DNA from: a bacterium
GTDB taxonomy: Bacteria > Desulfobacterota > Binatia > HRBIN30 > CADEER01
Length of the DNA: 64,000 bases
Direction: 5' to 3'
Assembly: GCA_019637795.1 (NCBI GenBank)
Contig: JAHBUY010000002.1
Coordinates: forward strand, 969,606 to 1,033,605
Shown here: positions 1 through 64,000 of the stretch, piece by piece
How the letters are laid out: the number at the start of each line of letters is the position of its first letter
Position numbering within the stretch: position 1 is the first letter of the stretch
The notes under the pieces: model-generated
What the model saw: the letters and a program-made list of their open reading frames with translations, nothing else
Told to the model about the DNA's origin: nothing
Databases searched by the model: none
Program-made: the position numbers and the translations under genes

Positions 1-45
1 CCCGGTCGCTATGGCTCCCGGCCGCGGTTCAGGCGGATGGCCAGC

Positions 46-258
46 TCATCTGCTGTCCTGCGCCGCCAGGGTGCCCTGCATGAAGTCGAGCAGCTCGGGA
101 ACGCTGGCGAAGCGGGCGGCGCGACCGGAGAGGACGTGCTCGACGCGTCCGACCACCGCTCCGGCCGCCGGGTCGAACCCCGTCGCGAGCTGGATGACGA
201 AGGCGGCGTATGGAACCAGCTTGGGCGGCAGGTCCGGAGTCGAAGCGGAATTCGTCAT
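46..258 (-). CDS. small hypothetical protein (70 aa)
   Basis: Intact ORF with ordinary, non-repetitive amino-acid composition. It lies 47 nt downstream of the regulator gene on the same strand. No recognisable domain. Confidence 0.25.
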   Translation of the reverse strand: MTNSASTPDLPPKLVPYAAFVIQLATGFDPAAGAVVGRVEHVLSGRAARFASVPELLDFMQGTLAAQDSR

Positions 259-304
259 GGCCGCGACGGTAGCCGCAGGCCGGATGCGAAGTCCTTACGA
301 AGTT

Positions 305-3265
305 CTAAAGCTTTTCCAAATCGTCGCGCAGGGCCCTGGCCGTCCGCACGTCGAGAAGCTCGAACCCCTCGCCGAACCAGCCGTAGATGCCGGACAGGAG
401 ATCGCGCGCCGCGATCCGACGGCCCTGCTCGCGCCACAGGCGCGCCAGTCCGGTGGCGGCTTTCAGCTCGAGCCACTTGGCCTTCTGCTCGCGCGCGACG
501 TCGATCGCCCCGTTGAACCCCCGCTCCGCGTCGCCGTTTCGCCCCAGGGCGCGATCGATCTCCGCGCCCAGCCGCAGGACCTCGGGCGCATGCCAGTGCC
601 CGCCGCAGCGGGCGATGTAGGCCGCCGCCTCGTCGATCGCCGTTCGCGCCTCGTCGAGACGGCCGGTGAGCAGAAGGGCATTGGCCAGCATGGCCTTCCA
701 CACCGAACCCGCATCGGGAGCGATCCCAGGATCCTTCCGCAGCCGCCGGACGGCCAATGCGCCCTCGCCGTGGGCGAGGAGCTCCGTTGCCTCGGCCATC
801 GTCGCCAGATTCCGCCAGTTCCGGTGCCCGGTGAGATGCGCCAGCGCGCGGATCTTCGCCGCTCCCTCGGCCGCCACACCGCCCTCGAATGTCAGCCCGG
901 CGACCCGTTGCTGACGGGCGAGCACATAGAACTCCGTATAGGGGTGCCCCAGCGCTTCGGAACGGGCGCACAGGTCGCGGAAGGCGCGCAACGCCTGATC
1001 GGGAAAACCGAGAGCCAGGCGGGCGAACGCGATGTCGGCGGCGGCCGCGAGGTGGAACGCCACCGGCGCGCCCGGCACCAGCGGGGGAAGCTGGAGGGCC
1101 GGCGTCAGATTCTCGACCGCCGACTCGTAGCGACCGCGGGCCAGCTCGACATAGCCTTCCAGGTAGCGCACCACCGGTTCGGCGCCGCGCAGAGCCGGCT
1201 CGGCGTCGAGGCGCCGCATCTGCTCGCGCACGGCATCGGCGGCGCGATCCGGGCGGCCGCAGCCCACGTGGAACGCGACCAGCCCCCCGAGCGCCTGCAT
1301 CGCTTCGAAGGTCGCGACGTCGCCGCGCGCCAGCTCGCCGACGCGGCTGGCGAGCAGCGGCAGCTCGGCGGCGCCAATCCCTTCGCTCTCCATCAGCGGC
1401 CCGATCAGCGCGCCGCGGAGACGCAGCTCGATCTCGTGGCGAGGCGAACCGCTGGGGGCACCCTCGAGGAGCGCGAGGCCCCGGCGTAGCCAGCCCATCG
1501 CCTCCGCGGTGGCGTAGCGGCGCAGGGTCATCCGCGCCGCTTCGTGACACTGGCGGGCGGCGCGCAGGACGTCGCCGCCGCGCTCGAAGTGCAGCGCGAG
1601 CTGCGAGGCGATCTCGGACGCGCGGGCGCCGTACCCGGCTTCCAGCCGCTCCGCGATGCGCAGGTGGAGGGTCGCCCGGCGCGCCGGGGGCACGCGCGCC
1701 GCGAGGACCTGTCGGTAGAGCACGTGACGAAAGGCGAACGACGCAGCGCTGCTCCCGTCGGGCCATGGGCTCGATCGCGCCGCCTCGATGAACTGTCCCG
1801 AGCGCGCCAGACGCGTGCAGAGATCTTCGATCTCCGCCGTGTCCCCGCCCAGCGCGGCGGCGGTCGTTTGCGAGGAGAACACCATGCCCACCAGGCTCGA
1901 GACCTCGAGCGTCTCGCGGGCCCCCGCCGGCAGGCGCTCGAAGCGGTGCTCGATCATGTCGCGCACCGCCGGGGGGACGGCGTCGCGGATCGTGTCGGGC
2001 GAGACCGCGCAGGTCCAGGACCCGTTCTCCTCGCGCAGCCACCCCTCCTGAACGAAGTCGTCCACCGCGGCCTGCAGGAACAACGGATTGCCGGTCGTCT
2101 GCGCCTGCAGCACCTCACACACGTCGGCCGCGAACGCGCCGCGCGGGAAGCGCCACCGCAGGTAGTCGCCGACGGCCTTCGCGTCGAGTCCCTCCAGGGG
2201 GATTTCGAGACATTGCCGCTTCGCCGCCAGCTCGCGCGTCAGCGCGACGATCGGGTGTTGGGCGAGGATGGCGTCGACCGAGCGGTACGTCGCCACCAGC
2301 AGCAACCGCGCCGGCGCGCGCCGCTGCGCCAGGGCGGCGAGCAGGGCGACCGTGGCGGGATCGGACCAGTGCATGTCCTCGAACACGAGGACGAACGGTC
2401 GCTCGCGTGCCAGCACGGCGAGCGCGCTCGACAGCTCGCGGATCATGCGCTCGCTCGTCGACCCGGCCAGGGTCCGCAGGAGATCGGCGCGTTCGTCGCC
2501 GCTCGCCACCCCGGGCAGTTGCACCAGCCAGGCCGGCGCGTGCGATCGCAGCACCCGCTGCACCTCGGCGTCGCCGCACAGGCTCTCCATGGCTTCGAGC
2601 ACCGGCATGTACGGCTCGCCCGGTCCGTACTGCTCGAGGCACTGCCCGCGGCCGAGGAGCGGCGCCGCCGAGGAGCCGCCGCGCGGATCGCGAGCCTCCA
2701 TTGCCGCCGCGCGGCCGTCGACGCCGGCGCAGAACGCGTCGACCAGCGCGGTCTTGCCGATCCCCGGCTCGCCGGTCACGAAGACGAGCTGCCGCCGGCC
2801 CGCCTCGGCCAGCGCGTATGCTCGGCGCAGGGCGGCGACGGCCTCCGAGCGGCCGAAGACGGTTCGAGCTGCCGCGTCATCGAGATCGTGCGAGGACTCG
2901 GGCTCCGGTGTCTCGCCGACGATCGCGATCTGTCCGATCCACCGGTAGCCGCGCCGGTGAGCGGTCTCGATGCAGCGCGGCCGCCTGGCGTCGTCGCCCA
3001 GCGCCTCGCGGAGCTGCGCGACCGCGACGGTCAACACCGCCTCCGAGACGTGGGTGTCGGGCCACACGGCGTCGAGCAGCGCCTGCTTGGTGACGAGCTG
3101 ACCGGCGCAACGGCAGAGGCAGCGCAGCACCTCGTACGCCTTGGGCTTCAGGTCGATCCGCCGCGCTCCGCGCCACAGACACTGACTGCCCTCATCGAGG
3201 CGATACTCGGCCTCCCCCACGAGCTTGGTCATGCCGGACAGGGCCTCGTTGTCGCAGATTCCCAC
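305..3265 (-). CDS. large transcriptional regulator with an OmpR/PhoB-type winged-helix DNA-binding domain, an AAA+ P-loop ATPase and a TPR-like C-terminus (AfsR/EmbR-like architecture)
   Basis: The N-terminus (CLWRGARRIDLKPKAYEVLRCLCRCAGQLVTKQALLDAVWPD) matches the trans_reg_C winged helix. A Walker A motif (GEPGIGKT) and Walker B-like motif (FVLVFEDMHW) are present. The long alpha-helical repeat C-terminus is Leu/Ala-rich. An alternative start lies at Met12. Confidence 0.75.
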   Translation of the reverse strand: MGICDNEALSGMTKLVGEAEYRLDEGSQCLWRGARRIDLKPKAYEVLRCLCRCAGQLVTKQALLDAVWPDTHVSEAVLTVAVAQLREALGDDARRPRCIETAHRRGYRWIGQIAIVGETPEPESSHDLDDAAARTVFGRSEAVAALRRAYALAEAGRRQLVFVTGEPGIGKTALVDAFCAGVDGRAAAMEARDPRGGSSAAPLLGRGQCLEQYGPGEPYMPVLEAMESLCGDAEVQRVLRSHAPAWLVQLPGVASGDERADLLRTLAGSTSERMIRELSSALAVLARERPFVLVFEDMHWSDPATVALLAALAQRRAPARLLLVATYRSVDAILAQHPIVALTRELAAKRQCLEIPLEGLDAKAVGDYLRWRFPRGAFAADVCEVLQAQTTGNPLFLQAAVDDFVQEGWLREENGSWTCAVSPDTIRDAVPPAVRDMIEHRFERLPAGARETLEVSSLVGMVFSSQTTAAALGGDTAEIEDLCTRLARSGQFIEAARSSPWPDGSSAASFAFRHVLYRQVLAARVPPARRATLHLRIAERLEAGYGARASEIASQLALHFERGGDVLRAARQCHEAARMTLRRYATAEAMGWLRRGLALLEGAPSGSPRHEIELRLRGALIGPLMESEGIGAAELPLLASRVGELARGDVATFEAMQALGGLVAFHVGCGRPDRAADAVREQMRRLDAEPALRGAEPVVRYLEGYVELARGRYESAVENLTPALQLPPLVPGAPVAFHLAAAADIAFARLALGFPDQALRAFRDLCARSEALGHPYTEFYVLARQQRVAGLTFEGGVAAEGAAKIRALAHLTGHRNWRNLATMAEATELLAHGEGALAVRRLRKDPGIAPDAGSVWKAMLANALLLTGRLDEARTAIDEAAAYIARCGGHWHAPEVLRLGAEIDRALGRNGDAERGFNGAIDVAREQKAKWLELKAATGLARLWREQGRRIAARDLLSGIYGWFGEGFELLDVRTARALRDDLEKL

Positions 3266-3357
3266 CCGACGATCGAGGCTTGCCGCACGCCGCCTCGAAT
3301 CGCCAGCGAGCGCGGCGCCCGGGCGGGGTCCGGCTCAGGTCGCGCGGAAGGCGAGGC

Positions 3358-4464
3358 TCACGCGCCGCCGTCCGCGATCACCAGCGTGAAGCCGCGCTTG
3401 CCGAAGCGCACGGCGGGGTCGAGGCGGAAGAGCGCCTCGCAGCCGGTGCCGGCGAGGTAGGCGTCGACCGCGGCGCGTTCCGCCGGCGACAGCGCGCGAT
3501 AGGCGTCCAGGGGGCGCTGCACCATCCAGACCGCGTACGGGCTGGTGTAGCGGTTCACCTCGGCGCCGCGCAGCGTCGTGGTGTGGCCGCCGACCATGCG
3601 CGGCGGCTCCTCGCTGCCGGGCGGGCGGGTGGCCGCCCACTCCTCGACGGCGCGCACGGTGTCGAGCAGCAGCGGCACGGCGTCGCGGCCGATCAGCTCG
3701 AGCAGCGGCCGCAGCGTCGGCTGCAGCGCCGCCGGGGCGGCGTATGCGCCGTCCGCATCGGGATCGGGGCAGTTGCAGCGCTGCATCCAGTGGCAGACCA
3801 GCGGCGCGCTCTCGCGCAGGATCTGCCCCGGCACCGCGTCCTGGTAGAGATGGGCATAGAAGGGCCCCATCACCGCGCAGTCGGCGAGCGACGGGCGGCC
3901 GCCGAGCAGGTACGGATGCGCCGCGAAGTGCGCCGACAGCGCCGCCAGCAACTCGCGCGTGTGCGCCTCGATGCCGGGGATCGAGGCCGGAGACACGCCG
4001 AGGAAGCCGATGCTGCCGCCCATGCGGCTGGCGAACCTGTCCGCCGCCACCGGGTCGCCGTTCACCGCCGCGAAGTCGGCGCGCGCCTTGGCGACGCTGG
4101 CGGGAAAGCTCCAGCGGTAGTGCATGGCCGGCAGGACCAGGAACTCGTCGGCGTAGACCTCGAACAGGTAGGCGAGCACGCGCAGCACCGGATCCCGCGG
4201 GTAGAGCGGCGGATCGGGAAAGCGCGCCTCGAGGTGGTCGAGGATGACGCTGGTGTCCTGCCAGGTCTCGTCGCGATCGGTGACGACGATGGGGATGAAC
4301 GACAGCCCGGTGCGCGGCACGATCACCTCGCGGTAGGCGCGCGGCGTCGCCAGCAGCTCCAGGTACGGGATCCGCTTGTAGCGCAGCGCCGGCCGCACCT
4401 TGGCGGTGAAGTACGAGACGTCGGCGCCGTAGAGCCGATAGTAGTGGTCGCGATCGAGGCTCAT
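3358..4464 (-). CDS. glutathione S-transferase family protein (long form, 369 aa)
   Basis: GST N-terminal thioredoxin-like fold (YRLYGADVSYFTAKVRPALRYKRIPYLELL...IPIVVTD). The internal Met (MSLDRD) at 4464 overlaps the stop of the upstream phyH-like gene (ATGA). The ORF upstream of this Met is Arg/Gly-rich junk. Confidence 0.7.
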   Translation of the reverse strand: MSLDRDHYYRLYGADVSYFTAKVRPALRYKRIPYLELLATPRAYREVIVPRTGLSFIPIVVTDRDETWQDTSVILDHLEARFPDPPLYPRDPVLRVLAYLFEVYADEFLVLPAMHYRWSFPASVAKARADFAAVNGDPVAADRFASRMGGSIGFLGVSPASIPGIEAHTRELLAALSAHFAAHPYLLGGRPSLADCAVMGPFYAHLYQDAVPGQILRESAPLVCHWMQRCNCPDPDADGAYAAPAALQPTLRPLLELIGRDAVPLLLDTVRAVEEWAATRPPGSEEPPRMVGGHTTTLRGAEVNRYTSPYAVWMVQRPLDAYRALSPAERAAVDAYLAGTGCEALFRLDPAVRFGKRGFTLVIADGGA

Positions 4465-5276
4465 CCGGCGACCACGTCCCAGACCATCGTCGTCTCCGGG
4501 GAACGCCCGAGCAGCTCCATCGGATGCGTCTTGTCGATGTGACCGATCAGGCCGTTGTACAGCGAGTAGCCGACCAGCTCCTGCAGGCGCGGCGCGAAGC
4601 GGGCCGCGATCTGGCGCGGAATGCCGAGCTGCTGGTTCTCCTGCTGGCGGATGAAGCCGGCGCAGTAGTTCATGGCGATGCCGATGCGCCGGGCCGCGGT
4701 GCGGTTGGCGCCGCCGCCGTGCCACAGGCTGCCGTTGTACACCATGACGCTGCCCTTGGGCATTTCCGCCGGCTTGCTGTCGTACCGGCCGAAGTAGTCC
4801 GGCAGCTCGGCCAGCTTGTGCGAGCCGGGGACGATGCGCGTGGCGCCGTTGGCATCGGTGAAGTCGGTGAGCGCCCACATGGTGTTGCAGACCAGCGGCA
4901 CGTGCGGCCGCGGGATCGGAATCAGTTGGTCGTCGGCGTGCAGCGGCTGCGGCTTCTCGTCGTTGCAGATCGCGATCGACGACAGCGACGACACCAGGCA
5001 GCCGGGATCGAGCACCCGCTCGACGATCGGCAGGATGTTCTCGTGCACCGGAATGCGCTCGTACAGGGCGCCGTGGACGAGCAGGTTGTAGATGCGCACC
5101 GTCTTCGTGCCCTCGAAGCGGTTCTTCGCCGGCACGATCCCGAGCTCGCGCTCGAGACGGCCGAGATCCTCGACCAGGGCGTCGACGAAGTCCGGCTCGA
5201 TGGCGCGCTCGACGATCGAGTAGCCGTCGTTCTCGATGTTGCTGACGTGGCGTTGGATGGTGGCGAGGTCGAGCAT
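4461..5276 (-). CDS. phytanoyl-CoA dioxygenase (PhyH) family Fe(II)/2-oxoglutarate oxygenase
   Basis: PhyH-like sequence (LDLATIQRH...YSIVERAI...ATRIVPGSH...GSLWHGGGANRT). The Met at 5276 is preceded by a GGGGGA Shine-Dalgarno-like stretch. Translationally coupled to the downstream GST gene. Confidence 0.7.
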   Translation of the reverse strand: MLDLATIQRHVSNIENDGYSIVERAIEPDFVDALVEDLGRLERELGIVPAKNRFEGTKTVRIYNLLVHGALYERIPVHENILPIVERVLDPGCLVSSLSSIAICNDEKPQPLHADDQLIPIPRPHVPLVCNTMWALTDFTDANGATRIVPGSHKLAELPDYFGRYDSKPAEMPKGSVMVYNGSLWHGGGANRTAARRIGIAMNYCAGFIRQQENQQLGIPRQIAARFAPRLQELVGYSLYNGLIGHIDKTHPMELLGRSPETTMVWDVVAG

Positions 5277-5368
5277 CGGCAATCCCCCGGAAGCGCTATC
5301 AACCACAGCGGAGCGCGGAGGTACACCGGGGGAGGAGCACGTTGCTCCAACTGGTGCGGTAGTGCAGG

Positions 5369-6160
5369 GTGCAGGGAATGCGCCTCGCTCTCCTCCTGCT
5401 CGCCGCCCTCGCCGCCGCGCCGGCGGCGGCCCAATCGTGCCCGGGCGACTGCAACGGCGACGGCCAGGTGCGGGTGGAGGAGATGATCGTCGGCGTCCGC
5501 ATCGCTCTCGGCGAGGCCGCGCTCGGCGACTGCCCGGCCTTCGACGCCAGCGGCGACGGCGAGCTGTCGATCAACGAGCTGGTGCTGGCGGTGGCCAACC
5601 TGCTCGCCGGCTGCCCGGCGACGCCGGAGCCGACCGCCACGGACCCGGCGCCCGCGACCCCGACGGTCCCGACCCCCACGGCGCCAACCCCGACGGCGCC
5701 AACTCCGACGGTCGCCGACACGCCGGCCGCGCCGGCGACGCCGACCGCCACCCCGACCATCCCGCCGGTGTCCGGGACCTGGATCGAAGCGCCGCTCGTC
5801 GTCGGCGATTCGACCTGCGCCGAGCCGCTCACCGCCGCGTTCGTCGAGGAGCTGGCGGGCCGCGGGCCGTGCGCGCAGGCGGTCGAGCAGACCGGCGAGA
5901 CCAGCGCGCGCGTCACCGACTGCAGCCAGCAGGTGGTGGACGGCACGCTCGATCGCGACGGCACCATCCGTCTCACCTTCCCGCCCAGCGAGAGCTCGGT
6001 GGCGAACTGCACCCTGACGCTCCGCATCAGCTCCGTGATCGCGGCGGGAGCGGCTCCGGTCACCGCCGACTACGCCTTCGCGCTCAGCTTCGGCGGCGAC
6101 GCCTGCCCGCTCGACGACTGCGCCATCGACGCCACCGCCACCTGGACGCGCGCCGAATAG
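5369..6160 (+). CDS. secreted protein with two dockerin/EF-hand-like Ca-binding repeats and a Pro/Thr linker
   Basis: Signal peptide (MRLALLLLAALAAAPAAAQS). Two repeats DCNGDGQVRVEEMIVGV and DASGDGELSINELVLAV of the D-x-N/S-G-D-G type. A (PT)n linker TPTAPTPTAPTPT, then a Cys-containing C-terminal domain. Confidence 0.6.
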   Translation: MQGMRLALLLLAALAAAPAAAQSCPGDCNGDGQVRVEEMIVGVRIALGEAALGDCPAFDASGDGELSINELVLAVANLLAGCPATPEPTATDPAPATPTVPTPTAPTPTAPTPTVADTPAAPATPTATPTIPPVSGTWIEAPLVVGDSTCAEPLTAAFVEELAGRGPCAQAVEQTGETSARVTDCSQQVVDGTLDRDGTIRLTFPPSESSVANCTLTLRISSVIAAGAAPVTADYAFALSFGGDACPLDDCAIDATATWTRAE

Positions 6161-6167
6161 CGAGCGC

Positions 6168-6848
6168 TCAGCGGCGGCGCAGGATGAGCCCGACGACGAC
6201 GGCGATGATGCGCACGGTGTCGCCCCACGGCCGATAGTGGCTGATCCGCTCGGCGGCCGGCGGATAGTAGACGTCGACCGGCACCGAGACGATCTCCACC
6301 CCGGCGCGCGCGGCCCGGATCAGCACCTCGGTCTCGAAGGCGAACCGCCCGGCGGTGGCGCCGAGCCGCAGGGTGTCGGCCAGCGGGTAGACGCGAAAGC
6401 CGGACTGCGTGTCCGGCAGCGCCTGGCCGCAGGCGATCTCGACCCAGCGGTTGGCGAAGCGGTTGCCGAAGAGCTTGATCGGCGTCACCTCCTGGTCGCC
6501 GATGCGGCGGGCGCCGACGATCAACGCCCGCGGCGCCGCCGCCGACGCCGCCAGCAGGGCCGGAATCTCGCGCCCCAGGTGCTGGCCGTCGCCGTCCATG
6601 GTCAGCGCGTGGGTGACCCCCTCGCCCGCCAGGCGCGCGAAGCCGGCGCGCAACGCCTCGCCCTTGCCGCGGTTCACGGGCTGGCAGAGCACGGCCGCCC
6701 CGGCGGCCTCGGCCCGCGCCGCCGTGTCGTCGCGCGACCCGTCGTCGACCACCAGCACCCGATCGACGTGGCGCCGCGCGCCGCCGACCACGTCGGCGAT
6801 CGTCGCCGCGCAGTCGTAGGCCGGAATCAGCACCGCGCAGCGTCGCAT
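6168..6848 (-). CDS. family 2 glycosyltransferase (polyprenyl-phosphate sugar transferase-like)
   Basis: GT2 signature (VLIPAYDCAATIADVV...VLVVDDGSRDDT...MDGDGQH...QSGFRVYP). The ATG at 6846-6848 was verified in the sequence. Confidence 0.8.
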   Translation of the reverse strand: MRRCAVLIPAYDCAATIADVVGGARRHVDRVLVVDDGSRDDTAARAEAAGAAVLCQPVNRGKGEALRAGFARLAGEGVTHALTMDGDGQHLGREIPALLAASAAAPRALIVGARRIGDQEVTPIKLFGNRFANRWVEIACGQALPDTQSGFRVYPLADTLRLGATAGRFAFETEVLIRAARAGVEIVSVPVDVYYPPAAERISHYRPWGDTVRIIAVVVGLILRRR

Positions 6849-6996
6849 CGCCCGAACTTTTCACACGCGGCGGCGGAGCGACAGAGGCGGCCCGGCGCGG
6901 CCTCGCCACCGCCGTTGCGCCGTCTCTCCCCGTGGATCCTCGTTGCGCGGCGAGGCTGAATTGAGGGCGCCGCGCGGGCTATGCTAGCGCCACGCG

Positions 6997-7977
6997 ATGA
7001 CCGCCCCCTCCGCCCCCGTCGCCGCGCGCCTGCGCGCGGCGCTGCGCTTCGACGGCATCTGGTGGCGGAAGCTCGCCTGGCTGGGCTGCGTCTACGGCCC
7101 CGAATGGTGGAAGCAGGGCTCGCCGCCGCTGATCGCGGCGCTCATCTACGCCGGCGTCGGCCGCAACCGCCGCGGCGCCGTCACAAACCTGCAGCGCGTT
7201 CTCGGCGACCCCGATCCGCGGCGGGCGCGCCAGATGGCGCTGCGCATGTACGCCGAGTTCGCCCGCTGCATGACCGAGACGCTGGAGCACTTCGGACCCC
7301 GCCCGCAACCGGTGCGGATCGACGAGCCGACCCGCGACGTCGTCGGCGAGGCCCTGGCCGAGGGCCGCGGCCTGGTGCTGGTGACCGGCCACGTCGGCAA
7401 CTGGGACGTCGCCGCCCGCACCCTCGAGCAGTACGACCGCCCGTTCAACCTGGTGATGGCGCACGAGCGCAACGCCACCACCAGCGCCTACGCGCGCGCC
7501 ATCCGCGAGCGCGCCGGCATGCGGGTGATCTACTCCGACACCTCGGTGTTCTCGTCGCTCAACATGATCCGCGCCCTGCGCGACAACGAGATCGTCGCCA
7601 TCCAGCTCGACCGCACCCTCGGCGTCGGCACCACCCGCATGGTCGAGTTCTTCGGCGCCCCGGCGCCGTTCCCGACCGGGCCGTTCGTTCTCGCCCGCCT
7701 CGCCGGCGCGCCGCTGCTGCCGGTCTTCTTCCCGCGCCTCGGCACCCGCCACTACGCCATCCGCCTCGGCACCCGCCTGACCCTGCCGCGCGACGCCGGC
7801 GACGCGCCGGCGCTGGCGCGCGCCATGCGCGCCGTCGCCGCCGAGCTCGAGGACGTCATCCGCGAGTTCCCGCACCAGTGGTTCCAGTTCGCGCCCTTCT
7901 GGCCGGAGGACGCCGCCCCGAGCGCGCGCCAGCGACCGGCCGACCGCGACGCGCGAGTGCGCGGCCGGCGCGACTAG
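6997..7977 (+). CDS. lipid A biosynthesis (Kdo2-lipid IVA) lauroyl/myristoyl-type acyltransferase family protein (LpxL/HtrB-like)
   Basis: Lip_A_acyltrans features (WWRKLAWLGCVYGPEWW...LVTGHVGNWD...). It is divergent from the GT2 gene. Confidence 0.7.
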   Translation: MTAPSAPVAARLRAALRFDGIWWRKLAWLGCVYGPEWWKQGSPPLIAALIYAGVGRNRRGAVTNLQRVLGDPDPRRARQMALRMYAEFARCMTETLEHFGPRPQPVRIDEPTRDVVGEALAEGRGLVLVTGHVGNWDVAARTLEQYDRPFNLVMAHERNATTSAYARAIRERAGMRVIYSDTSVFSSLNMIRALRDNEIVAIQLDRTLGVGTTRMVEFFGAPAPFPTGPFVLARLAGAPLLPVFFPRLGTRHYAIRLGTRLTLPRDAGDAPALARAMRAVAAELEDVIREFPHQWFQFAPFWPEDAAPSARQRPADRDARVRGRRD

Positions 7978-8014
7978 TCCAGGAGTCGACCAGGATTGCC
8001 GGGAGCGCGTGATG

Positions 8015-8743
8015 CTAGGCCGCCAGCTCGGCGGCGATCTGCGCCCGCACCGTCTCGCGCAGGCGGTCGCGGTCCTCGTACGTCAGGCCGGCGGTGGCGA
8101 TCGGCGGCAGGATCACCAGCTCGGCCGAACCGGGGAGAATCGAGAGATACTGCCCCTTGGGCATGATGCGGGTCGTCCCCTTGCAGACCACGGGGACGAT
8201 GGGGACGCCGAGTTGGATGGCGGCGACGAAGGCGCCCTTGCGGAACGGCAGCAGCTCGCCGTCGGCGCTGCGCGTCCCTTCCGGGAAGATCACCAGCGAG
8301 CCGCCGTCGAGCGTCACCTTCTGCAGCCGCTCGATGGAGGCCAGGGGATCGTCGCGATCGATGGGAATCATCCCCATGGTGCGGAGCACGGCGCCGAGGA
8401 TCGGCTCGGCGAACATCTCGCGCTTGGCGGCGAACCGGGTCACCCCTGGCAGGAGGCCGAGCAGGGCGGCGATGTCGAAGTGGCTCTGGTGGTTGGGTGC
8501 GAAGATGTACGGCCCGGGGCCGAGCTGTTCGCGCCCGCGCACCCGGATGCGCACGCCGCACACCCGCATGAGGTTGCGCGCCTGCAGCTTGGCGAAGCGC
8601 CACGCCAGCGGCCGGCTGATCTGGTACAGGCCGATGGCCACCAGTCCGGACGAGAACAGCATGGCGCGGAAGAGCACGCGGTTGAGGGCGACGCGCAACC
8701 GCGTCGGCTCGGCGGCGCTGACGGCAACGGCATCGGCGGGCAT
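8015..8743 (-). CDS. plsC: 1-acyl-sn-glycerol-3-phosphate acyltransferase (PlsC family)
   Basis: HxxxxD motif (NHQSHFDI) and FPEGTRS motif. The Met (MPADAVAVS) at 8743 was verified. The 30 residues annotated upstream of this Met mirror the neighbouring gene because of a perfect palindrome and are not considered coding. Confidence 0.8.
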   Translation of the reverse strand: MPADAVAVSAAEPTRLRVALNRVLFRAMLFSSGLVAIGLYQISRPLAWRFAKLQARNLMRVCGVRIRVRGREQLGPGPYIFAPNHQSHFDIAALLGLLPGVTRFAAKREMFAEPILGAVLRTMGMIPIDRDDPLASIERLQKVTLDGGSLVIFPEGTRSADGELLPFRKGAFVAAIQLGVPIVPVVCKGTTRIMPKGQYLSILPGSAELVILPPIATAGLTYEDRDRLRETVRAQIAAELAA

Positions 8744-8746
8744 GCG

Positions 8747-8822
8747 GGTAGCAGTATCCAGCGCCCTCCGGCGGGGCAAGATACGCGGCTTGCCCCGCCG
8801 GAGGGCGCTGGATACTGCTACC
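8747..8822. promoter_or_regulatory. perfect 76-bp palindrome (34-bp arms, 8-bp loop) exactly filling the gap between divergent start codons
   Basis: The arm GGTAGCAGTATCCAGCGCCCTCCGGCGGGGCAAG (8747-8780) and the arm 8789-8822 are exact reverse complements. The loop is ATACGCGG. Three nt separate each end from the plsC ATG (8743) and the rSAM GTG (8826). Symmetric GATACT hexamers (-10-like) lie about 10 bp from each start. Confidence 0.6.
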
Positions 8823-8825
8823 GGC

Positions 8826-10178
8826 GTGCGCATCCTCCTCGTATCGCCGACGCACTACAACGCCGACGGCACGTTGCATAAGACGACCCGCTACTGGACC
8901 AGCGGCCTGACGCTGGCGACGCTCAAGGCGCTCACCCCGCCGGGACACGACGTGCGCATGGTCGACGAGCTGTTCCACGACGTCGACCTCGATTTCGACG
9001 GCGACGTCGTCGGCATCACCGCCATGGGACCGCAGATCCGCCGCGCCTACGAGCTCGCCGACCACTTCCGCGGCCGCGGCCGCAAGGTGGTGCTCGGCGG
9101 CACCTGGGTGACGCTCACCGCCGAGGCGTCGCTGCGCCACGCCGACGCCGTGGTCGCCGGCGAGGCCGAATCCGTCTGGCCGCAGGTCCTCGAGGACCTC
9201 GCCGCCGGCCGCAGCCGCGGCATCTACCGCGCCGCCCAGTGGCACGACCTGCGCGGTCTGCCGCGCGTCGATTACACCAGCCTGCCGCTGCTCAAGTACG
9301 ACGCCTTCAAGCGCAGTTGGCTCTACCGCATGTACTTCCACTGGCCGATCGTCTTCTCGCGCGGCTGTCCGCACCCCTGCGAGTACTGCGCCGTGCAGAC
9401 GTTCTACGAGCGCGGCTTCCGCACCCGCCCGGTGGACGAGGTGATCGCCGACCTGGAGGCGATCAAGGCGCTCGGCGCCAACCGCATCCTGTTCCTCGAC
9501 GACAACCCGATCGGCAATCCGACCGCGGCGAAGGAGCTGTTCCGCGCCATGGTTCCGCTGAAGCTGAAGTGGGCCAGCCAGTGCACGATCAACATCGCCC
9601 GCGATCCCGAGCTGCTCGACCTCGCGGCGCGCAGCGGCTGCGTCAGCCTGTCGATCGGCCTCGAGAGCATCAACGAGGACAGCCTCGAGACGATCGGCAA
9701 ACGCTTCAATCAGCCGCGCCGCTTCGACCGCGACCTGGCGGCGATCCGCGCCAAGGGCATCCAGGTGATCGGCCTGCTGATGGTCGGCCTCGACGGCGAC
9801 ACCCTCGATACCTTCCAGCGCTCGCTCGCGTTCCTGATCGACAACAAGGTGTCGTTCCTCAAGCTCTTCACGCCCTGCCCGTACCCCGGCACCAAGTACT
9901 ACGACGACATGCTGGCCGCGGACCGGATCACCATCCAGGACTGGGGCCGCTACGACTACGGCAGCCCGATCATCAAGCCGGCGCAGATGACCGCCGAGGA
10001 GATGATGAGCGGCTTCAAGACCGTCTACGAAGGCTTCTACTCGTCGCGCGCCATCGCCAAGCGCCTCTTCCCCCCGCCCGCCGGCAGCTATCTCGAGACC
10101 CTCGCCTACCTGGTCGCCAACCTGAAGGTGAACCGCTACCTGCGCTCGCACGAGAACGCCTGGGCGACGATCTCGTGA
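8826..10178 (+). CDS. B12-binding (class B) radical SAM enzyme
   Basis: N-terminal cobalamin-binding-like domain (LLVSPTHYN...GITAMGPQ), a CxxxCxxC cluster (CPHPCEYC) and a radical SAM core. A GTG start at 8826 was chosen because the upstream part of the 694-aa ORF is a mirror image of plsC created by the palindrome. Confidence 0.7.
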   Translation: MRILLVSPTHYNADGTLHKTTRYWTSGLTLATLKALTPPGHDVRMVDELFHDVDLDFDGDVVGITAMGPQIRRAYELADHFRGRGRKVVLGGTWVTLTAEASLRHADAVVAGEAESVWPQVLEDLAAGRSRGIYRAAQWHDLRGLPRVDYTSLPLLKYDAFKRSWLYRMYFHWPIVFSRGCPHPCEYCAVQTFYERGFRTRPVDEVIADLEAIKALGANRILFLDDNPIGNPTAAKELFRAMVPLKLKWASQCTINIARDPELLDLAARSGCVSLSIGLESINEDSLETIGKRFNQPRRFDRDLAAIRAKGIQVIGLLMVGLDGDTLDTFQRSLAFLIDNKVSFLKLFTPCPYPGTKYYDDMLAADRITIQDWGRYDYGSPIIKPAQMTAEEMMSGFKTVYEGFYSSRAIAKRLFPPPAGSYLETLAYLVANLKVNRYLRSHENAWATIS

Positions 10179-10208
10179 GAACGGCGCGACGCTCTTGGCT
10201 GACGCGAC

Positions 10209-10372
10209 AAAAGACTTTCACCACGGAGGCACGGAGACACGGAGAGTACTGAGCTCGAAGCCCGCCCAGCGTTCATCCCAACGTTCATTGGAAATGGAGT
10301 GAGAAGAGGCCCCGCGCCTTCGCTGTGGCACCGAGCCCTCCGTGTCTCCGTGCCTCCGTGGTGAGGAGTTTT
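10209..10372. mobile_element. MITE-like inverted-repeat element, copy 1
   Basis: Terminal inverted repeats TTCACCACGGAGGCACGGAGACACGGAG (10217-10244) and its reverse complement (10338-10364) flank a roughly 95-bp core. The same arms recur at 48.8 kb and at the window end. Sits in a convergent intergenic region. Confidence 0.65.
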
Positions 10373-10406
10373 CTGTCTCATCGGCCTGACGGCGGAACAG
10401 CCTCGC

Positions 10407-11726
10407 TCAGAGCTCGCGTAACGTCCCGCGCACCCGGAAGAGCCCGCCGTCGGCGGTGGCGCCGAAACGTCCGCGCGCCGTCGCGTCGTCGAAGCGTCGG
10501 TGGCGCGCCGCCAGCTCGGCGGCGAGCCCGGCGTCGCCGCCGAGCAGGTCGGCGGTGCCGGACATCAGGCGCACGAAGGCGGTGCGCGCCTCGAGCGGTC
10601 CCTCGGGGTTGAGCAGCTTGCGCGCCGTCCAGAAGTACGAGTCGGGATCGGTGTGGTGGTCGTAGAAGAAGTAGAGGAACTGGCGGTAGCGCTCGAAGGC
10701 GGCGCGGTAGCGCCGGTCGTAGTCGGCGAGGGCGTCGGCCGGCGACACGTTCCCGGCCAGCAGGCGCTCGACGGCGCGCGCCGCCAGGTAGCCAGCCATC
10801 GACGCCAGGTGCACGCCCGTGGAGAACACCGGATCGATGAAGCAGGCGGCGTCGCCGGCGAGCAGGTAGCCGGGGCCGTGGAAGGCGCGGCTGTCGTAGG
10901 AGTAATCGCGGATCACCCGCACCGGCGCGACGCGCCGGGCGGCGCGCGTCCGCGCCGCCACCGGCGCGCAGGCGGCGACCAGGCGCTCGTAGAGCGGCGT
11001 CGCGTCGCCGCCCGCCTCGCCGGCGAAACGGGTGGCGTCGACCACCGCGCCGACGCTGGTGGTGCCGTCGTGCAGCGGGATGAACCAGAACCAGCCATCG
11101 GCGAAGGCGGCGGAGAGGATGTTGCCGGCGGTGTCGCCGGCCAGGGGCTCGGCGCCGGTGAAGTAGGAGAAGACCGCCAGGTTCTTGAAGAAGGGATCGA
11201 AGCGACGCTGCCCGTCGCGCCGCCCGAGCAGCGCCTGCTGGCCGCTGGCGTCGATCACCCACGGCGCCCGCGCCTCGACCGCCGCGCCGCGCTCGTCGCG
11301 GGCGGCGACCCGGTTGCACGCGCCGTCGTAGGTCACCGTCTCGACCCGATGCGCCTCGCGGACGTCGACTCCGAGCGCCGCCGCGTGGCGTAGCAGGAGG
11401 TGGTCGAACTCCGCCCGCACGACGTGGAAGGCGTGCGGCCGGCCGCCGGGATCGTCGCGGAAGTAGAAGCTCCACGGTTCGGCGCGCGCCCCCCACACGA
11501 AGGTGCCGCCCGGTTTGCGCACGAACCCGGCCGCCTCGATCGCCGGCAGCACCCCCAGCGCCTCCAGCACCGGCATGGTCGCCGACAGCAGCGACTCGCC
11601 GATGTGGTAGCGCGGAAAGCGCTCGCGCTCGAACAGCAGCACCCGCGCCCCCGCCTGGGCGAGAAACCCGGCCGCGACGCTGCCCGCCGGGCCGCCGCCG
11701 ATGACGATGGCGTCAGCGTCGAGCAT
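10407..11726 (-). CDS. flavin-dependent halogenase (tryptophan-halogenase family)
   Basis: GxGxxG FAD fold (IVIGGGPAGSVAAGFLA) plus the diagnostic WxWxIP motif (GWFWFIPL). The Met (MLDADAIV) at 11726 was verified. The 52 codons upstream are Arg/Gly-rich junk. Confidence 0.8.
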   Translation of the reverse strand: MLDADAIVIGGGPAGSVAAGFLAQAGARVLLFERERFPRYHIGESLLSATMPVLEALGVLPAIEAAGFVRKPGGTFVWGARAEPWSFYFRDDPGGRPHAFHVVRAEFDHLLLRHAAALGVDVREAHRVETVTYDGACNRVAARDERGAAVEARAPWVIDASGQQALLGRRDGQRRFDPFFKNLAVFSYFTGAEPLAGDTAGNILSAAFADGWFWFIPLHDGTTSVGAVVDATRFAGEAGGDATPLYERLVAACAPVAARTRAARRVAPVRVIRDYSYDSRAFHGPGYLLAGDAACFIDPVFSTGVHLASMAGYLAARAVERLLAGNVSPADALADYDRRYRAAFERYRQFLYFFYDHHTDPDSYFWTARKLLNPEGPLEARTAFVRLMSGTADLLGGDAGLAAELAARHRRFDDATARGRFGATADGGLFRVRGTLREL

Positions 11727-11740
11727 GCCGTGCCTTCCGT

Positions 11741-12376
11741 TCAGCGCTTGCGCTTCTTCGCCGGCGCTGGCGTCGGGGCCGCCGCGACCGCCTGCTGCAC
11801 CGGTTCGTTGTTGCTGGGCGCGCCGCCGATGATCGCCGACACCTGACCGTCCGCGCCGAACTTGACCTCGAAGGTCACCCACCGGTTGCGCCAGTAGACC
11901 CAGGTGTCGGCGCTGGTCGATGGCGTGCGGTGGGTCGGCGGATAGCCGAGCGACATCAGCACCTGCTCGCGCGTCATGCCGCGCTCGACGCGGCCGTCAC
12001 GGATGGCCGCCTGCACCGACGGCGAGAACGTCGCGAAGCGCGCGTGCGGGTCGATCTCGACCAGGACCTTGGCGAAGAACTGCTGAGAGGTCTCCTGCTC
12101 CGTCCCGTACGCCTGGGTGAGCGTGACGTTGACGTCGGCGGCGCGAAAGCTCACCGACCTGGCGGTCATGCCCGTGACCGTCGCGGGACTCCCGAACGGC
12201 AGCAGGGCGCCAACCTGATAATTGGCGTCGACCACGTCGGCCGGATTTTCATAGTGGATATTGCAGCACGTGTAGAGCTGCCGCGCCTGCCATTGCTGCA
12301 GAACGCCCGGTGCCACCTTCGCCGCGCAGCCGGCAAGCACGAGCGCCAGCGCCGCGATCGTTCGTCGAAATCGCAT
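11741..12376 (-). CDS. lipoprotein of unknown function
   Basis: Lipobox signal MRFRRTIAALALVLAGCAAK. The Met at 12376 was verified. Ends 15 nt upstream of the halogenase start on the same strand, so likely co-transcribed. Confidence 0.55.
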   Translation of the reverse strand: MRFRRTIAALALVLAGCAAKVAPGVLQQWQARQLYTCCNIHYENPADVVDANYQVGALLPFGSPATVTGMTARSVSFRAADVNVTLTQAYGTEQETSQQFFAKVLVEIDPHARFATFSPSVQAAIRDGRVERGMTREQVLMSLGYPPTHRTPSTSADTWVYWRNRWVTFEVKFGADGQVSAIIGGAPSNNEPVQQAVAAAPTPAPAKKRKR

Positions 12377-12498
12377 GCAGCCTCCTGTCCCCGCCGCCGC
12401 TGCAGTCGGCGCGGGGCGGCTCGCATCTAGACCGCGGCCGGAGCACTTCGCAACCGCCGACTCCCGGCGCGCCGCCAGGCGCATCGCCCGCGACCCCC

Positions 12499-12912
12499 TC
12501 AGCACCCGATGGCGGCGAGGTGTCCCTCCTCGGCGTAGGCGAGCAGACCGGCGTCGCGGGTGACCAGGCGGTAGCCGCAGGCGCGCGCGGTGGCGGCGAG
12601 GATGCGATCCACCGGATCGCGCGGCGGACAGCCGGGCAGGAAGGAGGAGGCGATCAGCGCGGCGGGATCGGTGGCCGCCAGGGCGACGCCGGGCACGGCC
12701 AGCAATCGCCGGAACCACGCTTCCGGGCTGATCGAGATCGTCAGCCGGCTGCGCGCCACCAGCAGGCCGATCTCCCAGGCGCTCATCGGCGACACGAACA
12801 CCGGGCGCCCCGCCGCCGCGGCCGCGTCGAGCGCCGCCGCCGCGGCGCTCGCGATCGGCTGGTCCTCGGCGATCCAGATGGCCGCGCAGGTATCGAGCAG
12901 CAACGGCATCAT
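12499..12912 (-). CDS. vapC: PIN-domain ribonuclease toxin (VapC-like)
   Basis: PIN signature (MPLLLDTCAAIWIAED...ATDPA...LVTRD). A tandem ATGATG start overlaps the stop of the upstream small gene. Confidence 0.7.
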   Translation of the reverse strand: MMPLLLDTCAAIWIAEDQPIASAAAAALDAAAAAGRPVFVSPMSAWEIGLLVARSRLTISISPEAWFRRLLAVPGVALAATDPAALIASSFLPGCPPRDPVDRILAATARACGYRLVTRDAGLLAYAEEGHLAAIGC

Positions 12913-13313
12913 TCGGCGCGGTCGCCCCACTCCGGATCCGCCGGCGCGGCGAGATCGGTGCCGGGCGCGATGCCGAGGAGACCCTTCAGGGCGCCCCGCA
13001 AGGGGTGGCGCCCCCGCGCCACGTAGGCCGGCGCCGCCTCGGCCACCGCGGGCGGCGCCGCCGGCGCCGGCTCGGCAACGCGGCGGAACACCAGCTTCCG
13101 GCCGCTCATGTCGACATTCGCGCTCTCGTAGCCAGCCCGCTTCCAGGCACGGGTGATGACACTGCTCTGCTCGTTGTTGCTCCACCACGCCCGCTGGCCG
13201 GCACTCGGGGGAAGGGGGGCACCGATGATTCGCTCGATGGCCTCGAACGTCATCGGGACCTCCTTCTCCGTCCGACCCTTCAGGTAGTCCTCCAGCGGTC
13301 CGTACTTGGACAT
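12909..13313 (-). CDS. putative antitoxin partner of VapC
   Basis: Small 134-aa ORF immediately upstream, with its stop overlapping the toxin start (ATGATGA). The Ala/Pro-rich acidic C-terminus ending ...DPEWGD is typical of VapB-type tails. Confidence 0.5.
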   Translation of the reverse strand: MSKYGPLEDYLKGRTEKEVPMTFEAIERIIGAPLPPSAGQRAWWSNNEQSSVITRAWKRAGYESANVDMSGRKLVFRRVAEPAPAAPPAVAEAAPAYVARGRHPLRGALKGLLGIAPGTDLAAPADPEWGDRAE

Positions 13314-13431
13314 GACAACTCCCTCTCGAGACTGCTGATAACAGTTTACCTACATTAAGACAACACTGTTGTTCCGCGGTCGGATCACCGCGTCAGCATC
13401 GAGTGGCACGCGAGGCCGCCGCCGATCCGCG

Positions 13432-14862
13432 CTATGCCGCGCGGCGCAGCTTGGCGCGCATGTAGACCGCGGCCGAGCTGGCCATGCGGCCGATGAAGCG
13501 CGGCTCGCTCGCCATCAGGCGGGCCATGCCCCAGAGCACGTCCGGGCGCGAGTAGAAGGCGCGGTAGCAGCGGGTGAAGGCCGCTTCCAACTCGGCCTCG
13601 CTGAGGCCGCGGGGGATGAACACGAACTGCATCGCGTTCATGCGCTGCCAGTCCTCGCTGAAGTCGCCGTGCTGGTGGATGGTCGGGTAGGCGGGGGTGC
13701 CCGGATAGGGCGTGAACTTGGTGATCTGGCAGAAGTCGAGCTCGGCGACGCGCAGGAAGGCTTCGGTCTCGCGCAGGCTGTCGCTGGTCTCGGTGGGGTG
13801 GCCGAGCATGAGGTAGCCCTTGGTGCGGATGCCCGCCTGGCGGGTCAGGCGCAGCGTCTCGCGCATGCGCGGGATGCGCACCTCGCGTTTCACGGTGTCG
13901 AGCACGCGCTGCGAGCCGGATTCGATGCCGTAGGCGATCTGCCAGCAACCGGCGCGCCGCATCAGTTGCAGGGTCGGCAGGTCGAGCAGGTTGGGATGGC
14001 TGTTGCAGCTCCAGGTGAGGTCGAGCTGGGCGTCGATCAGCGCCTGGCAGAGATCGACGACGCGCTGTTTGCGCACCGTGAACAGGTCGTCGAGGAAGAG
14101 GATGTGGCGGGCGCCGCGCTCGGCGAGCTCGCGGCACAGCGCCACGACGCGCGCGACGCCGTGCAGCCGGCCCTTGCGGCCGGAGGTCGAGCGATCGCAG
14201 AAGACGCAGGTGAACGGGCAGCCGCGCGAGGTGATGAGGGTGGCCACCGGCGTCCGCGGGTAGCCGAACAGCGTCGGCTGGAAGCGGTGGGGGAAGTCCG
14301 GCAGCAGGTCCCAGGCGGGCGTCGGCAGCGCGTCGAGATCGTCGATGTACGGGGCGCGCGGGTTGGCAACGACCATTGCGCCGCGGCGGAAGGCGACCCC
14401 CGGCAGGTCGTCGACCGCCGCGCCCTGTTCGAGCCGCTCGAGCAGGGCGAACAGCGCCACCTCGCCCTCGCCGGCGATGCCGTAGTCGAAGCTCGGGAAG
14501 GCGGTCAGCGTCCGCTCGGGCACGGCGCTGACGTGGGCGCCGCCGACGATGGTGACGACGGCGGGCCGCGCCCGCTGCACGCGCTCGGCGATGCGCGCCG
14601 CGTTGGTGACCGAGATCGTCGTCGCCGACAGTCCGAGATAGTCGGGGCGCAGCGCCTCGATGCGGCGGGCGACCTCCTCGACCGGCGTCCCCTGTCCCTT
14701 GGCGTCGATCAGGTGCACGCGATAGCCGCGCTGGCGCGCCACCGCCGCGAGCATCAGCATCCCCATGCCGGGGATCGTCTCCTCGCTCTGGCGCAGGCGG
14801 TCGCGGCGGCGGTCCCAGAAGAGATACGGCGGTTCGCAGAGGACCAGCGTTCGCCCAGCCAT
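13432..14862 (-). CDS. B12-binding (class B) radical SAM enzyme
   Basis: Cobalamin-binding-like N-terminal domain, a CPFTCVFC (CxxxCxxC) cluster and a radical SAM core (LITSRGCPFTCVFCD). 476 aa. Confidence 0.8.
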   Translation of the reverse strand: MAGRTLVLCEPPYLFWDRRRDRLRQSEETIPGMGMLMLAAVARQRGYRVHLIDAKGQGTPVEEVARRIEALRPDYLGLSATTISVTNAARIAERVQRARPAVVTIVGGAHVSAVPERTLTAFPSFDYGIAGEGEVALFALLERLEQGAAVDDLPGVAFRRGAMVVANPRAPYIDDLDALPTPAWDLLPDFPHRFQPTLFGYPRTPVATLITSRGCPFTCVFCDRSTSGRKGRLHGVARVVALCRELAERGARHILFLDDLFTVRKQRVVDLCQALIDAQLDLTWSCNSHPNLLDLPTLQLMRRAGCWQIAYGIESGSQRVLDTVKREVRIPRMRETLRLTRQAGIRTKGYLMLGHPTETSDSLRETEAFLRVAELDFCQITKFTPYPGTPAYPTIHQHGDFSEDWQRMNAMQFVFIPRGLSEAELEAAFTRCYRAFYSRPDVLWGMARLMASEPRFIGRMASSAAVYMRAKLRRAA

Positions 14863-14940
14863 GGGTCAGCGCTTACCCGCACGCCGCCGGCGCGGCAAGA
14901 TGAATCACCGCCGCGCGCCGGCCATCGGCCGCGGACCGCT

Positions 14941-15495
14941 TCACCACACGAAGGGAATCAGACGCTTCACCTGGCGGCAGTACGCGGCGTACGCGGCGCC
15001 GAGTTGCGCGTGCAGGCGCCGCTCCTCCTGCGCGGCGCGCACCGCCAGCGCGGCGAACAGCGCCAGCCAGGTCAGCGCCAGCGGCGGCCGCGCCGCGACG
15101 ATCGCCGGCGCCGCGGCGGCCATCAGGTAGGCGAGGTAGAGCGGATTGCGCACCAGGCCGAAGGGGCCGTCGCGGCGCAGCCCTGACGGCGCCTCGTCGG
15201 GCAGCGGCCGGTGCCGCAGCGGCCCGATCTGCAGCCGGGCGCGCCACCAGAAGATCTGCGCCGCGGCGTAGAGCGCGATGCCGAGGCCGCCGCGCAGGCG
15301 CGGCACCTGCGGCATGACGCTCACCGCGGCGCAGGCGAGGGTGACGTGGACGGCGACCAGCAGCGGCGCGGCGCGCACCCAGAGGCGCTCGCGCGCCGAG
15401 TAGTGGGGCAGCGCCGCGGTCATCGCCTCGGCGCGGAAGGCGAAGAAGGGGATCCAGCCGACGCCGAAGATGGCCCCGAGCGCGATCGGGATCAT
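14941..15495 (-). CDS. isoprenylcysteine carboxyl methyltransferase (ICMT)/phospholipid methyltransferase family membrane protein
   Basis: C-terminal ICMT/PEMT signature (GPFGLVRNPLYLAYL...EERRLHAQLGAAYAAYCRQVKRLIP). The Met (MIPIALG) at 15495 was verified. Its ATGA overlaps the upstream gene. Confidence 0.7.
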   Translation of the reverse strand: MIPIALGAIFGVGWIPFFAFRAEAMTAALPHYSARERLWVRAAPLLVAVHVTLACAAVSVMPQVPRLRGGLGIALYAAAQIFWWRARLQIGPLRHRPLPDEAPSGLRRDGPFGLVRNPLYLAYLMAAAAPAIVAARPPLALTWLALFAALAVRAAQEERRLHAQLGAAYAAYCRQVKRLIPFVW

Positions 15496-16490
15496 GGGCT
15501 CGTCGCCCGGCGCGCCGTCGGCAGGCGCGCCGGCGAGACGCCGAGCAGCGACAGTGCCAGCAGTCCGATCAGGACGAACAGCGTCTCGTGCAGACGCAGG
15601 ATGACGCCGACCACGAAGCCGAGATCGGCGCGCCCGGTGGTGGCGCCGACCGCGAGCACCTGTGTCGCCTCCAGCGCGCCCAGGGCCGCCGGCGTCGGCA
15701 CCGCGCGCGCCATGCCGCCACCGAGCAGCACCATCAGCAGCACCGGCAGCTCGAGGTCGAGGCCGAAGGCGCCGAGCAGCGCCCGGTACTGCAGCACCAC
15801 GACCAGCTCGATCAGCGCCGTGAGCGCGATGCCGGCGACGAAGGTGGCGCGGTGGGCGGCGAAGAACCCCAGCAGGTGGTCCTCGACGCGGCGCAACCCG
15901 TCCAGCCAACCCGCGTGGCGCCCGACCCATCGGCGGGCGCGCGACCCGTACAACGGCGCCAGTGGCCGGCCGCCGCGCCCCAGCCGCACGACCAACGCCG
16001 CCAGCAGGACCAGCAGCGCGGCGACCCCGGCGCCGACGAGCCAGGTGGCGCGCGCCGACGTGCCGGCCATGGCGGCCGAGAACACGGCCAGGTAGGCGGC
16101 CACCGCGAGCAGATTGCCGATGACCTCGAGCAGCCGGTCGATCGCCACCCCCGCGCTCGCCGACGCGAGCGGGGTCGCGCCGGCGCGCGCCAGCACGGCG
16201 CGCAGCGGATCGCCGCCCACCCGCGCCAACGGCAGCAGCGAGGCGACGCCGTCGCCGGCCAGGCGCGCCGCGGCGATCCGCCCCACGCCGACCGGCGCCC
16301 CAACCGCCGCCGCCATCACCCGCCAGCGCCCGGCCTGCAGGCCGAGCACCACCGCCGACCACGCCGCATACTCGACCAGGCCGCGCGGCGAGGCGTGGCG
16401 CAACGCCGCCAGCGCGCCGCCGAGGCCGAACCACCATGCCAGCGCCGCCAGCAGCGCGGCGCCGAGCAGCAGCGGGACGCCGCCCTTCAC
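15492..16490 (-). CDS. UPF0104 / lysylphosphatidylglycerol-synthase-TM-like (flippase-like) membrane protein
   Basis: Multi-TM protein (KGGVPLLLGAALLAALAWWF...). Inferred GTG start at 16490 overlapping the deacetylase stop (GTGA). Further upstream the ORF overlaps the deacetylase in another frame. Confidence 0.6.
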   Translation of the reverse strand: MKGGVPLLLGAALLAALAWWFGLGGALAALRHASPRGLVEYAAWSAVVLGLQAGRWRVMAAAVGAPVGVGRIAAARLAGDGVASLLPLARVGGDPLRAVLARAGATPLASASAGVAIDRLLEVIGNLLAVAAYLAVFSAAMAGTSARATWLVGAGVAALLVLLAALVVRLGRGGRPLAPLYGSRARRWVGRHAGWLDGLRRVEDHLLGFFAAHRATFVAGIALTALIELVVVLQYRALLGAFGLDLELPVLLMVLLGGGMARAVPTPAALGALEATQVLAVGATTGRADLGFVVGVILRLHETLFVLIGLLALSLLGVSPARLPTARRATSP

Positions 16491-17302
16491 TGCCACGGCG
16501 CCGCCTCCCCTGGCGGCGCGGCGACCTGCGGAAAGAGGTCGCGGATGGCGCCGAAGGCGCGCGCGCGCAACAGGCGCTCGAGGCGCGGCGCCAGGCGCGC
16601 GCGGCCGGCGCGCAGCAGCCAGCGCGCCGCGCCCGGCGCGCTCGGCGAATCGGGATCGAGCTCCCACGGATGGAGGTAGAAGACGCCGCTGCCGACGTCG
16701 CGCTCGAAGCCGCGCAGGCCGTGCGCCAGCAGGCGCGGCGGCAGCAGTCGCAGCCCCCAGCCGCTGGCCGCCGGCAGGTGCCAGAAGCGGCAGAGCCGCA
16801 GCACCGCCACCGGCACCTCCCAGAGACCGTTGTGGTGGCGGTACGGCTGCCGCGGCGAGACCAGCTCGAGCCCCGGCGGCCGGTCGTTCGGCAGGACGCT
16901 CGAGTCGTAGGAGTAGCCCGCCGCGGCGAGTTGCTCGATCGGCCAGCGCACGCCGGCGCGGATGGCGAAGTAGGGCGCGCGGTAGCCGCGCACCGGTCGG
17001 CCGCTGACGTCCTCGAGCAGCCGCCGGGCGCGCTCGACGTCGGCGCGGAACTCGCGCCAGAGTTGGTTCGCCAGGTGATGGTGGGCGTGGCCGTGACTGG
17101 CGAGCTCGTGGCCGGCGTCGGCGATGCGCCGCACCAGCGCCGGATGCCGCTCGGCGACGGCGCCGAGCACGAAGAAGGTCGCCCGCGCCCCGGCGGCCGC
17201 GAACTGCTCGAGGAGCGCGTCGGTGTTACGCTCGACCCGGCCGCCGCCGGCGGCGGCCGCGAGGCCGCCGTCGTGAAACCAGTCCTCGACGTCGACCGAC
17301 AT
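16487..17302 (-). CDS. polysaccharide deacetylase (NodB-homology/CE4) family protein
   Basis: Met (MSVDVEDWFH) at 17302 was verified. NodB-type motifs (DVEDWF, HGHAHH). Confidence 0.75.
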   Translation of the reverse strand: MSVDVEDWFHDGGLAAAAGGGRVERNTDALLEQFAAAGARATFFVLGAVAERHPALVRRIADAGHELASHGHAHHHLANQLWREFRADVERARRLLEDVSGRPVRGYRAPYFAIRAGVRWPIEQLAAAGYSYDSSVLPNDRPPGLELVSPRQPYRHHNGLWEVPVAVLRLCRFWHLPAASGWGLRLLPPRLLAHGLRGFERDVGSGVFYLHPWELDPDSPSAPGAARWLLRAGRARLAPRLERLLRARAFGAIRDLFPQVAAPPGEAAPWQ

Positions 17303-17408
17303 GGCGTGGCGCGGCGCTGTCACGGTGCGCGGAACGTAGCCCGCCGGCGGCGCCAGTTCCACGACGGCGCGGTCCCGGCGGGCGCCGCCGCGGCGCGGGC
17401 GCGGGACG

Positions 17409-18602
17409 TTGACGCTTCGCCGCCCGCGGGCTAGCGGAGGCTCGGTGGAGATCTTCACGCTCGATGCCGACGACGTCCAGGCGCGCCTGGCCGCCGCAAC
17501 GCGGGTCGCTGACGCAGCCCGCGACGACGTGCTGGCGCGCGCCCGCGCCGCCCAGCCGCTCGAGGTCGACGACCTCGCGGTGCTGTGGACGGCGCCCTTC
17601 GACGCGGAGACGCTGTACGCCGCCGCGTGCGCGGCGCGCGCCCTTCGCCCGCGTTCGCTCGAGACCTTCGCGCCCCTCTACCTCACCAACACCTGCGACG
17701 CCGAATGCCGGATGTGCGGCATGCGCCGCGACAACGCGGCCCTGCGCCGCGAGACGGTCGACCTGCCGGCGGTCGAGGCCCAGCTCGAGATCCTGCGCCG
17801 GCGCGGCATGCACGGAGTCGCGCTGCTGACCGGCGAGTATCGCGCCGGCGGGCGCGACTGGGCGCTGGCGCACGTCAACCAGGCGCTGCGGCGCGCGACG
17901 ACGCTCGGCTTCCGCCACGTCCTGATCAACATCGGCGCCATCGACGCACACGAGTACGACGCGCTGCTCGCCGGCCTCGCCCGCCACGCCGGCGACGACG
18001 GCGGCCCGAAGCTGACGATGTGCACCTTCCAGGAGACCTACTCGCGGCCGCTGTACCGCGCCTTCATGGGCGACAGCGCGGACAACCCGCGCGCCGATTT
18101 CGAGCGCCGATTGGCGAACTTCGATCGCGCCCGCGCCGCCGGCATGCGGGTCGCCAACCCCGGCATCCTGGTCGGTCTCAATCCCGACCTCGGCTTCGAG
18201 CTGCTGGCGCTCGCGCTGCACACCCGGCACCTGCAGCGCCACGGGATGGAGGTCTACCTGTCGGTGCCGCGCCTGCGGCAGATCGCCGGCCGCGCCAACC
18301 AGCGCGGCGCCGGCGACGCGGCCTTCGTCCGCCTCGTCTCGATCCTGTCGCTCGGCCTGCCGGAGGCGAAGATCGTCCTCACGACGCGCGAGTCGGCGGA
18401 GATCCAGCGCCGCCTGGTGCCGCTGGTCGGCGTGCTCTCCGCCGGCTCGGCCGCGGTCGCGCCCTACACCAGCTCGGGCGCCCGTTTCCCGCTCGAGGCG
18501 AGCCAGTTCGAGGTCGTCGACCAGCGCCCGTTCGAAGCGATCCTCGGCGAGCACCTCCGTCCGGGCGTGCGCATCGAGAACTTCGACCCGCCGGCCGCGT
18601 AG
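17409..18602 (+). CDS. ThiH/HydG-family (tyrosine-lyase type) radical SAM enzyme
   Basis: FAPLYLTNTCDAECRMCGM matches the ThiH/HydG F-x-PLYLSN-C-xxx-C-xx-CGF motif. The downstream ALLTGEY matches ThiH LLVTGEH. The antisense 442-aa ORF is Arg/Gly-rich junk. Confidence 0.7.
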   Translation: MTLRRPRASGGSVEIFTLDADDVQARLAAATRVADAARDDVLARARAAQPLEVDDLAVLWTAPFDAETLYAAACAARALRPRSLETFAPLYLTNTCDAECRMCGMRRDNAALRRETVDLPAVEAQLEILRRRGMHGVALLTGEYRAGGRDWALAHVNQALRRATTLGFRHVLINIGAIDAHEYDALLAGLARHAGDDGGPKLTMCTFQETYSRPLYRAFMGDSADNPRADFERRLANFDRARAAGMRVANPGILVGLNPDLGFELLALALHTRHLQRHGMEVYLSVPRLRQIAGRANQRGAGDAAFVRLVSILSLGLPEAKIVLTTRESAEIQRRLVPLVGVLSAGSAAVAPYTSSGARFPLEASQFEVVDQRPFEAILGEHLRPGVRIENFDPPAA

Positions 18603-18605
18603 CGG

Positions 18606-19805
18606 TCACGGTCGATCGAGGAGCAGGGCGGTCATCGCGCCGCCGCGGGCGCTGCCGCACACCAGGGCGCGGCGGAGATCGGCGGCGGCGGCCTGGCGCG
18701 GCGCCAGGCGCAGCGCGGTGGGGATCGGCGTCTCCAGGTGGCAGAGCGGCGGGACCGCTTGCTCGCGCAGCGCCAGGCAGGCGGCGGCCGCGGTCATGGC
18801 GCCGGCGGCGCCGAAGTCGCCGATCGCGCCCTTGATCGAGGTCACGGTGGCGGCGCGGATCGCCGGCACGGCGGCGAAGAGGTCGAGCTCGCAGGCGTCG
18901 AGACGGCGCGACGAATTGGCGGCGCCGCACACCAGGTCGACCGGCGCCCCGGCGCACAGCGCCGTCAGCGGCGCGATGGCGGCCGGCGCCTGCAGCGGCC
19001 AGTCGTAGCGCGGCGCTTCGCTCGCGCAGGTCGCGGTCGCGACGATGCGGGCATAGATCGGCGCGCCGCGCCGGCGCGCCCGCTCGAGCGGCTCGAGCGC
19101 CAGCATCGCCGCCCCTTCGCCGACCACGACGCCGCTGCGCGCCGCGTCGTAGGGGCTGGCCCATTGGCGACCGCCGCGCTGGCCGGCGAGGGCGCGGGCC
19201 CGGTGCAGGACGCGCACCAGCACGGCCGCGATCTCGTCGGCGCCGCCGGCGAGCACGAGATCGGCGCGGCCGCGGCGCACCGCGTCGACGCCGAGCGCGA
19301 TGGCGGCCTCGCCGGACACCTCCGCCTGCGAGACGGTGAAATTGACGCCGCTGAAGCCGAATTCCATCGCCGCGTAGCTGGCCGGGGCGTTCAGCACCAG
19401 GTTGGGAAACGCCATCGGGCTCACCCCGGCGGGGCCCTTCTGGAACAGGCGGTCGAGTTGCTGCACCGACTCGGTCGCCGCGCCGAGAGCGGAGCCGAAG
19501 ACGATGCCGGCGCGGGCGCGATCGAGCGTCGCCAGGGCGCGCGCGTCGTCGAGCGCCATGCGGCAGGCGGCGACGGTCATGCGCGACAACGCGTCCATGC
19601 GCCGGTAGTGCGTCGAGGCGACGAGCTCGCGGGGGGAGAAGTCGCGCACCGCGGCGGCGCTCGGCGGCAGGCCGTCCGCCAGCGCCAGACCGTCGATCGG
19701 CGCGATGCCGGAGCGGCCGGCGCGCAGCGCGTTCCAGAATTGGCGCGGCCCGACGCCGATCGGACTGACGACGCCGATGCCGGTGACGGCGACGTCGTCG
19801 CTCAT
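18606..19805 (-). CDS. ketosynthase-like protein lacking the active-site Cys (KS-beta / chain-length-factor-like)
   Basis: Thiolase fold is present, but the TACSS position reads FTVSQAEVSG (Gln replaces Cys). The Met (MSDDVAV) at 19805 overlaps the stop of the upstream KS (ATGA). Confidence 0.75.
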   Translation of the reverse strand: MSDDVAVTGIGVVSPIGVGPRQFWNALRAGRSGIAPIDGLALADGLPPSAAAVRDFSPRELVASTHYRRMDALSRMTVAACRMALDDARALATLDRARAGIVFGSALGAATESVQQLDRLFQKGPAGVSPMAFPNLVLNAPASYAAMEFGFSGVNFTVSQAEVSGEAAIALGVDAVRRGRADLVLAGGADEIAAVLVRVLHRARALAGQRGGRQWASPYDAARSGVVVGEGAAMLALEPLERARRRGAPIYARIVATATCASEAPRYDWPLQAPAAIAPLTALCAGAPVDLVCGAANSSRRLDACELDLFAAVPAIRAATVTSIKGAIGDFGAAGAMTAAAACLALREQAVPPLCHLETPIPTALRLAPRQAAAADLRRALVCGSARGGAMTALLLDRP

Positions 19806-21016
19806 GGCGTCGCCTCGGGGGCGGCGCCGAGGACCACGCTCGTATTGTTGCCGCCGAAGCCGTACGAGTTCGAGAGCACGGTGCGCAGGGCCGCCGGGCG
19901 GCTGCGCGCCGGCACGTAGTCGAGATCGCACTCGGGATCCGGCTCGCGCAGGCTGACGGTCGGCGGAAGGAAACCGCCGCGCAGCGCCAGCAGCGCCGCC
20001 AGCGCCTCGATGGCGCCGGCGGCGGCGAGGCAGTGTCCGACCTGCGACTTGGTCGACGACACCGGCACCGCATAGGCGCGCGGTCCGAGCACCGCCTTGA
20101 TGGCGCGCGTCTCGACGGCGTCGTTCAGGGGCGTCCCGGTGCCGTGCGCGTTGACGTAGTCGATGCGGTCGGCGTCGACGCCGGCATCGGCGAGGGCGCG
20201 CCGCATCGCCAGGATGGCGCCGGCGCCGTCGGGGCGCGGCTGGGTGAGATGGTGCGCGTCGGCGCTGACCCCGTAGCCGAGGAGCTCGCCGAGGATCGGC
20301 GCGCCGCGGCGCGCGGCGGCCTCCCACGCCTCGAGCACGAACAGGGCCGCCCCTTCGCCCAGGGTCAGGCCGGCGCGGGCGCGATCGAACGGCCGGCAGG
20401 GGACGCGATCGAGGGCCTGCAGGACGTTGAACCCCGAGTAGGTCATGCGGCACAGCGACTCGGCGCCGCCGCACAGCACCGCGGTCGCCTGGCCGCCGCG
20501 GATCCAGTCGGCGGCGATGCCGAGGGCGTTGGCGCCGGAGGAGCACGCGGTGGACACCGTGACGCGCGGGCCGCGGCTGCCGATCAACGCCGCGACGGCG
20601 TCGGTGGCGACCGCGATCGGCGTCTCGAGCCAATCGCGCAGCGGCGCCCGCGCTCCCGTGCCGGCGCCTTCGATGCGGTAGCTCTCCTCGCCGCCGGCGA
20701 GCCCGCCGGTGGTGGTGCCGAGCACCACGCCGCAGGTCCGGCCGTCGTCGAGCCCGCTGCCCCGCCAGGCCTCCGCGGCGGCGACCACGGCGAGCCGCGC
20801 CGTGTGCGAGAGCCGCCGCGCCGCGCCGCTCGGAATGGCCTCCGGCAGCGGCGGCGGCGGCGCTTCCGCGGCGCAGGCCGTGCGGTAGCCCGCGGCGGCG
20901 AAGCGGGTCAGCGCGCCGATGCCGCACCGGCCCTCGCGCAGGCCGGACGCGAAGGCCTCGACCCCGACGCCGAGGGCGTTGATGCTGCCGATGCCGGTGA
21001 TCGCGACCCGGGTCAT
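19802..21016 (-). CDS. beta-ketoacyl synthase (KS-alpha / FabF-like, active)
   Basis: Active-site Cys (VSTACSS), His (NAHGTGT) and His (KSQVGHCL) motifs are present. Confidence 0.85.
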   Translation of the reverse strand: MTRVAITGIGSINALGVGVEAFASGLREGRCGIGALTRFAAAGYRTACAAEAPPPPLPEAIPSGAARRLSHTARLAVVAAAEAWRGSGLDDGRTCGVVLGTTTGGLAGGEESYRIEGAGTGARAPLRDWLETPIAVATDAVAALIGSRGPRVTVSTACSSGANALGIAADWIRGGQATAVLCGGAESLCRMTYSGFNVLQALDRVPCRPFDRARAGLTLGEGAALFVLEAWEAAARRGAPILGELLGYGVSADAHHLTQPRPDGAGAILAMRRALADAGVDADRIDYVNAHGTGTPLNDAVETRAIKAVLGPRAYAVPVSSTKSQVGHCLAAAGAIEALAALLALRGGFLPPTVSLREPDPECDLDYVPARSRPAALRTVLSNSYGFGGNNTSVVLGAAPEATP

Positions 21017-21169
21017 CTCATCGCCTGGAGGTGGAGCGCGCCTGGACGCCCGGGTGACCGGTCGCGCAGGCGCGGGAGATCTCGCGCAGCCATCGCATCG
21101 ACGGAGGCGAAGTATGACAGAGCGAGCGGACGACGCCAGCGGCGCGGCGGCTGCCCCGCGGCCGCGATC

Positions 21170-21943
21170 TCACGCCATGGTCAGGCCGCCGTCGACGGCG
21201 AGGGTGGCGCCGGTGACGTAGGCGGCGGCCGGCGAGGCGAGGAAGCGGATCGCCTGCGCCACCTCGTCCGGCTGGCCGACGCGGCCGAGCGGGACGTGGC
21301 CGAGGTGGCGCTGGCGCAGCGGCGCCGGCATGTCGGCGATCAGACGGGTGTCGACCAGACCGGGGCAGACGGCGTTGACGGTGATGGCATAGCGCCCGAC
21401 CTCGCGCGCCAGCGACTTGGTGAAGCTGAGCAGCCCGCCCTTGGCGGCGGCGTAGTTGGCCGCGCCCTCCTGGCCGAGCAGCGCCGCCGGCGAGACGACG
21501 TTGATGATCCGCCCCCAGCGCCGCTTGATCATCGGCCGCAACGCCTGCCGGGCGCACAGGAAGGCGCCGCGCAGGTTGACGGCCAGCACCTCGTCCCACT
21601 GGGCGGGGCTGAGCAGCATGGCGAGGCCGTCGCGCGTCACCGCGGCGTTGTTGACCAGGATGTCGACGCCGTCCCAGCGTTTGCGCAGGTGGGCGAACAT
21701 CGCCTCGACCTGCGCCGCGTCGGCGACGTCCGCCTGCACCACCTCGACCTCGCCGCCGTGCGCGCGCAGCCCCTCCGCGGTCTCCTCCGCCTCCAGCGCC
21801 GAGCGCGCGTAGTTGACGGCCACCGCGGCGCCCGCCGCCGCCAGCACCTCGGCGGTGGCGCGGCCGATGCCGCGCGAGGCGCCGGTGACCAGGGCGCGCC
21901 GGCCGTCGAGGCGCCAGGGATCGTTCAGCGCAGCAGGCGCCAC
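21170..21943 (-). CDS. 3-oxoacyl-ACP reductase (FabG-like SDR)
   Basis: Rossmann [12 protein letters not shown], and the YAAAK catalytic motif (NYAAAKGG). A GTG start at 21943 was inferred, giving a 19-nt overlap with the upstream rSAM gene. The rest of the 723-aa ORF overlaps that rSAM out of frame. Confidence 0.75.
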
Positions 21944-23298
21944 AACTGGCCCTTGATGCGGCGGTCGCGCAGGCGGCGCAGCACGGCGATGTTGGTCTTG
22001 ATGCCGAGCCCCGGCACGATCCAGTTCGGCTGCTGGCGGGCATAGGCGTCGATGCGATCGATGAGCGCGTCGCCGAGCCCCGGCGCGACGTAGAAGCGGG
22101 GCTCGATCAACGGGTCGTCGGCGTCGATGAGGCCGTCGCGCAGCGCGATCTCGACCATGCCGGTGCCGGGCAGGATGCGGATGCCGGTCATCGCGATCAC
22201 CGCCGTCGGCCGCAGCTCCTCCATCAGGGCGATGGTCTGGTCGATGCTCTCCGCGGTCTCGCCGGGGCCGCCGAAGATCAGGCTGTGGCAGAACTTGAGC
22301 CCGTGCGCCGCGAACAGCGCCGAGGTGCGGCGCAGATCGTCGAGGGCGAACTCCTTGCGCAGGTTGGCGATCAGGGTCGGCGCTCCGGAATCGGTGCCGA
22401 GCTCGATGGCGCGGCAGCCGGAGCGGGCCATCAGGTCGCACAGCTCGGCGTCGACGAACTTGGGGTTCAGGTAGGCGGACCACTCGATGTCGAGGTCGCG
22501 GGCGATGAGCTCGCGGCAGATCGCCTTGGCGTGGCGCAGCGGCAGATTGAAGATGTTGTCGACGAAGAACCAGTGGCGCGCCCCGGTCTCGCGCCGCGCC
22601 GCCTCGATCTCGTCCACCACCGCCGCCGGGCTGCGCACGCGCACGGTCGCGCCTTCGATCAGCGGATAGCTGCAGAACACGCACTCGAAGACGCAGCCGC
22701 GCTTGGTCTGGATGTTCAGCGCGCCCCCGCGCTCGTAGTAGCGGTGCCAGTCGAAGGCGGCGCGGCGCGGCGCGCCGGCGTCGTCGAGACGGCGGATGCG
22801 ACCGGTCGGGGTGACGCAGACGCCGCGGCCCGCGGGCTCGCAACGCATCGCCGCCGTCGAGCGCAGCGACGCGCCGGCGGCCAGGCGCTCGAGCACCCAG
22901 GGGAAGGCGAGCTCGCCCTCGCCGACCACGCCGACCTCGGCGTCGAGCCAGCGCATCAGCGTGCCCGGCATCACCGTGAAGCCGGCGCCGCCGAGCACGA
23001 TCGGCGCCGGCGTCGCGGCGCGCACGGTCTCGATCAGGGCGCGGTAGTCGGGCACGTAGGAGGTGGTCTGCGGATAGGCCGACGAATCGAGGTTGCGCAG
23101 CGAGATGCCGACCGCGTCGGGCGCGAAGTCGCGCACCTGCGCCGTCAGCGCCGCCCGCGGATCGCCGGCGAAGCAGCAGTCGAACGTGGCCACCGTGTGG
23201 CCGTGCTGCTCGGCGACCGTCGCCATGTAGGCGGCGCCGAGCGGATACACCGGATCGGGGAGGTGTTCCGTGTTGGCGGAGATGAGCAGAACGCGCAT
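21925..23298 (-). CDS. B12-binding (class B) radical SAM enzyme
   Basis: The ATG ([12 protein letters not shown]) at 23298 was verified. Cobalamin-binding-like N-terminal domain and a CVFECVFC cluster. Confidence 0.8.
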
Positions 23299-23414
23299 GG
23301 GAAGCCGCCGCGCGGGGGGCGCGACGGCATCCCGCTAGCACAGGGGTGGCGGTGGGTCACGGTTCGAACGGGCCGCTCGGGCGGCGACGCCGCCCGCCGC
23401 CGCCGCGCCACGGT

Positions 23415-24230
23415 TCAGAACCGGGCTTGCAGCGCCAGGCCCTGGCCGGTGGGGAGCGGGCCGATCCCCCAGCGAACCTGGGGATCGGGTCGAATGCCGC
23501 CGCTGTCGACCTGCTCGCGGTACGCCTGCCAACTGTTCAGCGGCTCCCACGGCGTGAGCAGGATCTGCGCCTCGCCGACCGCGGTGTTGAGGAAGAACAG
23601 CAGCGCCGCGTCGCCGAGATCGTCGCGCGCCACCAGCACCGAGGCGGCGCTGGCGTTGAGGACGACGTTGCCGGTGTGGAGCAGCCAGCCGGTGCGCTGC
23701 TCGGCGCGACCGGCGGCGCGGTAGAGGATCTCCTCGCCGGCGGCCAACTGGGCGGCGCGGTCCTCGTGCGTCGCCGACGGCATCGCCGCCAGCGGATCCG
23801 AGCCGCTGCGTCCGGGCAGCGGATCGAGCAGCAGGTAGGTGGTGCCGATGAGCCCGAGGCTGCTGTTGAGGATGTCGTAGACCTGCTTGTCGTCGTTGCT
23901 CTCGACCGCCGCCGTCGCCGCGCCCGCCGCCATGCCGGCGGCGTTGACGGCGAGGAAGCCGTAGTACCACAGCGACGCGTGCAGCTCGTTGTCGTCGAGC
24001 GAGCGGGTGACGAACGTCAGCCGGTCGAGGATCTCCCGATCGCTGAGTTGCGCCGCCTCCTCGGCGGTCAACGGCTTCTTCCCGGGGACGCCGGGATCGA
24101 GCGCCTTGCGCGCCAGCTCGGCGGCACCGTGGTAGACGGCGCAGCCCTGCACGGCGGCCAGCGCCGCCGCGACGGCGATCAGGCGGAGCAGCCGACGCGC
24201 GACCTCGACCCGCGACCTGCTGGTGGTCAT
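23415..24230 (-). CDS. lipoprotein of unknown function
   Basis: Met at 24230 was verified. Signal peptide with lipobox (LAAVQGCA). Confidence 0.5.
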   Translation of the reverse strand: MTTSRSRVEVARRLLRLIAVAAALAAVQGCAVYHGAAELARKALDPGVPGKKPLTAEEAAQLSDREILDRLTFVTRSLDDNELHASLWYYGFLAVNAAGMAAGAATAAVESNDDKQVYDILNSSLGLIGTTYLLLDPLPGRSGSDPLAAMPSATHEDRAAQLAAGEEILYRAAGRAEQRTGWLLHTGNVVLNASAASVLVARDDLGDAALLFFLNTAVGEAQILLTPWEPLNSWQAYREQVDSGGIRPDPQVRWGIGPLPTGQGLALQARF

Positions 24231-24261
24231 CCTCACTCCTCCGCTTCCGGCGGATGCCGGT

Positions 24262-25503
24262 TCAGATTCGCCCCGCCGCGCCACCCGCGGCTCCTGGCGA
24301 TCTCGTATCACGGCCGATGAGCGCCGCGAGATTGTCGCGCATGATCTTGCGGACCTCGAGCGGCGACATCCCGGGCAGCTCGTCGGCGAGCTCGGCCGGC
24401 CACAGGAGTCCCTCGGGATGGGGATAGTCGGAGCCGCCGAGCACGTGGTCGGCGCCGATCAGCCGCGCCAGCGCCGGGATGTCGTCCTCGAAGAAGGGCG
24501 CCACCCACACGTTGCGCCGGAAGGTGTCGCTCGGCCGCTCCGGCGGCACGCCGAAGCGCCACATGTCCTTGCTGTAGAGGCGCGCCAGGTGATCGAGCTT
24601 GTGCAGCAGCGGCGCCACCCAGCCCGAGCCGTACTCGATGCTCAGCACCCGCAGGCCCGGGAAGCGGCCGAAGAGGTTGTCGGCGATCAGCGCCGTGATG
24701 GTATCGACGACCGGCCGCTCGGTGAACGACAGCGCCCACTCCATCAGGGTGTGGCGGTGCGACGGCGGGTGCGGGCGCAGGCCCCAGGGCGGGTTGTACA
24801 TCTCGCTGAAGGGGGTGCGGCCGATGTGGTAGACGATGTTGAGCGACGCCTCCTGGCAGCGCGCCCAGAAGGGATCGAAGTGGGGATCCGCCGGCGAGCG
24901 GCCGGCGAAGGGCCCGGCGGTCAGGATGGCGAAGCGCGCGCCGCGCGCCAGCAGGCGGTCGAGCTCGGCGACCGCCTGGTCGCGGTCGAACAGCGACAGC
25001 AGCGGCGCGCCGAACACGCGGCCGTCGCCCCCGTAGCCCCAATCCTCCTCCAGCCAGCGGTTGAAGGCGCGCAGGCTCGGGTACAGCACCTCCGGCGTCT
25101 CGCGCAGTTGCGGCTCGACGCCGACGCCGGCGGTGGGTAGCAGCAGGGCGGCCTCGACGCGCTGCGCGTCCATCCGCGCCAGGCGGGCCGCGCGGTCGGT
25201 GAACTCCGGCACGGCGAGGGCGTCGATCGGCTGCAGGCTCGGGCTGCCGCCCTCCTCGGTCTCGCCGCGCAGGAACGCCTTCATGATGCCGGGGGCGCCG
25301 ACGCTGTCGCCGGCGCCGACGCTGAAGAACTGGCAGCGTTCGCGGCCGACGTACATTCTGCCCGGGCGGGTGGTGCCGTCGGGCCCGCGGTCGATCCACA
25401 CCGTCCGTTCCCGCCACGCCGCCTCGATGTGCCGGGTGAAGCAGTCGTCCGGCTCGTAGTAATGGGTGTCGGCGTCGAAGAGCGCGTAGTCGAGCGCGGC
25501 CAT
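24262..25503 (-). CDS. amidohydrolase-2 family metal-dependent hydrolase (ACMSD-like)
   Basis: Met (MAALDYALFDADTHYYEP) at 25503 was verified. Amidohydro_2 motifs (DxHxH-like DADTHY, HIG, GSDYPH). Confidence 0.7.
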   Translation of the reverse strand: MAALDYALFDADTHYYEPDDCFTRHIEAAWRERTVWIDRGPDGTTRPGRMYVGRERCQFFSVGAGDSVGAPGIMKAFLRGETEEGGSPSLQPIDALAVPEFTDRAARLARMDAQRVEAALLLPTAGVGVEPQLRETPEVLYPSLRAFNRWLEEDWGYGGDGRVFGAPLLSLFDRDQAVAELDRLLARGARFAILTAGPFAGRSPADPHFDPFWARCQEASLNIVYHIGRTPFSEMYNPPWGLRPHPPSHRHTLMEWALSFTERPVVDTITALIADNLFGRFPGLRVLSIEYGSGWVAPLLHKLDHLARLYSKDMWRFGVPPERPSDTFRRNVWVAPFFEDDIPALARLIGADHVLGGSDYPHPEGLLWPAELADELPGMSPLEVRKIMRDNLAALIGRDTRSPGAAGGAAGRI

Positions 25504-25508
25504 GGCGG

Positions 25509-25850
25509 TCACTTCACCTTCGTCCCGGGCGCGAAGCGCCGGCCGGGCGCGAGGACGCTGAGCCCGGCCGCGTCGCTGGCGGCGAGCAGCATGCCCTGCG
25601 ACTCGACGCCGCGCAGCACCGCCGGCTTGAGGTTGGCGACCACCACCACCTGCTGGCCGACCAGGAAGCGGTGATCGTAGGCGGCGCGGATGCCCGCCAC
25701 GAGCTGGCGCGGCCGCGCTTCGCCGAGGTCGACGGTGAGCACCAGCAGGCGATCCGCCTTGGGGTGCGGCTCGGCGCTGCGGATGGTGCCGACGCGGAGG
25801 TCGACGCGGGCGAAGTCGTCGATGGAAATCTGCTCGGTCTCGTCGCTCAT
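25509..25850 (-). CDS. tRNA-binding domain protein (CsaA/Trbp111-like)
   Basis: MSDETEQISIDDFARVDLRVGTIRSAEPHPKADRLLVLTVDLGE matches the EMAP/CsaA tRNA-binding fold. Start is placed by frame arithmetic; the reading of the printed sequence disagreed by 1 nt here. Confidence 0.65.
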   Translation of the reverse strand: MSDETEQISIDDFARVDLRVGTIRSAEPHPKADRLLVLTVDLGEARPRQLVAGIRAAYDHRFLVGQQVVVVANLKPAVLRGVESQGMLLAASDAAGLSVLAPGRRFAPGTKVK

Positions 25851-26388
25851 GGAGCCTCCGGGTGGCCGCTCTCGAGCTCCTGGATCTTGCGCTCGAGGGA
25901 GCGGACGCGGTCGCGCAGCTCCTCGACCTCGCCATTCGGCGTCGCCGTCGCCGCCGCACCGACGCTCGGCGGCGGCGCGGCGGTCGGGGTGTCGGGCGCA
26001 TCGAGCAGCGCGATCGCGTCCGGGGTGAGGAGGATCATCTCGCTGTGATCGCGCCACCGGTCGACCGGACCGGTGGCGACGATGGTATGGCCGACGTAGC
26101 TCGGCCAGGTGACCAGCCAGCCGCGCATCAACGTGAGGTAGACGTCGCGGCGCTCGCGGTCGAAGTAGAGGCGGTAGAAGGCGCCGCCGTCCTCCTGTGC
26201 CACGACGCGGCCGCGCAGCGAGCAGACGCGGTCGACGCAGGTGGCGGCGTCGGTCCAGTCGACGGCCTCGTCGGCACGCGCCGCCGGCGCGGCGACGAGC
26301 AGCAGCAGGAGGAGGACACCCGGCACGCTGCTGGCCTATCGCGGATCCAGCGCTGATGCCACGCGCTGGCGCGCCGCCCCCGGCCAGC

Positions 26389-27048
26389 TCACGCCGCGAT
26401 CAGCCGGTCGAAGGCGTCGGCCGCCAGGTCGGTGAGCGCCGCGACCACGACGTCGGCCGCCAACGCCGCATGCGTCGACAGCACGCCGATGGTGGGCATG
26501 CCCGCGCGGCGGCCGGCCTCGATGCCCGGCGGCGCGTCCTCGAGGACGACGCAGCGCGCCGGGGCGACGTCGAGCCGGGCCGCGGCGACGAGGAAGACCT
26601 CGGGGTGGGGCTTGCCGTGGGTGACGTCCTCGGCGGCGGCGACGGCGGCGAAGGCGCCGTCCAGCGCGAGGGCGGCGATGATCGTCTCGGCGTTGGCGCG
26701 CGGCCCGGAGCTGGCGATCGCCTGCCGCCAGCCGACGGCGGCGAGACGGCGCACCCAGTCGAGCGCGCCGGCCAACGGCTGGATGCCGTGCGCGGCGACC
26801 AGGGCGCGGTAGCGCGCTTCCTTCTCGTCGCCGATGCGGGCGATGTCGGCATCGCCGATCGCCGGATCGAGCAGGCGGCGGAGGATGGCGTCGTTGCGCT
26901 GCCCGAAGGTGGCGTCGAACTCGGCGCGGGTGAGGCTCCGGCCGTGCTCCCGCATCGTCTCGCGCCAGGCGAGGAAGTGGAGATCGCCGGAATCGACCAG
27001 CGTGCCGTCCATGTCCCAGAGGACGGCGCGCGGCGGGATGCGGGTCAC
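26389..27048 (-). CDS. HAD-superfamily hydrolase (beta-phosphoglucomutase-like subfamily IA)
   Basis: HAD motif I (VLWDMDGTLVDS), motif II (S/T) and motif III/IV (GKPHPE...EDAPPGIEA). The GTG start at 27048 overlaps the substrate-binding-protein stop (GTGA). Confidence 0.7.
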   Translation of the reverse strand: MTRIPPRAVLWDMDGTLVDSGDLHFLAWRETMREHGRSLTRAEFDATFGQRNDAILRRLLDPAIGDADIARIGDEKEARYRALVAAHGIQPLAGALDWVRRLAAVGWRQAIASSGPRANAETIIAALALDGAFAAVAAAEDVTHGKPHPEVFLVAAARLDVAPARCVVLEDAPPGIEAGRRAGMPTIGVLSTHAALAADVVVAALTDLAADAFDRLIAA

Positions 27049-27869
27049 TTCAGCCGCGTGACCCAGTCGTCCTCCTCGAACCAGGTGTACATCATGTCGT
27101 AGATCGTGCCCGAGTCGTCGAGGTCGGCGAGCTCGTTCTGCGTCCAGTTGACGAGCAGCGGATCGTTGGGTGGCAGGGCGATGCCGAGCGGCTCGAAAGT
27201 GAATGGGGTGTCGAGCGTCGCCAGCTCGTCGCGGTAGCGGTAGACGCTGACCAGGCAGAAGGGATGGTCGGCGAGCAGGGCCTCGACCTTGCCCTCGCGC
27301 ACCTGGGCGACGCCCTCGTCGAGGGTGTCGACCAGCGTCATCTGCGCCTTCGGCAGATGGGTCTGGGCGAACTTCTCCGCCGTCGAGCCGCGCAGCGCCG
27401 CGACCTTCACCGTCGCGGTGTTGATCTCCTCCGCCTTGCGCAGCTTGCTCATGGTCTTCGACTTGGTGAGCAGCGACATGCCGGAGACCAGATAAGGGCC
27501 GACGAACGCCACCTTCAGGTTGCGCTGCGGCGTCATCGTCAGGCCGGAGAGCACCATGTCGACGTCGCCCTTCTGCACCGCCGGCAGGAGGTCGTGAAAG
27601 TCCATCGGCACCAGGGTCAGCTTCACGCCCATCGCGTTCGCCATGGCGTTGGCGATCTCGATGTCGAAGCCCATCAGCGATCCGTCCTTGGCGGTGGCGC
27701 TGAGCGGCGGCTGGGTGCCCGAGGTGCCGACCCGCAGCTCGCCGCGCTGGAGGATCCGATCGATCACCGGCGACGGCGACGTGTCGCTCGACCCGCCCTT
27801 CATCATCGCGCACCCGGCGAGCAGCGCGCTGGCGCACAGCGCCGGGAACAGAGACCACCGCTTCATCAT
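27045..27869 (-). CDS. ABC transporter periplasmic substrate-binding lipoprotein (family 3, polar amino acid type)
   Basis: Lipobox (LLAGCAMM), SBP_bac_3-like sequence, and an AGGAGG Shine-Dalgarno just upstream of the tandem ATGATG start at 27869. Confidence 0.8.
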   Translation of the reverse strand: MMKRWSLFPALCASALLAGCAMMKGGSSDTSPSPVIDRILQRGELRVGTSGTQPPLSATAKDGSLMGFDIEIANAMANAMGVKLTLVPMDFHDLLPAVQKGDVDMVLSGLTMTPQRNLKVAFVGPYLVSGMSLLTKSKTMSKLRKAEEINTATVKVAALRGSTAEKFAQTHLPKAQMTLVDTLDEGVAQVREGKVEALLADHPFCLVSVYRYRDELATLDTPFTFEPLGIALPPNDPLLVNWTQNELADLDDSGTIYDMMYTWFEEDDWVTRLK

Positions 27870-27938
27870 GCGACCTCCTGGTCGAGCGCCGCAGCTATCC
27901 AAGCCGGGCCCCGAACGCAATACGCTGGGGCGCGCCGC

Positions 27939-30005
27939 TCACGCATCGCGGGCGCTGACGGCGAGGCGGTGGATGGCGTCGCTGAGCTCCTGCATGGTGT
28001 TGGGCTTGTAGAGCACCTCGCGCAGGCCGGCGGCGCGGGCCCGCTGCTTCAGGTCCTCGGTCACGTGACCGGAGCAGAGGGCGATCGGCAGGTCGGGCCG
28101 CAGTGCCAGCAGCTCGGCGGCGACGTGCAGCCCGGAGGCGCCGGGCATGTTCAGGTCGGCGATCACGAGGTCGAAGCGGTGCGGATCGTCGCGGAAGGCC
28201 TGCACCGCCTCCGCCGCCGAGGTGAAGGCGCTGATGCGATAACCGAGGCGCTCGAGCATGCGCGAGGCGAGGCGCACCAGCGGCTCCTCGTCGTCGAGAT
28301 AGAGGATGTGCTGGCCGTCGCCCCGCGGCGCCACGGCGGCGGCCGGCGCCGCGTCCTGGGCCGCGTCGGCCGCGGCCGGGAAGTAGACCTCGGCGGTCGT
28401 GCCGCGGCCGGGCTGGCTGCGCACGGCGATCGCCCCGTCGTGTCCCTGGACGATGCCGTGCACCACCGCGAGCCCCATGCCGGTGCCCTTGCCGAGCTCC
28501 TTGGTGGTGAAGAAGGGCTCGAACATGCGCTCGAGCGTCGCCGCGTCCATGCCGGCGCCGGTGTCGGTGACGACCAGGCAGGCCGCGGGTCCGGGGCGCA
28601 GACCGGCGAGGTGGCTGGCCCCCGCGGCGTCCAGCGCGACCCGCCGCAGGCTCACCGCGATGCGGCCGGGCCCGTCCTCGAGCGCGTGCCAGGCGTTGGT
28701 GCAGAGATTGGCGACCACCTGGTGCACCTGCGTCGGGTCGGCGAGCACCGGCGGGGCGGCGGGATCGAGCGTCAGCGCCAGCTCGACGGCGGCGGGGATG
28801 GTGGCGCGCAGAAAGTTGACCGTCTCCTCGACCACCGGCCCGAGCGCGATGACGCGGCGAGTCTGCGGCTGTTGACTGCTGAAGGTGAGGATCTGCTGCA
28901 CCAGCATGCGGGCGCGCGTGCAGGCCTTGAAGATCTCCTCCAGGCTGGTGCGCGCCGGATGATCGGCGGCGGTGTCGGACAGCGCCAACTGCGCGTTGCC
29001 GACGATGGCGGCGAGGATGTTGTTGAAATCGTGCGCCACGCCGCCGGCGAGATGGCCGATCGCTTCCATCTTCTGCGCCTGTCGGATCTGTTCCTCGAGC
29101 TGGCGGCGCTTGGTGACGTCCTCGGCGGTGCCGACGATGCGCCGCACCGTGCCGGCGGGTCCGCGCACCGGGAAGGCGCGGTCGCGGATCCAGCGCACCG
29201 ACTCGTCGGGGCGCAGGATGCGGTAGGTCTCGTCGTACTCGCCCTCGCCCTGACGCGCCGCGGCGGCGGCGACCCGGGCGCGATCCTCGGGGTGGACCGC
29301 CTCCAGCCAGCCCCCCGGGGCGGCGTACAGGCTGGCGCAGGTGCGCCCCCAGATCCGCTCGTAGGCGGGGCTCACGTACAGCATCCGGGTCTTGTCCGGA
29401 TCGGTGATCCAGAACGCTTCCTGGATGGTCTCGGCGAGCTCGCGGAAGCGCTCCTCGCTCTCCCGCAGCTTCTCCTCGGCGCGCTGGCGCTCGGCGATGT
29501 CGCGCTGCAGCGCCTGGTTCGCCTCCTCGAGCTGCAGCGTCTTCTCCTCCAGTTTGCGGATGAGGGTCTCGCTGTAGCTCTTCAGCAGCCCCTCCTCGCC
29601 GCCCGCCGGCGCGCTGGGCGCGGCGGCGCCATGCTCCCCGGGCGCCAGCACGGCGCGGATGCGGGAGAGGAAATCGTCCGGCTCGGCCGGTTTGAGGATG
29701 AACGCGTCGGCGCCGAGGCCCAGCGCCAGCCGCTCGTCCTCCGGCTCGGTGTAGGTGGCGGTGTAGACGATGAACGGCGCCCGGCGCAGGCGCGGATCGG
29801 CCTTCCAGTGCCGCAGCAGCGTGTAGCCGTCCATCACCGGCATCAGCAGATCGGACACCACCAGGTCCGGCGGATCGCGGCGCGCCTTGGCCAGCGCCTC
29901 GGCGCCGTGGCGGGCCGTTTCGACCACCCAGCCGTGACCGCGCAGCAGCGCGTCGAGGTAGTAGAGGTTCTCCTCCTTGTCGTCGACCACCAGGATCCGG
30001 GTCAT
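27939..30005 (-). CDS. hybrid sensor histidine kinase (REC-PAS-HisKA-HATPase_c-REC)
   Basis: N-terminal receiver (MTRILVVDDKEENLYYL...SDLLMP), a PAS domain, an H-box (HDFNNILAAI), the G-boxes of an ATPase, and a C-terminal receiver (ILYLDDEE...DLNMPG). The upstream 1100 codons of the 1820-aa ORF are low-complexity and rejected. The start is from frame arithmetic and overlaps the REC gene stop (ATGA). Confidence 0.8.
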   Translation of the reverse strand: MTRILVVDDKEENLYYLDALLRGHGWVVETARHGAEALAKARRDPPDLVVSDLLMPVMDGYTLLRHWKADPRLRRAPFIVYTATYTEPEDERLALGLGADAFILKPAEPDDFLSRIRAVLAPGEHGAAAPSAPAGGEEGLLKSYSETLIRKLEEKTLQLEEANQALQRDIAERQRAEEKLRESEERFRELAETIQEAFWITDPDKTRMLYVSPAYERIWGRTCASLYAAPGGWLEAVHPEDRARVAAAAARQGEGEYDETYRILRPDESVRWIRDRAFPVRGPAGTVRRIVGTAEDVTKRRQLEEQIRQAQKMEAIGHLAGGVAHDFNNILAAIVGNAQLALSDTAADHPARTSLEEIFKACTRARMLVQQILTFSSQQPQTRRVIALGPVVEETVNFLRATIPAAVELALTLDPAAPPVLADPTQVHQVVANLCTNAWHALEDGPGRIAVSLRRVALDAAGASHLAGLRPGPAACLVVTDTGAGMDAATLERMFEPFFTTKELGKGTGMGLAVVHGIVQGHDGAIAVRSQPGRGTTAEVYFPAAADAAQDAAPAAAVAPRGDGQHILYLDDEEPLVRLASRMLERLGYRISAFTSAAEAVQAFRDDPHRFDLVIADLNMPGASGLHVAAELLALRPDLPIALCSGHVTEDLKQRARAAGLREVLYKPNTMQELSDAIHRLAVSARDA

Positions 30006-30391
30006 GCGGCGGGTCCCCGGCGCGGCGGGCGCAGGCCGATGCGTTCGAGCTCGGCGACGAAGGTGTCGGGATCGATCGGCTTCTCGATGTAGCCGGTGCA
30101 GCCGGCGGCGAGGCACTTCTCGCGATCGCCGACCATCGCGTACGAGGTGACGGCGATGATCGGCGTGTCCGCCAGCGCCGGCACGGCGCGCAGCGCCCGC
30201 GCCACCGCGTAGCCGTCCATCTGCGGCAACTGGATGTCGAGCAGCACGAGGTCGGGCTGGATCCGCCGCGCCAGCTCGATGCCGCTCCGGCCGTCCACCG
30301 CCGCGGCGACCGCGTACCCGTGCTGCTCGAGCAGGAACGTGGCCAGGTAGCGGTTCTGCTCGTTGTCTTCGATGAGGAGGATCGTCGCCAT
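30002..30391 (-). CDS. single-domain CheY-like response regulator
   Basis: MATILLIEDNEQNRYL...LLDIQLPQMDGY...IAVTSYAMVGDREKCLAAGCTGYIEKP is a receiver domain with conserved Asp and Lys. Confidence 0.8.
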   Translation of the reverse strand: MATILLIEDNEQNRYLATFLLEQHGYAVAAAVDGRSGIELARRIQPDLVLLDIQLPQMDGYAVARALRAVPALADTPIIAVTSYAMVGDREKCLAAGCTGYIEKPIDPDTFVAELERIGLRPPRRGPAA

Positions 30392-30394
30392 GGC

Positions 30395-33175
<2,781 letters not shown>

Positions 33176-33300
33176 GCCGGCAGCATAGCCGCGACGGGTC
33201 CGCGGACCAACGGTTTATTGGCTGCCGTGTCCATGCCGGCGATAGCCACGACGCCTGACGGCTTGACCCGCTGCCTCGCGCCGGCGAGGCTCGCCGGCGC

Positions 33301-33537
33301 ATGCATGATGAGCAGTCAGGTCCGGTCGACGTCCCCCTCGCGGCCCTCAGCGCCGCGGCGCTGCGCGGCCTGGTGGAGGAGTTCGTCACCCGCGACGGCA
33401 CCGACTACGGCCGGCGCGAGCGGAGCCTCGACGAGAAGGTGCGCGACGTCATGCGCCAGCTCGAGCGGGGCGAGGCGAAGATCGTCTTCGATCCCGAGTC
33501 GCGCAGCGCGACCATCGTCGTCGCGCGCCGCCCGTGA
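33301..33537 (+). CDS. yheU: YheU/UPF0270 family protein
   Basis: LVEEFVTRDGTDYGRRERSLDEKVRDVMRQLERGEAKIVFD closely parallels E. coli YheU ([40 protein letters not shown]). Confidence 0.6.
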   Translation: MHDEQSGPVDVPLAALSAAALRGLVEEFVTRDGTDYGRRERSLDEKVRDVMRQLERGEAKIVFDPESRSATIVVARRP

Positions 33538-33558
33538 CCTGGCGCGTCCCGACCCGCG

Positions 33559-34803
33559 CTACGGCCGCGCGGACGCCAGCGCCTGGCGGAGCTGCTCGTA
33601 CACGGCGGGATGGGTGAGCAGGTCGAGGTGGGTCGCGGCGCCGACGTGGTGCACGCGCACCCGCGGCAGGCCGGCGTGCGTGGGGCGGCCGCCGGCGCTG
33701 GCGGGGCGAACGAGCAGGTCGCCGACGACGCGCCCGAGCGGATGCCGGCGGTCGCGGGTCACGGTGGCGATGACGAAGTGGTGCGCGGCGCCCTCGAGCA
33801 ACGGCAGGTCCGCGGTATCGTCGCGCAACAGCGCGTCCGCGTCCGTCCGCCAATCCTCGTGGCGCAGCGCGCCGAAGCGGAGATCCTTGATGCCGCGGCT
33901 GCGCCGATTGAACAGCGCGGCGAACGGCCGCGTGACATCGGCGCGCCCGAGCACCCAGGCGGCGAGGTTGGCCGCCTTCTCCAGCGGCGCCCCGCGGTGC
34001 GGCGAGCCGAGGTAGAACACGTGCCGCACGCGCGCCGTCCATCCGGCGCCCGCCGCCTGGTGCGCGGCGCTGCGCAGCACCAGCCCGCCCATGCTGTGGC
34101 CGACGAGGACCAGCTCCTCGATCGCCACCGGCCACTCGCCGACCACGGTCTCCAGCAGGGCCGACAACGCACGGCCATTGTCGGCGATGGGCAGGCCGGT
34201 GTTGTAGCGCACGTGCAGCGCGCTGCAGCCGACGTCGCGCGCGAGGCGGCGGCCGAAGTCGATCCGCGGCGCCCGACCGCGGGCGCAGTGCAGCGCCGGC
34301 CGCCACAGGCTCTCGTTGCAGGCCAGGCCGTGGACGAAGACAACCAGACGCGGCGACGCCGCGGGATGGGCAGCGGCCAGGGCCGCGCGCTGCGCCGCGA
34401 GCGGCGCGCCGCGGTGGCGCAGCCCCATCGTCGCTGCCAGCGGATTGCCGGCGTCGGCCAGGCGGTCGCCGGCGAAGCCGTTGAGCGCCGCGACCGCGAG
34501 ATCGGCCCGCGATCCGGCGCGCGGCGCGCCACCGCCTCCCAGCGCCTCCCCGGCCAATCGCGCCGCGCCACCGAGCGCCTGGCAGCCGGCGGCGACGGCC
34601 GCGTAGACGCCGGTGACGATGGGGTCGTGGACCGCCTGCACCAGCGCCGCGCCGCCGCCGATCGCCGGCAGCCGGCGCAGCGCCGCGAACGGCGTGCGGG
34701 CAATGGCGGCATGCACCGCCGCGACGGTGCGGACGCCGTCGTCGAGCAGCGCGGCGCCGACGTCGATCGCGCCGCGCACCGGGGAGGGCGCGGGTCCGTT
34801 CAT
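33559..34803 (-). CDS. alpha/beta-hydrolase (lipase/esterase-like)
   Basis: Nucleophile elbow GHSMGG, 414 aa. Translationally coupled to the upstream UbiB-like gene (ATGA). Confidence 0.65.
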   Translation of the reverse strand: MNGPAPSPVRGAIDVGAALLDDGVRTVAAVHAAIARTPFAALRRLPAIGGGAALVQAVHDPIVTGVYAAVAAGCQALGGAARLAGEALGGGGAPRAGSRADLAVAALNGFAGDRLADAGNPLAATMGLRHRGAPLAAQRAALAAAHPAASPRLVVFVHGLACNESLWRPALHCARGRAPRIDFGRRLARDVGCSALHVRYNTGLPIADNGRALSALLETVVGEWPVAIEELVLVGHSMGGLVLRSAAHQAAGAGWTARVRHVFYLGSPHRGAPLEKAANLAAWVLGRADVTRPFAALFNRRSRGIKDLRFGALRHEDWRTDADALLRDDTADLPLLEGAAHHFVIATVTRDRRHPLGRVVGDLLVRPASAGGRPTHAGLPRVRVHHVGAATHLDLLTHPAVYEQLRQALASARP

Positions 34804-36305
34804 TCCGCCTCGCCGCCAGCGCGCAGCAGGTACGGCAGCAGGATCTGGAACAGGTTGACGCGCGGCCGGTAGCGCACGAGCAGCCCGCCGAGGGTGGCGA
34901 ACACCCGGCCGAGCAGGACGAAATCGGGCGGCACGGCGACGATCGGATTGTCGCGGGTGAGGCGGAGGATGCGCGCCAGCGCGTCCTCCGGGCGCAGTCC
35001 GGCGAGCGGGTCGGCGGTGTCGACGCGAAACGCCTGCAGGAGCAGGTCGGCGAAGGCGCGCAGGGCCGCGTCGTCACCGCTGCGGCTGCGGAAGCCCATC
35101 GCCGCGAAGTGCTCCGCCATGCGGAGCGGGTCGCCGCTCAGCACCGCCAGCCCCAGCCCGGCATAGGCGCGGCGGCGCGCCGGGGCGTACGGCTGCACGC
35201 AGCCGAAGTCGAGCAGCGCCAGGCGCGGGCCGTCCGGCCCGTCGACGACGAGAAAGTTGCCCGGGTGCGGATCGGCGTGCAGCAACCCGTGCTCGAGCAC
35301 CTGGGCGCAGACGCAGCGGATTAGGATCGCGAACAGGCGGTCGCGATCGGCGGCGCCGGCCGTGCCCCGCGCCGCGCAGGCGTCGAGGTAATCGGTCAGC
35401 CGCGCTCCCTCGATCCGTTCCAGGACCAGCACCCGATCGGTCGAGCACGCCGCGTGGACGCGCGGTACGACGAGATCGTCGTCGGCGGCGAAGGCAGCGG
35501 CGAACGCGGCCGCGTGGACGGCCTCGGCGCGGTAGTCGAGCTCGGCGCGCACCGCGCGTGACAATTCGGCGGCGAACGTCTCCAGGTCGAGAGACGGGAC
35601 CTGATCGCGGAGCGCCGGCGCGACCAGTTGGAGGGCCGCGAGATCGACCTCGACCAGTCGCGCGATCCCGGGAAGCTGGATCTTCACGACCACCGGGGTG
35701 CCGTCGGCGAGGGTGGCGGCGTGAACCTGCGCCAGCGAGGCGGCGGCCAGCGGTTGCGGCTCGAAGCTGGCGAAGCGGTCGAGGTCGCCGCCGTGTTCCT
35801 CGGCGAGTCGCTCGAGGATGGCGTCGAGCGGCGCGGCGGGCACGCGGTCCTGCAGGCGCGACAGGGCGGCGACGTAGGCATCGGGCAGCAGGTCCATGCG
35901 GCTGGAAGCGAACTGCCCGAGCTTCAGCACGCCGCCGCGCAGCTCGACGCAGAGCGCGTAGAGGCGCTCGGCGTGGCGTTGATGGAGGGATGCGAGGTCG
36001 CCAGCGCCGCTGACGGCATGCCAGCGATAGGCGGCGACGAGGCGGAGCATCTCGCCGGCGACGCGGGCGAAGCGCGGCGCGCCGCGCGCGGCGTGGGAGA
36101 CGCCCTGGGCGCCAGCGGCCACCGCGTCCCAGAGCTCGGCGGCATCGGCGGCGACCGCGCGAGCATCGCGGCTCGCCTCGGCGACCAGTCGGTCGACGCG
36201 GGCGAGCAGGTTGTCGATCAGCCCGGCGGCGGCGGCCAGCACCGCGGCGGCGGCATCGACGGCATCGGCGGCGTGGTCACTCGTCCGGCGACCCGGATTC
36301 GCCAT
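34800..36305 (-). CDS. ABC1/UbiB-family atypical kinase
   Basis: ABC1 domain (VVKIQLPGIARLVEVDLA...HADPHPGNFLV...DFGCV). The exact start is uncertain; Met1 overlaps the upstream ORF by 29 nt. Confidence 0.75.
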   Translation of the reverse strand: MANPGRRTSDHAADAVDAAAAVLAAAAGLIDNLLARVDRLVAEASRDARAVAADAAELWDAVAAGAQGVSHAARGAPRFARVAGEMLRLVAAYRWHAVSGAGDLASLHQRHAERLYALCVELRGGVLKLGQFASSRMDLLPDAYVAALSRLQDRVPAAPLDAILERLAEEHGGDLDRFASFEPQPLAAASLAQVHAATLADGTPVVVKIQLPGIARLVEVDLAALQLVAPALRDQVPSLDLETFAAELSRAVRAELDYRAEAVHAAAFAAAFAADDDLVVPRVHAACSTDRVLVLERIEGARLTDYLDACAARGTAGAADRDRLFAILIRCVCAQVLEHGLLHADPHPGNFLVVDGPDGPRLALLDFGCVQPYAPARRRAYAGLGLAVLSGDPLRMAEHFAAMGFRSRSGDDAALRAFADLLLQAFRVDTADPLAGLRPEDALARILRLTRDNPIVAVPPDFVLLGRVFATLGGLLVRYRPRVNLFQILLPYLLRAGGEAE

Positions 36306-36711
36306 CAGGCACCTCGTCGAGACAGGTCCGGCAGCGGATGGGGATGGCGCGGCCGCCGGGCACGATGCCGACGCCGGCCCGCGTGCCCTTGGGCAGGATC
36401 GCGTTGCAGGCCTCGCAGACGGCGTTGACGTTGAGCAGCGCCAGGTGCCAGCCGACGACCTCGCCCGCGCTCGGCTCGGAGCTGCCCCGTTCGCCGGACG
36501 CCGTCCTGGCGCCGCGGGCGCTGCGGGCGATGTCGGCGCTGTCGTGCACGATGTCCTCCACCAGGCCGAAGGTGTTCTGCAGGATGTTGCGCACCAGGTT
36601 GGAGACCGACAGCCCGAGGTCCGTCGCTCGCCGCTTGATCTCGTCGTCGAGCGATTCCGGAACCCGGGTGTGGATCACCCGCTCCTTGCGTGGCCTGGGA
36701 TCGTCGGGCAT
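36277..36711 (-). CDS. putative small DNA-binding regulator (ribbon-helix-helix-like N-terminus plus C-terminal CxxC...CxxC zinc ribbon)
   Basis: MPDDPRPRKERVIHTRVPESLDDEIKRRATDLGLSVSNLVRNIL resembles RHH/CopG-type. Followed by CEAC...CRTC. An AT-rich candidate operator lies 15-30 bp upstream. Confidence 0.4.
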   Translation of the reverse strand: MPDDPRPRKERVIHTRVPESLDDEIKRRATDLGLSVSNLVRNILQNTFGLVEDIVHDSADIARSARGARTASGERGSSEPSAGEVVGWHLALLNVNAVCEACNAILPKGTRAGVGIVPGGRAIPIRCRTCLDEVPDGESGSPDE

Positions 36712-36725
36712 CAGCGTGATCGGTC

Positions 36726-36740
36726 GTATACTTTGTATAC
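36726..36740. promoter_or_regulatory. GTATAC-TTT-GTATAC tandem palindromic hexamers in an AT-rich island (candidate operator/promoter)
   Basis: cgGTATACtttGTATACg sits within a rare AT-rich patch (…tcaaggaatttttccc…) between a divergent regulator-like gene and the CoA-transferase gene. Confidence 0.4.
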
Positions 36741-36890
36741 GATCTCGGTCAAGGAATTTTTCCCGCGCGCCGCGGATGGCGCGCCGCCCCGGGCCGATGA
36801 CGCGGCGGCTCATCGTGCCGCGGCGAGCGCCGCGGCTACCCATTTGCCGGCCGGTCGGATAGCTGCGGTGCGATGACGGGAGGAACGCGG

Positions 36891-38135
36891 ATGCCAGAGA
36901 CCACGAACGGCGGCCTGCTCGCCGGGGTGCGGATCATCGAGAGCTCGCTGCTCGGACCGGCAGCGGTGGGCATGCAGCTCGCCGATCTCGGCGCCGAGGT
37001 GATCAAGGTCGAGAACCCCGGCGGCGACTACGTCCGCAAGATGGCGTTCCCGATCATCGACGGCATCTCGCTGCTCCACTGGCACCTGAACCGTGGCAAG
37101 CGCAGCATCGTCCTCGACCTGCGCAAGCCGGAGGGCGTCGCCGCCTATCTCGACCTGGTGCGCGGCGCCGACGCGGTGATCGAGGCGATGCGCCCGGGGG
37201 CGCTCGAGCGGCGCGGCGTCGGCTTCGCGAAGATGTGCGAGGTCAACCCGCGCATCGTCTTCTGCCAGATCTCCGGCTACGGCATGACCGGGCCGTACAA
37301 GGACATGCCGAGCCACGGCATCGCCTACGACGCCTGGGCCGGCGTCGCGCGGCCGACGATCAACGCCGACGGCCAGCCGACGATCCCCAGCTACACGACC
37401 ATCGGCATCAACGCCGGGCCGCTCTACGCGGCGCTCGGCATCTGCGCCGCGATCATCCGCGCCCGCGCCACCGGCGCGCCGGCCCGCTTCGAGGTCGCGC
37501 AGAGCGACGCCGCGGCGGCGTTCAACTGGAACGGCATCGAGGGCAACAAGGCCTACGAGCGGCCGGAGGACGAGGTCACCGGCAACGACGGCGACGGCAA
37601 GGGCGCGCGCCGCCCGGTGGGCGACAATTCGATGACCGAATCGGTCCGCTACCAGTACTACCGCTCGCGCGACGGCATCGTCCTCTTCATGGCCTCGGAG
37701 CGCGAGTTCTGGAAGAACTTCTGCGAGGGCGTCGGCCGGCCCGACCTGTTCGAGCAGAACCCCGGCGCGAAGTACGCCGATCACGCGCGCGGCAACGTCG
37801 CCCTGCGGCGCACCCTCGACGAGATCTTCGCCACCCGCAGCACCGCCGAGTGGGTGCGCTTCGGCCAGGAGGTCAACACCCCGCTCTGCCCGGTGAACGA
37901 CGTGAAGTCGATCACCCGCGATCCGCAGTTCCTCGATCGCCTGCCGCTGCGCCCGTACCGGGACGCGGGTACGGACCTGATGCCGTCGCCGATCAAGCCG
38001 ATCGGCGAGTCGCTGCCGGTGCCGGCAAAGGCGGCCGTGGAAGCCGGCCGCGATACCGACGCCGTGCTGCGCGACGTGCTCGGGTACGACAGCGCGCGGA
38101 TCGCCGCCCTGCGCGCCGCCGGTGCCCTCGGATGA
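36891..38135 (+). CDS. CoA-transferase family III (CaiB/BaiF) protein
   Basis: LAGVRIIE...GPAAVGMQLADLGAEVIKVE is the family III signature, and the catalytic-Asp region is present. Start taken at Met7 (MPETTNGG). Confidence 0.8.
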   Translation: MPETTNGGLLAGVRIIESSLLGPAAVGMQLADLGAEVIKVENPGGDYVRKMAFPIIDGISLLHWHLNRGKRSIVLDLRKPEGVAAYLDLVRGADAVIEAMRPGALERRGVGFAKMCEVNPRIVFCQISGYGMTGPYKDMPSHGIAYDAWAGVARPTINADGQPTIPSYTTIGINAGPLYAALGICAAIIRARATGAPARFEVAQSDAAAAFNWNGIEGNKAYERPEDEVTGNDGDGKGARRPVGDNSMTESVRYQYYRSRDGIVLFMASEREFWKNFCEGVGRPDLFEQNPGAKYADHARGNVALRRTLDEIFATRSTAEWVRFGQEVNTPLCPVNDVKSITRDPQFLDRLPLRPYRDAGTDLMPSPIKPIGESLPVPAKAAVEAGRDTDAVLRDVLGYDSARIAALRAAGALG

Positions 38136-38536
38136 GCGCCGGCGATCCGGATCTCACCCGCCTGCGACTGGCGCTGCGCGTCTTCGGCGTCGTCTTCGTC
38201 GTCGGCCTGTGGCCGCTGACGCGGCTGTGGCCGTCGGGCTGGGCGTGGCACGCCGGCGATCCGTCGCAGTCGCATTACCTGCAGATGATCATCGGCATCT
38301 ACGCCACGCTCGGCGTGTTCCTGTACCGCGCCGCGCGCGACCCACTCGCGCACCGCAGCCTGATCTGGTTCACCGTCTGGTCGAGCATCGTCCACGGCCT
38401 GATCATGGCGGCGCAGGCGGTGCTCCACCCCGGCAATCTCGGCCACCTGCTGGGCGACGTGCCGGCGCTCTTCCTCGTCGCCGCCGTCCTGGCCTGGCTG
38501 ATGCCGCGCGCCCGCTCCCAGGTCGCCGCCGCCTGA
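38132..38536 (+). CDS. small integral membrane protein
   Basis: Four predicted TM helices (LALRVFGVVFVVGLWPL..., MIIGIYATLGVFLY..., IWFTVWSSIVHGLIMAA..., ALFLVAAVLAWLM). Its ATGA overlaps the CoA-transferase stop. Confidence 0.5.
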   Translation: MSAGDPDLTRLRLALRVFGVVFVVGLWPLTRLWPSGWAWHAGDPSQSHYLQMIIGIYATLGVFLYRAARDPLAHRSLIWFTVWSSIVHGLIMAAQAVLHPGNLGHLLGDVPALFLVAAVLAWLMPRARSQVAAA

Positions 38537-38545
38537 TCCAGCGGC

Positions 38546-39115
<570 letters not shown>

Positions 39116-39407
39116 GCTTGATCCCACCTGTTTCCCTGCTGGCGCCCGGGGCGCAATATCGCTTCGCTTGCGCCCGTGCCAGAGCCGTCGGGACTGTGAT
39201 CGATCTGCAAGGGCTCGTCTCACATCGCGGCGAGTGATCGCAATCGCGCAGGGCCATAAATGCCGTATTCTACGGGGCCTTTCGCGCGGCACGATCCGTG
39301 CGAATTCGTTTGACAAACTCAGACCGCGAAGTGAATCTTTGATCCGTTGCGTTCCTGTTCGGAGCCGTCGGCTTCGGCCAATCGCCAACACGAAAGAGGG
39401 GTCCCGC

Positions 39408-41681
39408 ATGCTTCGTCCTCGCGTTGTACTCGGCGCGCTGTTGTCCACACTGCTGACCGCGCACTCGGCGCTGGCAGTGATCAACTTCGTCGGCGCCGAC
39501 TTGACGAGTGTTCCGCCGCAGCCAGACTTCATGGCCACCGGGGACCTCAACAACGATGGCCTCGCGGACGTCGTGGTGATCAGTCCGGCCAGCAAGGACG
39601 TCACCACCTACCTCGCGAGCACCACCTCGCCATCGCGCTTCGCACCGGCGCGGTCGATCCGGGTCGGTGACACACTGCGCGGGCTGGCCCTGGGCGACAT
39701 CAACCGGGACGGCCGGCTGGACGTCGTGGTGGCCGATCAGGCGGCGAACGGCGTGCACGTTCTGCTCGGCCGCGGTGACGGCACCTATCAGGATCCGTAC
39801 TTCATCACCGTCCCCAGCTCGCGCAACCCCTACGGCGTCGCGATCGCCAACTTCGACGATTCGGGCGCGCCGGACCTGGCGGTGATCGATCGCCGGCAGA
39901 ACAAGGTCTTCATCCTCCTCAACGACAACGGCTCGCCGCCGCGGTTTCGCCGCGGCGGGGACTTCGAGGTGGGGGTCGGTCCCGAACAGATCTTGGCGAT
40001 CGACCTCAACAAAGACGGCAAACCCGACATCGTGACTCTGGATCTCGGCGGTCCACGAGTGAAGGACGTCTCGGTCGCCCTGTTCAAGCGCGTCCAGCAG
40101 GGCTTCCCCGAGTTCGAGAAGGCGGTGCAGTATGTCGCGGGCGCGAATCCGAGCGACATGATCTCGGCCGACTTCAACGGTGACGGCGTGCCCGACGTCG
40201 CCATGCTGAATCGCCCGAGCGGTTCCGCGCGGGCGAGCCAGATCGACGTCATGATGGCAACCGGCACGGGGACCTTGCTGCCGCCGCCGGGAATCCAGGT
40301 GCCGTGCCCGTTCTTCACCAATGGACAGCCCTGCCGAGCGCTGGCGCTGTCCAGCGGCGACTATGACGGCAACGGCACGATCGACCTGGTCGTCGCCCTG
40401 ACCGACCCGCGGTCGCGGGGGTCAGGCGCCCAACTGATCGATGCGTTGTACGCGCTCGGCGGTCGCGGCGATGGCGGCTTCGTTCCCGGTCCCGTGTTCG
40501 CGATCCAGAAGGCGCCGCGATCGATCGCGACCGGTGACGTCACGGGTGACGGCAAGCCGGACGTGATGATCGGTTCCCAGCGCTCGCTCAGTTTGCAAGC
40601 GTTCATCAACGTCGGCTCGCCGGGCGGTTCCGGCAACGGGGCCTCCTGCCAGACCGGCGACGAGTGTCTCTCCGCCCGTTGCACCAATGGCGTCTGCTGC
40701 GGCTCGCAGTGCGCGGCGAGCGAAGTCTGCAACATTCCCGGCCGGGAAGGGGTCTGCGTGCCGGAATCGACCGGGATGCTGACCGACTGCCAGGACCCCC
40801 GCGACTGCGGCGAGGGGCAGCCGTACTGCGTCGGCAACGTCTGTTGCGACAGCCCGTGCGACGGGGGCACCTGCGCGCAGCCCGGGTACGAGGGCGTGTG
40901 CGTGCCGCTGCTCGGCGACGGCTCCGAGTGCACGCAGGACGCGAAGTGCGCCTCGGGCTTCTGCAGCGACAACGGCCGCTGCTGCAAGGAGGCGTGCGAG
41001 GGCGGTTTCTGCGACGAGTTCGGCACCTGCTCGCCGCTCGCCAGCAATGGCTCGGACTGCACCGAGAACGCGCAGTGCGCCTCCAACGTCTGCGACGCCT
41101 TCGACCTGATCTGCTGCAATCGCAAGTGTCTGGCCGATGAGGAATTCTGCAATCCCGACGGCCGCTGCACGTCGTTCAATCCCGCCACTCCCGCGGTCAC
41201 CGTCACCGGGACGGGCGGCAATCGAACCTCGACCCCGACGCCGACCCGCACGCCGCGACCGAACCCGGCGCCCGACGGCGAGCTGTGCTCGGTGGAAGGC
41301 GATTGCCAGTCGGGCAACTGCGTCAACGAGGTGTGCTGCGCGGTCAGCCAGTGCTTGACGAATCAGCACTGCGCCGAGGGCAGCGGCCAGTGCGTCGACG
41401 GCGGCACGCCGACCCGCACCTTCACGCCGACCCGCATTCCGACCGAGCCGCAAGCGAACCCCTGTCAGCCCAGTCCGTGCCCGAAGGGCCAGAAGTGCGT
41501 CGTCGGCACGGACGGCGGGCCGATCTGCATCGCCACCAGCTCGAGCAGCGGCTGCTCGACGAGCGACAGCGGTGGCCCTGGGAACCTCCTGGTGCTGACG
41601 GCGATGCCGCTGCTCTTCTGGGCCGGCCGCCGCTGGCAATTGCAGCGCGCCAGCGTGCGCGCCCAGCGCTCGTCGCGCTGA
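39408..41681 (+). CDS. secreted FG-GAP/VCBS-repeat protein with tandem Cys-rich modules and a C-terminal sorting-signal-like tail
   Basis: ATG at 39408 was verified with an upstream AAGAGGGG Shine-Dalgarno and a signal peptide. Repeated D-x-N-x-D-G-x-x-D FG-GAP loops, at least 10 C-x5-C-x-S-x-x-C-x-x-G-x-CC type modules separated by (PT)n linkers, and a tail GCSTSDSGGPGNLLVLTAMPLLFWAGRRW. Confidence 0.75.
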   Translation: MLRPRVVLGALLSTLLTAHSALAVINFVGADLTSVPPQPDFMATGDLNNDGLADVVVISPASKDVTTYLASTTSPSRFAPARSIRVGDTLRGLALGDINRDGRLDVVVADQAANGVHVLLGRGDGTYQDPYFITVPSSRNPYGVAIANFDDSGAPDLAVIDRRQNKVFILLNDNGSPPRFRRGGDFEVGVGPEQILAIDLNKDGKPDIVTLDLGGPRVKDVSVALFKRVQQGFPEFEKAVQYVAGANPSDMISADFNGDGVPDVAMLNRPSGSARASQIDVMMATGTGTLLPPPGIQVPCPFFTNGQPCRALALSSGDYDGNGTIDLVVALTDPRSRGSGAQLIDALYALGGRGDGGFVPGPVFAIQKAPRSIATGDVTGDGKPDVMIGSQRSLSLQAFINVGSPGGSGNGASCQTGDECLSARCTNGVCCGSQCAASEVCNIPGREGVCVPESTGMLTDCQDPRDCGEGQPYCVGNVCCDSPCDGGTCAQPGYEGVCVPLLGDGSECTQDAKCASGFCSDNGRCCKEACEGGFCDEFGTCSPLASNGSDCTENAQCASNVCDAFDLICCNRKCLADEEFCNPDGRCTSFNPATPAVTVTGTGGNRTSTPTPTRTPRPNPAPDGELCSVEGDCQSGNCVNEVCCAVSQCLTNQHCAEGSGQCVDGGTPTRTFTPTRIPTEPQANPCQPSPCPKGQKCVVGTDGGPICIATSSSSGCSTSDSGGPGNLLVLTAMPLLFWAGRRWQLQRASVRAQRSSR

Positions 41682-41699
41682 GCGCGAGCGCCTGACGCG

Positions 41700-43658
41700 T
41701 CACATCGGGGCGGGCCCGTGGAGGGCCCGCCCCTTTTTTTCGCCGTTCGCCCGCTCGTCATCCGGCGACGGCTCGGCGGCGGCGCGGTCGACCACGACGA
41801 TCGACGCCAGCGCCGCCGACCACTCGCCGAGCTGCGCCGCCACCGGCACCGCCTCGTTCAGCCGGAAGACGTAGCCGTCGCGTTCGCCGCGGCCGCGCAG
41901 CCAGGCGGCGAGGATGATCGTGCCCTCCACGTCCTCGGGTTGGAGGGCTCGCGTGCCGGGCAGCGTCAGCTCGCTCTGCACGCGCGCCGCGAAGGCGGTC
42001 AGCTCGTCGACGGCGCGCGCCTCGGCGCGCGCGATCAGCCGGCCGTGAGCGACGGCGTAGAGCAGCGCCCGGCCGCCGTCCGCGGCCGGCTGCATGGCGA
42101 CGAAGTGCTGGCGCTCGACGATCCAGCTCATGGTCCGCTGGCGACGCCGCATGCGCCGCACCAGCTCGAGGTCGCGCTGCAGCCGCGCCGCCGCCTCGAA
42201 GCGGTGCGCCGCGCTGTGCGCGTCGCGCCGCTGTTCGAGCTGGCGCTGCGCGGCGCCGATCTCGCCGTCGAAGAAGCGCGCCGCCGCCGCGACCTGCTGG
42301 GCGTAGGCGGCGCGGTCGACGCGCGCCGCGCAGGGCGCGCTGCAGGCGCCGATCTGCCCGTGCAGGCAGGGCGAGACGTCCGCCGACGGCCGCAGGCCGC
42401 CGGTGCAGGTGCGCAGGCGGAACAGCCGCGCCACCAGCGCCTGCGCCTCGACCGCGGCGAGGCGGCTGCGGAAGGGGCCGAAGTAGCGCCCGGCGCGGCC
42501 GGTCAGTCGGTTGACGACCGCCAGGCGCGGAAACGCGTCGCCGAGCATCAGCTTGAGGAAGGCGATCTGCGGCAGGTGCTTGCTGAGCCGGTTGTACGGC
42601 GGCTTCAGGCGGCGGATCTCGTCCGCCTCGCACAGCGAGGCTTCGAGCTCCGAGCCCGCCACCGCCACCTCGACGTCGGCGATGTGGCGGATCAGGTCGA
42701 GCACCTTGCCGCGGTGCGCCGCGGCGTTGGTCAGGTAGCTGCCGACGCGCTGGCGGAGATTCTTCGCCTTGCCGACGTAGAGCAGACGGCCGTCGGCGTC
42801 GCGGAAGCGGTAGATGCCCGGCGCGGTGGGCAGCGCCGCGACGCGCGCCCGCGGCAGGGCGCAGGCGAAGCGCCGGCCATCGCTGGCGCTGTGCTGCAGA
42901 TCGAGCAGCTCCGCCACCCGCCGGACGCCGCGCCGGCGCGCCAGCTCGAGGAGCTGGAAGAGGATCTCGACCGTGATGCGCGCGTCGCCGAGGGCGCGGT
43001 GGCGGTCGACCAGCGGAATGCCGAAGTGCCCGCCCAGCGCGTCGAGCGACTTGCGCCGCACCTGCGGCAGAAGGCGACGCGCCAGGCGCAGCGTGCAGGC
43101 ATGGGGCTGGTCGAACGTCGTGCCGGCCAGCGCCAGGCGGGCGGCGTCGAGGAAGCCGAGGTCGAAGCCGGCATTGTGCGCGACGAGGACGGCGCCGGCG
43201 GCGAAGTCGATGAAGCGCGGCAGCACCGCCGCGATCCCCGGCTGCCCCGCCAGCATCGCGTCGGTGATTCCGGTCAGCCCGGTGATGAACGGCGGCAGGC
43301 GGCGGCCGGGATGCACGAGCTGCGCGAAGCGGTCGACCACGCGCCCGCCCACGACCTTGAGGGCGCCGATCTCGATGATGCCGTGGCCGCGCGTCGGCGC
43401 GCCGCCGGTGGTCTCGAGATCCACCACCACCCAGGTGGCCGCGTCGAGCGGCTGCGCCAGGGCGGCGTGCGCGGTGGCGATCCAGCGGCCGGTCGCCTCG
43501 CTGTAGGCGAAACGGCCGTCGCCACCGAGCAGCGCCTGCAGGAAGCGCGGCCCGAGCTCGCGATCGGCGCCCGGCCGGGTGAAGACCAGATCCAGCAGCT
43601 CGCCGGCCGTCGCCCCGGACGGCCGCTCCATGAGGTAGCGGTGGACTTTCTCGCGCAT
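41700..43658 (-). CDS. DnaQ-like 3'-5' exonuclease fused to a GIY-YIG (UvrC/Cho-like) nuclease domain
   Basis: Exo motifs (VVVDLETTG, LVAHNAGFDLGFL, HRALGDA) and GIY-YIG (PGIYRFRDADGRLLYVGKAKNLRQRV). The start is uncertain (Met41 chosen), because Met1 lies only 4 nt from the prfB stop. Confidence 0.7.
   Translation of the reverse strand: MREKVHRYLMERPSGATAGELLDLVFTRPGADRELGPRFLQALLGGDGRFAYSEATGRWIATAHAALAQPLDAATWVVVDLETTGGAPTRGHGIIEIGALKVVGGRVVDRFAQLVHPGRRLPPFITGLTGITDAMLAGQPGIAAVLPRFIDFAAGAVLVAHNAGFDLGFLDAARLALAGTTFDQPHACTLRLARRLLPQVRRKSLDALGGHFGIPLVDRHRALGDARITVEILFQLLELARRRGVRRVAELLDLQHSASDGRRFACALPRARVAALPTAPGIYRFRDADGRLLYVGKAKNLRQRVGSYLTNAAAHRGKVLDLIRHIADVEVAVAGSELEASLCEADEIRRLKPPYNRLSKHLPQIAFLKLMLGDAFPRLAVVNRLTGRAGRYFGPFRSRLAAVEAQALVARLFRLRTCTGGLRPSADVSPCLHGQIGACSAPCAARVDRAAYAQQVAAAARFFDGEIGAAQRQLEQRRDAHSAAHRFEAAARLQRDLELVRRMRRRQRTMSWIVERQHFVAMQPAADGGRALLYAVAHGRLIARAEARAVDELTAFAARVQSELTLPGTRALQPEDVEGTIILAAWLRGRGERDGYVFRLNEAVPVAAQLGEWSAALASIVVVDRAAAEPSPDDERANGEKKGRALHGPAPM
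41707..41740 (+). terminator. Rho-independent terminator
   Basis: GGGGCGGGCCC-gtgga-GGGCCCGCCCC perfect 11-bp GC stem followed by TTTTTTT. It is 26 nt after the FG-GAP gene stop and overlaps the 3' codons of the convergent gene. Confidence 0.75.
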
Positions 43659-43782
43659 GACCGGGCGCGGCCATAGCACGGCGCGAACAGAAAGCGAAAA
43701 CGGACACTTCGCCGCGGCGAGGCGGAGGGGCCGAGCGTCGGCGAAGGATCCGCCCTCCCGGCGCGGCGCGGAGGCCAATCGC

Positions 43783-44899
43783 TCAGTGCGGGGCGGTGCC
43801 GGCGGTCTGCTGCAGGTACTCTTCGATGAAGGGATCGATCTCGCCGTCGAGCACGGCGTCGGCGTTGCCGATCTCCTTGCCGGTGCGGTGGTCCTTCACC
43901 AGGCGGTAGGGGTGGAGGACGTAGGAGCGGATCTGGCTGCCGAAGGCGATGTCCTTCTTGGTCTTGTTCATCGCATCGATCTGCTCGCGCTGCTTCTGCA
44001 TCTCGAGCTCGTAGAGACGGGCGCGCAGGATCTTGAAGGCCATTGCCTTGTTCTTGTGCTGGGAGCGTTCGTTCTGGCAGGCGACGACGATGCCGGTGGG
44101 CATGTGCGTGATGCGCACGGCGGAGTCGGTCTTGTTGACGTGCTGGCCGCCGGCGCCGCTCGAGCGGTAGGTGTCGATGCGCAGGTCCTTCTCGTCGATC
44201 TCCACCTCCACGGCATCGTCGATCTCGGGATAGACGAACACCGAGGCGAACGAGGTGTGGCGGCGGGCGTTGGCGTCGAAGGGCGAGATGCGCACCAGCC
44301 GGTGCACGCCGACCTCGCTCTTCAGGTAGCCGAAGGCGTACGGGCCCTCGACGGTGAACGAGGCGCTCTTGATGCCCGCGCCCTCGCCGGGCTGCACGTC
44401 GACCAGCTCGGTCTTGTAGTCGTGGCGCTCGCACCAGCGCAGGTACTGGCGCAGCAGCATCTCGGCCCAGTCCTGCGCCTCGGTGCCGCCGGCGCCGGCC
44501 TGTAGCTGGACGATGGCGTTGCCCGGATCGTGCTCGCCGCCGAGCAGGCGCTGCAGGTCCATCTGGTGCAGCGCCTCTTCGATGCCGGCCAGCGTCTTCT
44601 GCGCTTCGGCGAGGGAATCGGCGTCACCCTCGGCGGCCATCTCGAGGTAGAGCTCCGCCTCCTCGAGCGCCTCGACCTGCTTGCGCCAGCCGGTGAGCGG
44701 CGCCGTCAGTTGCGCGCGCTCGCGGCTGACCGTCTGCGCCTTCTCGGGGTCGTTCCAGAAGTCGGGCTCGGACGAGATGGCGTCGAGCTCCTGAATGCGA
44801 GCCTCCCGTTTCGGGAGGTCAAAGATACCTCCCGAACGCCTGGAGGCGTTCGCGCAGGGCAGCGATGCGGTCCTTCAGCTCGGATGTTTCGATGGCCAT
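43783..44899 (-). CDS. prfB: peptide chain release factor 2 with +1 programmed frameshift
   Basis: ORF0 [26 protein letters not shown] ends in GGGAGG-UAU-CUU-UGA-C at ~44818-44833. The +1 frame continues [16 protein letters not shown]... into the 285-aa ORF containing SPF and GGQ ([11 protein letters not shown]). Confidence 0.85.
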
Positions 44900-44951
44900 G
44901 GTCGGGGAATGTAGCGGCTTTGCGCGCTGCGGTCGACGGCGTCCGGCGCGG

Positions 44952-45542
44952 CTATTTCTTGATCAGCTCGATGTCGAGCGTGACGTCGACGTCGTCGCCG
45001 ACCACCACGCCGCCGCCGTCGAGCGCTTTGCTCCAGTTGAGGCCGAAGTCCTTGCGGTTGATGCGGGTGGTCGCGGTGCCGCCGAGCTTGGTGTTGCCGA
45101 ACGGGTCCCGCATCGGCGTCGGCGAGCCCTCGACCTTCAGGGTCACCGGCTTGGTGACGCCGTGCAGCGTCAGATCGCCGCGCACCGCGTAGGCGCCGTC
45201 GCCCGCCTTCTCGATCGCCGTCGAGGTGAAGGTGATGGCGGGGAACGTGGCGACGTCGAAGAATTCGGGGCTGCGCAGGTGGTCGTCGCGCTTCTGGTTG
45301 CGGGTGTCGATGCCCTTGGCGTCGATCGAGGCCGTCACCGACGACTTGGTGAGGTCGCCGTCGTCGATCGTCACCGTGCCGGTCACCGGCCCGATGGTGC
45401 CGCGGACGGTCGACACCATGAGGTGCTTGATCGCGAACTGCGCGCTGCTGTGGTCGGGATCGATCTGCCAGGTGGCGGTACCGGCGAACGCCGGCGCGGC
45501 GAGCAGCAGGGCGAGGGCGCTGAGGCGGGCGATGCGATGCAT
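44952..45542 (-). CDS. YceI-family periplasmic polyisoprenoid-binding protein
   Basis: Signal peptide MHRIARLSALALLLAAPAFA, then a YceI-like body (WQIDPDHSSAQFAIKHLMVSTVRG...). Confidence 0.75.
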   Translation of the reverse strand: MHRIARLSALALLLAAPAFAGTATWQIDPDHSSAQFAIKHLMVSTVRGTIGPVTGTVTIDDGDLTKSSVTASIDAKGIDTRNQKRDDHLRSPEFFDVATFPAITFTSTAIEKAGDGAYAVRGDLTLHGVTKPVTLKVEGSPTPMRDPFGNTKLGGTATTRINRKDFGLNWSKALDGGGVVVGDDVDVTLDIELIKK

Positions 45543-45615
45543 GGACAGTCCTCCAGTCAGGGTCCCCGCCATGCTCCGGATTGCGCGCGCCGGCGCAAGG
45601 GCGGATTCCGTCGGG

Positions 45616-46836
45616 TCAGGGGCGGCGTTGGAACGCGAATCCGGCGGTGGTCGTGTTGGCCACCATCAGGATCTCCATCGGCGGCTCGGCAACGGCCGCG
45701 GACGGGTCGATGACCACCTCCCACGCCAGCCGCTCGCCGCCGCGCGGCGTTGCCGGCTCCAGGCGGGCGCGCGGATTCACCGCCTGCGCCATGGCGTCGA
45801 GGGCGGGCAGCGACTGCTCGCCGAGCAGCGCGTACCAACTGTACGGATCGCCCTCGCGCAGCGCCTCCGAGTCCATCACCGCCAGCCGGCCGCCGGCGAT
45901 GCCGACGTCCAGGTACTCCGGGACGAACGCCGGGTGGAGGGCGAGGACGCGGCTGATCGCCTCCACGTCGTCGCCGGCGATGCCGAGGGCGCGGCGCAGT
46001 CGGCTCGCCGCCACGGCGCCGGCGCCCATCCACTGCGCGGCGGCGATGCGCTGCGCGGTGGCGTCGTCGGCGCGCTCGGCGATGGCGATCATCAGCGACC
46101 GCACCAGCAGGTGGTTCTGTGCCAGGAGCTCGCGGCAGACGCGGCGCAGCGCCGTGCGCGACAGCCGCTCGAGGACGAACTCCGGATCGAACGCGCCGCG
46201 GTAGTCGTTCCAGCCGCTGCCGTCGTCGGCGGGCAGGGGGCTGAAGCGGAAGCGCGCCAGCCGCGACGCGCCGACCCGGCGGGTGATGGCGGCCTCCACC
46301 ACCGGCTCGACCTCGGGATCGATCACCACCTCCCAGTGGCAGTGCGGCAGGCGATCGGCCGGCACGCGCGGTGGCCGGTGCCGCGGACGGCAGCGCGCCC
46401 GGGGATTGCTCGCCACCGCGCTGGCGTCGAACGTCGGATCCTCGATGGCGTGACACATCGAGCGCACCGCGGCGTCGCCGTACTGCTCCACTTCGAGCAG
46501 CGCGCCGCAGTGCGGCAACCAGAACTCGCCGCGCTGCGGGGTCTCGAGCCGGTAGCGGACGTCCATGTACTGGTGCGGGAATCCGACGTCGAGCTGAAAC
46601 CCCTTGAAGATGGTCTCGACCGTGTCCCCGGCGAAACCCATCTCGCGCTGCATGCGGCGGGTGTAGACCGGGCTCGCGCCCATCCACTCGTCGATGGCGA
46701 CCGCCTCGCGCGCCGCGGCGCCGAGCTGCAGGTGCACGTGCGGCAGGGCGGCGCGATTGAGGAGGTGCCCGAACAACAGGTACTCGCGCCCGAGGGCCGC
46801 GAGCTCGCCGTGGCTGAGGCGATCGGCGTCGATCAT
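45616..46836 (-). CDS. conserved hypothetical protein with internal two-fold repeat
   Basis: 406 aa with normal composition. Two related halves (REYLLFGHLLNRAAL... / RELLAQNHLLVRSLM...). No family recognised. Confidence 0.45.
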   Translation of the reverse strand: MIDADRLSHGELAALGREYLLFGHLLNRAALPHVHLQLGAAAREAVAIDEWMGASPVYTRRMQREMGFAGDTVETIFKGFQLDVGFPHQYMDVRYRLETPQRGEFWLPHCGALLEVEQYGDAAVRSMCHAIEDPTFDASAVASNPRARCRPRHRPPRVPADRLPHCHWEVVIDPEVEPVVEAAITRRVGASRLARFRFSPLPADDGSGWNDYRGAFDPEFVLERLSRTALRRVCRELLAQNHLLVRSLMIAIAERADDATAQRIAAAQWMGAGAVAASRLRRALGIAGDDVEAISRVLALHPAFVPEYLDVGIAGGRLAVMDSEALREGDPYSWYALLGEQSLPALDAMAQAVNPRARLEPATPRGGERLAWEVVIDPSAAVAEPPMEILMVANTTTAGFAFQRRP

Positions 46837-46888
46837 CTTGCCGTGCGCTGCCGGGTCGGCGGCGGCGAAGAGCGGCGCTCGGGCGCGC

Positions 46889-47404
46889 TCACTCGCTGAT
46901 GGTGACGCGCAGGACCTTCACCGGCGTGGTCGGCCGGTCGTTGGCATCGGTCGGCGTCGATTCGATCTGCCGCACGACCTCCATGCCGCTGGTCACCTTG
47001 CCGAACACCGGGTGCTTCGACTGGCCGGGCGTGAACCAGTCGAGGTAGGCGTTGTGCTTGGTGTTGATGAAGAACTGCGCGCCGCCGCTGTTGGGCCGTC
47101 CGGTGTTCGCCATCGACAGCGTGCCGATCTCGTTCGAGGCCCTGAAGGCCGGCGGATGCTCGTCCTGGATGGTGCCGAGCGGCGAACCGCCCATGCCGCA
47201 GCGCGGGCTCTTCGGATCGCGGCTGTTCTCGCAGCCGAACTGGATCATGAAGTCCTTGATCACGCGGTGGAAGTGCAGGCCGTCGTAGAAGCCCTGCGTG
47301 GCCAGCGCGATGAAGTTGCCGGCGGTGATCGGCATCTGGTCGCGGTAGATCTCGGCGCTGAAGGAGCCGAGCGAGGTGTCGAAGGTCGCGGTGGGATTCG
47401 CCAT
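46889..47404 (-). CDS. peptidyl-prolyl cis-trans isomerase, cyclophilin type
   Basis: [13 protein letters not shown]...[20 protein letters not shown] is the canonical cyclophilin signature. Confidence 0.9.
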
Positions 47405-47454
47405 CGTTCGTCGCTAGCGCGCGCGTGCCGTCGCCGCAAGCCGCCGGGCGACGG

Positions 47455-47883
47455 TCACGGCGCGCGGCGCAGCGAGGCCGCGAGGGCGGCGACCAGGATC
47501 GGCAGCGCCACCAGCACCGCGTAGTGTTCGGGGGGGTGATGGGCGGCGCCGCCGGTGAAGACCCAGCCGTTGAGGGCGTGCAGCGTCCGCTCGAGGATCG
47601 CCAGCGCCAGTAGCAGCGGCACCAGCTCGCGGTAGCGCAGGGAGACGATGAGGGCGGTGAGCCCGAAGGCGATCTGGGTCGCCCCCGCCCAGGCGAAGAC
47701 GGCGACGATGACCCGGCCGTTCTGGCTCAGGTCGATGCCGGCGATGCTGCCGGCCCCGCCGTCGGGCAGGAAGGTGTGGATGCAGCCGGGGAGCAGCGAC
47801 AGGACGCCGAAAGCGGTGAGGACGTAGGCGGCGACCGGCGAGCCCGCATAGCGCCCGTTGGTGCTCGGCGGCAGCAGCGGCAT
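47455..47883 (-). CDS. small membrane protein
   Basis: 142 aa with four hydrophobic helices. Same strand as, and abutting, the neighbouring genes. Confidence 0.4.
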   Translation of the reverse strand: MPLLPPSTNGRYAGSPVAAYVLTAFGVLSLLPGCIHTFLPDGGAGSIAGIDLSQNGRVIVAVFAWAGATQIAFGLTALIVSLRYRELVPLLLALAILERTLHALNGWVFTGGAAHHPPEHYAVLVALPILVAALAASLRRAP

Positions 47884-47889
47884 CGCGGC

Positions 47890-48792
47890 TCAGGCGCCCG
47901 CGGCGACGCGGTGCAGGAGGTCGGCGATCGCCTCGGGCGCATCCTCCTGCAGGAAGTGTCCGGCGTTGGCGATGGTCACGTGCGCCTGCCCTCGGGCGCC
48001 CGGGATGCGCTCCTGGAAGACCCGCTCGCCGCCGCGCGTCACCGGGTCGGCGTCGCTGAAGGCGGTGACGCAGGGCCGCGTGAACTGCTCGAGCACCCGC
48101 CAGGCGGCCTGGTTCTCGGCCACCGAGGGATGCTGGGGGGTGATCGGAACGAGGGTGGGGAAGCGCCGCGCACCGGCCTTGTAGCGCTCCTCGGGGAACG
48201 GCGCCTCGTAGGCGGCGCGCTCGGCGGCGGTCAGCGGACGCCGGCAGCCCATCGCGATGATGTTGCCGACCGGCAGCTCGGGCACCGACTGGCTGAAGTC
48301 GAGCCACGCCTTGAACGCGTCGCCGAAGCCGGTGCCGACCGGCAGCCCGGTGTTGGCGACGACGAGGCGGGCGAAGCGCTCCGGGAACGCGGCCACCAGG
48401 CGCAGGCCGATGAGGCCGCCCCAGTCCTGGCCGAAGATCGTGATCCGCTGCAGGTTCAGCGCCAGCAGCCAGTCGCTCATCCACCGCACATGCCGCTCGT
48501 AGGTGTAGTCGGCGGCGGCGCTCGGCTTGTCGGAGCGACCGAAGCCGATCAGGTCCGGCGCCACGACGCGGTGCCCGGCGGCCGCCAGGCGGGCGATGAT
48601 GTGGCGATAGAGGAACGACCACGACGGTTCGCCGTGCATGAGCAGGATGGGCGCCGCCTCGCGCGGCCCTTCGTCGATGTAGGCGATGCGCAGCGCCGTG
48701 CCGTCCGCGTCGTGGATCTCGCGGTAGCGCGGCGCGAAGGGAAAGTCGGGCAGATCGCGAAAGCGCGACTCCGGGGTTCGCAACACGTCCAT
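47890..48792 (-). CDS. haloalkane dehalogenase (alpha/beta-hydrolase, DhaA/DhlA-like)
   Basis: [19 protein letters not shown]...[12 protein letters not shown]...GQDWGG nucleophile elbow. High similarity pattern to haloalkane dehalogenases. Start at Met18. Confidence 0.8.
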
Positions 48793-48810
48793 GATTGGCC
48801 TCGATGTGGC

Positions 48811-48975
48811 AGAAATAAGTTCACCACGGAGGCACGGAGACACGGAGGGTACCGCGTCGGGCTGGCTGGTTGGTGGGAATCCGTACGGTCATTGCTGATG
48901 GGGTTGGGATCCCGGCCCCGTGCCCCTCATTCTCCGGGCTGTTCCGCGTCTCCGTGCCTCCGTGGTGAGAGTGCT
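48811..48975. mobile_element. MITE-like inverted-repeat element, copy 2
   Basis: Same 28-bp arms TTCACCACGGAGGCACGGAGACACGGAG (48820-48847) and near-perfect reverse complement (48943-48968, one mismatch). The flanking GACAAAAGCAC motif is shared with copy 1. The core differs. Confidence 0.65.
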
Positions 48976-49096
48976 TTTGTCAGCCCTCGCCGATGTCGCA
49001 AAAGTGGCACCACCAGTGCCACTATGTCAATCGACGCGACCGCGGCTGATCGCCTGCAGGGCCGCGCGGCCGTGACGCTCGCCGCCGGCGGCCGCG

Positions 49097-49540
49097 TCAG
49101 GCGGCGAGCTGGCGCAGCAGCGCGCGCTGCCTGGCGAACATCCGCCGCGCCTCGGCGGGCGAGCGTTCGTGATCGTAGCCGAGGAGGTGGAGGATGCCGT
49201 GGGCGAGGAGGACGCGCACCTCGTCGGCGGCGGTGGCGCCGCGCGCCGCGGCCTGGCGCGCGGCGGTGTCGAGCGAGATCACGACATCGCCCAGCACGTC
49301 GGCGTGGACCGCGGCGTCCTCCCCCTCGCGCAGGGCGAAGGCGAGGACGTCGGTGGGCCGATCCTTGCGGCGCCAGTCGCGATTCAGCGCCTGCATCTCG
49401 GCGTCGCCGACCAGGGCGATGCTGAGCTCGCCGGTGACGCCGAGCAGCGCGAGCGCGCGCCGGGCGTCGCGCCGCACGGCGGCGGCGCGGACGCCGGGAA
49501 CGCGGCGGCGGGCGACCAGGCTGACCGTCGCCGCCGGCAT
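49097..49540 (-). CDS. ybeY: rRNA maturation endoribonuclease YbeY
   Basis: Met at 49540 was verified. HGxLHLxGYDH zinc motif (AHGILHLLGYDHE). Confidence 0.85.
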   Translation of the reverse strand: MPAATVSLVARRRVPGVRAAAVRRDARRALALLGVTGELSIALVGDAEMQALNRDWRRKDRPTDVLAFALREGEDAAVHADVLGDVVISLDTAARQAAARGATAADEVRVLLAHGILHLLGYDHERSPAEARRMFARQRALLRQLAA

Positions 49541-49563
49541 CGATCGACGCGGCGTCGGCGACG

Positions 49564-49992
49564 TCACTTGTACGCGCCGCCGGTCGCCGCCTTCCACTCG
49601 CCGATCACCTGGTCGGTCTCGACCCGATTGTAGATGTCCTCCTGGAACGAGAACTGGCCGTTGCCGGCGTACTCCATGGCGGTGAAGCCGGCGAACTCGA
49701 AGTGGGAGCCGTCGGCGCGGCGGCCGGGCAGGCGGTTGAGCCACTTGTGCACGACGCGGTTGCCGTCGATGCACACCCACTCGACCGGATAGGTCCAGCC
49801 CTTGCAGTACGCCATCACCGGCACCAGCCAATCGAGGATCGCGGCGCGGCCGCGGAAGATGCCGTAGTGGTGCTCGTGGTAGACCGCGTCCTCGGTGAAC
49901 GTGTTGCCGAAACCGGCCCAGTCGTCGGCGTCCTGCAGGGCCATGCGCCGCTGCCAGGCGGCATGGATCTCCTCGCGGCTGAAGGTGCTCAT
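49564..49992 (-). CDS. SnoaL/NTF2-like fold protein
   Basis: Met at 49992 was verified. 142 aa with NTF2-like Trp/Tyr-rich pattern (EIHAAWQRRMALQDADDWAGF...). Confidence 0.55.
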   Translation of the reverse strand: MSTFSREEIHAAWQRRMALQDADDWAGFGNTFTEDAVYHEHHYGIFRGRAAILDWLVPVMAYCKGWTYPVEWVCIDGNRVVHKWLNRLPGRRADGSHFEFAGFTAMEYAGNGQFSFQEDIYNRVETDQVIGEWKAATGGAYK

Positions 49993-50197
49993 GGGGTGTC
50001 GTCCTCCGGCGCCACTTGGTCGCCGCTCCATGCGGCGACGGCTGCATCGTTCACGTCGAAATGGCCGCGATCCCCGACGGTCGTGAATCGGCGGCGGTGG
50101 CGCGCCGCCGCGTCGACCATGGATGGCTCCTCCGTGGCTCCCGCCATCGCCCGCCCCGCCGCCGTTCGTCAAGCGCGGCGCGCGCCGGGCGCGGCGG

Positions 50198-51166
<969 letters not shown>

Positions 51167-51252
51167 CTTTCACCGCAGAGACGCAGAGGCGCGGAGATGC
51201 GGAGCTGCGCCGGAGGCTGCCCGTCTCTGCGCCTCTGCGGTGAAGAACCGTG

Positions 51253-53880
51253 TCACGAGACCAGCTCGACGGCGCGCTGCAGCGCGGCGTCGATCTTCGA
51301 CGCATCGCTGCCGCCGGCCTGGGCGAGCTCGGGGCGGCCGCCGCCCCTGCCGCCGACGATCGGGGCGATCTCGCCCACCAGCTTGCCGGCGTGCACCTGG
51401 CCGGCGAGGTCCTTGGTGACCGCCGCGAGCAGGCGCACCTGCCCGTCGTGGGCGCCGGCGAGGACGACGATCCCGGAGCCGAGCCGCTCGCGGAGCTGGT
51501 CGGCGAGCTCGAGCAGGCGCTTCGGATCCGACTCGTCCACCCGCGCCGCGATCACCGTGCGGCCCTTGATGGTCTGCGCCCGCGACAGCAGGTCGCCGGA
51601 CTGACTGCCGGCCACCTGGCGCTGCAACTGCTGGAGCTGGCGTTCGAGCTGCTTCTGCTGCGCCAGCAGGCGCTCGACGCGCTCGGCGACGTCCTCCTCG
51701 CTGCCGCGCAGCAGCTCGCCGAGCCTGCGCAGCGACTGCTCCGAGGCGCGCACCCATTCGAGCGCGCCGATCCCGGTGATCGCCTCGATGCGGCGCGTGC
51801 CGGCGGCGACGCCGGCCTCGCCGCGCAGCTTGAAGAGGCCGATGTCGCCGGTGCGCCGCACGTGCGTGCCGCCGCACAGCTCGGTGGAGAAGTCGCCCAT
51901 CCGCACCACCCGCACGCGGTCGCCGTACTTGTCGCCGAAGAAGGCGAGGGCGCCGGCCTTGATGGCGGCGTCGTAGGCCATCTCCTCGACCGTCACCTCG
52001 GCGTTCTCGCGGATGTGCGCGTTGACCTCGTCCTCGATGCGCCGCAGCGCCGGCTCGTCGATCGGCGTCGGTTGCGTGAAATCGAAGCGCAGGCGGTCGG
52101 GGGCCACCAGCGACCCGGCCTGGCGGACCTGGTCGCCGAGCACGCGCCGCAGCACGCCGTGCAGGATGTGGGTGACCGAGTGGTTCAGGCGCGTCGCCTC
52201 GCGGCGCTCGCGGTCGACCAGCAGGCGCGCCGTCTGGCCGGTCCGCAGCGCGCCGCGCACCACCGTGCCGACGTGCACGGTGAGGTCGGCCCGCGGTTTC
52301 AGGGTGTCGGTGATCTCCACCAACGCCCCGTCGGCGGTCTCGATGACGCCGCGGTCGCCGACCTGGCCGCCGGACTCGCCGTAGAAGGGGGTCTCGGCGG
52401 CGACGACGTGCACGGTCTCGCCGGCGCGCACTTCGTCGCGCGCCTCGCCGTCAACCGCCAGGGCGGCGATCGGCGACTCGTAGTCGTAGACGCGATCGCC
52501 GACGAAGCGCGACGAGGCGGCGCTGCCGACGATCTGGCCTTCGCCGGCGGCCTTGCGGGCGTCGCGGGCGCGCTGCTTCTGGGCCGCCATCGCCGCCGTG
52601 AAGCCGGCCTGGTCGACGGTGATGCCGTGATCGCGCAGGATGTCCTCGGTCATGTCGACCGGAAAGCCGTAGGTATCGTAGAGCTTGAAGGCGACGTCGC
52701 CGGGCAGGACCGTCTGCCGCGCCTTCTGGAGCGCGGCGCGCTCCTGGGCGAGCAGGGCGAGGCCGCGGTCGAGCGTTTCGGCGAAGCGCTCCTCCTCGCT
52801 GCGCACGACCTCCTCGATGTAGGCGCGGCGCTCGACCAGCTCCGGGTAGGCGCCGCCGAGGACGGCGCAGACCGGCTCCGACATCGCGTAGAGGAACGGC
52901 TGCTCGAAGCCGAGGACGCGGGCGTGCCGCGCGGCGCGGCGCAGGATGCGGCGCAGCACGTAGCCGCGACCCTCGTTTCCCGGCACGACGCCGTCGGCGA
53001 TCATGCAGTTGAGGGCGCGGCTGTGGTCGGCGATGACGCGCATCGCCAGGTCGCTCTCCTCGTCGGCGCCGTAGCGGCGACCGGCTCGCTCCTCGGTGAA
53101 GGCGATGAGGCGGCGGAAGAGGTCGGTGTCGTAGTTCGAGGCGACGTGCTGGAGGACGGCGGTGACGCGCTCGAGGCCCATGCCGGTGTCGACGTGCTTG
53201 CTCTTCAGCTCGACCAGATCGCCGTTCGCCTGCCGGTCGTACTGGATGAACACCAGGTTCCACAGCTCGATGAAGCGCGAGCAGCCGACGTTCACCGCGC
53301 ACTGGTGGCCGGCGACGTGCTGCTTGTCGCAGGCCGCCGGGCCGCGGTCGATGTGGATCTCCGAGCACGGGCCGCACGGACCGGTGTCGCCCATCTCCCA
53401 GAAGTTGTCCTTCTCGTCGAAGCGCAGGACCTGCGCCGGGTCGATGTCGGTCTCGCGCTTCCACAGCGACTCGGCTTCGTCGTCGGTGCGGAAGACGGTC
53501 GCCCACAGCTTGTCCTTGGGCAGCTTCCAGACGTCGGTGAGCAGCTCCCAGGCCCAGGCGATCGCCTCCCGCTTGTAGTACTCGCCGAACGACCAGTTGC
53601 CGAGCATCTCGAACAGCGTGTGGTGGTACGTGTCGCGCCCCACCTCCTCGAGATCGTTGTGCTTGCCGCTCAGCCGCAGGCACTTCTGCGCGCTCGCGGC
53701 GCGCGGATTGGCGCGCTGTTCCTGGCCGAGGAAGACGTTCTTGAACTGCACCATGCCGGCGTTGGTGAACAGCAGGGTCGGGTCGTTGCTCGGCACGATC
53801 GAGGAGCTGCGCACCAGCTCGTGCCCGCGGGCCCGGAAGAACTCGAGAAAACTGCTGCGAACCTCGGCGCCGGTCATCAT
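51253..53880 (-). CDS. alaS: alanine--tRNA ligase
   Basis: Class II motifs, FTNAGMVQFK and a WHCGH-type zinc motif region, editing and C-Ala domains. About 875 aa. Start at tandem Met38/39. Confidence 0.9.
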   Translation of the reverse strand: MMTGAEVRSSFLEFFRARGHELVRSSSIVPSNDPTLLFTNAGMVQFKNVFLGQEQRANPRAASAQKCLRLSGKHNDLEEVGRDTYHHTLFEMLGNWSFGEYYKREAIAWAWELLTDVWKLPKDKLWATVFRTDDEAESLWKRETDIDPAQVLRFDEKDNFWEMGDTGPCGPCSEIHIDRGPAACDKQHVAGHQCAVNVGCSRFIELWNLVFIQYDRQANGDLVELKSKHVDTGMGLERVTAVLQHVASNYDTDLFRRLIAFTEERAGRRYGADEESDLAMRVIADHSRALNCMIADGVVPGNEGRGYVLRRILRRAARHARVLGFEQPFLYAMSEPVCAVLGGAYPELVERRAYIEEVVRSEEERFAETLDRGLALLAQERAALQKARQTVLPGDVAFKLYDTYGFPVDMTEDILRDHGITVDQAGFTAAMAAQKQRARDARKAAGEGQIVGSAASSRFVGDRVYDYESPIAALAVDGEARDEVRAGETVHVVAAETPFYGESGGQVGDRGVIETADGALVEITDTLKPRADLTVHVGTVVRGALRTGQTARLLVDRERREATRLNHSVTHILHGVLRRVLGDQVRQAGSLVAPDRLRFDFTQPTPIDEPALRRIEDEVNAHIRENAEVTVEEMAYDAAIKAGALAFFGDKYGDRVRVVRMGDFSTELCGGTHVRRTGDIGLFKLRGEAGVAAGTRRIEAITGIGALEWVRASEQSLRRLGELLRGSEEDVAERVERLLAQQKQLERQLQQLQRQVAGSQSGDLLSRAQTIKGRTVIAARVDESDPKRLLELADQLRERLGSGIVVLAGAHDGQVRLLAAVTKDLAGQVHAGKLVGEIAPIVGGRGGGRPELAQAGGSDASKIDAALQRAVELVS

Positions 53881-54136
53881 CGGAGGCACGCTAGAGCCGG
53901 GTCGGAGGGAATTCAACGGGGCGCCACGGGTGGACACGGATGGCCACCGATGAACACGGATCCACGAAGAGCACGAACCCCGCCTCCTCACCCCCCCAAT
54001 GCCACGAAGCCCCGCCCAACCCCGGGAGAATGGGACGGGTGGAGTGGGGATTCGTGTTCTTCGTGGCTTCGCCGGCCGGCGGCGGTGCTGACATTGGTCA
54101 TGGCGGACCGGCCGCTCCGCTGCTTGAGATCCCTCG

Positions 54137-54964
54137 ATGGCAGCAGGGCGATCGAACCATCGCCTGTCGCGGCGGGCGGCGGCGCGGGCGGTGCTCGAGC
54201 GCTTCGATCCCGCCGCCGCCGACCTGTGGATGGGCCGGGTGCGAGCGGTCCTCTGGCCCTACTTCCGGCCGCAGTTGATCGGCACCGAGCATCTGCCGAC
54301 GGGGCGGGCGCTGCTCATCGGCCGCCATTCCGGCGTCATTCCCTACGATGCGGCGTGCGCCATGGCGGCCATCCACGAAGCCACTGGTCGGGTGTGTCGC
54401 GCCTTCGGCGACCGTTTCTTCGCCCTCATCCCCGGCATGGAACGGTTGCTCAATCGCTGTGGCGCCGGCATCGCCGATCCGGCCGTGGTCGAGGCGGCGC
54501 TGCGCGAGGAGCACGCGGTCCTGGTGTTCCCGGGCGGCACGCTCGACATGCAGCGACCGTACCTGAGCGACGCCTATCGGGTCGTCCCCCACCGCGGCTT
54601 CGCGCCCGGCCACGGCGGCTACGTCAAGCTGGCGCTGCGCACCGGCGCGCCGATCGTGCCGCTGGCGGTGGTCGGCGCCGAGGAGGCGCACGTCCTGCTC
54701 GGCAATTGGGCGGCCGGCGCCCGCCTGCTGGGAACGCCGCTGCTGCCATTCGTGCTCTTCCCGCTGCCCCTGCCGGTGAAGCTCTACCTCCGCCTCGGCC
54801 GGCCGATCCACCTGCGCGGCACGCCGGCCGACGCCGCGCGGCAGGATCGCGTCGACGCGCTCAACCGGGTGGTGCAGCGCCGCCTGCAGCGCCTGATCGA
54901 CGACACCGTGCGGCGCCGGCGCGGCATCGTCTTCAGCCGCTTCGATCAACGAGGAACCCGATGA
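54137..54964 (+). CDS. PlsC-family lysophospholipid acyltransferase-like protein
   Basis: HxxxxD motif (RHSGVIPYD) and FPGGT motif. The stop overlaps the downstream start (ATGA). The true start may be Met32 (54230). Confidence 0.6.
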   Translation: MAAGRSNHRLSRRAAARAVLERFDPAAADLWMGRVRAVLWPYFRPQLIGTEHLPTGRALLIGRHSGVIPYDAACAMAAIHEATGRVCRAFGDRFFALIPGMERLLNRCGAGIADPAVVEAALREEHAVLVFPGGTLDMQRPYLSDAYRVVPHRGFAPGHGGYVKLALRTGAPIVPLAVVGAEEAHVLLGNWAAGARLLGTPLLPFVLFPLPLPVKLYLRLGRPIHLRGTPADAARQDRVDALNRVVQRRLQRLIDDTVRRRRGIVFSRFDQRGTR

Positions 54965-55905
54965 CCACGCCGCCGCGCCGCATCCGCTTCGGCATCCAGA
55001 CCGGACAGCAGTTCGCGAGCTGGCCGGAGATCGTCCGCGTCTGGCAGCGCGCCGAGGCGCTCGGGTACGACACCGCCTGGACCTACGACCACTTCGTCGC
55101 CGTGATGATGGATCCGTACGATCCCTGCCTCGAGGCCTGGACCTGCCTGGCGGCGCTGGCGGTGCAGACGACGCGGATCCGCATCGGCGCCCTGGTGACC
55201 GGCAACACCTACCGCCATCCGGCGATCCTGGCCAAGATGGCGACCACCGTCGACGTCATCAGCGGCGGCCGCCTCGAGCTCGGCATCGGCGCCGGCTGGT
55301 ACGAGCCCGAGCACGCCATGTTCGGCCTCCGCTTCGGCAGCGCGCGCGAGCGCTGCGAGCGCCTCGACGAGGCCCTGACGGTCATCCGCGCCCTCTGGAG
55401 CGAGCGCCAGGCGAGCGTCAGCGGCCGGCACTACCAGTTGCGGGGCGCGGTCGCCGAGCCCAAGCCGGTGCAGCGTCCGCACCCGCCGATCACCGTCGCC
55501 GGCAGCGGCGAGCGGCGCCTGCTGCCGATCGTCGCCCGCCACGCCGACGCCTGGAGCGGCTTCGGCTCGCCGGCGGTGTGCCGGCGCAAGATCGAGATCC
55601 TGCGCCGCTGCGGCGACGCGATCGGGCGTGACGTCGACGCGATCGAGAAGGGCGTGCTGTTGCCGGCGCAGATCACCGACGACCTCGCCACCGCCGCGCC
55701 GCTGATCCAGGGCTACGCCATGTACCAGGGCATCGCGGAGGACGAGGCCCGCGACTGGATGCTGCTCGGCAGCGCCGACGAGATCTCCCGCCACCTCGAG
55801 TCCTTCGTCGCCGCCGGCGTCAGCCACTTCGTGCTGACGCTGTCGCCCTACAACTTCGACGTCTTCGAGCGCTTCGCCGCCGAGGTGATGCCGCGTTTCC
55901 GCTGA
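54961..55905 (+). CDS. luciferase-like monooxygenase (LLM) class F420/flavin-dependent oxidoreductase
   Basis: LLM signature (RFGIQTG...GYDTAWTYDHF...GRLELGIGAGW). C-terminal 314 codons of a 1551-aa artifactual ORF. Translationally coupled to the acyltransferase. Confidence 0.75.
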   Translation: MTTPPRRIRFGIQTGQQFASWPEIVRVWQRAEALGYDTAWTYDHFVAVMMDPYDPCLEAWTCLAALAVQTTRIRIGALVTGNTYRHPAILAKMATTVDVISGGRLELGIGAGWYEPEHAMFGLRFGSARERCERLDEALTVIRALWSERQASVSGRHYQLRGAVAEPKPVQRPHPPITVAGSGERRLLPIVARHADAWSGFGSPAVCRRKIEILRRCGDAIGRDVDAIEKGVLLPAQITDDLATAAPLIQGYAMYQGIAEDEARDWMLLGSADEISRHLESFVAAGVSHFVLTLSPYNFDVFERFAAEVMPRFR

Positions 55906-56031
55906 CGGCGGCCCGGCCGGCGGTCGCGCGGGCGCGGCGGCGGTGCTAGCGTTGCAGGCCACGCCCATGCGCATCGGCCGGTCGCTTCCGCCCTCCTCCC
56001 CGCACCGCGCCGCGCCGCCGGAGCGCCGCTG

Positions 56032-57534
56032 GTGAGTCCCGCCCCGTCGCCGCGCCCGCGGCGCTCTCTCTGGAGCATCTGGGCGCCGCTGCCGCTGCTG
56101 GTGCTGGTCCTGCTCGACTGGACCTTCCCGCTCTACTTCTGGCGCATTCCGAAGATCACCGGGCGCGCCGCCGATTACGGCTACCAGTTCCTCTACGACG
56201 TCTCGCGGATGGGCCCCAAGGCGGAGGGCGCGGTCCGCATCCTCGCCTGCGGCAGCTCGGTGGCCGGCGCCTTCGACCCGGCGCAGGTGCAGGGCCTGTT
56301 GCAGGCGCGCTTCCCGGACGTCCCGATCGATGTCCAGCGCCTGCTCAAGCCGAGCATGAAGCCGTCCGACTACCGGCTGTTCCTGCGCAGCGAGCTGTCG
56401 ACGCTGCAGCCGGACATCGTGCTCCTGATGGTCAACCTGCAGGACTTCCTCCACTCCAACTTCGAGCGCGAGATCCGGCCGGACGTGCAGGCCGTCCTGC
56501 CGCCCTGGCCGACGTTGCGCGAGCGCTATCCCCACATCCCGCTCTCCGATTCGCTCGCCCTGCTGCTCGCCTCGGGGAGCAACTTCTTCCGCTATCGCCA
56601 GCCGCTGCGCTCGAGCATCGAGGATCACGCCCGCGCCCTGGTGAGCTGGGCGCGCAGCCCCGCCGTGTCCGGGGGCTACGGCGTCTACCCGGACGGCTAC
56701 GCCCGCCGACGGTTCGGCATCCCCGTGCAGCGCGGCAAGCCGCTCGATCTCGACTACTTCATCGATCCGGCCTGGATTGCCCAGCGCGGCGCGGTGCGGC
56801 TCGACTTCCGCCTCGGCCGGACGTCGCTGGCCACGCGCAGCGAAACGACTCCCGGCTGGAAGACGGTGCACCTCGACCTGCCCGGCGACGGCACCGCCGT
56901 GCTGCAGGTGAGCAGCGACAGCGCGTGGAACCGACGCGCCGCCGGTCTCGCCGACGACCTGCGCCTGCTCGGCGTGCGGCTGCGCGCCGCGCCCGGCGCT
57001 CCGCCCGACGGCGGACCGCAGCCGTTCCACTATCCGCCCACCGACCAGCGCGACCTCGACGCATTCCTCCGCATGGGCGGCGCCACCGGCGCCGCCTACG
57101 CCGAACGCTGGCAGGCGGCGCTGGCGCGCGACGACGACTTCGGCGGCCGCCTGCGCGCCTGGCGCGACACCCGCCTGGCGCTGCGCGACACGCCTTTCGC
57201 GCCGACCGACGAGTTCCGCGAGCTCGCCGGCATGGTCGACGAGCTCGCCGCCCAGGGCACGGCGGTGATCCTCGTCAACACGCCCGAGAACCCGCTGATG
57301 ACCGAGTACCAGCACGGCGCGTACTACCAGGGCTACCGCGACTTCTTCCGCCGCCTCGCCGAGGCGCATCCGGGAGTCTGGTTCGTCGATCTGCTGGACA
57401 GCCTGCCGGCGCAGGACTTCAACGATCTCATGCACGCGACCTACATCGGCGTGATCACGCTCGGCCCCACGTACGCCGACGTCATCGCCGAGGTGATGCG
57501 CGCCCGCGGGCTCGCGCCCGCGTCTCCGCCCTGA
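56032..57534 (+). CDS. membrane-anchored hypothetical protein (possible DltD/AlgJ-like SGNH-fold accessory protein)
   Basis: N-terminal TM anchor, balanced composition rich in Trp/Tyr/Phe. Convergent with the MBOAT-ACP module. Family assignment is inference from context. Confidence 0.45.
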   Translation: MSPAPSPRPRRSLWSIWAPLPLLVLVLLDWTFPLYFWRIPKITGRAADYGYQFLYDVSRMGPKAEGAVRILACGSSVAGAFDPAQVQGLLQARFPDVPIDVQRLLKPSMKPSDYRLFLRSELSTLQPDIVLLMVNLQDFLHSNFEREIRPDVQAVLPPWPTLRERYPHIPLSDSLALLLASGSNFFRYRQPLRSSIEDHARALVSWARSPAVSGGYGVYPDGYARRRFGIPVQRGKPLDLDYFIDPAWIAQRGAVRLDFRLGRTSLATRSETTPGWKTVHLDLPGDGTAVLQVSSDSAWNRRAAGLADDLRLLGVRLRAAPGAPPDGGPQPFHYPPTDQRDLDAFLRMGGATGAAYAERWQAALARDDDFGGRLRAWRDTRLALRDTPFAPTDEFRELAGMVDELAAQGTAVILVNTPENPLMTEYQHGAYYQGYRDFFRRLAEAHPGVWFVDLLDSLPAQDFNDLMHATYIGVITLGPTYADVIAEVMRARGLAPASPP

Positions 57535-57554
57535 CGCCCCTCCTCCGGCCGAGG

Positions 57555-59024
57555 TCAGAAGCGGACGTAGATGAACTGCTTGGCGCCGGTCTCGCCCCAG
57601 AGGAGGATGGCGAAGCCGAGCGTCGCGTACGCCGCCCAGCGCGCCCAGCCGGGCGCCGCCTGCAGCACCGCCGGCACCTGGCCGCGCCGTTGCAGCAGGT
57701 GGACCGTCTCCATGACGATCAGCGCGAAGACGATCAGCGGCACGTCCGCCGCCGACCAGGCGAGCCCGCGCACGCCGATGCCGTGCGGGGCGCCGACGCC
57801 GAGCAGCGGCCCGCAGAGGCCGGCCGCGGCGCGTTGCAGGACCTGCCAGGCGGCGGCGACGGAGTCGGCGCGGAAGAAGACGAACGACGCCACCACCATG
57901 TTGAAGGTGATCAACGGCCCGCTGATGCGGTGCGCCCGGGCCAGCCACGGCGCGCCGCGCAAGCGCTTGGTGCGGGTGCGCAGCGTCAGCGAGGAGCCGA
58001 TCAGATACGCCGCGTGGATCAAGCCGAAGACGACGTACGTCAGGCGCGGCCCGTGCCAGACGCCGATCGCCAGCATGTTGATCGTCAGGCTGGCGATCAG
58101 GCCGGCCTGTCCCCAGTTCCGCAGCGCCATGCGCAAGGGCGTGAAGACGTACTCGCCGAGCCAGGAGGTCAGCGTCATGTGCCAGCGCCGCCAGAAGTCC
58201 TGGATGTTGTCGGCGTAGAACGGCGAGTCGAAGTTCGGCGGCGACCGCAGGCCGAACAGGCGGGCCGAGCCGATGGCGATGTCGGTCAGACCGGAGAAGT
58301 CGGCGTACAGTTGGATGGCGAAACCATACGTGGCCAGCGCGACCACGCCGCCCGAGAACTGCTGCGGCGCGGCGAAGACCTGGTCGACCATCACCCCGAG
58401 CCGGTCGGCCAGCACCAGCTTCTTGAACAGTCCGAAGAGGATGAGCTGGAAGGCGCTGCCGACCACCGCCGGCCGCGGTCGCCGCAGCGGCTCGATCTGG
58501 GCGAGAAAATCGCCGGCGCGTTGGATCGGACCGCTGAGGATCTGCGGAAAGAAGGCGGCGTAGGTGGCGAGGGAGGTGAAATGGCGGCACGGCTCCAGCC
58601 GCTGCCAGTACACGTCGACCACGTAGCTGATCAGCTTCAGCGTGTAGTAGGAGATGCCGACCGCGCCGGCGAACTGCGCGATCACCGCGCCGCCGAACGT
58701 CGAGCCGCCGAGCCACCCGCCCGTCGCGGCGTCGACGCCGCTCAGGTACTTGAACGCGAGCAGCGGCAGGAGCAGCACCGCCAGGCCGATCCGCAGGGTC
58801 GCCAGCCGCGCCGCCTCGTCGGTCTGCCGGTGCAGGCGGTGGCCGACGGCGTAGGCGGCGCCGCTGACGCCGAGCAGCAGCGCCGCGAAGGGCACGCTCC
58901 AGGTGCAGTAGAACGCGTATGAGGCGACGAGCAGGATGGCGCGCCGCCAGGCGAGCGGCGCCAGGTGGTAGGCGATCGCCGTCAGGGCGAGGAACGCCCC
59001 GTAGGCGAGCGAGTTGTACAGCAC
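57555..59024 (-). CDS. MBOAT-family membrane O-acyltransferase (AlgI/DltB-like)
   Basis: Multi-TM protein with the conserved WRRWHMTL...W...Y MBOAT His region. Confidence 0.8.
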   Translation of the reverse strand: MLYNSLAYGAFLALTAIAYHLAPLAWRRAILLVASYAFYCTWSVPFAALLLGVSGAAYAVGHRLHRQTDEAARLATLRIGLAVLLLPLLAFKYLSGVDAATGGWLGGSTFGGAVIAQFAGAVGISYYTLKLISYVVDVYWQRLEPCRHFTSLATYAAFFPQILSGPIQRAGDFLAQIEPLRRPRPAVVGSAFQLILFGLFKKLVLADRLGVMVDQVFAAPQQFSGGVVALATYGFAIQLYADFSGLTDIAIGSARLFGLRSPPNFDSPFYADNIQDFWRRWHMTLTSWLGEYVFTPLRMALRNWGQAGLIASLTINMLAIGVWHGPRLTYVVFGLIHAAYLIGSSLTLRTRTKRLRGAPWLARAHRISGPLITFNMVVASFVFFRADSVAAAWQVLQRAAAGLCGPLLGVGAPHGIGVRGLAWSAADVPLIVFALIVMETVHLLQRRGQVPAVLQAAPGWARWAAYATLGFAILLWGETGAKQFIYVRF

Positions 59025-59046
59025 CCCCGCGGCCCGCCGCTGCCAG

Positions 59047-59289
59047 CTAGCCCAGCTTGCTGCCGATCAGGGCGATGAATTCGCCCACGTTGGCGAGCGC
59101 GCTCACTTCCTTGGTGGTGAACTTGACCCGAAAGGCGCGCTCCACCGCCACGATCAGGTTGATGTGATTGAGCGAGTCCCACTCCTCGACGTCCTTGGCC
59201 GTCATGGCGTCGTGGATCTCGATCGTGTCGTCGTCGAACACCTCGCGGAAGATCGCGGTCAGCCGCGTCGTGATCTCAGTGCGCTCCAT
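59047..59289 (-). CDS. acyl carrier protein
   Basis: 80 aa. The DVEEWDSLNHINLIV phosphopantetheine-attachment Ser motif (DSL) is of the type paired with FkbH/MBOAT systems. Confidence 0.75.
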   Translation of the reverse strand: MERTEITTRLTAIFREVFDDDTIEIHDAMTAKDVEEWDSLNHINLIVAVERAFRVKFTTKEVSALANVGEFIALIGSKLG

Positions 59290-61075
59290 CGCTCGTCCCG
59301 CTCCCGGCCGACTCCACCGCCACCATCGGCACCTCGCGCGGCGCGTAGGCCGCGACGTCGAGTTGCCAGGTCGCCTCTCCCGTCGGGCTCTCGTCGACCT
59401 TGTCGAACCCGAACTGGGCGTAAAACTCCCGCACCATGCCGTTCTTCGCCGTCGGCAGGTAGCGACCGATCACCGTCCGGTAGCCGTGCGCGCGGGCCCA
59501 CTCGACGACCCGGTTCATGGCGAACGCCTCCACCCCGCGTCCCAGCACCCGGCAGCTCATGAGCCAGGCATCGATCACCAGCGCATCCGGCCGGCGCTCG
59601 AGGATGACGACCGAGATCAGGCCGTTGTCGCCGAAGCGGTCCGTCAGCTTCGCGTACCACGGCACCCAGGTCGCGTCGTCCGCCATCATGGCGCGGCACT
59701 CGGCCAGGTTGTACCGCCGGGTGGTCAGGTTGAACTGGTTGCTGCGTTGCAGCAGTTGGACGATGCGCGTCAGGTGCAGCTCGTCGAAGGGCGCCAGGGT
59801 GATGCGCATGTCGAGCGAGCGCAGGTAGGCGCCGAGGTCGGTGGCTTCGCTCTCGAGGCGCTGGCGCTCGGCGTTGGCGCGGTACAGGTCGGCGCGGCGG
59901 CGATCCTCGTCGGAGAACGACGTCGCCTCGAAGAGATTGAGCTCGGCCAGGACGCGGACGTAGTCGGAGGCGTCCTCCGGCAGCTCCGGCACGATCACCT
60001 CGGGCAGCTCGGCGCGCACCAGGTTGCGCTCGAACGGGTTGTCGTCGACGAACACCATGCTGTCGAAACCGATGTTGAGGGTCTCGCGGATGCGACGGAT
60101 GTTGTCCGGCTTGGGGTTCCAGTTGGCGACGAAGACCGCGAGGTCCTCCTCGCGCAGCACCATCTCGGGGTGGCTGCGGAACGGCTCGAGCGCCGTGGCG
60201 TGGTCGTTCTTGCTGCACACCGCCAGGATGATGCCGCGGCGCTTCAGCTCGCGCAGGTAGAACTGCAGCCGGTGGTACGGTTCGCCGTCGCCGTAGGGCC
60301 CGATGGCGATGCCCTCGAGCCCGTCGTCGCCGACCACCCCTCCCCACAGCGTATTGTCGAGATCGAGCACCAGGCACTTGACCACGTGCCCGAGGCTGGC
60401 GAGGACGATGTCGGCGATGTTCTGCGCCACCAGCGGCAGGTGGTCGAAGGCGCAGAAGGCCTTGTAGAGCGTCCACATCCGCTCGTCGCACCACTGCCGG
60501 CGGCCGACGTAGGAGGCCAGCGCCTCGACGTCGTTGATCAGCACGTGGGGGCGCTCGCGCGCCAGCGCGGTGAGGCGCGCGTTGAGCGCGGCGACGACGG
60601 CGTACAGCGACTCCGCCACCTTGTGGTCGAAGTTGCCGAACTGGCGCTCGTACGGCAGCACGTAGGTCGACTGCAGCACCAGGGCCGGGCACCGGCCGGC
60701 GAGCGTGTCCCACAGCCCGGCGAGCCGCTGCGCCACCTCGTCCGCGAACCCGGCGCGCTCGCCCGGGCTGCCGTAGTACTTCAGGCGCAGGGCGTTGGTG
60801 CTGTTGAGGATGACGACGACCTCGGGGCGGAACGCGTAGAGCGCCGAGCCCGGGTCGAGGATCGCGAGCTCGGTCGTATCGTACTCGCCGAGGTGGATCT
60901 CGGCGCGCACCCGATGCTGGGCCAGCAGCACCTCGAGCAGCGGCGCGAGCTGCGGCACCGCCGCGTCCGACAGCACGGCGATCCGGACGGTGCGCGTGCA
61001 GGTCGAGAAGTCGAGCGTCCGCCGCGCCTTCACCAGCGCGCCGTAGTCGAGATGGGTGGCGTCGTGCCTCAGCAC
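59276..61075 (-). CDS. FkbH-like / HAD-superfamily subfamily IIIC enzyme with C-terminal acetyltransferase-like domain
   Basis: HAD-IIIC core (VLDLDNTLWGGVVGDDG...AVCSKND...NWNPKPDNI...VFVDDNP). An N-terminal SGNH-like region and a C-terminal GNAT-like region. Its 3' end overlaps the ACP start. Confidence 0.75.
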   Translation of the reverse strand: MLRHDATHLDYGALVKARRTLDFSTCTRTVRIAVLSDAAVPQLAPLLEVLLAQHRVRAEIHLGEYDTTELAILDPGSALYAFRPEVVVILNSTNALRLKYYGSPGERAGFADEVAQRLAGLWDTLAGRCPALVLQSTYVLPYERQFGNFDHKVAESLYAVVAALNARLTALARERPHVLINDVEALASYVGRRQWCDERMWTLYKAFCAFDHLPLVAQNIADIVLASLGHVVKCLVLDLDNTLWGGVVGDDGLEGIAIGPYGDGEPYHRLQFYLRELKRRGIILAVCSKNDHATALEPFRSHPEMVLREEDLAVFVANWNPKPDNIRRIRETLNIGFDSMVFVDDNPFERNLVRAELPEVIVPELPEDASDYVRVLAELNLFEATSFSDEDRRRADLYRANAERQRLESEATDLGAYLRSLDMRITLAPFDELHLTRIVQLLQRSNQFNLTTRRYNLAECRAMMADDATWVPWYAKLTDRFGDNGLISVVILERRPDALVIDAWLMSCRVLGRGVEAFAMNRVVEWARAHGYRTVIGRYLPTAKNGMVREFYAQFGFDKVDESPTGEATWQLDVAAYAPREVPMVAVESAGSGTSDGAH

Positions 61076-61785
61076 GCCTGGCCTCCGGCGACCGGCAGGT
61101 TGACGCCGGTGATGTAGCTCGCCGCGGGCGACAGCAGGAAGGCGATCACGCCGGCGACCTCGGCGGGCGTCGCCAGGCGTTCCATCGGCAGGGTCGCGGC
61201 GAGCTCCTCGACGAAGCGCTCCGGCAGGTCGGCGTTGAACGCCGTGGCGGTCATCGACGGCGCGACGGCATTGACCCGCACGCCGTGGCGGACGAGCTCG
61301 ACCGCCATGGCGCGCGTCAGGCCGAGCAGCGCGTACTTCGCGCTCACGTAGGCCGCCTGCTTGGCCGGGGGCATGCCGAGGGTCACCGACGACAGCACGG
61401 TGACGATCGCGCCGGGCGCGCCGCGCGCCTTGAGCTGGCTGGCCAGCGCGCTCGACAGCGTCAACACGCCGCGCAGCGCCTCGGCCTGATAGGCGATGAA
61501 CGCCTCGGGGTCGGTCTTCAGCAGCAGCCGGCGCGGGCTGGGCCGGGCGGCATTGTTGACCAGCGCGTCGAACGGCTCCTCGCGCAGCAGGGCGGCGAGC
61601 GCCGCCAGCGAGGCCGGATCGCCCTGGTCGTAGTGCCGGGCGCGCGCGCCGGTGGCGTCCTGCAGCGCCTCCGCCGACTCCCGGCCACGGCAGTAGGTGA
61701 ACAGCACGTCGTGCCCCTGCCCGGCGAGATGGCGCACCGTCGCGGCGCCGATGCCGCCGCTGCCGCCGGTGACCGCGACCCGCAT
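61069..61785 (-). CDS. SDR-family oxidoreductase
   Basis: TGGSGGIG Rossmann motif, NNAA, and YVSAK catalytic motif. Confidence 0.75.
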   Translation of the reverse strand: MRVAVTGGSGGIGAATVRHLAGQGHDVLFTYCRGRESAEALQDATGARARHYDQGDPASLAALAALLREEPFDALVNNAARPSPRRLLLKTDPEAFIAYQAEALRGVLTLSSALASQLKARGAPGAIVTVLSSVTLGMPPAKQAAYVSAKYALLGLTRAMAVELVRHGVRVNAVAPSMTATAFNADLPERFVEELAATLPMERLATPAEVAGVIAFLLSPAASYITGVNLPVAGGQAC

Positions 61786-62207
61786 CAGAGCAGCCCCACC
61801 TGGACCTTCGCCCGCGCCGCGACCCGGCCGCGGGTGACGTTGGTCAGCACCAGGTCCATCGCCACCACCCGCACCGCCTCCACCACCTGCGTGACCGTGG
61901 CGGCGATCTCGATCTCGTCGCCGACGTGCGACGGGCTCTTGAGCTGGGTGTGCACGGAGTGCAGCAGCGTCCGTTCGCCCGGAAAGTGCATGCCGACGAA
62001 GTGCGAGATGAACCCGGCGAGGATCATGCCGTGCGCCACCTTCTCCGGGAAGCCGTGCGCCCGCGCCGCCGCGTCGTCGACGTGCAGGGCGTTGGCGTCG
62101 CCGAAGGCGGCGAGGAAGTGCGCATGGACGGCCGGCGTGATGCGGTAGCTGCGGTTGGTCCGGTGGCCTTCGACGATGCCGCGCAGGGCGACCTCGGGTC
62201 CGCTCAT
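61785..62207 (-). CDS. MaoC-like (hot-dog) dehydratase
   Basis: Met at 62207 was verified. FGDANALHVDDAAARAHGFPEKVAHGM is typical of MaoC/(R)-hydratase. Confidence 0.7.
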   Translation of the reverse strand: MSGPEVALRGIVEGHRTNRSYRITPAVHAHFLAAFGDANALHVDDAAARAHGFPEKVAHGMILAGFISHFVGMHFPGERTLLHSVHTQLKSPSHVGDEIEIAATVTQVVEAVRVVAMDLVLTNVTRGRVAARAKVQVGLL

Positions 62208-62643
62208 GACGGCGTTCACGGCGGCGTCGCCACCGGGATCAGCGACCGCACGACGGGTGGCCGCGGAGGATACGGCCGCGTCCAGCTCGCCGCCGCGCAG
62301 CCAGCGGCCATCCCCACGGACAGCCCGGAAGTGGTGGTGAATCCCATGATCGGCAGTATCGGATGCGCGGTTCTCGGCTCCGCGAGCGCGGCAGAAAAGT
62401 TGTACCCCGCGCCAACTGGCGCGAGCAAGGACCAACTGCCCCGAGACGGCCGGCGCCGCCGTCGCGGAACCGCCGCCCCGGTCTCGGGCCTGTCCGGCCG
62501 GTGTCCGCCACCAGGACCCTTCCCCGCCGCCCCGGTCCGGCGCGGGGGACGGGGATCCGCATGTGCCCGGGCGGGGTCCGAGGGGTCGCGGGAGCGGCGA
62601 CGGAGTGGCCATCGCCGGCCATGGGCGGCTATAGAGCCGCCGC

Positions 62644-63891
62644 ATGTCCGAGCCGACGCGGGTCCGCCAGCGGGTGCTCGCGTTCACGCTGACGCTGACC
62701 GCGATCGCCTACCTCGATCGCGTCTGCATCTCGATGGCGGCGCCGGCGATGAAAGCGGAGCTGGCGATCAGCGACGCCCAGATGGGCTGGGTGTTCAGCG
62801 CCTTCACCTTCGCCTACGCGCTGTTCGAGGTGCCGAGCGGCTGGCTCGCCGACCGTTTCGGCGCCCGGCTCATGCTGACCCGCGTCGTCGTCTGGTGGTC
62901 GGCGATGACCGCGGCGACGGGCGCGGTGTGGAGCATCGCCTCGCTGATCGGCGTCCGCTTCCTGTTCGGCATGGGCGAGGCCGGCTGCTTCCCCAGCATG
63001 GCGCGCGCCTATGCGCGCTGGCTGCCCCTGCGCGAGCGCGGGCGCGCCTTCGGTCTGACCCTGATGGCGGGGGCGCTCGGCGGCGCGGCGACCCAGCCGC
63101 TGGTGGTGGCGCTGCTCGAATGGATGCACTGGCGCCACACCTTCATGGTCTTCGGCGTCGTCGGCATGGTCTGGGCGGTGGTCTGGTTCTGGTGGTTCCG
63201 CGACGAACCGCGCGCGCACCCGGGGGTCAATCGGGCCGAGCTGGCATTGATCGGCGCCCAGCCCGCCGATCCCCATCACCACGTGCCCTGGGCGACGCTG
63301 CTGCGCGACCGCAACCTGCTCGCCATCTGCTTCATGTACCTGTTCGCGATCTACGGCTGGTACTTCTACCTCACCTGGCTGCCGACCTACCTGCTGCGGG
63401 CGCGCGGCTTCGACCTCAAACACGTCGGCTGGCTGGCGGCGTTGCCGCTGCTCAGCATCGCCAGCGGCGTCCTGGTCGGCGGCTGGCTGAGCGACGTCCT
63501 GGCGCGGCGCTGGGGCGTGCGGCGCGGCCGCCGCGCGCCCGGCATCGTCGGACTGCCGCTGGCGGCGGTGGCGATCGTCGCCGGCATCGCGACCCCGACG
63601 GCGACCAGCTCGGCGCTGTTCTTCGCCGCGGCCGCGGGCCTGGCCGCGCTCGGCGTCAGCCCGGCCTGGGCCGTCTGCCTCGAGATCGGCGGCCGCCACG
63701 CCGGCGTGGTGAGCGGCGCGATGAACATGTTCGGCAACTTCGGCGGCGCGCTCAGTCCGGTGGTGATCGGCTTCACGCTCGAGCAGGGGGGCGGCTGGAC
63801 GCCGTCGCTGCTCTCGATCGCCGTCTGCTACCTGCTCGCCGCCGGCTGCTGGATGCTGATCGACCCCGAACGCCCGATCGACGGCTGCTGA
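62644..63891 (+). CDS. MFS transporter (anion:cation symporter-like)
   Basis: 12 TM segments. MFS motif region (GWLADRFGARLM). Divergent from the MaoC-SDR-FkbH operon. Confidence 0.8.
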   Translation: MSEPTRVRQRVLAFTLTLTAIAYLDRVCISMAAPAMKAELAISDAQMGWVFSAFTFAYALFEVPSGWLADRFGARLMLTRVVVWWSAMTAATGAVWSIASLIGVRFLFGMGEAGCFPSMARAYARWLPLRERGRAFGLTLMAGALGGAATQPLVVALLEWMHWRHTFMVFGVVGMVWAVVWFWWFRDEPRAHPGVNRAELALIGAQPADPHHHVPWATLLRDRNLLAICFMYLFAIYGWYFYLTWLPTYLLRARGFDLKHVGWLAALPLLSIASGVLVGGWLSDVLARRWGVRRGRRAPGIVGLPLAAVAIVAGIATPTATSSALFFAAAAGLAALGVSPAWAVCLEIGGRHAGVVSGAMNMFGNFGGALSPVVIGFTLEQGGGWTPSLLSIAVCYLLAAGCWMLIDPERPIDGC

Positions 63892-63971
63892 TCCGCGCCG
63901 CCGCCCGCCCGGGCGGGTGCCGAGGGTCGGCAGCGGAGCGCGGGCGCAGTCGTGAAACGAACCTCGAGACG

Positions 63972-64000
63972 ACAAGCACCTTCACCACGGAGGCACGGAG
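63972..64000. mobile_element. MITE-like inverted-repeat element, copy 3 (left arm only, truncated by window end)
   Basis: GACAAGCACCTTCACCACGGAGGCACGGAG matches the flank and arm of copies 1 and 2. Confidence 0.5.

Follow-up and report, generated by a model that had tools for sequence, protein, structure and literature searches.

The gene described here lies on a 64-kb stretch of DNA, referred to below as the window, and is the sole plus-strand gene within a minus-strand block that extends from ~10.4 to 36.7 kb (Table 1). The plus-strand open reading frame proposed in the original prediction (17409..18602) is real, as judged from its strong coding signature (GC3 0.95, GC2 0.51), but was started 36 nt too early, since the TTG at 17409 forms part of the −35 hexamer in a conserved promoter. 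The most likely start is GTG 17445, which gives a length of 385 aa in agreement with NCBI protein MBX3025153.1; this entry is 100% identical to the product and is annotated as 'hypothetical protein'. The CX3CX2C and ...ALLTGEY... motifs that had been read from this frame were confirmed, as ...ETFAPLYLTNTCDAECRMCGMRR... and ...GVALLTGEYR... are both found in the translation.

Table 1. Features of the NosL-like gene and its neighbours in the 64-kb window, ordered by position.
Feature	Coordinates	Strand	Basis or detail
GT2 glycosyltransferase, polyprenyl-phosphate sugar transferase type	6168..6848	-	
LpxL / lysophospholipid acyltransferase family protein	6997..7977	+	
PlsC-type acyltransferase	8015..8743	-	start probably ATG 8743
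Third B12-binding radical SAM protein, 450 aa from GTG 8826	8826..10178	+	L003 homologue also 450 aa
Flavin-dependent halogenase, CmlS-like	10407..11726	-	GxGxxG and WxWxIP motifs
B12-binding radical SAM protein; best NCBIfam match HpnJ, far under its cut-off	13432..14862	-	Pfam, NCBIfam
ICMT/PEMT-like membrane methyltransferase	14941..15495	-	
LPG_synthase_TM / flippase-like membrane protein	15492..16496	-	Pfam, NCBIfam
Polysaccharide deacetylase + DUF3473, divergent from the radical SAM gene	16487..17302	-	Pfam, NCBIfam
Putative sigma70-type promoter of the radical SAM gene	17409..17437	+	−35 TTGACG 17409-17414, 17-nt spacer, −10 TAGCGG 17432-17437
NosL-like radical SAM aromatic amino acid lyase, 385 aa, MBX3025153.1	17445..18602	+	profile, PDB, structure and tree comparisons
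CX3CX2C motif (Cys84, Cys88, Cys91) within PLYLTNTCDAECRMCGM; binding site of the radical SAM [4Fe-4S] cluster	17694..17717	+	invariant in 16 family members
TTRE motif with Arg315, counterpart of NosL Arg323 / ThiH Arg300; Gln321 at +6	18381..18407	+	alignments
Beta8 motif SAGSAAVAPY (Ser332...Tyr341)	18438..18470	+	Arg315 spacing as in NosL; without the one-residue insertion of ThiH/HydG
3-nt spacer CGG separating the two convergent stops	18603..18605	.	read from sequence; not conserved in relatives
KS-beta / chain-length-factor (CLF)-like ketosynthase; Glu replaces active-site Cys (VSQAEVSG vs VSTACSSG in KS-alpha)	18606..19805	-	Pfam, NCBIfam
KS-alpha (FabF-like ketosynthase)	19802..21016	-	Pfam, NCBIfam
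FabG-like ketoreductase (KR; SDR)	21170..21943	-	
B12-binding radical SAM protein, TIGR04072 'lipid biosynthesis B12-binding/radical SAM protein'	21925..23298	-	NCBIfam, 381.8 bits vs cut-off 360

Transcription signals and gene neighbourhood

The putative promoter was recognized by its conservation: exactly one TTGAC, followed 17–18 nt on by TAnnnn, stands just before the start codon in 15 of the 16 intergenic regions of loci arranged as in the window (architecture 1), and TTGAC occurs at a background frequency of 0.44 per kb per strand over the window. A consensus promoter scan made no call at this site because the −10 element is weak. Since the GTG start lies only 7 nt past the −10, the mRNA is probably leaderless or almost leaderless. 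A GGAGG upstream of the GTG was considered as a ribosome-binding site and probably is not one; it sits between the conserved −10 and the start codon, so that a leaderless transcript is the likelier explanation. Judged from these sequence features, the gene appears to have its own conserved promoter and to be transcribed singly, in the direction of the KS operon's end.

The spacing of 3 nt from the KS-beta stop codon that had been pointed out is exact (TAG 18600-18602, CGG, then TCA 18606-18608, the reverse-complement stop of the KS-beta frame) but incidental. The equivalent junction in relatives ranges from a 4-nt overlap to >800 nt, and no intrinsic-terminator-like sites were seen in 16400-19900; a conserved regulatory junction was thus ruled out. 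A further sequence element of the window, a 41-nt palindrome at 8740-8829, has no comparable counterpart in the three relatives inspected; L066 has just a 70% complementary repeat, at a tentative position.

The orphan status of the gene was borne out, as no thiamin, hydrogenase or F420 linkage was found in the window: tblastn with ThiC/E/F/S/G of E. coli gave nothing in 64 kb (best E 0.8), an Rfam scan found neither a TPP riboswitch nor any other family, and HydE, HydF and CofG are absent among the neighbours scanned with Pfam and NCBIfam. The window likewise holds no thiopeptide genes, ligase or carrier of the NosL-type context (NosI, NosJ, NosK, NosN). Of the gene set that marks aryl polyene-type clusters, the window has KS, CLF-like KS, KR and two acyltransferases, beside a GT2 and a halogenase, and lacks ACP, ligase, dehydratase and exporter. 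The GT2, HpnJ-like B12-radical SAM protein, deacetylase and HpnL-like membrane protein were also compared with the hopanoid HpnI/J/K/L head-group module, to which they bear only a loose resemblance (HpnJ 186 vs cut-off 578, HpnL 31 vs 196); the HpnK model gave no match to the window deacetylase, and the GT2 matches AglJ/PpgS-type enzymes.

Assignment to the NosL branch

Within the ThiH/HydG/NosL group of radical SAM enzymes, the product falls on the NosL (tryptophan lyase) branch; it is not ThiH, HydG or CofH. Although its score against Pfam PF04055 (radical SAM) is under the gathering threshold (23.5 vs 29.5), the CX3CX2C motif is invariant, its cysteines align with the cluster cysteines of NosL, ThiH and HydG, and the AlphaFold model (pLDDT 84, pTM 0.88) has a full TIM barrel matching radical SAM structures. 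Membership in the aromatic amino acid lyase group was upheld at three levels. NCBIfam scores are 245 bits for NosL (TIGR04158), 151 for ThiH (TIGR02351) and 87 for HydG (TIGR03955), against curated cut-offs of 400 (equivalog), 380 and 312, respectively; the CofH, CofG, BioB and HydE models gave no match at E ≤ 0.01 and PylB only 35 bits. The PDB sequence search returned NosL (4R33/6HTK) over the full length at E 2e-70, HydG at 3e-25 and ThiH at 3e-23. The model superposes on NosL with a TM of 0.88–0.90 (~40–42% identity), on HydG and ThiH with ~0.76, and, far less closely, on HydE, BioB and PylB with 0.60–0.69 at 13–18% identity. HydG, CofH/G, BioB and HydE identities were ruled out by scores, protein length and fold ranking.

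As in ThiH and HydG, an N-terminal alpha domain precedes the TIM barrel, the catalytic Arg is present, and the enzyme is expected to abstract hydrogen from the amino group of its substrate. Identity to these two is 24–26% in Foldseek structure alignments and 29–31% over aligned columns of the tree alignment. Unlike HydG, whose C-terminal extension of ~90 residues carries an auxiliary cluster, the 385-aa product has no C-terminal domain, and it aligns only to residues 45–381 of the 480-aa HydG chain 4WCX_A.

In the Tyr-bound ThiH structure the tyrosine lyases are marked by an Arg at +6 (R306), a one-residue insertion in beta8 (with Ser321) and E158 at the substrate carboxylate, and the counterpart of ThiH Arg300 / NosL Arg323 binds the substrate amino and carboxyl groups (PMC9046217). 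All three tyrosine-lyase markers are absent from the product: Gln321 occupies the R306 position, the beta8 bulge insertion is missing, and Asn162 stands at the E158 position, with Leu128 where HydG has a compensating acid. All markers that discriminate between the two types thus have the NosL form, and T313, T314, R315, E316 and Q321 are invariant among 16 family members. The same form was found in all 20 NosL-like sequences, SaNosL among them, in a comparison of 96 sequences (93 group representatives and 3 PDB references), where sequences of the ThiH/HydG side have, with few exceptions, the Arg at +6 and the extra residue. The barrel-end segments, which form the active site, are 62% identical to NosL vs 31% elsewhere, and CD(A/S)EC(R/K)MC, LTGEY, NIG, TMC, NPG and V(A/T)PY are common to both proteins. 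The markers taken from the ThiH structure separate NosL-type enzymes from tyrosine lyases but are no proof that tryptophan, and not another substrate, is used.

In neighbour-joining trees the NosL-like clade was recovered in 100/100 bootstraps and so was the subfamily of the product; hence the original label 'ThiH/HydG-type' is not supported, although the enzyme does belong to the aromatic amino acid lyase group as a whole. The product represents a separate, uncharacterised subfamily within the NosL-like branch. It misses the NosL equivalog cut-off (a bona fide NosL representative, P0135, reaches 573 bits), and the subfamily was the sister of bona fide NosL in 0/100 bootstraps, so that the two need not make the same compound.

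The housekeeping thiamin enzyme ThiH (2-iminoacetate synthase) is the name that JGI gives to many or most of the relatives. For the window gene this identity is so improbable that it was ruled out, as the ThiH score lies far under its cut-off, the tyrosine markers are missing, the window has neither thi genes nor a TPP riboswitch, and the gene lies within lipid/polyene clusters in every species-level locus of the subfamily.

Relatives and their loci

The subfamily was found in 62 species-level genomes, all of them MAGs and mostly of Candidatus Binatia. Aryl-polyene or "ladderane-like" lipid genes lie nearby in 62/62 loci, and include KS/CLF, KR, B12-radical SAM, halogenase, acyltransferases and a flippase-like membrane protein. 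An AMP-ligase is present in 43 of the 62 loci, followed by the flippase-like protein, the most constant neighbour after the ligase (39), a B12-radical SAM gene (36) and KS (21); a HAL/TAL-type ammonia lyase occurs in 9 and an ACP in some. In architecture 1 the deacetylase is the conserved divergent partner. Architecture 2, which is frequent, has AMP-ligase, NosL-like gene and flippase-like protein as a tight operon (gaps of 10 and 15 nt in L047), and architecture 3 combines the NosL-like gene with AMP-ligase, methyltransferase and a 4HBT thioesterase. Another NosL-like subclade adjoins a HemN-type radical SAM gene, the class to which NosN belongs.

Relatives such as L003, L047 and L059 have a full aryl polyene-type gene set. 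Like the aryl polyene (APE), flexirubin and xanthomonadin clusters, subfamily loci contain KS and CLF-like KS, KR, FabA-like dehydratase, ACP, a PaaK/FlxY-like aryl-acid ligase (of PaaK/FlxY/BagE aryl-acid type in L003), LolA-like and MMPL exporters, LpxL-/PlsC-type acyltransferases, glycosyltransferase, halogenase and sometimes TAL. Unlike those clusters, they add 2–3 B12-radical SAM genes, the deacetylase, the flippase-like protein and the NosL-like gene; the window copy differs further, as a cluster-type AMP-ligase, ACP, dehydratase, TAL and exporters were not found in its 64 kb. A similar set, made up of two FabF genes, a B12-radical SAM gene whose product reaches the TIGR04072 cut-off and a gene resembling polysaccharide deacetylases, characterises the 'ladderane-like' lipid clusters of bacteria outside the anammox group (Rattray 2009, PMC2649909; TIGR04072). 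The searched passages of that study mention no NosL/ThiH-type enzyme in these clusters, whereas the window cluster has one; the hosts of the present loci are not anammox bacteria. In the portions of the literature available to the search, no link of NosL/ThiH-type enzymes to aryl polyenes, Binatota or ladderane clusters appeared, and nothing on the subfamily.

Proposed function and its alternatives

It is proposed, with a probability of roughly 0.5, that the enzyme is a NosL-type lyase that makes a 3-methylindole-2-carboxylate-like aryl acid for the product of the cluster, the substrate probably being L-tryptophan. In NosL, Trp is cleaved between C-alpha and the carboxyl group to give 3-methyl-2-indolic acid (PMC9046217), which is passed on to NosI (adenylation) and then to the carrier NosJ (PMC5585349). 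By analogy, the enzyme would take up an aromatic L-amino acid in free form, with L-tryptophan, possibly ring-substituted, as the most probable one, and a 5'-deoxyadenosyl radical would abstract an amino hydrogen. The C-alpha to carboxyl bond would then be broken and the carboxyl fragment re-attached to the ring, as in NosL. An aryl-acid AMP-ligase, comparable to NosI, adjoins the gene in most relatives and could adenylate the resulting aryl acid, which would then be loaded on an ACP; the ligase of 43 loci would in this respect parallel the NosL-NosI-NosJ relay. Finally, the acid would be incorporated, whether as the aryl unit that starts the chain or as an acyl group appended to it, into a halogenated polyene or lipid specified by the KS/CLF, KR, B12-radical-SAM, acyltransferase and glycosyltransferase genes. 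The setting differs from that of NosL/NocL (3-methyl-2-indolic acid synthase), which belongs to thiopeptide clusters of actinomycetes. Counting against this reading are the score under the NosL equivalog cut-off, the non-sister position of the subfamily and the catalytic promiscuity of NosL itself (PMC4916742). In addition, the ligase, cluster-type ACP, dehydratase and exporter are missing from the window, and in nine relatives the HAL/TAL could provide an aryl starter as in flexirubin synthesis, which would free the NosL-like enzyme for another role.

A role in precursor supply to the KS/CLF-halogenase machinery had been suggested before, and it is plausible because of the constant association with these lipid genes in 62 species; the identity then given to the precursor is not supported. 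Aryl polyenes normally bear a 4-hydroxyphenyl head, as known from the aryl-polyene, flexirubin and xanthomonadin pathways, and a ThiH/HydG-type tyrosine lyase of the same enzyme group, cleaving C-alpha from C-beta, could provide p-cresol, a 4-hydroxybenzyl-type unit or dehydroglycine. Such an activity is improbable in view of the NosL-state markers, the position in the NosL-like clade and the low ThiH and HydG scores, and p-cresol, not being a carboxylic acid, would need no adjacent AMP-ligase.

A possible, if doubtful, alternative is that the NosL fold serves another substrate or reaction, i.e., an undescribed cleavage or rearrangement of another amino acid or of a pathway intermediate with a free amine (exposed by the divergent deacetylase, or derived from aryl-ACP/TAL). 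Favouring this are the separate, non-sister position under the NosL cut-off, constant partners that include the deacetylase and the flippase-like protein, and the TAL/HAL that could already give the aryl unit in nine loci; moreover, small changes readily divert the chemistry of NosL (PMC4916742). The invariant Arg, by which a free amino acid is bound at its alpha-amino and alpha-carboxyl groups, speaks against it, as do nearly all barrel-end motifs being common to NosL and the recurrent AMP-ligase, which fits a carboxylic acid product.

The NosL reaction, in which a carboxyl group migrates on tryptophan by a radical mechanism, has to our knowledge been described only for thiopeptide antibiotics. 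If a NosL-type lyase acts in these loci as proposed above, a new aromatic building block can be expected in aryl-polyene-type lipids. Celluxanthenes, which rest on different chemistry, were called the first polyene pigments with indole in the chromophore (2025, PMC12144888). More tentatively, the subfamily may provide aryl-polyene-type lipids with their aromatic head by a third route, in which Trp would be turned into 3-methylindole-2-carboxylate, perhaps halogenated, and then adenylated, ACP-loaded, extended by KS/CLF and remodelled by B12-radical SAM enzymes, giving undescribed indole-capped polyene or lipid pigments in uncultured Binatia; or else the NosL scaffold may perform a new radical rearrangement on an intermediate of the lipid pathway. 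The placement corrects a widespread annotation, under which the relatives are labelled ThiH or "hypothetical", and the natural sequence variation around the NosL active site bears on what steers C-alpha/C-beta vs C-alpha/carboxyl cleavage. A conserved NosL-like subfamily in polyene and "ladderane-like" lipid clusters is also a concrete entry point into the products of those clusters.

The gene and its boundaries

The plus-strand ORF that the original prediction described as an orphan ThiH/HydG-type gene is present, contains both motifs quoted for it and is strongly coding (GC3 0.95, GC2 0.51, in a window sequence of 72% G+C); in a frame-by-frame composition plot it is the sole plus-strand gene within a minus-strand block of ~10.4–36.7 kb. 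The 100% identical NCBI protein of 385 aa (MBX3025153.1, "hypothetical protein KF840_09605 [bacterium]", 1.07-Mb contig) begins at GTG 17445, and not at the TTG proposed initially. Of 16 window-type loci whose divergent intergenic regions were aligned, 15 hold exactly one TTGAC in that region, and 17–18 nt further on comes TAnnnn, just 5′ of the start codon (TTGAC background in the window, 0.44 per kb per strand); because this layout is conserved, the TTG is read as the −35 box of this gene's promoter. The arrangement TTGAC(C/G)-N17/18-TAnnnn is also kept directly before the start codon of the NosL-like gene in loci L001–L025. In several loci the −10 element lies only 6–9 nt from the start codon, which suggests leaderless transcripts; judged from these alignments, the transcript in the window probably has no leader or almost none, and such a layout is also apparent in L006, L009, L011, and L014.

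At the 3′ end, only CGG separates the stop codon TAG (18600–18602) from TCA, where the convergent KS-beta (CLF-like ketosynthase) ORF stops, so the predicted 3-nt gap is exact. Terminator-like hairpins were sought around this junction and none was found. Since the same junction runs from a 4-nt overlap to >800 nt in relatives, any transcript overlap is a local effect of compaction and no conserved device.

Features of the window and of loci L066 and L070
Feature	Position	Strand	Remark
NosL-like ORF	17409–18602	+	
Promoter of NosL-like gene	17409–17444	+	TTGACG (17409–14), 17 nt, TAGCGG (17432–37), 7 nt, GTG
Polysaccharide deacetylase + DUF3473		−	start side, divergent
LPG_synthase_TM/flippase-like protein		−	start side, divergent
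ICMT/PEMT-like methyltransferase		−	start side, divergent
HpnJ-like B12-radical SAM protein		−	start side, divergent
CLF-like KS	18606–19805	−	stop side, convergent; Glu replaces catalytic Cys (VSQAEVSG)
KS		−	stop side, convergent
FabG-like KR		−	stop side, convergent
B12-radical SAM protein		−	stop side, convergent; passes TIGR04072, "lipid biosynthesis B12-binding/radical SAM protein"
CmlS-like flavin halogenase			farther; WxWxIP motif
Third B12-radical SAM gene			farther
PlsC-type + LpxL-type acyltransferases			farther
GT2			farther
PIN-domain toxin + DUF7662 genes	12499–13313	−	
Inverted repeat	8740–8829		41-nt arms, 95% complementary, 8-nt loop
MBOAT gene cluster	57555–62219	−	MBOAT membrane acyltransferase, 80-aa carrier protein, FkbH_N/HAD protein, SDR, MaoC dehydratase
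P0129-subclade gene	L070, 4525–5628		
tblastn matches to NosL-like gene	L066, 10001–11159		fragmented

Placement among the radical SAM lyases

Sequence and fold scores all favour NosL. The NCBIfam scores are 245 bits for NosL (cut-off 400), 151 for ThiH (380), 87 for HydG (312), and 35 for PylB, and the E-values against PDB sequences are 2e-70 for NosL (full length), 3e-23 for ThiH, and 3e-25 for HydG. The AlphaFold model, built with 16 family members as input (pLDDT 84, pTM 0.88), gives TM-scores of 0.88–0.90 with NosL (40% identity), ~0.76 with ThiH and HydG, and 0.60–0.69 with HydE/BioB/PylB; clustering with BioB/HydE is ruled out. The barrel-end (active-site) segments are 62% identical to NosL, as against 31% elsewhere, and hold NosL-specific signatures.

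Features that set tyrosine lyases apart from NosL were named with the Tyr-bound ThiH structure, namely an Arg six residues past the catalytic Arg (ThiH R306), a one-residue insertion at β8, and an acidic residue facing the substrate carboxylate, which is E158 in ThiH and for which a Glu/Asp compensates in HydG (PMC9046217). In residue-by-residue alignments, R315 of the window protein corresponds to NosL R323 and ThiH R300, Q321 at +6 matches NosL Q329, the spacing to the SxGS motif is that of NosL, and N162 and L128 occupy the positions of ThiH E158 and of the HydG compensating acid, respectively. The markers were surveyed in 96 sequences: three PDB references and 93 representatives from a HMMER scan, exhaustive over 1.84 billion cluster representatives, that returned only 849 matches at E <= 1e-3, of which 49 reached E <= 1e-30. 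Each of the 20 NosL-like sequences, among them SaNosL, shows the short spacing, the Asn and one of Gln, Leu or Ile at +6, and ThiH/HydG-side sequences carry, with few exceptions, Arg at +6 and an extra residue. As read from aligned residues, the markers rule out a tyrosine-lyase active site, without proving tryptophan as the substrate. The assignment to the aromatic amino acid lyase group and the orphan status stand; the protein moves from the tyrosine-lyase clade to the NosL clade, and the predicted Cα–Cβ cleavage yielding p-cresol or a 4-hydroxybenzyl unit is not borne out. A housekeeping thiH is very unlikely from markers and context, as judged from the 64-kb window.

In the neighbour-joining tree (92 sequences, 341 columns), the NosL-like clade and the protein's own family were each recovered in 100/100 bootstraps and bona fide NosL (SaNosL and P0135, whose 573 bits clear the TIGR04158 cut-off) in 98/100, whereas the family was sister of bona fide NosL in 0/100. 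The window protein scores below NosL's cut-off and its family is not sister to NosL; bootstraps, markers and barrel-end identity place it in a new subfamily of the NosL-like clade. This clade holds several other uncharacterised subfamilies (TIGR04158 scores 246–354). In the P0129 subclade (354 bits; loci L070 and L071), the NosL-like gene lies directly 3′ of a HemN_C-type radical SAM gene, NosN being of the HemN-type class; its neighbours there also include a methyltransferase, a glycosyltransferase like EryCIII and a gene resembling Orn/Arg decarboxylases. These loci probably encode a different indolic-acid natural product pathway. The representative search also returned P0142 (711 aa), a natural fusion of an N-terminal SPASM/MoaA-like radical SAM domain with a C-terminal NosL-like domain.

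Occurrence and gene neighbourhood

At least 120 clusters at >= 62% identity occur in a large protein collection, named, where at all, "hypothetical", "2-iminoacetate synthase (ThiH)" or, once, "3-methyl-2-indolic acid synthase". A survey of GTDB at one genome per species gave 62 loci, every one in a MAG, labelled mostly Candidatus Binatia or "Deltaproteobacteria bacterium" and in a few cases Spirochaetaceae, Myxococcota, Polyangiaceae or Thermodesulfobacteriota. In the closest species-level relative (L066, a long-read MAG, 78% identity), the fragmented matches suggest a frameshifted gene, through assembly indels or as a pseudogene.

In the window, the NosL-like gene stands between two minus-strand units. 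Type II PKS chain-length factors usually carry Gln where the CLF-like KS has Glu. An AMP-ligase, a cluster-type ACP, a dehydratase and an exporter were sought and none was found in the 64-kb window, so the pathway in the source genome is either split or reduced.

When the cluster proteins were compared by tblastn with all collected loci, three recurrent layouts emerged, the first being the window type. The second is a tight same-strand operon of AMP-ligase, NosL-like gene and flippase-like protein, in that order, surrounded by LpxL, B12-radical SAM, halogenase, KS/CLF, FabA-like dehydratase, ACP, MMPL and LolA, and sometimes by a HAL/TAL-type ammonia lyase. The third is a compact set of FAD oxidoreductase, AMP-ligase, methyltransferase, NosL-like gene and 4HBT thioesterase. 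In L026, L027, L028, L029, L041, L061, L063, and L067, which have this context, the first two lie upstream and the SAM methyltransferase and thioesterase flank the NosL-like gene; L026, L027, and L041 also have 2-oxoacid:ferredoxin oxidoreductase and GltD-like genes next to this set. In these eight loci there are no KS genes within 10 kb. Within the flanks covered, every one of the 62 species-level loci has at least one cluster gene (AMP-ligase 43, flippase-like protein 39, B12-radical SAM 36, KS 21), these counts being lower bounds because many contigs are short. The family's loci combine the gene set of aryl-polyene/flexirubin-type clusters with that of "ladderane-like" FabF/B12-radical-SAM/deacetylase clusters; the latter occur in non-anammox bacteria and have no known product (PMC2649909, PMC9902471). 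In the literature searched, nothing tied aryl polyenes, ladderane-like clusters or Binatota to enzymes of the NosL/ThiH type.

Other features of the window were also noted. The PIN-domain toxin and DUF7662 genes, likely a toxin–antitoxin pair, are an insertion in the lipid cluster, with the halogenase/BamE-like genes on one side and the HpnJ-like gene on the other; relatives such as L001 and L005 lack them at the corresponding site. The inverted repeat is the only one of its kind in the window, where chance predicts 0.01 matches, and covers the start codons of the PlsC-type acyltransferase (ATG 8743) and the divergent B12-radical SAM gene (GTG 8826). Owing to it, the ORFs called mechanically on the two strands are prolonged by N-terminal extensions that mirror each other. 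A comparable repeat was not found in L003 and L025; one in L066, not necessarily at these two genes, is only 70% complementary. The separate MBOAT cluster resembles a glyceryl-ACP-type acylation system and is unrelated to the NosL-like gene.

Proposed chemistry

The protein has the radical SAM motif and the NosL fold, keeps the invariant Arg that binds the substrate, and agrees with NosL at each discriminating position. Its substrate would be a free aromatic amino acid, with tryptophan the likeliest; the enzyme would abstract the amino hydrogen and, along the NosL path, cleave the bond between Cα and the carboxyl group and re-add the carboxyl fragment to the ring, giving a 3-methylindole-2-carboxylate-type acid. 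Such an acid might serve as KS starter or appended acyl group and may be acted upon by the halogenase; a role in precursor supply remains plausible. A carboxylic acid product fits because an AMP-ligase recurs beside the NosL-like gene. The ligase of the relative's locus L003 is of the PaaK/FlxY/BagE aryl-acid type and is paralleled by NosI, an enzyme that adenylates the product of NosL and transfers it to the carrier NosJ (PMC5585349). NosL chemistry is easily diverted (PMC4916742), and TAL/HAL, present in nine relatives, could already supply an aryl starter. The gene is real, and its product represents a subfamily of NosL-like radical SAM lyases that is new and whose lipid/polyene context in uncultured bacteria is unexplained and conserved.

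Follow-up and report, generated by a model that had tools for sequence, protein, structure and literature searches.

A ketosynthase gene pair with a full-length inactive partner in a Binatia lipid gene cluster resembles the anammox amxFabF2/amxFabFmut heterodimer

The ladderane Cluster I of anammox bacteria encodes the ketosynthase heterodimer amxFabF2/amxFabFmut (kuste3605/3606), the subunits of which co-purify and are able to decarboxylate malonyl-ACP only when paired (Granatino et al., bioRxiv 10.64898/2026.05.19.726425). According to this preprint, mutation of Phe135/Val139, two tunnel-lining residues on a helix-loop-helix of the inactive subunit, alters the chain preference of the dimer, while the catalytic Cys position of amxFabFmut is occupied by Val or Thr, with Thr found in Scalindua brodae. 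The dimer is also described there as favoring its own dedicated ACP. The heterodimer was presented as the first chain-length factor (CLF) in a fatty-acid pathway, and the cluster as unique to ladderane producers (10.64898/2026.05.19.726425). In an earlier study, acidic residues were reported at Cys163 in Rhodopirellula FabF paralogues, and a polyunsaturated hydrocarbon/PUFA product, itself unproven, was proposed for clusters of the kuste3335-3352 type (Rattray et al. 2009, PMC2649909). The literature on Binatota and arylpolyenes (APEs), as well as on ladderanes and aryl polyenes, yielded genome-mining surveys only.

The ketosynthase (KS) gene pair described here lies in a 64-kb stretch of DNA, hereafter the window, from a member of the Binatia, an uncultured soil and sediment phylum. 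KSα (positions 19802-21016, minus strand, 404 aa) is a FabF-like ketosynthase with intact catalytic residues, and KSβ (18606-19805, minus strand, 399 aa) exhibits a full-length KS fold without the catalytic triad. Both match PF00109 and PF02801 (E-values of 1e-34 to 1e-38 for KSα, 3e-36 and 5e-07 for KSβ). Both ORFs are full-length and, as stated in an earlier note on this DNA, the KSα stop overlaps the KSβ start in the sequence ATGA; the adjacency of the two genes is kept in approximately 24 loci. Assignment to the housekeeping FabF/FabB enzymes was rejected, as both proteins score below the TIGR03150 cutoff of 493.75 (KSα 383 bits, KSβ 217 bits) and form clades of their own in neighbor-joining (NJ) trees, with bootstrap values of approximately 100% for KSα and 97% for KSβ, apart from six FabFs. 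Neither protein therefore nests inside housekeeping FabF, a placement that the earlier note had proposed to look for. The NJ trees back these two clades, their deeper branching being without support. A housekeeping fab operon context was likewise not found, with no fabH, fabD or acpP near the pair, and a promoter/terminator scan of positions 17000-24500 returned nothing above shuffled expectation.

Alignment of the active sites revealed that Cys158, His291, Lys323, His328 and Phe387 of KSα occupy the columns of FabF C163, H303, K335, H340 and F400, which bears out the full Cys-His-His triad previously assigned to the upstream gene. The same columns hold Glu162, Ala295, Lys325, Asp330 and Arg387 in KSβ. 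The string FTVSQAEVSG, in which the earlier note had read a Gln at the active-site Cys position, is indeed present in KSβ, but this Gln160 (codon 19326-19328, minus strand) lies two residues upstream of Glu162 (codon 19320-19322, minus strand). In four out of four alignments, Glu162 aligned with FabF Cys163 and Gln160 with FabF Thr161; these comprised pairwise BLASTP against KSα, HMMER against E. coli FabF and 9s5h_C, and two MAFFT alignments, all of them gap-free between the GxxG ahead of the site and the AGGAE behind it. An intact Cys, for which the earlier note had suggested checking, was not found at this position. In one of these MAFFT alignments, a Streptomyces CLF included as a control shows Gln in the column of KSβ Glu162. 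Among the 120 closest KSβ homologues, 118 carry Glu and two carry Gln at the Cys position, and the same set features Glu at +4 (Glu166) in 115 sequences, Lys in 118, Glu/Asp at the H340 position in all 120 and Arg at the F400 position in 118.

Both His residues are required for decarboxylation. As Glu occupies the Cys position, also in nearly all homologues, and both His residues are lost, the Gln hallmark of CLFs is lacking in KSβ, and the Gln-driven decarboxylative priming envisaged earlier does not fit its active site. For annotation, the lesson is that a Gln seen by eye near the active site is insufficient to call a chain-length factor. A classical type II PKS KSα/CLF pair, with a Gln-type KSβ that decarboxylates malonyl-ACP and primes a polyketide or polyene, would agree with the overlap of neighboring KS and KS-like genes, arranged KSα→KSβ, with a KSβ devoid of Cys, with the Gln of the two homologues and with the loose grouping of dead partners including the Streptomyces CLF (42% bootstrap, NJ tree). 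Against it stand the Glu162 of four alignments next to the Gln of the control, the missing His pair, and the lack of an adjacent ACP, cyclase or aromatase; cyclases and aromatases, already reported as missing, were not found among the cluster proteins searched by domain. Furthermore, no CLF chain was among the 60 best solved-structure matches of KSβ, which did include the actinorhodin KS (5e-34) and the ishigamide KS, and a clade of KSβ, amxFabFmut and CLF received 0% bootstrap in the NJ tree. No CLF of solved structure gives KSβ as high a score as do FabFs, true KSs and amxFabFmut, at odds with the type-II-PKS style previously attributed to the pair. Judged by the alignments, this reading is largely refuted, and we regard it as highly improbable.

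The top BLAST and HMMER scores of the pair went to anammox proteins. KSα shares 37% identity with Scalindua amxFabF2 (E 4e-94) and matches 9s5h_B with an E-value of 6e-81, and the best solved-structure match of KSβ is 9s5h_C (E 2e-45). A search with the 9s5h_C sequence retrieves Brocadia FabFmut proteins at approximately 90% identity, and on this ground PDB 9S5H/9S5I is assigned here to the Brocadia amxFabFmut/amxFabF2 heterodimer reported by Granatino et al. 2026. A helix-loop-helix motif at KSβ residues 129-144 (19374-19421, minus strand) recurs in amxFabFmut: SPMAFPNLVLNAPASY is identical to NPM[ED]FPNTVLNAPASR of amxFabFmut at 12 of 16 positions, compared to 5 of 16 for E. coli FabF, and the segments of FabF, KSα, one Streptomyces CLF and KS2 that align with it lack the 16-residue motif. 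Within this motif, Phe133 and Val137, both invariant in the KSβ alignment, correspond to Phe135/Val139 of amxFabFmut. A clade of KSβ and amxFabFmut reached 4.5% bootstrap in the NJ tree, and the KSβ bit scores for amxFabFmut over FabF (159 vs 157, and 177 vs 144) differ by a slight margin. Foldseek comparison of the KSβ AF2 model (pLDDT 76, pTM 0.84) with the PDB retrieved generic FabF/KS matches only and gave no discrimination, as the scores were nearly equal and the PDB copy used was older than 9S5H. On balance of these comparisons, the anammox Cluster I heterodimer, and not actinobacterial CLFs, E. coli ApeC or housekeeping FabF, appears to be the closest relative found for the pair. Among the 150 nearest representatives of 50%-identity clusters, approximately 40 are fusions of about 800 aa, in which an intact KS domain is followed by a dead domain with FPNxV, one of them located in a type II PKS-like cluster; together with the gene overlap and the conserved adjacency, these natural KS-KSβ fusions indirectly support a heterodimer.

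The near-invariance of Glu162, Glu166, Glu/Asp330 and Arg387 exceeds the need of a merely dead pocket, which counts against a purely inert KSβ as in the explanation we favor below. Glu162 and Glu166 could instead, along with Lys325, Asp/Glu330 and Arg387, form a new active site, for example an acid/base site that hydrolyzes, decarboxylates or dehydrates an intermediate bound to ACP or CoA. The conservation counts given above would suit such a neofunctional KSβ, as would the variable Cys position of other dead partners (Val/Ile in amxFabFmut, Leu/Phe/Thr in KS2, G/F/A/Q/D/Y across the wider family), the acidic residues in the Rhodopirellula paralogues, and the lack of a dehydratase gene in the clusters of type-B relatives. 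However, the Glu does not track the missing dehydratase, since type-A relatives that encode a FabZ-like dehydratase retain it; a buried Glu/Lys/Arg network is explained equally well as a structural plug, and the AF2 pLDDT at residues 158-162 (<50) is too low to judge the site geometry. Nor is any KS-fold enzyme known to employ a Glu in place of this Cys, and overall we consider a new catalytic function unlikely.

The gene pair sits in a conserved Binatia cluster of predicted lipid function with four radical SAM (rSAM) enzymes and ApeD/ApeJ-like transferases. The first operon gene (21925-23298, minus strand) encodes a B12-binding rSAM enzyme (PF02310 and PF04055) that passes the cutoff of TIGR04072, named 'lipid biosynthesis B12-binding/radical SAM protein' in NCBIfam (381.8 > 360), and its stop overlaps by 19 bp the start of a FabG-type 3-oxoacyl-ACP reductase (21170-21943, minus strand; adh_short_C2 E 3e-67). 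The latter scores slightly under the TIGR01830 cutoff (278.6 of 297.75 bits) and shares 45% identity with E. coli FabG and 39% with ApeQ. In most Binatia loci, the B12-rSAM gene lies upstream of FabG-KSα-KSβ. The adjacency of FabG and the B12-rSAM to the pair, as given in the earlier note, holds, but the two genes precede the pair in transcription order instead of following it. Convergent on KSβ, with stop codons 3 bp apart, is a NosL/ThiH-like rSAM enzyme (17409-18602, plus strand) with 245 bits for TIGR04158 (3-methyl-2-indolic acid synthase) and 151 bits for ThiH, both under cutoff; it adjoins KSβ in nine Binatia loci (L007, L009, L010, L011, L012, L016, L017, L021, L024), and an aromatic ammonia-lyase is found at a nearby position in L001 and L013. 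The next genes are a polysaccharide deacetylase (16487-17458, minus strand; Polysacc_deac_1 and DUF3473), which keeps its synteny with the KS genes across Binatia loci, an equally syntenic LPG_synthase_TM/flippase-like membrane protein (15492-16496, minus strand; PF03706 E 1.6e-18; TIGR00374 44.9 bits > 43.2 cutoff), and a 184-aa membrane protein (14941-15495, minus strand), weakly similar to isoprenylcysteine carboxyl methyltransferases (NF040696 40.8 bits, under cutoff), whose position beside the LPG_TM gene is conserved in relatives.

A second B12-rSAM enzyme, distantly HpnJ/BchE-like (13432-14862, minus strand; HpnJ 185.6 bits < 577.6), is syntenic in type-B loci, and an FAD-dependent halogenase/geranylgeranyl-reductase-like oxidoreductase (10407-11726, minus strand; Trp_halogenase E 1.4e-44; CmlS-like 333 bits, under cutoff) has syntenic counterparts in L001 and L005. 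A reading of the locus as a hopanoid (Hpn) cluster was rejected, as the HpnJ, HpnL and HpnR models all score far under cutoff. The third B12-rSAM enzyme, rSAM_a (8826-10178, plus strand, start probably GTG at 8826), is the homologue of the anammox Cluster I rSAM, with 31-33% identity over approximately 408 aa to the Scalindua and Brocadia enzymes (E 1e-64), compared to 22-24% for the other two B12-rSAMs. The TIGR04072 enzyme was discarded as a candidate for this counterpart, given that the Scalindua Cluster I rSAM reaches 86 bits against the cutoff of 360. Further genes encode a PlsC/ApeD-like lysophospholipid acyltransferase (8015-8743, minus strand; PF01553 E 5e-33; 27% identical to E. coli ApeD), an LpxL-family acyltransferase (6997-7977, plus strand; PF03279 E 1.5e-31; 27% identical to ApeJ over 280 aa, E 6e-13) and a GT2 glycosyltransferase (6168-6848, minus strand; PF00535; 37% identical to ApeJ over 218 aa, E 5e-31). 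The conserved proteins at 11741-12235 and 23415-24236 had no Pfam or NCBIfam match.

A six-frame scan of the 64-kb window revealed a sole ACP-like ORF (59047-59289), 38 kb from the KS pair, in line with the previous remark that no ACP is adjacent. The intervening DNA carries unrelated genes, among them those for AlaRS and two-component sensors, and the FkbH/ACP/MBOAT module is a separate locus and does not form a single continuous lipid island with the pair. In type-A relatives, the position of a dedicated ACP gene is the FabG-KSα intergenic gap, which spans 153 bp here (21017-21169); ACP ORFs (…IFVEGLGLDSIDALELVVL…) occupy it in L015, L018, L019, L020, L022, L023 and L025. An ACP in this gap and a FabZ-like gene downstream were found in type-A relatives only, with the ACP closest to ApeE (42%), and tblastn of the type-A ACPs against the window detected no remnant. 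Small ORFs of 32-159 aa adjoining the pair in L001 and L003 include no ACP and no dehydratase. Because other Binatia genomes carry an ACP in exactly this gap, this lineage has probably lost its dedicated ACP gene or relocated it, and the carrier would be supplied in trans. The closest relative, L005, shows the same reduced arrangement including its flanks (amidohydrolase, lipoprotein) at 79-85% identity. Both it and the window lack the ACP, FabZ-like gene, KS1/KS2, AMP-ligase, MMPL and DAGK of the relatives, as might be expected if the pair were a decaying or redundant leftover of a larger cluster that makes no product, or a set of spare FabF paralogues. Yet KSα and KSβ are under purifying selection, with dN/dS values of 0.20 and 0.25, respectively, relative to L005 and 0.22-0.39 relative to L017; both ORFs are intact with a GC3 of 0.95, the reduced arrangement is itself conserved in L005, and the missing genes may sit elsewhere on the 1.07-Mb contig beyond the window. 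Decay is thus improbable in our estimation. As the window and L005 lack a dehydratase, a second KS pair, an AMP-ligase and an MMPL transporter, the pathway encoded in the window is incomplete, and the use of an ACP in trans is an assumption, against which the preference of the anammox dimer for its own ACP also counts.

The explanation we favor, and hold to be probable, is that the B12-rSAM, FabG, KSα and KSβ genes form one operon whose KS proteins assemble into an obligate heterodimer of the anammox kind; the heterodimer, the tunnel role of KSβ, the use of a trans-ACP and the downstream lipid fate are all inferred, and a KSα/KSβ heterodimer is the most likely arrangement. KSα would perform all of the chemistry through Cys158, His291 and His328, transferring the acyl group to Cys, decarboxylating malonyl-ACP and carrying out the Claisen condensation. 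KSβ would be catalytically inert owing to Glu162, Ala295 and Asp330, and its conserved helix-loop-helix with Phe133 and Val137 would line the acyl tunnel where the two subunits meet, thereby setting substrate or chain length. Initiation, if decarboxylative, would take place in the KSα site as for the anammox dimer in vitro and would need no KSβ Gln. The carrier would be housekeeping AcpP or an ACP encoded elsewhere, the β-keto product would be reduced by FabG, and the acyl product may then be tailored by the rSAM enzymes of the cluster and attached by the ApeD/ApeJ-like transferases to a membrane lipid or glycolipid anchor.

The pair is a further case of a known kind of ketosynthase/inactive-partner pair. 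In the representative library, approximately 800 proteins match KSβ at E ≤ 1e-30. Together with the locus described here, they suggest that such pairs of a ketosynthase and a dead partner, natural fusions among them, are found far outside the anammox bacteria. Binatia variants with and without the ACP gene constitute a natural experiment on how strictly a dimer of this sort requires its own carrier protein. A bolder and doubtful possibility is that the Binatia pathway reuses the anammox Cluster I core together with three more rSAM enzymes and APE-type lipid-anchoring transferases. The core in that reading comprises the KS/CLF-like dimer and the homologous B12-rSAM, to which sister lineages add ACP and FabZ. 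If true, Binatia would produce a ketoacyl lipid remodelled by radical SAM enzymes, for which ladderanes and jawsamycin are the only two cases proposed so far (review PMC13459092), and the near-invariant Glu that replaces the KSβ Cys might be functional instead of dead-site filler.

Compared with known systems, the overlapping KSα→KSβ order, the inactive partner of similar length and a presumed heterodimer logic are shared with actinobacterial type II PKSs (actinorhodin, PDB 1TQY; Streptomyces sp. NBC_01005 plasmid cluster, L036). Their CLFs, however, carry Gln at the Cys position and lack the FPNxVxNA motif, and the L036 pair is flanked by an ACP, a cyclase and an aromatase, none of which adjoin the pair here. 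Likeness to the APE cluster of E. coli CFT073 (ApeO/ApeC, ApeR, ApeQ, ApeD, ApeJ; L033) extends to KSα (36% identical to ApeO), to the GT2 and LpxL-like proteins that jointly match ApeJ, to the PlsC-like protein matching ApeD, and to the AMP-ligase and MMPL transporter of Binatia relatives. In contrast, ApeC is a truncated CLF of 240 aa whereas KSβ retains the full 399-aa KS fold (23% identity to ApeO over only 172 aa), APE clusters are without rSAM enzymes, and ApeE/F ACPs, ApeI/P dehydratases, ApeH ligase, ApeK, ApeL, ApeM and ApeB were not found in the window. The FASII-like Kuenenia kuste3335-3352 and Desulfotalea psychrophila clusters (PMC2649909), likened by description only, also combine FabF paralogues with altered active sites, several rSAM enzymes and a polysaccharide deacetylase.

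Relative to anammox Cluster I (ACP, FabZ, FabF2, FabFmut, PDH, B12-rSAM), the window contains homologues of FabF2, FabFmut and the B12-rSAM only, and no dedicated ACP, FabZ or phytoene-desaturase-like (PDH) gene accompanies the KS pair in its 64 kb. FabG and the TIGR04072 rSAM adjoin the pair here, unlike in Cluster I, the host is a Binatia member of approximately 72% GC and not an anammox Planctomycete, identity to the heterodimer system is only about 31%, KSβ has Glu where amxFabFmut has Val/Ile/Thr, and nothing here points to a ladderane product. Shared features are an intact-triad KS adjoining a full-length paralogue in which Lys is kept but Cys and both His residues are lost, the Arg at the gate-Phe position (also seen in Brocadia FabFmut), the homologous B12-rSAM in the cluster and, in type-A relatives, an ACP and a FabZ-like gene. 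With the KS pair, one B12-rSAM, ACP and FabZ as parts common to Binatia and anammox bacteria, and the phytoene-desaturase-like gene as the anammox-only part, this comparison narrows the candidates for the ladder-forming step.

On the minus strand of the window (GC content ~72%, coding frames assigned by GC3 periodicity), a B12-binding radical SAM gene (TIGR04072; 21925-23298) comes first in transcription order, and its stop is overlapped by 19 bp by the start of a gene for a FabG-type reductase (21170-21943). After a gap of 153 bp follow KSα (19802-21016; 404 aa) and KSβ (18606-19805; 399 aa), both of which carry the Pfam domains for the N- and C-terminal parts of ketoacyl synthases. The overlapping start of the downstream ketosynthase was confirmed, with both genes sharing the sequence ATGA. 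The earlier note had placed FabG and a B12-rSAM after the pair; the adjacency holds, but not the order, as both genes precede the pair in transcription. The exact KSβ sequence is found at NCBI as hypothetical protein KF840_09610 (encoded on a 1.07-Mb contig), and its relatives at 46-85% identity belong nearly all to Candidatus Binatia MAGs, while more distant pairs occur in Sumerlaeota and Nitrospirota. Comparison with locus L005, the closest relative of the window locus, revealed purifying selection on both genes (dN/dS 0.20 for KSα and 0.25 for KSβ), which, together with the conserved synteny, makes it quite improbable that the pair is a decaying remnant.

Residues Cys158, His291, Lys323, His328 and Phe387 of KSα correspond to Cys163, His303, Lys335, His340 and Phe400 of E. 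coli FabF, and thus the upstream ketosynthase has the full Cys-His-His set (Cys158, His291, His328) ascribed to it. The string FTVSQAEVSG reported for the downstream protein is likewise present in KSβ, and proper alignment revealed no intact active-site Cys. However, the residue at the Cys position is Glu162 and not the Gln that had been taken as the hallmark of a chain-length factor (CLF); Gln160 pairs with FabF Thr161. This placement was gap-free around the site in BLASTP against KSα, where STACSSG pairs with SQAEVSG, in HMMER against E. coli FabF and the structure chain 9s5h_C, and in two MAFFT alignments, and a bona fide Streptomyces CLF, encoded in an aromatic type II PKS cluster on a plasmid and included as control in the same MAFFT alignment, does show Gln in this column. 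KSβ further has Ala295 and Asp330 at the two His positions and Arg387 at the position of the gate Phe, with Lys325 being kept. Of the 120 database proteins most closely related to KSβ, 118 have Glu in the Cys column and 2 have Gln; in the same homologues, Glu (112/120) or Asp (8/120) occupies the His340 column, Arg the Phe400 column (118/120), and a variable small residue the His303 column. As Glu162 appears in the alignments and Glu in 118 of the 120 homologues, we concluded that the hallmark Gln is not present in KSβ, and with both histidines replaced a Gln-type decarboxylase mechanism is not plausible. A classical Gln-type CLF is therefore largely refuted by the alignments and highly unlikely. 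The conserved Glu/Glu/Lys/Arg set could alternatively be the basis of a new function of KSβ, an explanation to which we assign a low probability. That some FabF paralogues have altered active sites was noted earlier (Rattray et al. 2009, PMC2649909), with Rhodopirellula, where acidic residues stand at the Cys163 position, among the examples.

Among solved structures, KSβ matches chain 9s5h_C best (E 2e-45); for KSα, a match to 9s5h_B was obtained (E 6e-81). Judged by sequence, these chains are taken to be the Brocadia fulgida heterodimer of amxFabFmut and amxFabF2, the inactive paralogue and the ketosynthase of the anammox "ladderane Cluster I" studied by Granatino et al. (bioRxiv 10.64898/2026.05.19.726425), on the grounds that 9s5h_C as query brings up Brocadia FabFmut proteins at ~90% identity; a literature search found no paper citing the PDB code 9S5H. 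According to this preprint, the two anammox proteins co-purify, malonyl-ACP decarboxylation and acetoacetyl-ACP formation occur only with both subunits together, and chain-length preference in crosslinking assays shifts when Phe135 and Val139, which sit on the dead subunit's helix-loop-helix, are mutated. KSβ and amxFabFmut have a 16-residue segment in common (SPMAFPNLVLNAPASY versus NPM[ED]FPNTVLNAPASR) with 12/16 positions identical, both tunnel residues included, and Phe133 and Val137 of KSβ are invariant across the KSβ family alignment. E. coli FabF matches this segment at only 5/16 positions, and in the MAFFT alignment the corresponding stretches of KSα, the Streptomyces CLF and KS2, the dead member of a second ketosynthase pair in Binatia relatives, lack the motif.

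In BLASTP, the highest scores of KSβ are those with FabFmut of Scalindua (177 bits) and Brocadia (169 bits), while E. coli FabF yields 144 bits; KSα reaches 279 bits with amxFabF2 as best match versus 231 bits with FabF. In a neighbour-joining tree, the KSβ clade (95-97% support) and the Binatia KSα clade (~100%) both fall outside six housekeeping FabFs, and both proteins score below the TIGR03150 FabF cutoff, so that the nesting within housekeeping enzymes named as a possible objection was not found. The same tree leaves the deeper nodes unsettled, including a grouping of KSβ with amxFabFmut at 4.5% support. KSα–KSβ adjacency recurs in ~24 retrieved loci, and of 1.84 billion cluster representatives searched, 808 matched KSβ with E <= 1e-30. 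Among the best 150 of these, ~40 are fusions of ~800 aa, whose N-terminal domain has the complete C/H/K/H/F set and whose C-terminal domain is dead and carries the FPNxV motif; different residues occupy the Cys position of the latter domain (R, E, A, G, F, Q, W and others). The cluster around one of these fusions, P0250 (locus L040, 10001-12475), is type II PKS-like and also encodes a cyclase, a ketoreductase, a malonyltransferase and two ACPs. We count gene overlap, conserved adjacency, natural fusions and the purifying selection on both genes as evidence for a KSα/KSβ heterodimer, and the best-supported reading is that the pair probably forms a FAS-type ketosynthase/CLF-like heterodimer of the amxFabF2/amxFabFmut kind.

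The claim that no ACP adjoins the pair also stood, as a six-frame search of the window with four ACP seeds and a small profile recovered only the ORF at 59047-59289. This ORF is part of an FkbH–ACP–MBOAT–GDSL module with an SDR, a MaoC dehydratase and an acyltransferase (54137-62687), which looks like a glyceryl/acyl-carrier O-acylation system unrelated to the ketosynthase cluster. Two-component sensors, an ABC1 kinase, a CoA-transferase, AlaRS and other unrelated genes lie in between, and the module ACP therefore belongs to a different locus. Comparison of 28 related loci separated two architectures. In type A (L015, L018, L019, L020, L022, L023, L025), a dedicated ACP sits exactly in the FabG–KSα interval, and a FabZ-like dehydratase lies downstream in most cases. 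In contrast, type B (the window, L005, L007, L009-L012, L014, L016, L017, L021, L001) has neither ACP nor FabZ-like gene within ±10 kb, and no remnant of either was found in the window. Based on this comparison, the absence of an ACP is a real lineage feature; we regard this absence as probably secondary, with the carrier probably provided in trans.

The pair is embedded in a conserved Binatia cluster, which synteny delimits to ~6.2 to 23.3 kb. At one end, a GT2 gene (6168-6848, minus strand; 37% over 218 aa to the 558-aa E. coli ApeJ) and an LpxL-like acyltransferase gene (6997-7977, plus strand; 27% over 280 aa to ApeJ) look, by sequence, like a split ApeJ. They are followed by a PlsC/ApeD-like acyltransferase gene matching ApeD (minus strand, probable ATG at 8743) and the B12-rSAM gene rSAM_a (8826-10178, plus strand, probable GTG at 8826). 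Nearly the entire divergent gap between these two genes is occupied by an inverted repeat (8740-8829; 41-nt arms, 95% complementary, 8-nt spacer), which could be an operator or RNA hairpin common to both 5' ends. The cluster also encodes a halogenase-like flavoprotein, a second, HpnJ-like B12-rSAM, a small membrane protein that is weakly methyltransferase-like, a flippase-like LPG_synthase_TM protein and a polysaccharide deacetylase. Two small overlapping minus-strand ORFs (12499-13313; 143 aa and 134 aa, the latter product with a DUF7662 domain) between a 164-aa ORF (11741-12235, minus strand) and the HpnJ-like rSAM gene may be a toxin–antitoxin-like insertion. Neither the 164-aa protein nor a 273-aa predicted lipoprotein (23415-24236, minus strand) has a Pfam or NCBIfam match; both are kept beside the cluster in L005, the former also in L012.

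A NosL/ThiH-like rSAM gene (radical SAM aromatic-amino-acid lyase; 17409-18602, plus strand) is convergent to KSβ, the two stop codons being separated by 3 bp, and adjoins KSβ in nine Binatia loci. Loci L001 and L013 are without it and carry an aromatic ammonia-lyase gene (PAL/TAL) a few genes past KSβ (14319-15302 in L001). These neighbours hint that the pathway takes in a unit derived from an aromatic amino acid. Most Binatia relatives additionally have an upstream MMPL transporter, AMP-ligase and DAG-kinase-like gene, and a second ketosynthase pair (L001 5434-7840; L003 4057-6438; L012, L014, L017, L019), of which KS1 is intact, and KS2 is dead, shows Leu/Phe/Thr in the Cys column and carries another motif (FAYTVSSAAAGE); in the locus comparison, all of these were absent from the window and L005.

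Taken together, the gene pair described in the earlier note is real and its KS/CLF reading partly supported, with Glu in place of the proposed Gln. In the favoured heterodimer, KSα would carry out the chemistry and an inert KSβ would shape the acyl tunnel; FabG would reduce the product formed on an ACP delivered in trans, and the resulting chain may end in a radical-SAM-tailored membrane lipid anchored by the ApeD/ApeJ-like transferases. As this kind of heterodimer is characterised solely in a 2026 preprint, it is moderately interesting that the kind is widely distributed, that the Glu is nearly invariant and that a variant without ACP exists. Radical-SAM-rich FASII-like clusters outside anammox bacteria were already noted by Rattray et al. 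(2009, PMC2649909), and ladderanes and jawsamycin are the sole ketoacyl lipids proposed so far as radical-SAM-modified (2026 review, PMC13459092). The TIGR04072 enzyme (21925-23298, minus strand) was rejected as the Cluster I rSAM, being only 24% identical; the Scalindua Cluster I rSAM itself fails TIGR04072 (86 bits against a cutoff of 360). The window homologue of the Cluster I B12-rSAM is instead rSAM_a (31-33% identical, E 1e-64). In the aryl polyene cluster of E. coli CFT073, the CLF ApeC comprises only 240 aa, whereas KSβ is full-length and thus represents a different solution.

Follow-up and report, generated by a model that had tools for sequence, protein, structure and literature searches.

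A MaoC–SDR–FkbH–ACP–MBOAT gene cassette with a convergent SGNH-fold gene, a candidate carrier-protein-fed system for cell-envelope acylation

Results

From gene content, sequence motifs, predicted folds, synteny, and a PKS fusion of the same families, we infer that six genes within the window (the whole 64,000-nucleotide stretch analysed) rather likely make a glycolysis-derived small hydroxyacyl unit, probably lactyl, on an ACP and place it as an ester on an extracytoplasmic polymer. The host's closest relatives were Candidatus Binatia MAGs. No published description of this cassette, including as a variant of envelope acylation, was found in the literature.

Five of the six genes were arranged on the minus strand in the order MaoC (an (R)-hydratase/dehydratase type; 61785–62207; 140 aa; PF01575, 1.4e-11; GDANALH at residues 36–42), SDR (61069–61785; 238 aa; adh_short_C2, 2e-44), FkbH-type loader (59276–61075; 599 aa), ACP (59047–59289; 80 aa), and MBOAT (57555–59024; 489 aa; PF03062, 2.7e-21), while the SGNH-like gene (56032–57534; plus strand; 500 aa; Lipase_GDSL_2, 5.4e-09) was convergent to them. 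Packing was tight: base 61785 was common to the MaoC and SDR genes, SDR/FkbH and FkbH/ACP overlapped by 7 and 14 nt, respectively, and ACP and MBOAT were separated by 22 nt; the MaoC start was read from the sequence as ATG at 62207. Profile matches recovered the six genes as laid out in the first-pass annotation, and the gene calls of public assemblies for the same sequence agreed with this layout.

The synteny search that the first-pass annotation had proposed for HAD-IIIC plus ACP plus MBOAT clusters covered 80 loci with an FkbH-like gene, spread over more than a dozen bacterial lineages and many phyla: ACP was present in 71/80, MBOAT in 66/80, and both in 65/80, and ACP lay directly 5′ of MBOAT in 47/80. 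Checked from the MBOAT side, both sampled homologues (52% and 44% identity) adjoined FkbH and ACP. An SGNH-like gene usually came next after the FkbH–ACP–MBOAT set, which often lay within polysaccharide loci; stand-alone FkbH–ACP–MBOAT–SGNH-like units also occurred. This recurrence of the gene set is far beyond chance.

The loader was composed of FkbH_N (2.5e-26), a HAD-IIIC phosphatase domain, and a C-terminal GNAT-like transferase domain with Cys508; it scored 319.9 bits against TIGR01686 (cut-off 146.65), matched PDB 3slr (BF1531) at 1.7e-79, and had a weak GNAT-like match at residues 424–541, in line with the HAD-IIIC plus acetyltransferase-like C-terminus originally described. Its motifs D238/D240 (DxD), S288-K289-N290 (SKN), D344-D345 (DD), and S507-C508-R509-V510 (SCRV) were invariant in a comparison with the FkbH of a tetronate-type operon, a Bacillus thuringiensis FkbH-like protein from an NRPS/PKS cluster, and the FR901464 FkbH domain; a Streptomyces plasmid homologue in a tetronate-type operon shared 38% identity over 90% of the length. 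The ACP scored 21.9 bits against PP-binding (cut-off 20.8) and had DSL at residues 38–40, with Ser39 (codon 59173–59175; motif EEWDSLNH) as the predicted phosphopantetheine attachment site; the WDSL core recurred in most of the ACPs of the 71/80 loci that had one. The loader Cys/Asp and ACP Ser, the residues on which the first-pass annotation had staked its reading, were thus all present, and the intact motifs support its proposal that an FkbH-type enzyme probably loads the carrier.

The SDR showed TGGSGGIG (6–13), NNA (77–79), Ser132/133, and YVSAK (146–150) but scored under every cut-off of the NCBIfam equivalog models. A comparison of domain architectures, likewise proposed at first pass, found the same MaoC–SDR–FkbH–ACP order at the start of the FR901464 PKS of Burkholderia FERM BP-3421, namely MaoC (10–98)–adh_short (280–467)–FkbH–PP (1156–1217)–KS. 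Identities between the cassette and these domains were 31–35% (MaoC 31%; SDR 31% over 167 aa), and the FkbH catalytic motifs were identical. In the PKS these domains are fused in a megasynthase and deliver to a ketosynthase, whereas in the cassette each is a protein of its own and MBOAT comes next. This Rosetta-stone fusion strengthens the earlier suggestion that MaoC and SDR may remodel the tethered unit. As far as a title and the product structure imply it, the FR901464 loading module takes a glycerate-derived unit to lactyl; the loading module of bryostatin BryA resembles it. By its title, Zhang et al. 2011 (cited in PMC5640593) describes the FR901464 PKS as one that 'uses glycerate as starter units', and the product is given in PMC7431757 with a (4S)-4-acetoxy-2-enamide end. 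Because this end needs a 2-hydroxypropanoyl (lactyl) starter, the module must convert glycerate to lactyl, and the tethered unit in the window is therefore probably lactyl-ACP by analogy. Of the glyceryl- or hydroxyacyl-ACP first suggested, the hydroxyacyl option is favoured over glyceryl, with lactyl as the most likely unit.

That the same machine carries another cargo, either glyceryl or a C3 derivative (pyruvoyl, 3-hydroxypropionyl-type, or tartronate semialdehyde), with MaoC and SDR tailoring it otherwise than by dehydration and then ketoreduction, is unlikely but deserves weight: the FkbH precedent is glyceryl-ACP (PMC7489565), the SDR passes no specific NCBIfam cut-off, and MaoC and SDR were absent from about 60/80 cassettes, which would therefore deliver glyceryl or a methylated form. 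Against it, besides the lactate-derived end group implied for the FR901464 fusion, MaoC and SDR travelled together, sitting side by side in 15 loci (either 5′ of FkbH or in the ACP–MBOAT interval), as expected of a dehydrate-then-reduce couple. The closest GTDB relative had an additional methyltransferase between FkbH and ACP, so the final unit differs among genomes. Either MaoC plus SDR or a methyltransferase appeared as an optional addition to FkbH–ACP–MBOAT.

The MBOAT matched DltB structures 8jem/6bug by sequence search (3e-30), and its AF2 model (pLDDT 87) had DltB as the best PDB match in Foldseek (TM-score normalised to target, 0.75), a predicted fold that bears out the parallel with Dlt drawn at the outset; it nevertheless scored 178.6 against the DltB equivalog TIGR04091, below the cut-off of 375. 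H282, H324, Y486, and F489 were invariant among 38 homologues. The model displayed two extra helices (427–446 and 459–476) and a low-confidence tail (486–489, pLDDT < 50), and the protein ended in the putative acyl-shuttle hexapeptide FIYVRF (residues 484–489; 57558–57575, minus strand); an FxYxxF-type end, F.Y..[FYW...], was found in 59/63 complete MBOATs beside FkbH/ACP. To our knowledge, DltB is the sole MBOAT that takes its acyl group from a carrier protein. FxYxxF is the motif of PatA and DltX, whose acyl(acetyl)-Tyr role has been demonstrated in PatA and described in DltX, and non-Dlt MBOAT/SGNH pathways are stated to use acyl-CoA without a carrier protein (2025 mechanistic paper, PMC12148441). 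Ending in FIYVRF, the window MBOAT would therefore combine a Dlt-like carrier-protein donor with a PatA-like fused shuttle, and this fusion would make a DltX-like microprotein unnecessary.

MBOAT and the SGNH-like protein might instead form an ordinary acetyl-CoA-dependent O-acetyltransferase pair of PatA/PatB or AlgI/AlgJ type, with MaoC–SDR–FkbH–ACP serving a separate cytoplasmic pathway. The fused FxYxxF tail is typical of acyl-CoA-using MBOATs, the homologues are auto-annotated as AlgI, and in one relative (L084) the window MBOAT was about as close to a paralogue lacking a neighbouring ACP (58%) as to the MBOAT that has one (55%), so that ACP use is unproven by sequence alone. We consider this pairing improbable in view of the ACP-to-MBOAT adjacency and co-occurrence across phyla, the 22-nt gap in the window, and the stand-alone units; moreover, no other acyl-ACP consumer (KS, FabH-like, GNAT, or condensation domain) was found within the cassette.

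The SGNH-like protein, assigned by precomputed annotation to PF27429 (LB_356), had a TM helix at the N-terminus, and an inserted beta-sandwich interrupted the chain at about residues 216–300. Its AF2 model (pLDDT 90) gave its best whole-chain TM-scores in Foldseek with DltD 6o93/3bma/7dxm (prob ~1; TM-score to target 0.37–0.44), and further matches were two-domain CE2-type SGNH esterases and CBM-like modules; Pfam DltD did not match. Among homologues, G74 and S75 were invariant and N416, D465, and H468 were conserved in at least 90%, giving Ser75/Asp465/His468 as a candidate catalytic set. The modelled fold and these residues agree with the DltD/AlgJ-like role proposed for this convergent gene. 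LB_356 is a small Pfam family. In other loci, the ORFs 3′ of MBOAT were TM-anchored with a near-invariant G-x-S...H pattern, and a minority of 41 downstream ORFs had Pfam matches (GDSL_2, 9; DUF1574, 5; ALGX, 3; DltD, 3).

The acceptor is likely a glycan, as judged from the context in relatives, whose cassettes sit amid GT2, GT4, PMT_2, Wzx, sulfotransferase, and heptose genes. Transfer to a membrane lipid or lipoprotein instead would be distinctly improbable. It is suggested by the SGNH gene following same-strand PlsC-like acyltransferase and LLM oxidoreductase genes, an arrangement kept in close relatives, by a Paroceanicella plasmid in which ACP–FkbH–methyltransferase adjoins the mprF/acvB lipid genes, and by the window, where no glycosyltransferase was found beside the cassette. 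However, the PlsC/LLM pairing was seen in close relatives only, while the LB_356 gene follows MBOAT in L084 and, co-directionally, in L001; besides the glycan genes around the relatives' cassettes, a paralogue of the SGNH protein with the same genome's locus-tag prefix lies in a glycan locus, and the modelled beta-sandwich is CBM-like.

That the cassette supplies a polyketide or tetronate natural product with a glycerate-derived unit is very improbable: FkbH plus ACP is a hallmark of methoxymalonyl-ACP and tetronate pathways (PMC7489565) and the Streptomyces homologue of the loader lies in such an operon, but it is MBOAT and SGNH proteins that recur as partners, and no KS, FabH-like, AT, acyl-CoA dehydrogenase, or O-methyltransferase gene was found in or beside the cassette in the window.

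Discussion

In the favoured reading, hydroxyacylation of an extracytoplasmic polymer, the FkbH-type enzyme would take a phosphorylated glycolytic C3 acid (1,3-bisphosphoglycerate by family precedent), its HAD domain would strip the phosphate, and glycerate would be held on Cys508 and passed to the Ser39-phosphopantetheine of the ACP, giving glyceryl-S-ACP. MaoC may then eliminate the 3-hydroxyl to yield the enol of pyruvoyl-S-ACP, whose 2-keto group the SDR would reduce to lactyl-S-ACP. MBOAT would dock the acyl-ACP at the cytoplasmic face and move the acyl group across the inner membrane, with His324 directing it onto Tyr486 of its own shuttle on the periplasmic side. The membrane-anchored LB_356 protein would receive it on Ser75 (with Asp465 and His468) and hand it to an acceptor hydroxyl, most likely of a surface glycan.

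This scheme resembles teichoic acid D-alanylation (DltA, DltC, DltB, DltX, and DltD): in both, the cytoplasmic donor is a carrier-protein thioester, the MBOAT has the DltB fold, a tyrosine shuttle of FxYxxF type is present, and the final transferase is a DltD-like SGNH protein anchored in the membrane. The two differ in that (i) the loader would be a HAD/FkbH enzyme acting on a phosphorylated C3 acid instead of the adenylating DltA, (ii) the cargo would be a hydroxy acid instead of D-Ala, (iii) the shuttle is fused to MBOAT instead of residing on the DltX microprotein, (iv) the MBOAT falls below the DltB equivalog cut-off, (v) the SGNH protein lacks a Pfam DltD match and has the inserted beta-sandwich, and (vi) the host is closest to Candidatus Binatia MAGs. 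With PatA/PatB, AlgI/AlgJ/AlgX, and WssH/WssI (O-acetylation of peptidoglycan, alginate, and cellulose), the cassette shares the two extra MBOAT C-terminal helices, the fused FxYxxF, and an SGNH partner, which in some cassettes matches the ALGX model; unlike these acyl-CoA-dependent systems (PMC12148441), it encodes a dedicated ACP and loader directly upstream of MBOAT. The FkbH/OzmB-type glyceryl-ACP synthases that serve methoxymalonyl-ACP and tetronate pathways likewise have an FkbH domain and a stand-alone ACP, but their downstream dehydrogenases and methyltransferase, or FabH-like tetronate synthase, are absent from the cassette. The cassette would thus represent a widespread carrier-protein-fed variant of cell-envelope acylation.

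Gene content and arrangement of the cassette

The cassette was composed of six genes, which ORF listing and family scans placed where the first-pass annotation had put them: five on the minus strand, encoding a MaoC dehydratase (61785-62207; 140 aa), an SDR (61069-61785; 238 aa), an FkbH-like HAD-IIIC protein (59276-61075; 599 aa; referred to below as the loader), an ACP (59047-59289; 80 aa), and an MBOAT (57555-59024; 489 aa), and one on the plus strand, convergent to the other five and encoding an SGNH-like protein (56032-57534; 500 aa). The G+C content of the window was ~72%. The five minus-strand genes overlapped or lay no more than 22 nt apart, which suggests that they constitute one operon. 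Public assemblies with identical proteins had gene calls in agreement with those of the window, and the nearest relatives of the host were Candidatus Binatia MAGs. The MaoC frame was open for 300 codons (61785-62687), and gene callers gave a 277-aa product in one assembly and a 140-aa product in others; the 140-aa form (ATG at 62207) matched the Pfam domain and the homologues. No Rfam match to a riboswitch or leader RNA was obtained across 54000-64000 at E-values up to 1. A divergent MFS transporter gene (62644-63891) was left out of the cassette, because near-identical contigs were the only ones in which this arrangement was observed, and no such gene was found near the cassette of L001, the closest GTDB relative.

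Elsewhere in the window, the 8-25 kb island (8019-24458) held three B12-binding radical SAM enzymes (8019-10178, plus strand; 13432-14865 and 21925-23334, minus strand), a Trp-halogenase-like flavoenzyme (10407-11996, minus strand), and a polysaccharide deacetylase/DUF3473 protein (16487-17677, minus strand), and the island looked to be a cluster of its own, for tailoring or for a natural product. A 731-aa RNase_T exonuclease/GIY-YIG fusion (41700-43895) and a big 1009-aa AAA_16/Trans_reg_C regulator (305-3334) had no relation to the cassette.

Loader, carrier, and tailoring enzymes

The loader scored 319.9 bits on TIGR01686 (cut-off 146.65), with a match that spanned positions 2-321 of the 323 in the profile. 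It was aligned to three homologues from PKS/NRPS clusters: (i) FkbH of a Streptomyces plasmid, from a tetronate-type operon (FabH-like, FkbH, ACP, E2-like, and hydrolase); (ii) an FkbH-like protein of a Bacillus thuringiensis plasmid, from a hybrid NRPS/PKS cluster, probably that of zwittermicin; and (iii) the FkbH domain of the FR901464 PKS, the giant PKS of the spliceostatin producer Burkholderia sp. FERM BP-3421. D238/D240, S288-K289-N290, D344-D345, and S507-C508-R509-V510 of the loader were invariant across these three and 15 close homologues; work on OzmB reportedly established a catalytic role for the conserved Cys in the C-terminal transferase domain. The ACP scored 21.9 bits on PP-binding (cut-off 20.8) and contained D38-S39-L40, and it fell under every AcpP equivalog cut-off and is therefore a specialised ACP. 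The catalytic Cys and Asp of the loader and the modifiable Ser of the ACP, on which the first-pass annotation had staked its view of an FkbH-loaded carrier, were intact; with the HAD and Cys motifs invariant, TIGR01686 passed, and D38-S39-L40 kept, loader and carrier look competent. By family precedent (PMC7489565), the loader would turn 1,3-bisphosphoglycerate into glyceryl-S-ACP.

The MaoC protein matched the hot-dog domain PF01575 (44.5 bits; cut-off 27) and displayed the hydratase-2 residues Asp and His in G36-D37-x-N39-x-x-H42, while the SDR matched adh_short_C2 (152 bits) with the cofactor motif TGGSGGIG at 6-13 and the triad residues Ser132/133 and Y146-x3-K150. The sole solved relative of the loader was PDB 3slr (Bacteroides fragilis BF1531), a product of structural genomics whose name is still 'uncharacterized protein' and which matched at 1.7e-79 over the FkbH_N and HAD parts.

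The FR901464 PKS, found by tblastn of plasmids, harbored MaoC (10-98), adh_short (280-467), an FkbH match, PP-binding (1156-1217), and KS within its first 1,500 residues; the families and their order at this start were identical to those of the four window genes MaoC-SDR-FkbH-ACP, with 31-35% identity. The donor-supply arm of the cassette was thus a discrete-protein counterpart of a PKS loading module, and the earlier idea that the dehydratase and the reductase remodel the tethered unit fits well with this parallel. The title of Zhang et al. 2011 (via PMC5640593) names 'glycerate as starter units' for the FR901464 PKS, and the acyl end of the product is given in a passage of PMC7431757 as a (2Z,4S)-4-acetoxy-2-enamide. 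An acyl end of this kind calls for a 2-hydroxypropanoyl starter. In the conversion of glyceryl to lactyl, the dehydratase would remove the 3-OH and the ketoreductase would reduce the resulting 2-keto group. Such a conversion by dehydration and ketoreduction is said to have been proposed in print for the loading modules of both FR901464 and bryostatin. By analogy, the chance that the unit tethered in the window is lactyl-ACP may be put at even or just short of it. A PKS or tetronate role for the cassette itself was rejected, since there was no KS or FabH-like partner in or beside it.

MBOAT and its SGNH-like partner

The MBOAT matched PF03062 (2.7e-21), and its nearest solved relative was DltB, by sequence (3e-30) as well as by fold (AF2 model pLDDT 87; Foldseek TM-score to target 0.75); WHG His324 and RRWH His282 were invariant among its homologues. 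DltB orthology was rejected, with 178.6 bits on the TIGR04091 equivalog against a cut-off of 375. The model displayed two extra helices (427-446 and 459-476) followed by a low-confidence tail. The protein ended in FIYVRF (484-489), which fits the FxYxxF acyl-shuttle motif: Y486 and F489 were invariant in 38 homologues, and 59 of the 63 complete MBOATs adjoining FkbH/ACP in other genomes shared a C-terminal ending of this type. PatA acetylates itself on the invariant Tyr of the FxYxxF hexapeptide at its C terminus, PatB takes the acetyl from this Tyr, and DltX carries the FxYxxF motif too (2025 JBC, PMC12148441). With its fused FIYVRF and a dedicated ACP encoded beside it, the MBOAT of the cassette combines features of both known bacterial types.

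The SGNH-like protein was covered by PF27429 (LB_356), a newer Pfam model of a small family (a search of 1.84 billion proteins gave 356 representatives at E-values of 1e-3 or lower), and was identical to 'hypothetical protein KF840_09780 [bacterium]', hypothetical being its only annotation. It had an N-terminal TM helix and an SGNH core split by a beta-sandwich at ~216-300 (AF2 pLDDT 90); across 36 sequences, G74-S75-S76 (block I Ser), N416 (block III Asn), and D465-x-x-H468 (block V) were each either invariant or conserved at 90% or more. Because the search against PDB sequences gave no match even at E = 1, a fold search was used: by Foldseek E-value, two-domain CE2-type SGNH esterases and SsfX3 ranked first; by whole-chain TM-score, DltD did; and the inserted beta-sandwich matched CBM-like modules. 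The LB_356 gene was co-directional with and directly after that of the MBOAT in L001, and it was convergent, as in the window, in L096 (a near-identical relative) and L097 (from P0124's genome).

Distribution and modular variation

When genomes, one for each species, were scanned with a pattern, at least 600 stretches matched; at least 580 of these proved to be FkbH-like, and the 80 best were retained. Clusters of HAD-IIIC/FkbH, ACP, and MBOAT, for which the first-pass annotation had proposed a synteny search, did recur: among the best 80 of at least 580 loci, an ACP was present in 71, an MBOAT within 8 kb in 66, both in 65, an ACP directly upstream of the MBOAT in 47, MaoC in 20, and an adjacent MaoC-SDR pair in 15. 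These best 80 loci were assigned to Binatia, Myxococcota, Acidobacteriota, Leptospiraceae, Alpha-, Beta-, and Gammaproteobacteria, Verrucomicrobiota, Rokubacteria, Nitrospirae, Omnitrophota, Planctomycetia, Elusimicrobiota, Ignavibacteria, Bacteroidota, Clostridia, Erysipelotrichaceae, and Desulfovibrio; those among them without MBOAT were mostly short contigs, or Clostridia-class (mostly Oscillospiraceae) MAGs that also had no detectable ACP. Searching from the MBOAT side, the two sampled homologues (52% and 44% identity) both adjoined FkbH and ACP. The ORF 3' of the MBOAT typically encoded a TM-anchored protein of 300-400 aa; a G-x-S...H pattern was near-invariant across 41 aligned post-MBOAT ORFs, a minority of which had Pfam matches, namely GDSL_2 (9), DUF1574 (5), ALGX (3), and DltD (3).

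The MaoC-SDR pair was located before FkbH or between ACP and MBOAT, and a SAM methyltransferase was another common insert; the cassette core is therefore FkbH-ACP-MBOAT-SGNH, and the tailoring modules are optional. The methyltransferase inserts suggest that the tethered hydroxy acid has O-methylated variants. L001 (11885-13018), L095 (11894-12880), L089 (10780-11748), and L098 (7621-8556) each had a class I SAM methyltransferase beside FkbH/ACP; that of L001 co-occurred with MaoC and SDR, and the window contained none. L098 additionally had a class II aldolase-SDR fusion (3871-5844) between ACP and MBOAT in a cassette already equipped with MaoC and SDR. On a Sinorhizobium meliloti pSymB-type megaplasmid (CP050512.1; L090, 815-5849), the set consisted of MBOAT, a protein of 409 aa that lacked Pfam matches and was annotated 'TonB-dependent receptor', ACP, and HAD-IIIC, adjoined by GT2 and capsule genes; 40 S. 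meliloti records matched in the plasmid search, and S. meliloti is a tractable organism for work on the cassette. The ACP of this pSymB cassette was not the studied ACP SMb20651, which is paired with an acyl-CoA-ligase homologue.

Candidate acceptors

In L084, a Binatia MAG contig of 287 kb, the cassette was found inside a glycan locus: first came genes for a beta-helix protein, GT4, a metallo-beta-lactamase fold, PMT_2, a methyltransferase, and GT2; the cassette itself had the order MaoC-SDR-FkbH-(GT2-MT)-ACP-MBOAT-GDSL/ALGX; and GT2, PMT_2, and a second MBOAT with LB_356 followed. This one locus of L084 (13613-21767) had two MBOAT-SGNH pairs (MBOAT with GDSL/ALGX and MBOAT with LB_356) and a single FkbH/ACP set, and its MBOATs shared 55% and 58% identity with that of the window. 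An LB_356 paralogue was found without the cassette in an L084-type glycan locus, and it probably came from the window's own genome, because the KF840 locus-tag prefix was common to both proteins. In other relatives, the cassette adjoined either genes for a Wzx flippase, GT2, and sulfotransferases or heptose and GT9 genes. Because the cassettes of relatives and the LB_356 paralogue lie in glycan loci, a glycan is the best guess for the acceptor and a fairly likely one.

The nearest neighbours in the window hint at a lipid acceptor, which was kept as the alternative for this reason: a PlsC-like acyltransferase gene (54137-54964) and an LLM/luciferase-like oxidoreductase gene (~54961-55905) immediately preceded the LB_356 gene, with all three on one strand; contigs at 89-100% identity kept this order, and the three genes may form one operon. 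On Paroceanicella profunda plasmid pD4M1C (L089, 8510-18075), ACP, FkbH, a methyltransferase, a VOC protein, and a 439-aa hypothetical protein without Pfam match adjoined the lysyl-phosphatidylglycerol genes mprF and acvB/virJ, with no recognisable MBOAT there; this set may be a lipid-directed variant.

Comparison with known acylation systems

MBOAT-SGNH pairs are a major route for decorating bacterial cell-envelope polymers, and such decorations influence resistance to antibiotics and lysozyme, recognition by phages and the immune system, and polymer properties. Two types make up the current picture: Dlt, with a carrier protein and a separate DltX, and all others, with acyl-CoA and a fused shuttle (PMC12148441). 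The cassette resembled Dlt in its predicted carrier-protein donor, DltB-fold MBOAT, and candidate DltD-like transferase, but Dlt has a DltA-type adenylating ligase plus DltX, while the cassette had its shuttle motif fused to the MBOAT and no AMP-binding gene was present among the called genes. PatAB/AlgIJ likewise have the shuttle motif fused to the MBOAT, but PatAB-type systems are described as lacking a carrier protein (PMC12148441). The parallel with D-alanylation and alginate acetylation drawn in the first-pass annotation therefore stood for the predicted donor type, the MBOAT fold, and the fused shuttle, yet the cassette is a member of neither class, because the DltB equivalog failed, DltA and DltX were absent, and PatAB-type systems have no carrier protein. 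The cassette is probably an ACP-fed MBOAT-SGNH acylation system. It mixes the Dlt and acyl-CoA types and would add a new donor-supply route from natural-product biosynthesis; no description of an FkbH/HAD-IIIC plus ACP plus MBOAT system was found by full-text literature search.

The cassette is widespread and mechanistically coherent, and it carries a sharp, testable chemical prediction. It is a tentative proposal, given slightly less than an even chance, that these cassettes make up an unrecognised phylum-spanning pathway in which a C3 unit drawn directly from glycolysis would be ester-linked to surface glycans in glyceryl, lactyl, or methylated form. Carriers included culturable Chryseobacterium, Mucilaginibacter, and Sinorhizobium meliloti, together with MAGs assigned to gut Clostridia, and the predicted lactyl/glyceryl esters are directly testable because the cassette occurs in culturable bacteria. 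If true, the proposal would (i) explain what the genes for loader, ACP, MBOAT, and partner, now annotated generically or as hypothetical, do, (ii) make this the first MBOAT system besides Dlt to depend on a carrier protein, and (iii) provide a candidate genetic origin for the glycerate or lactate esters reported on some bacterial polysaccharides.
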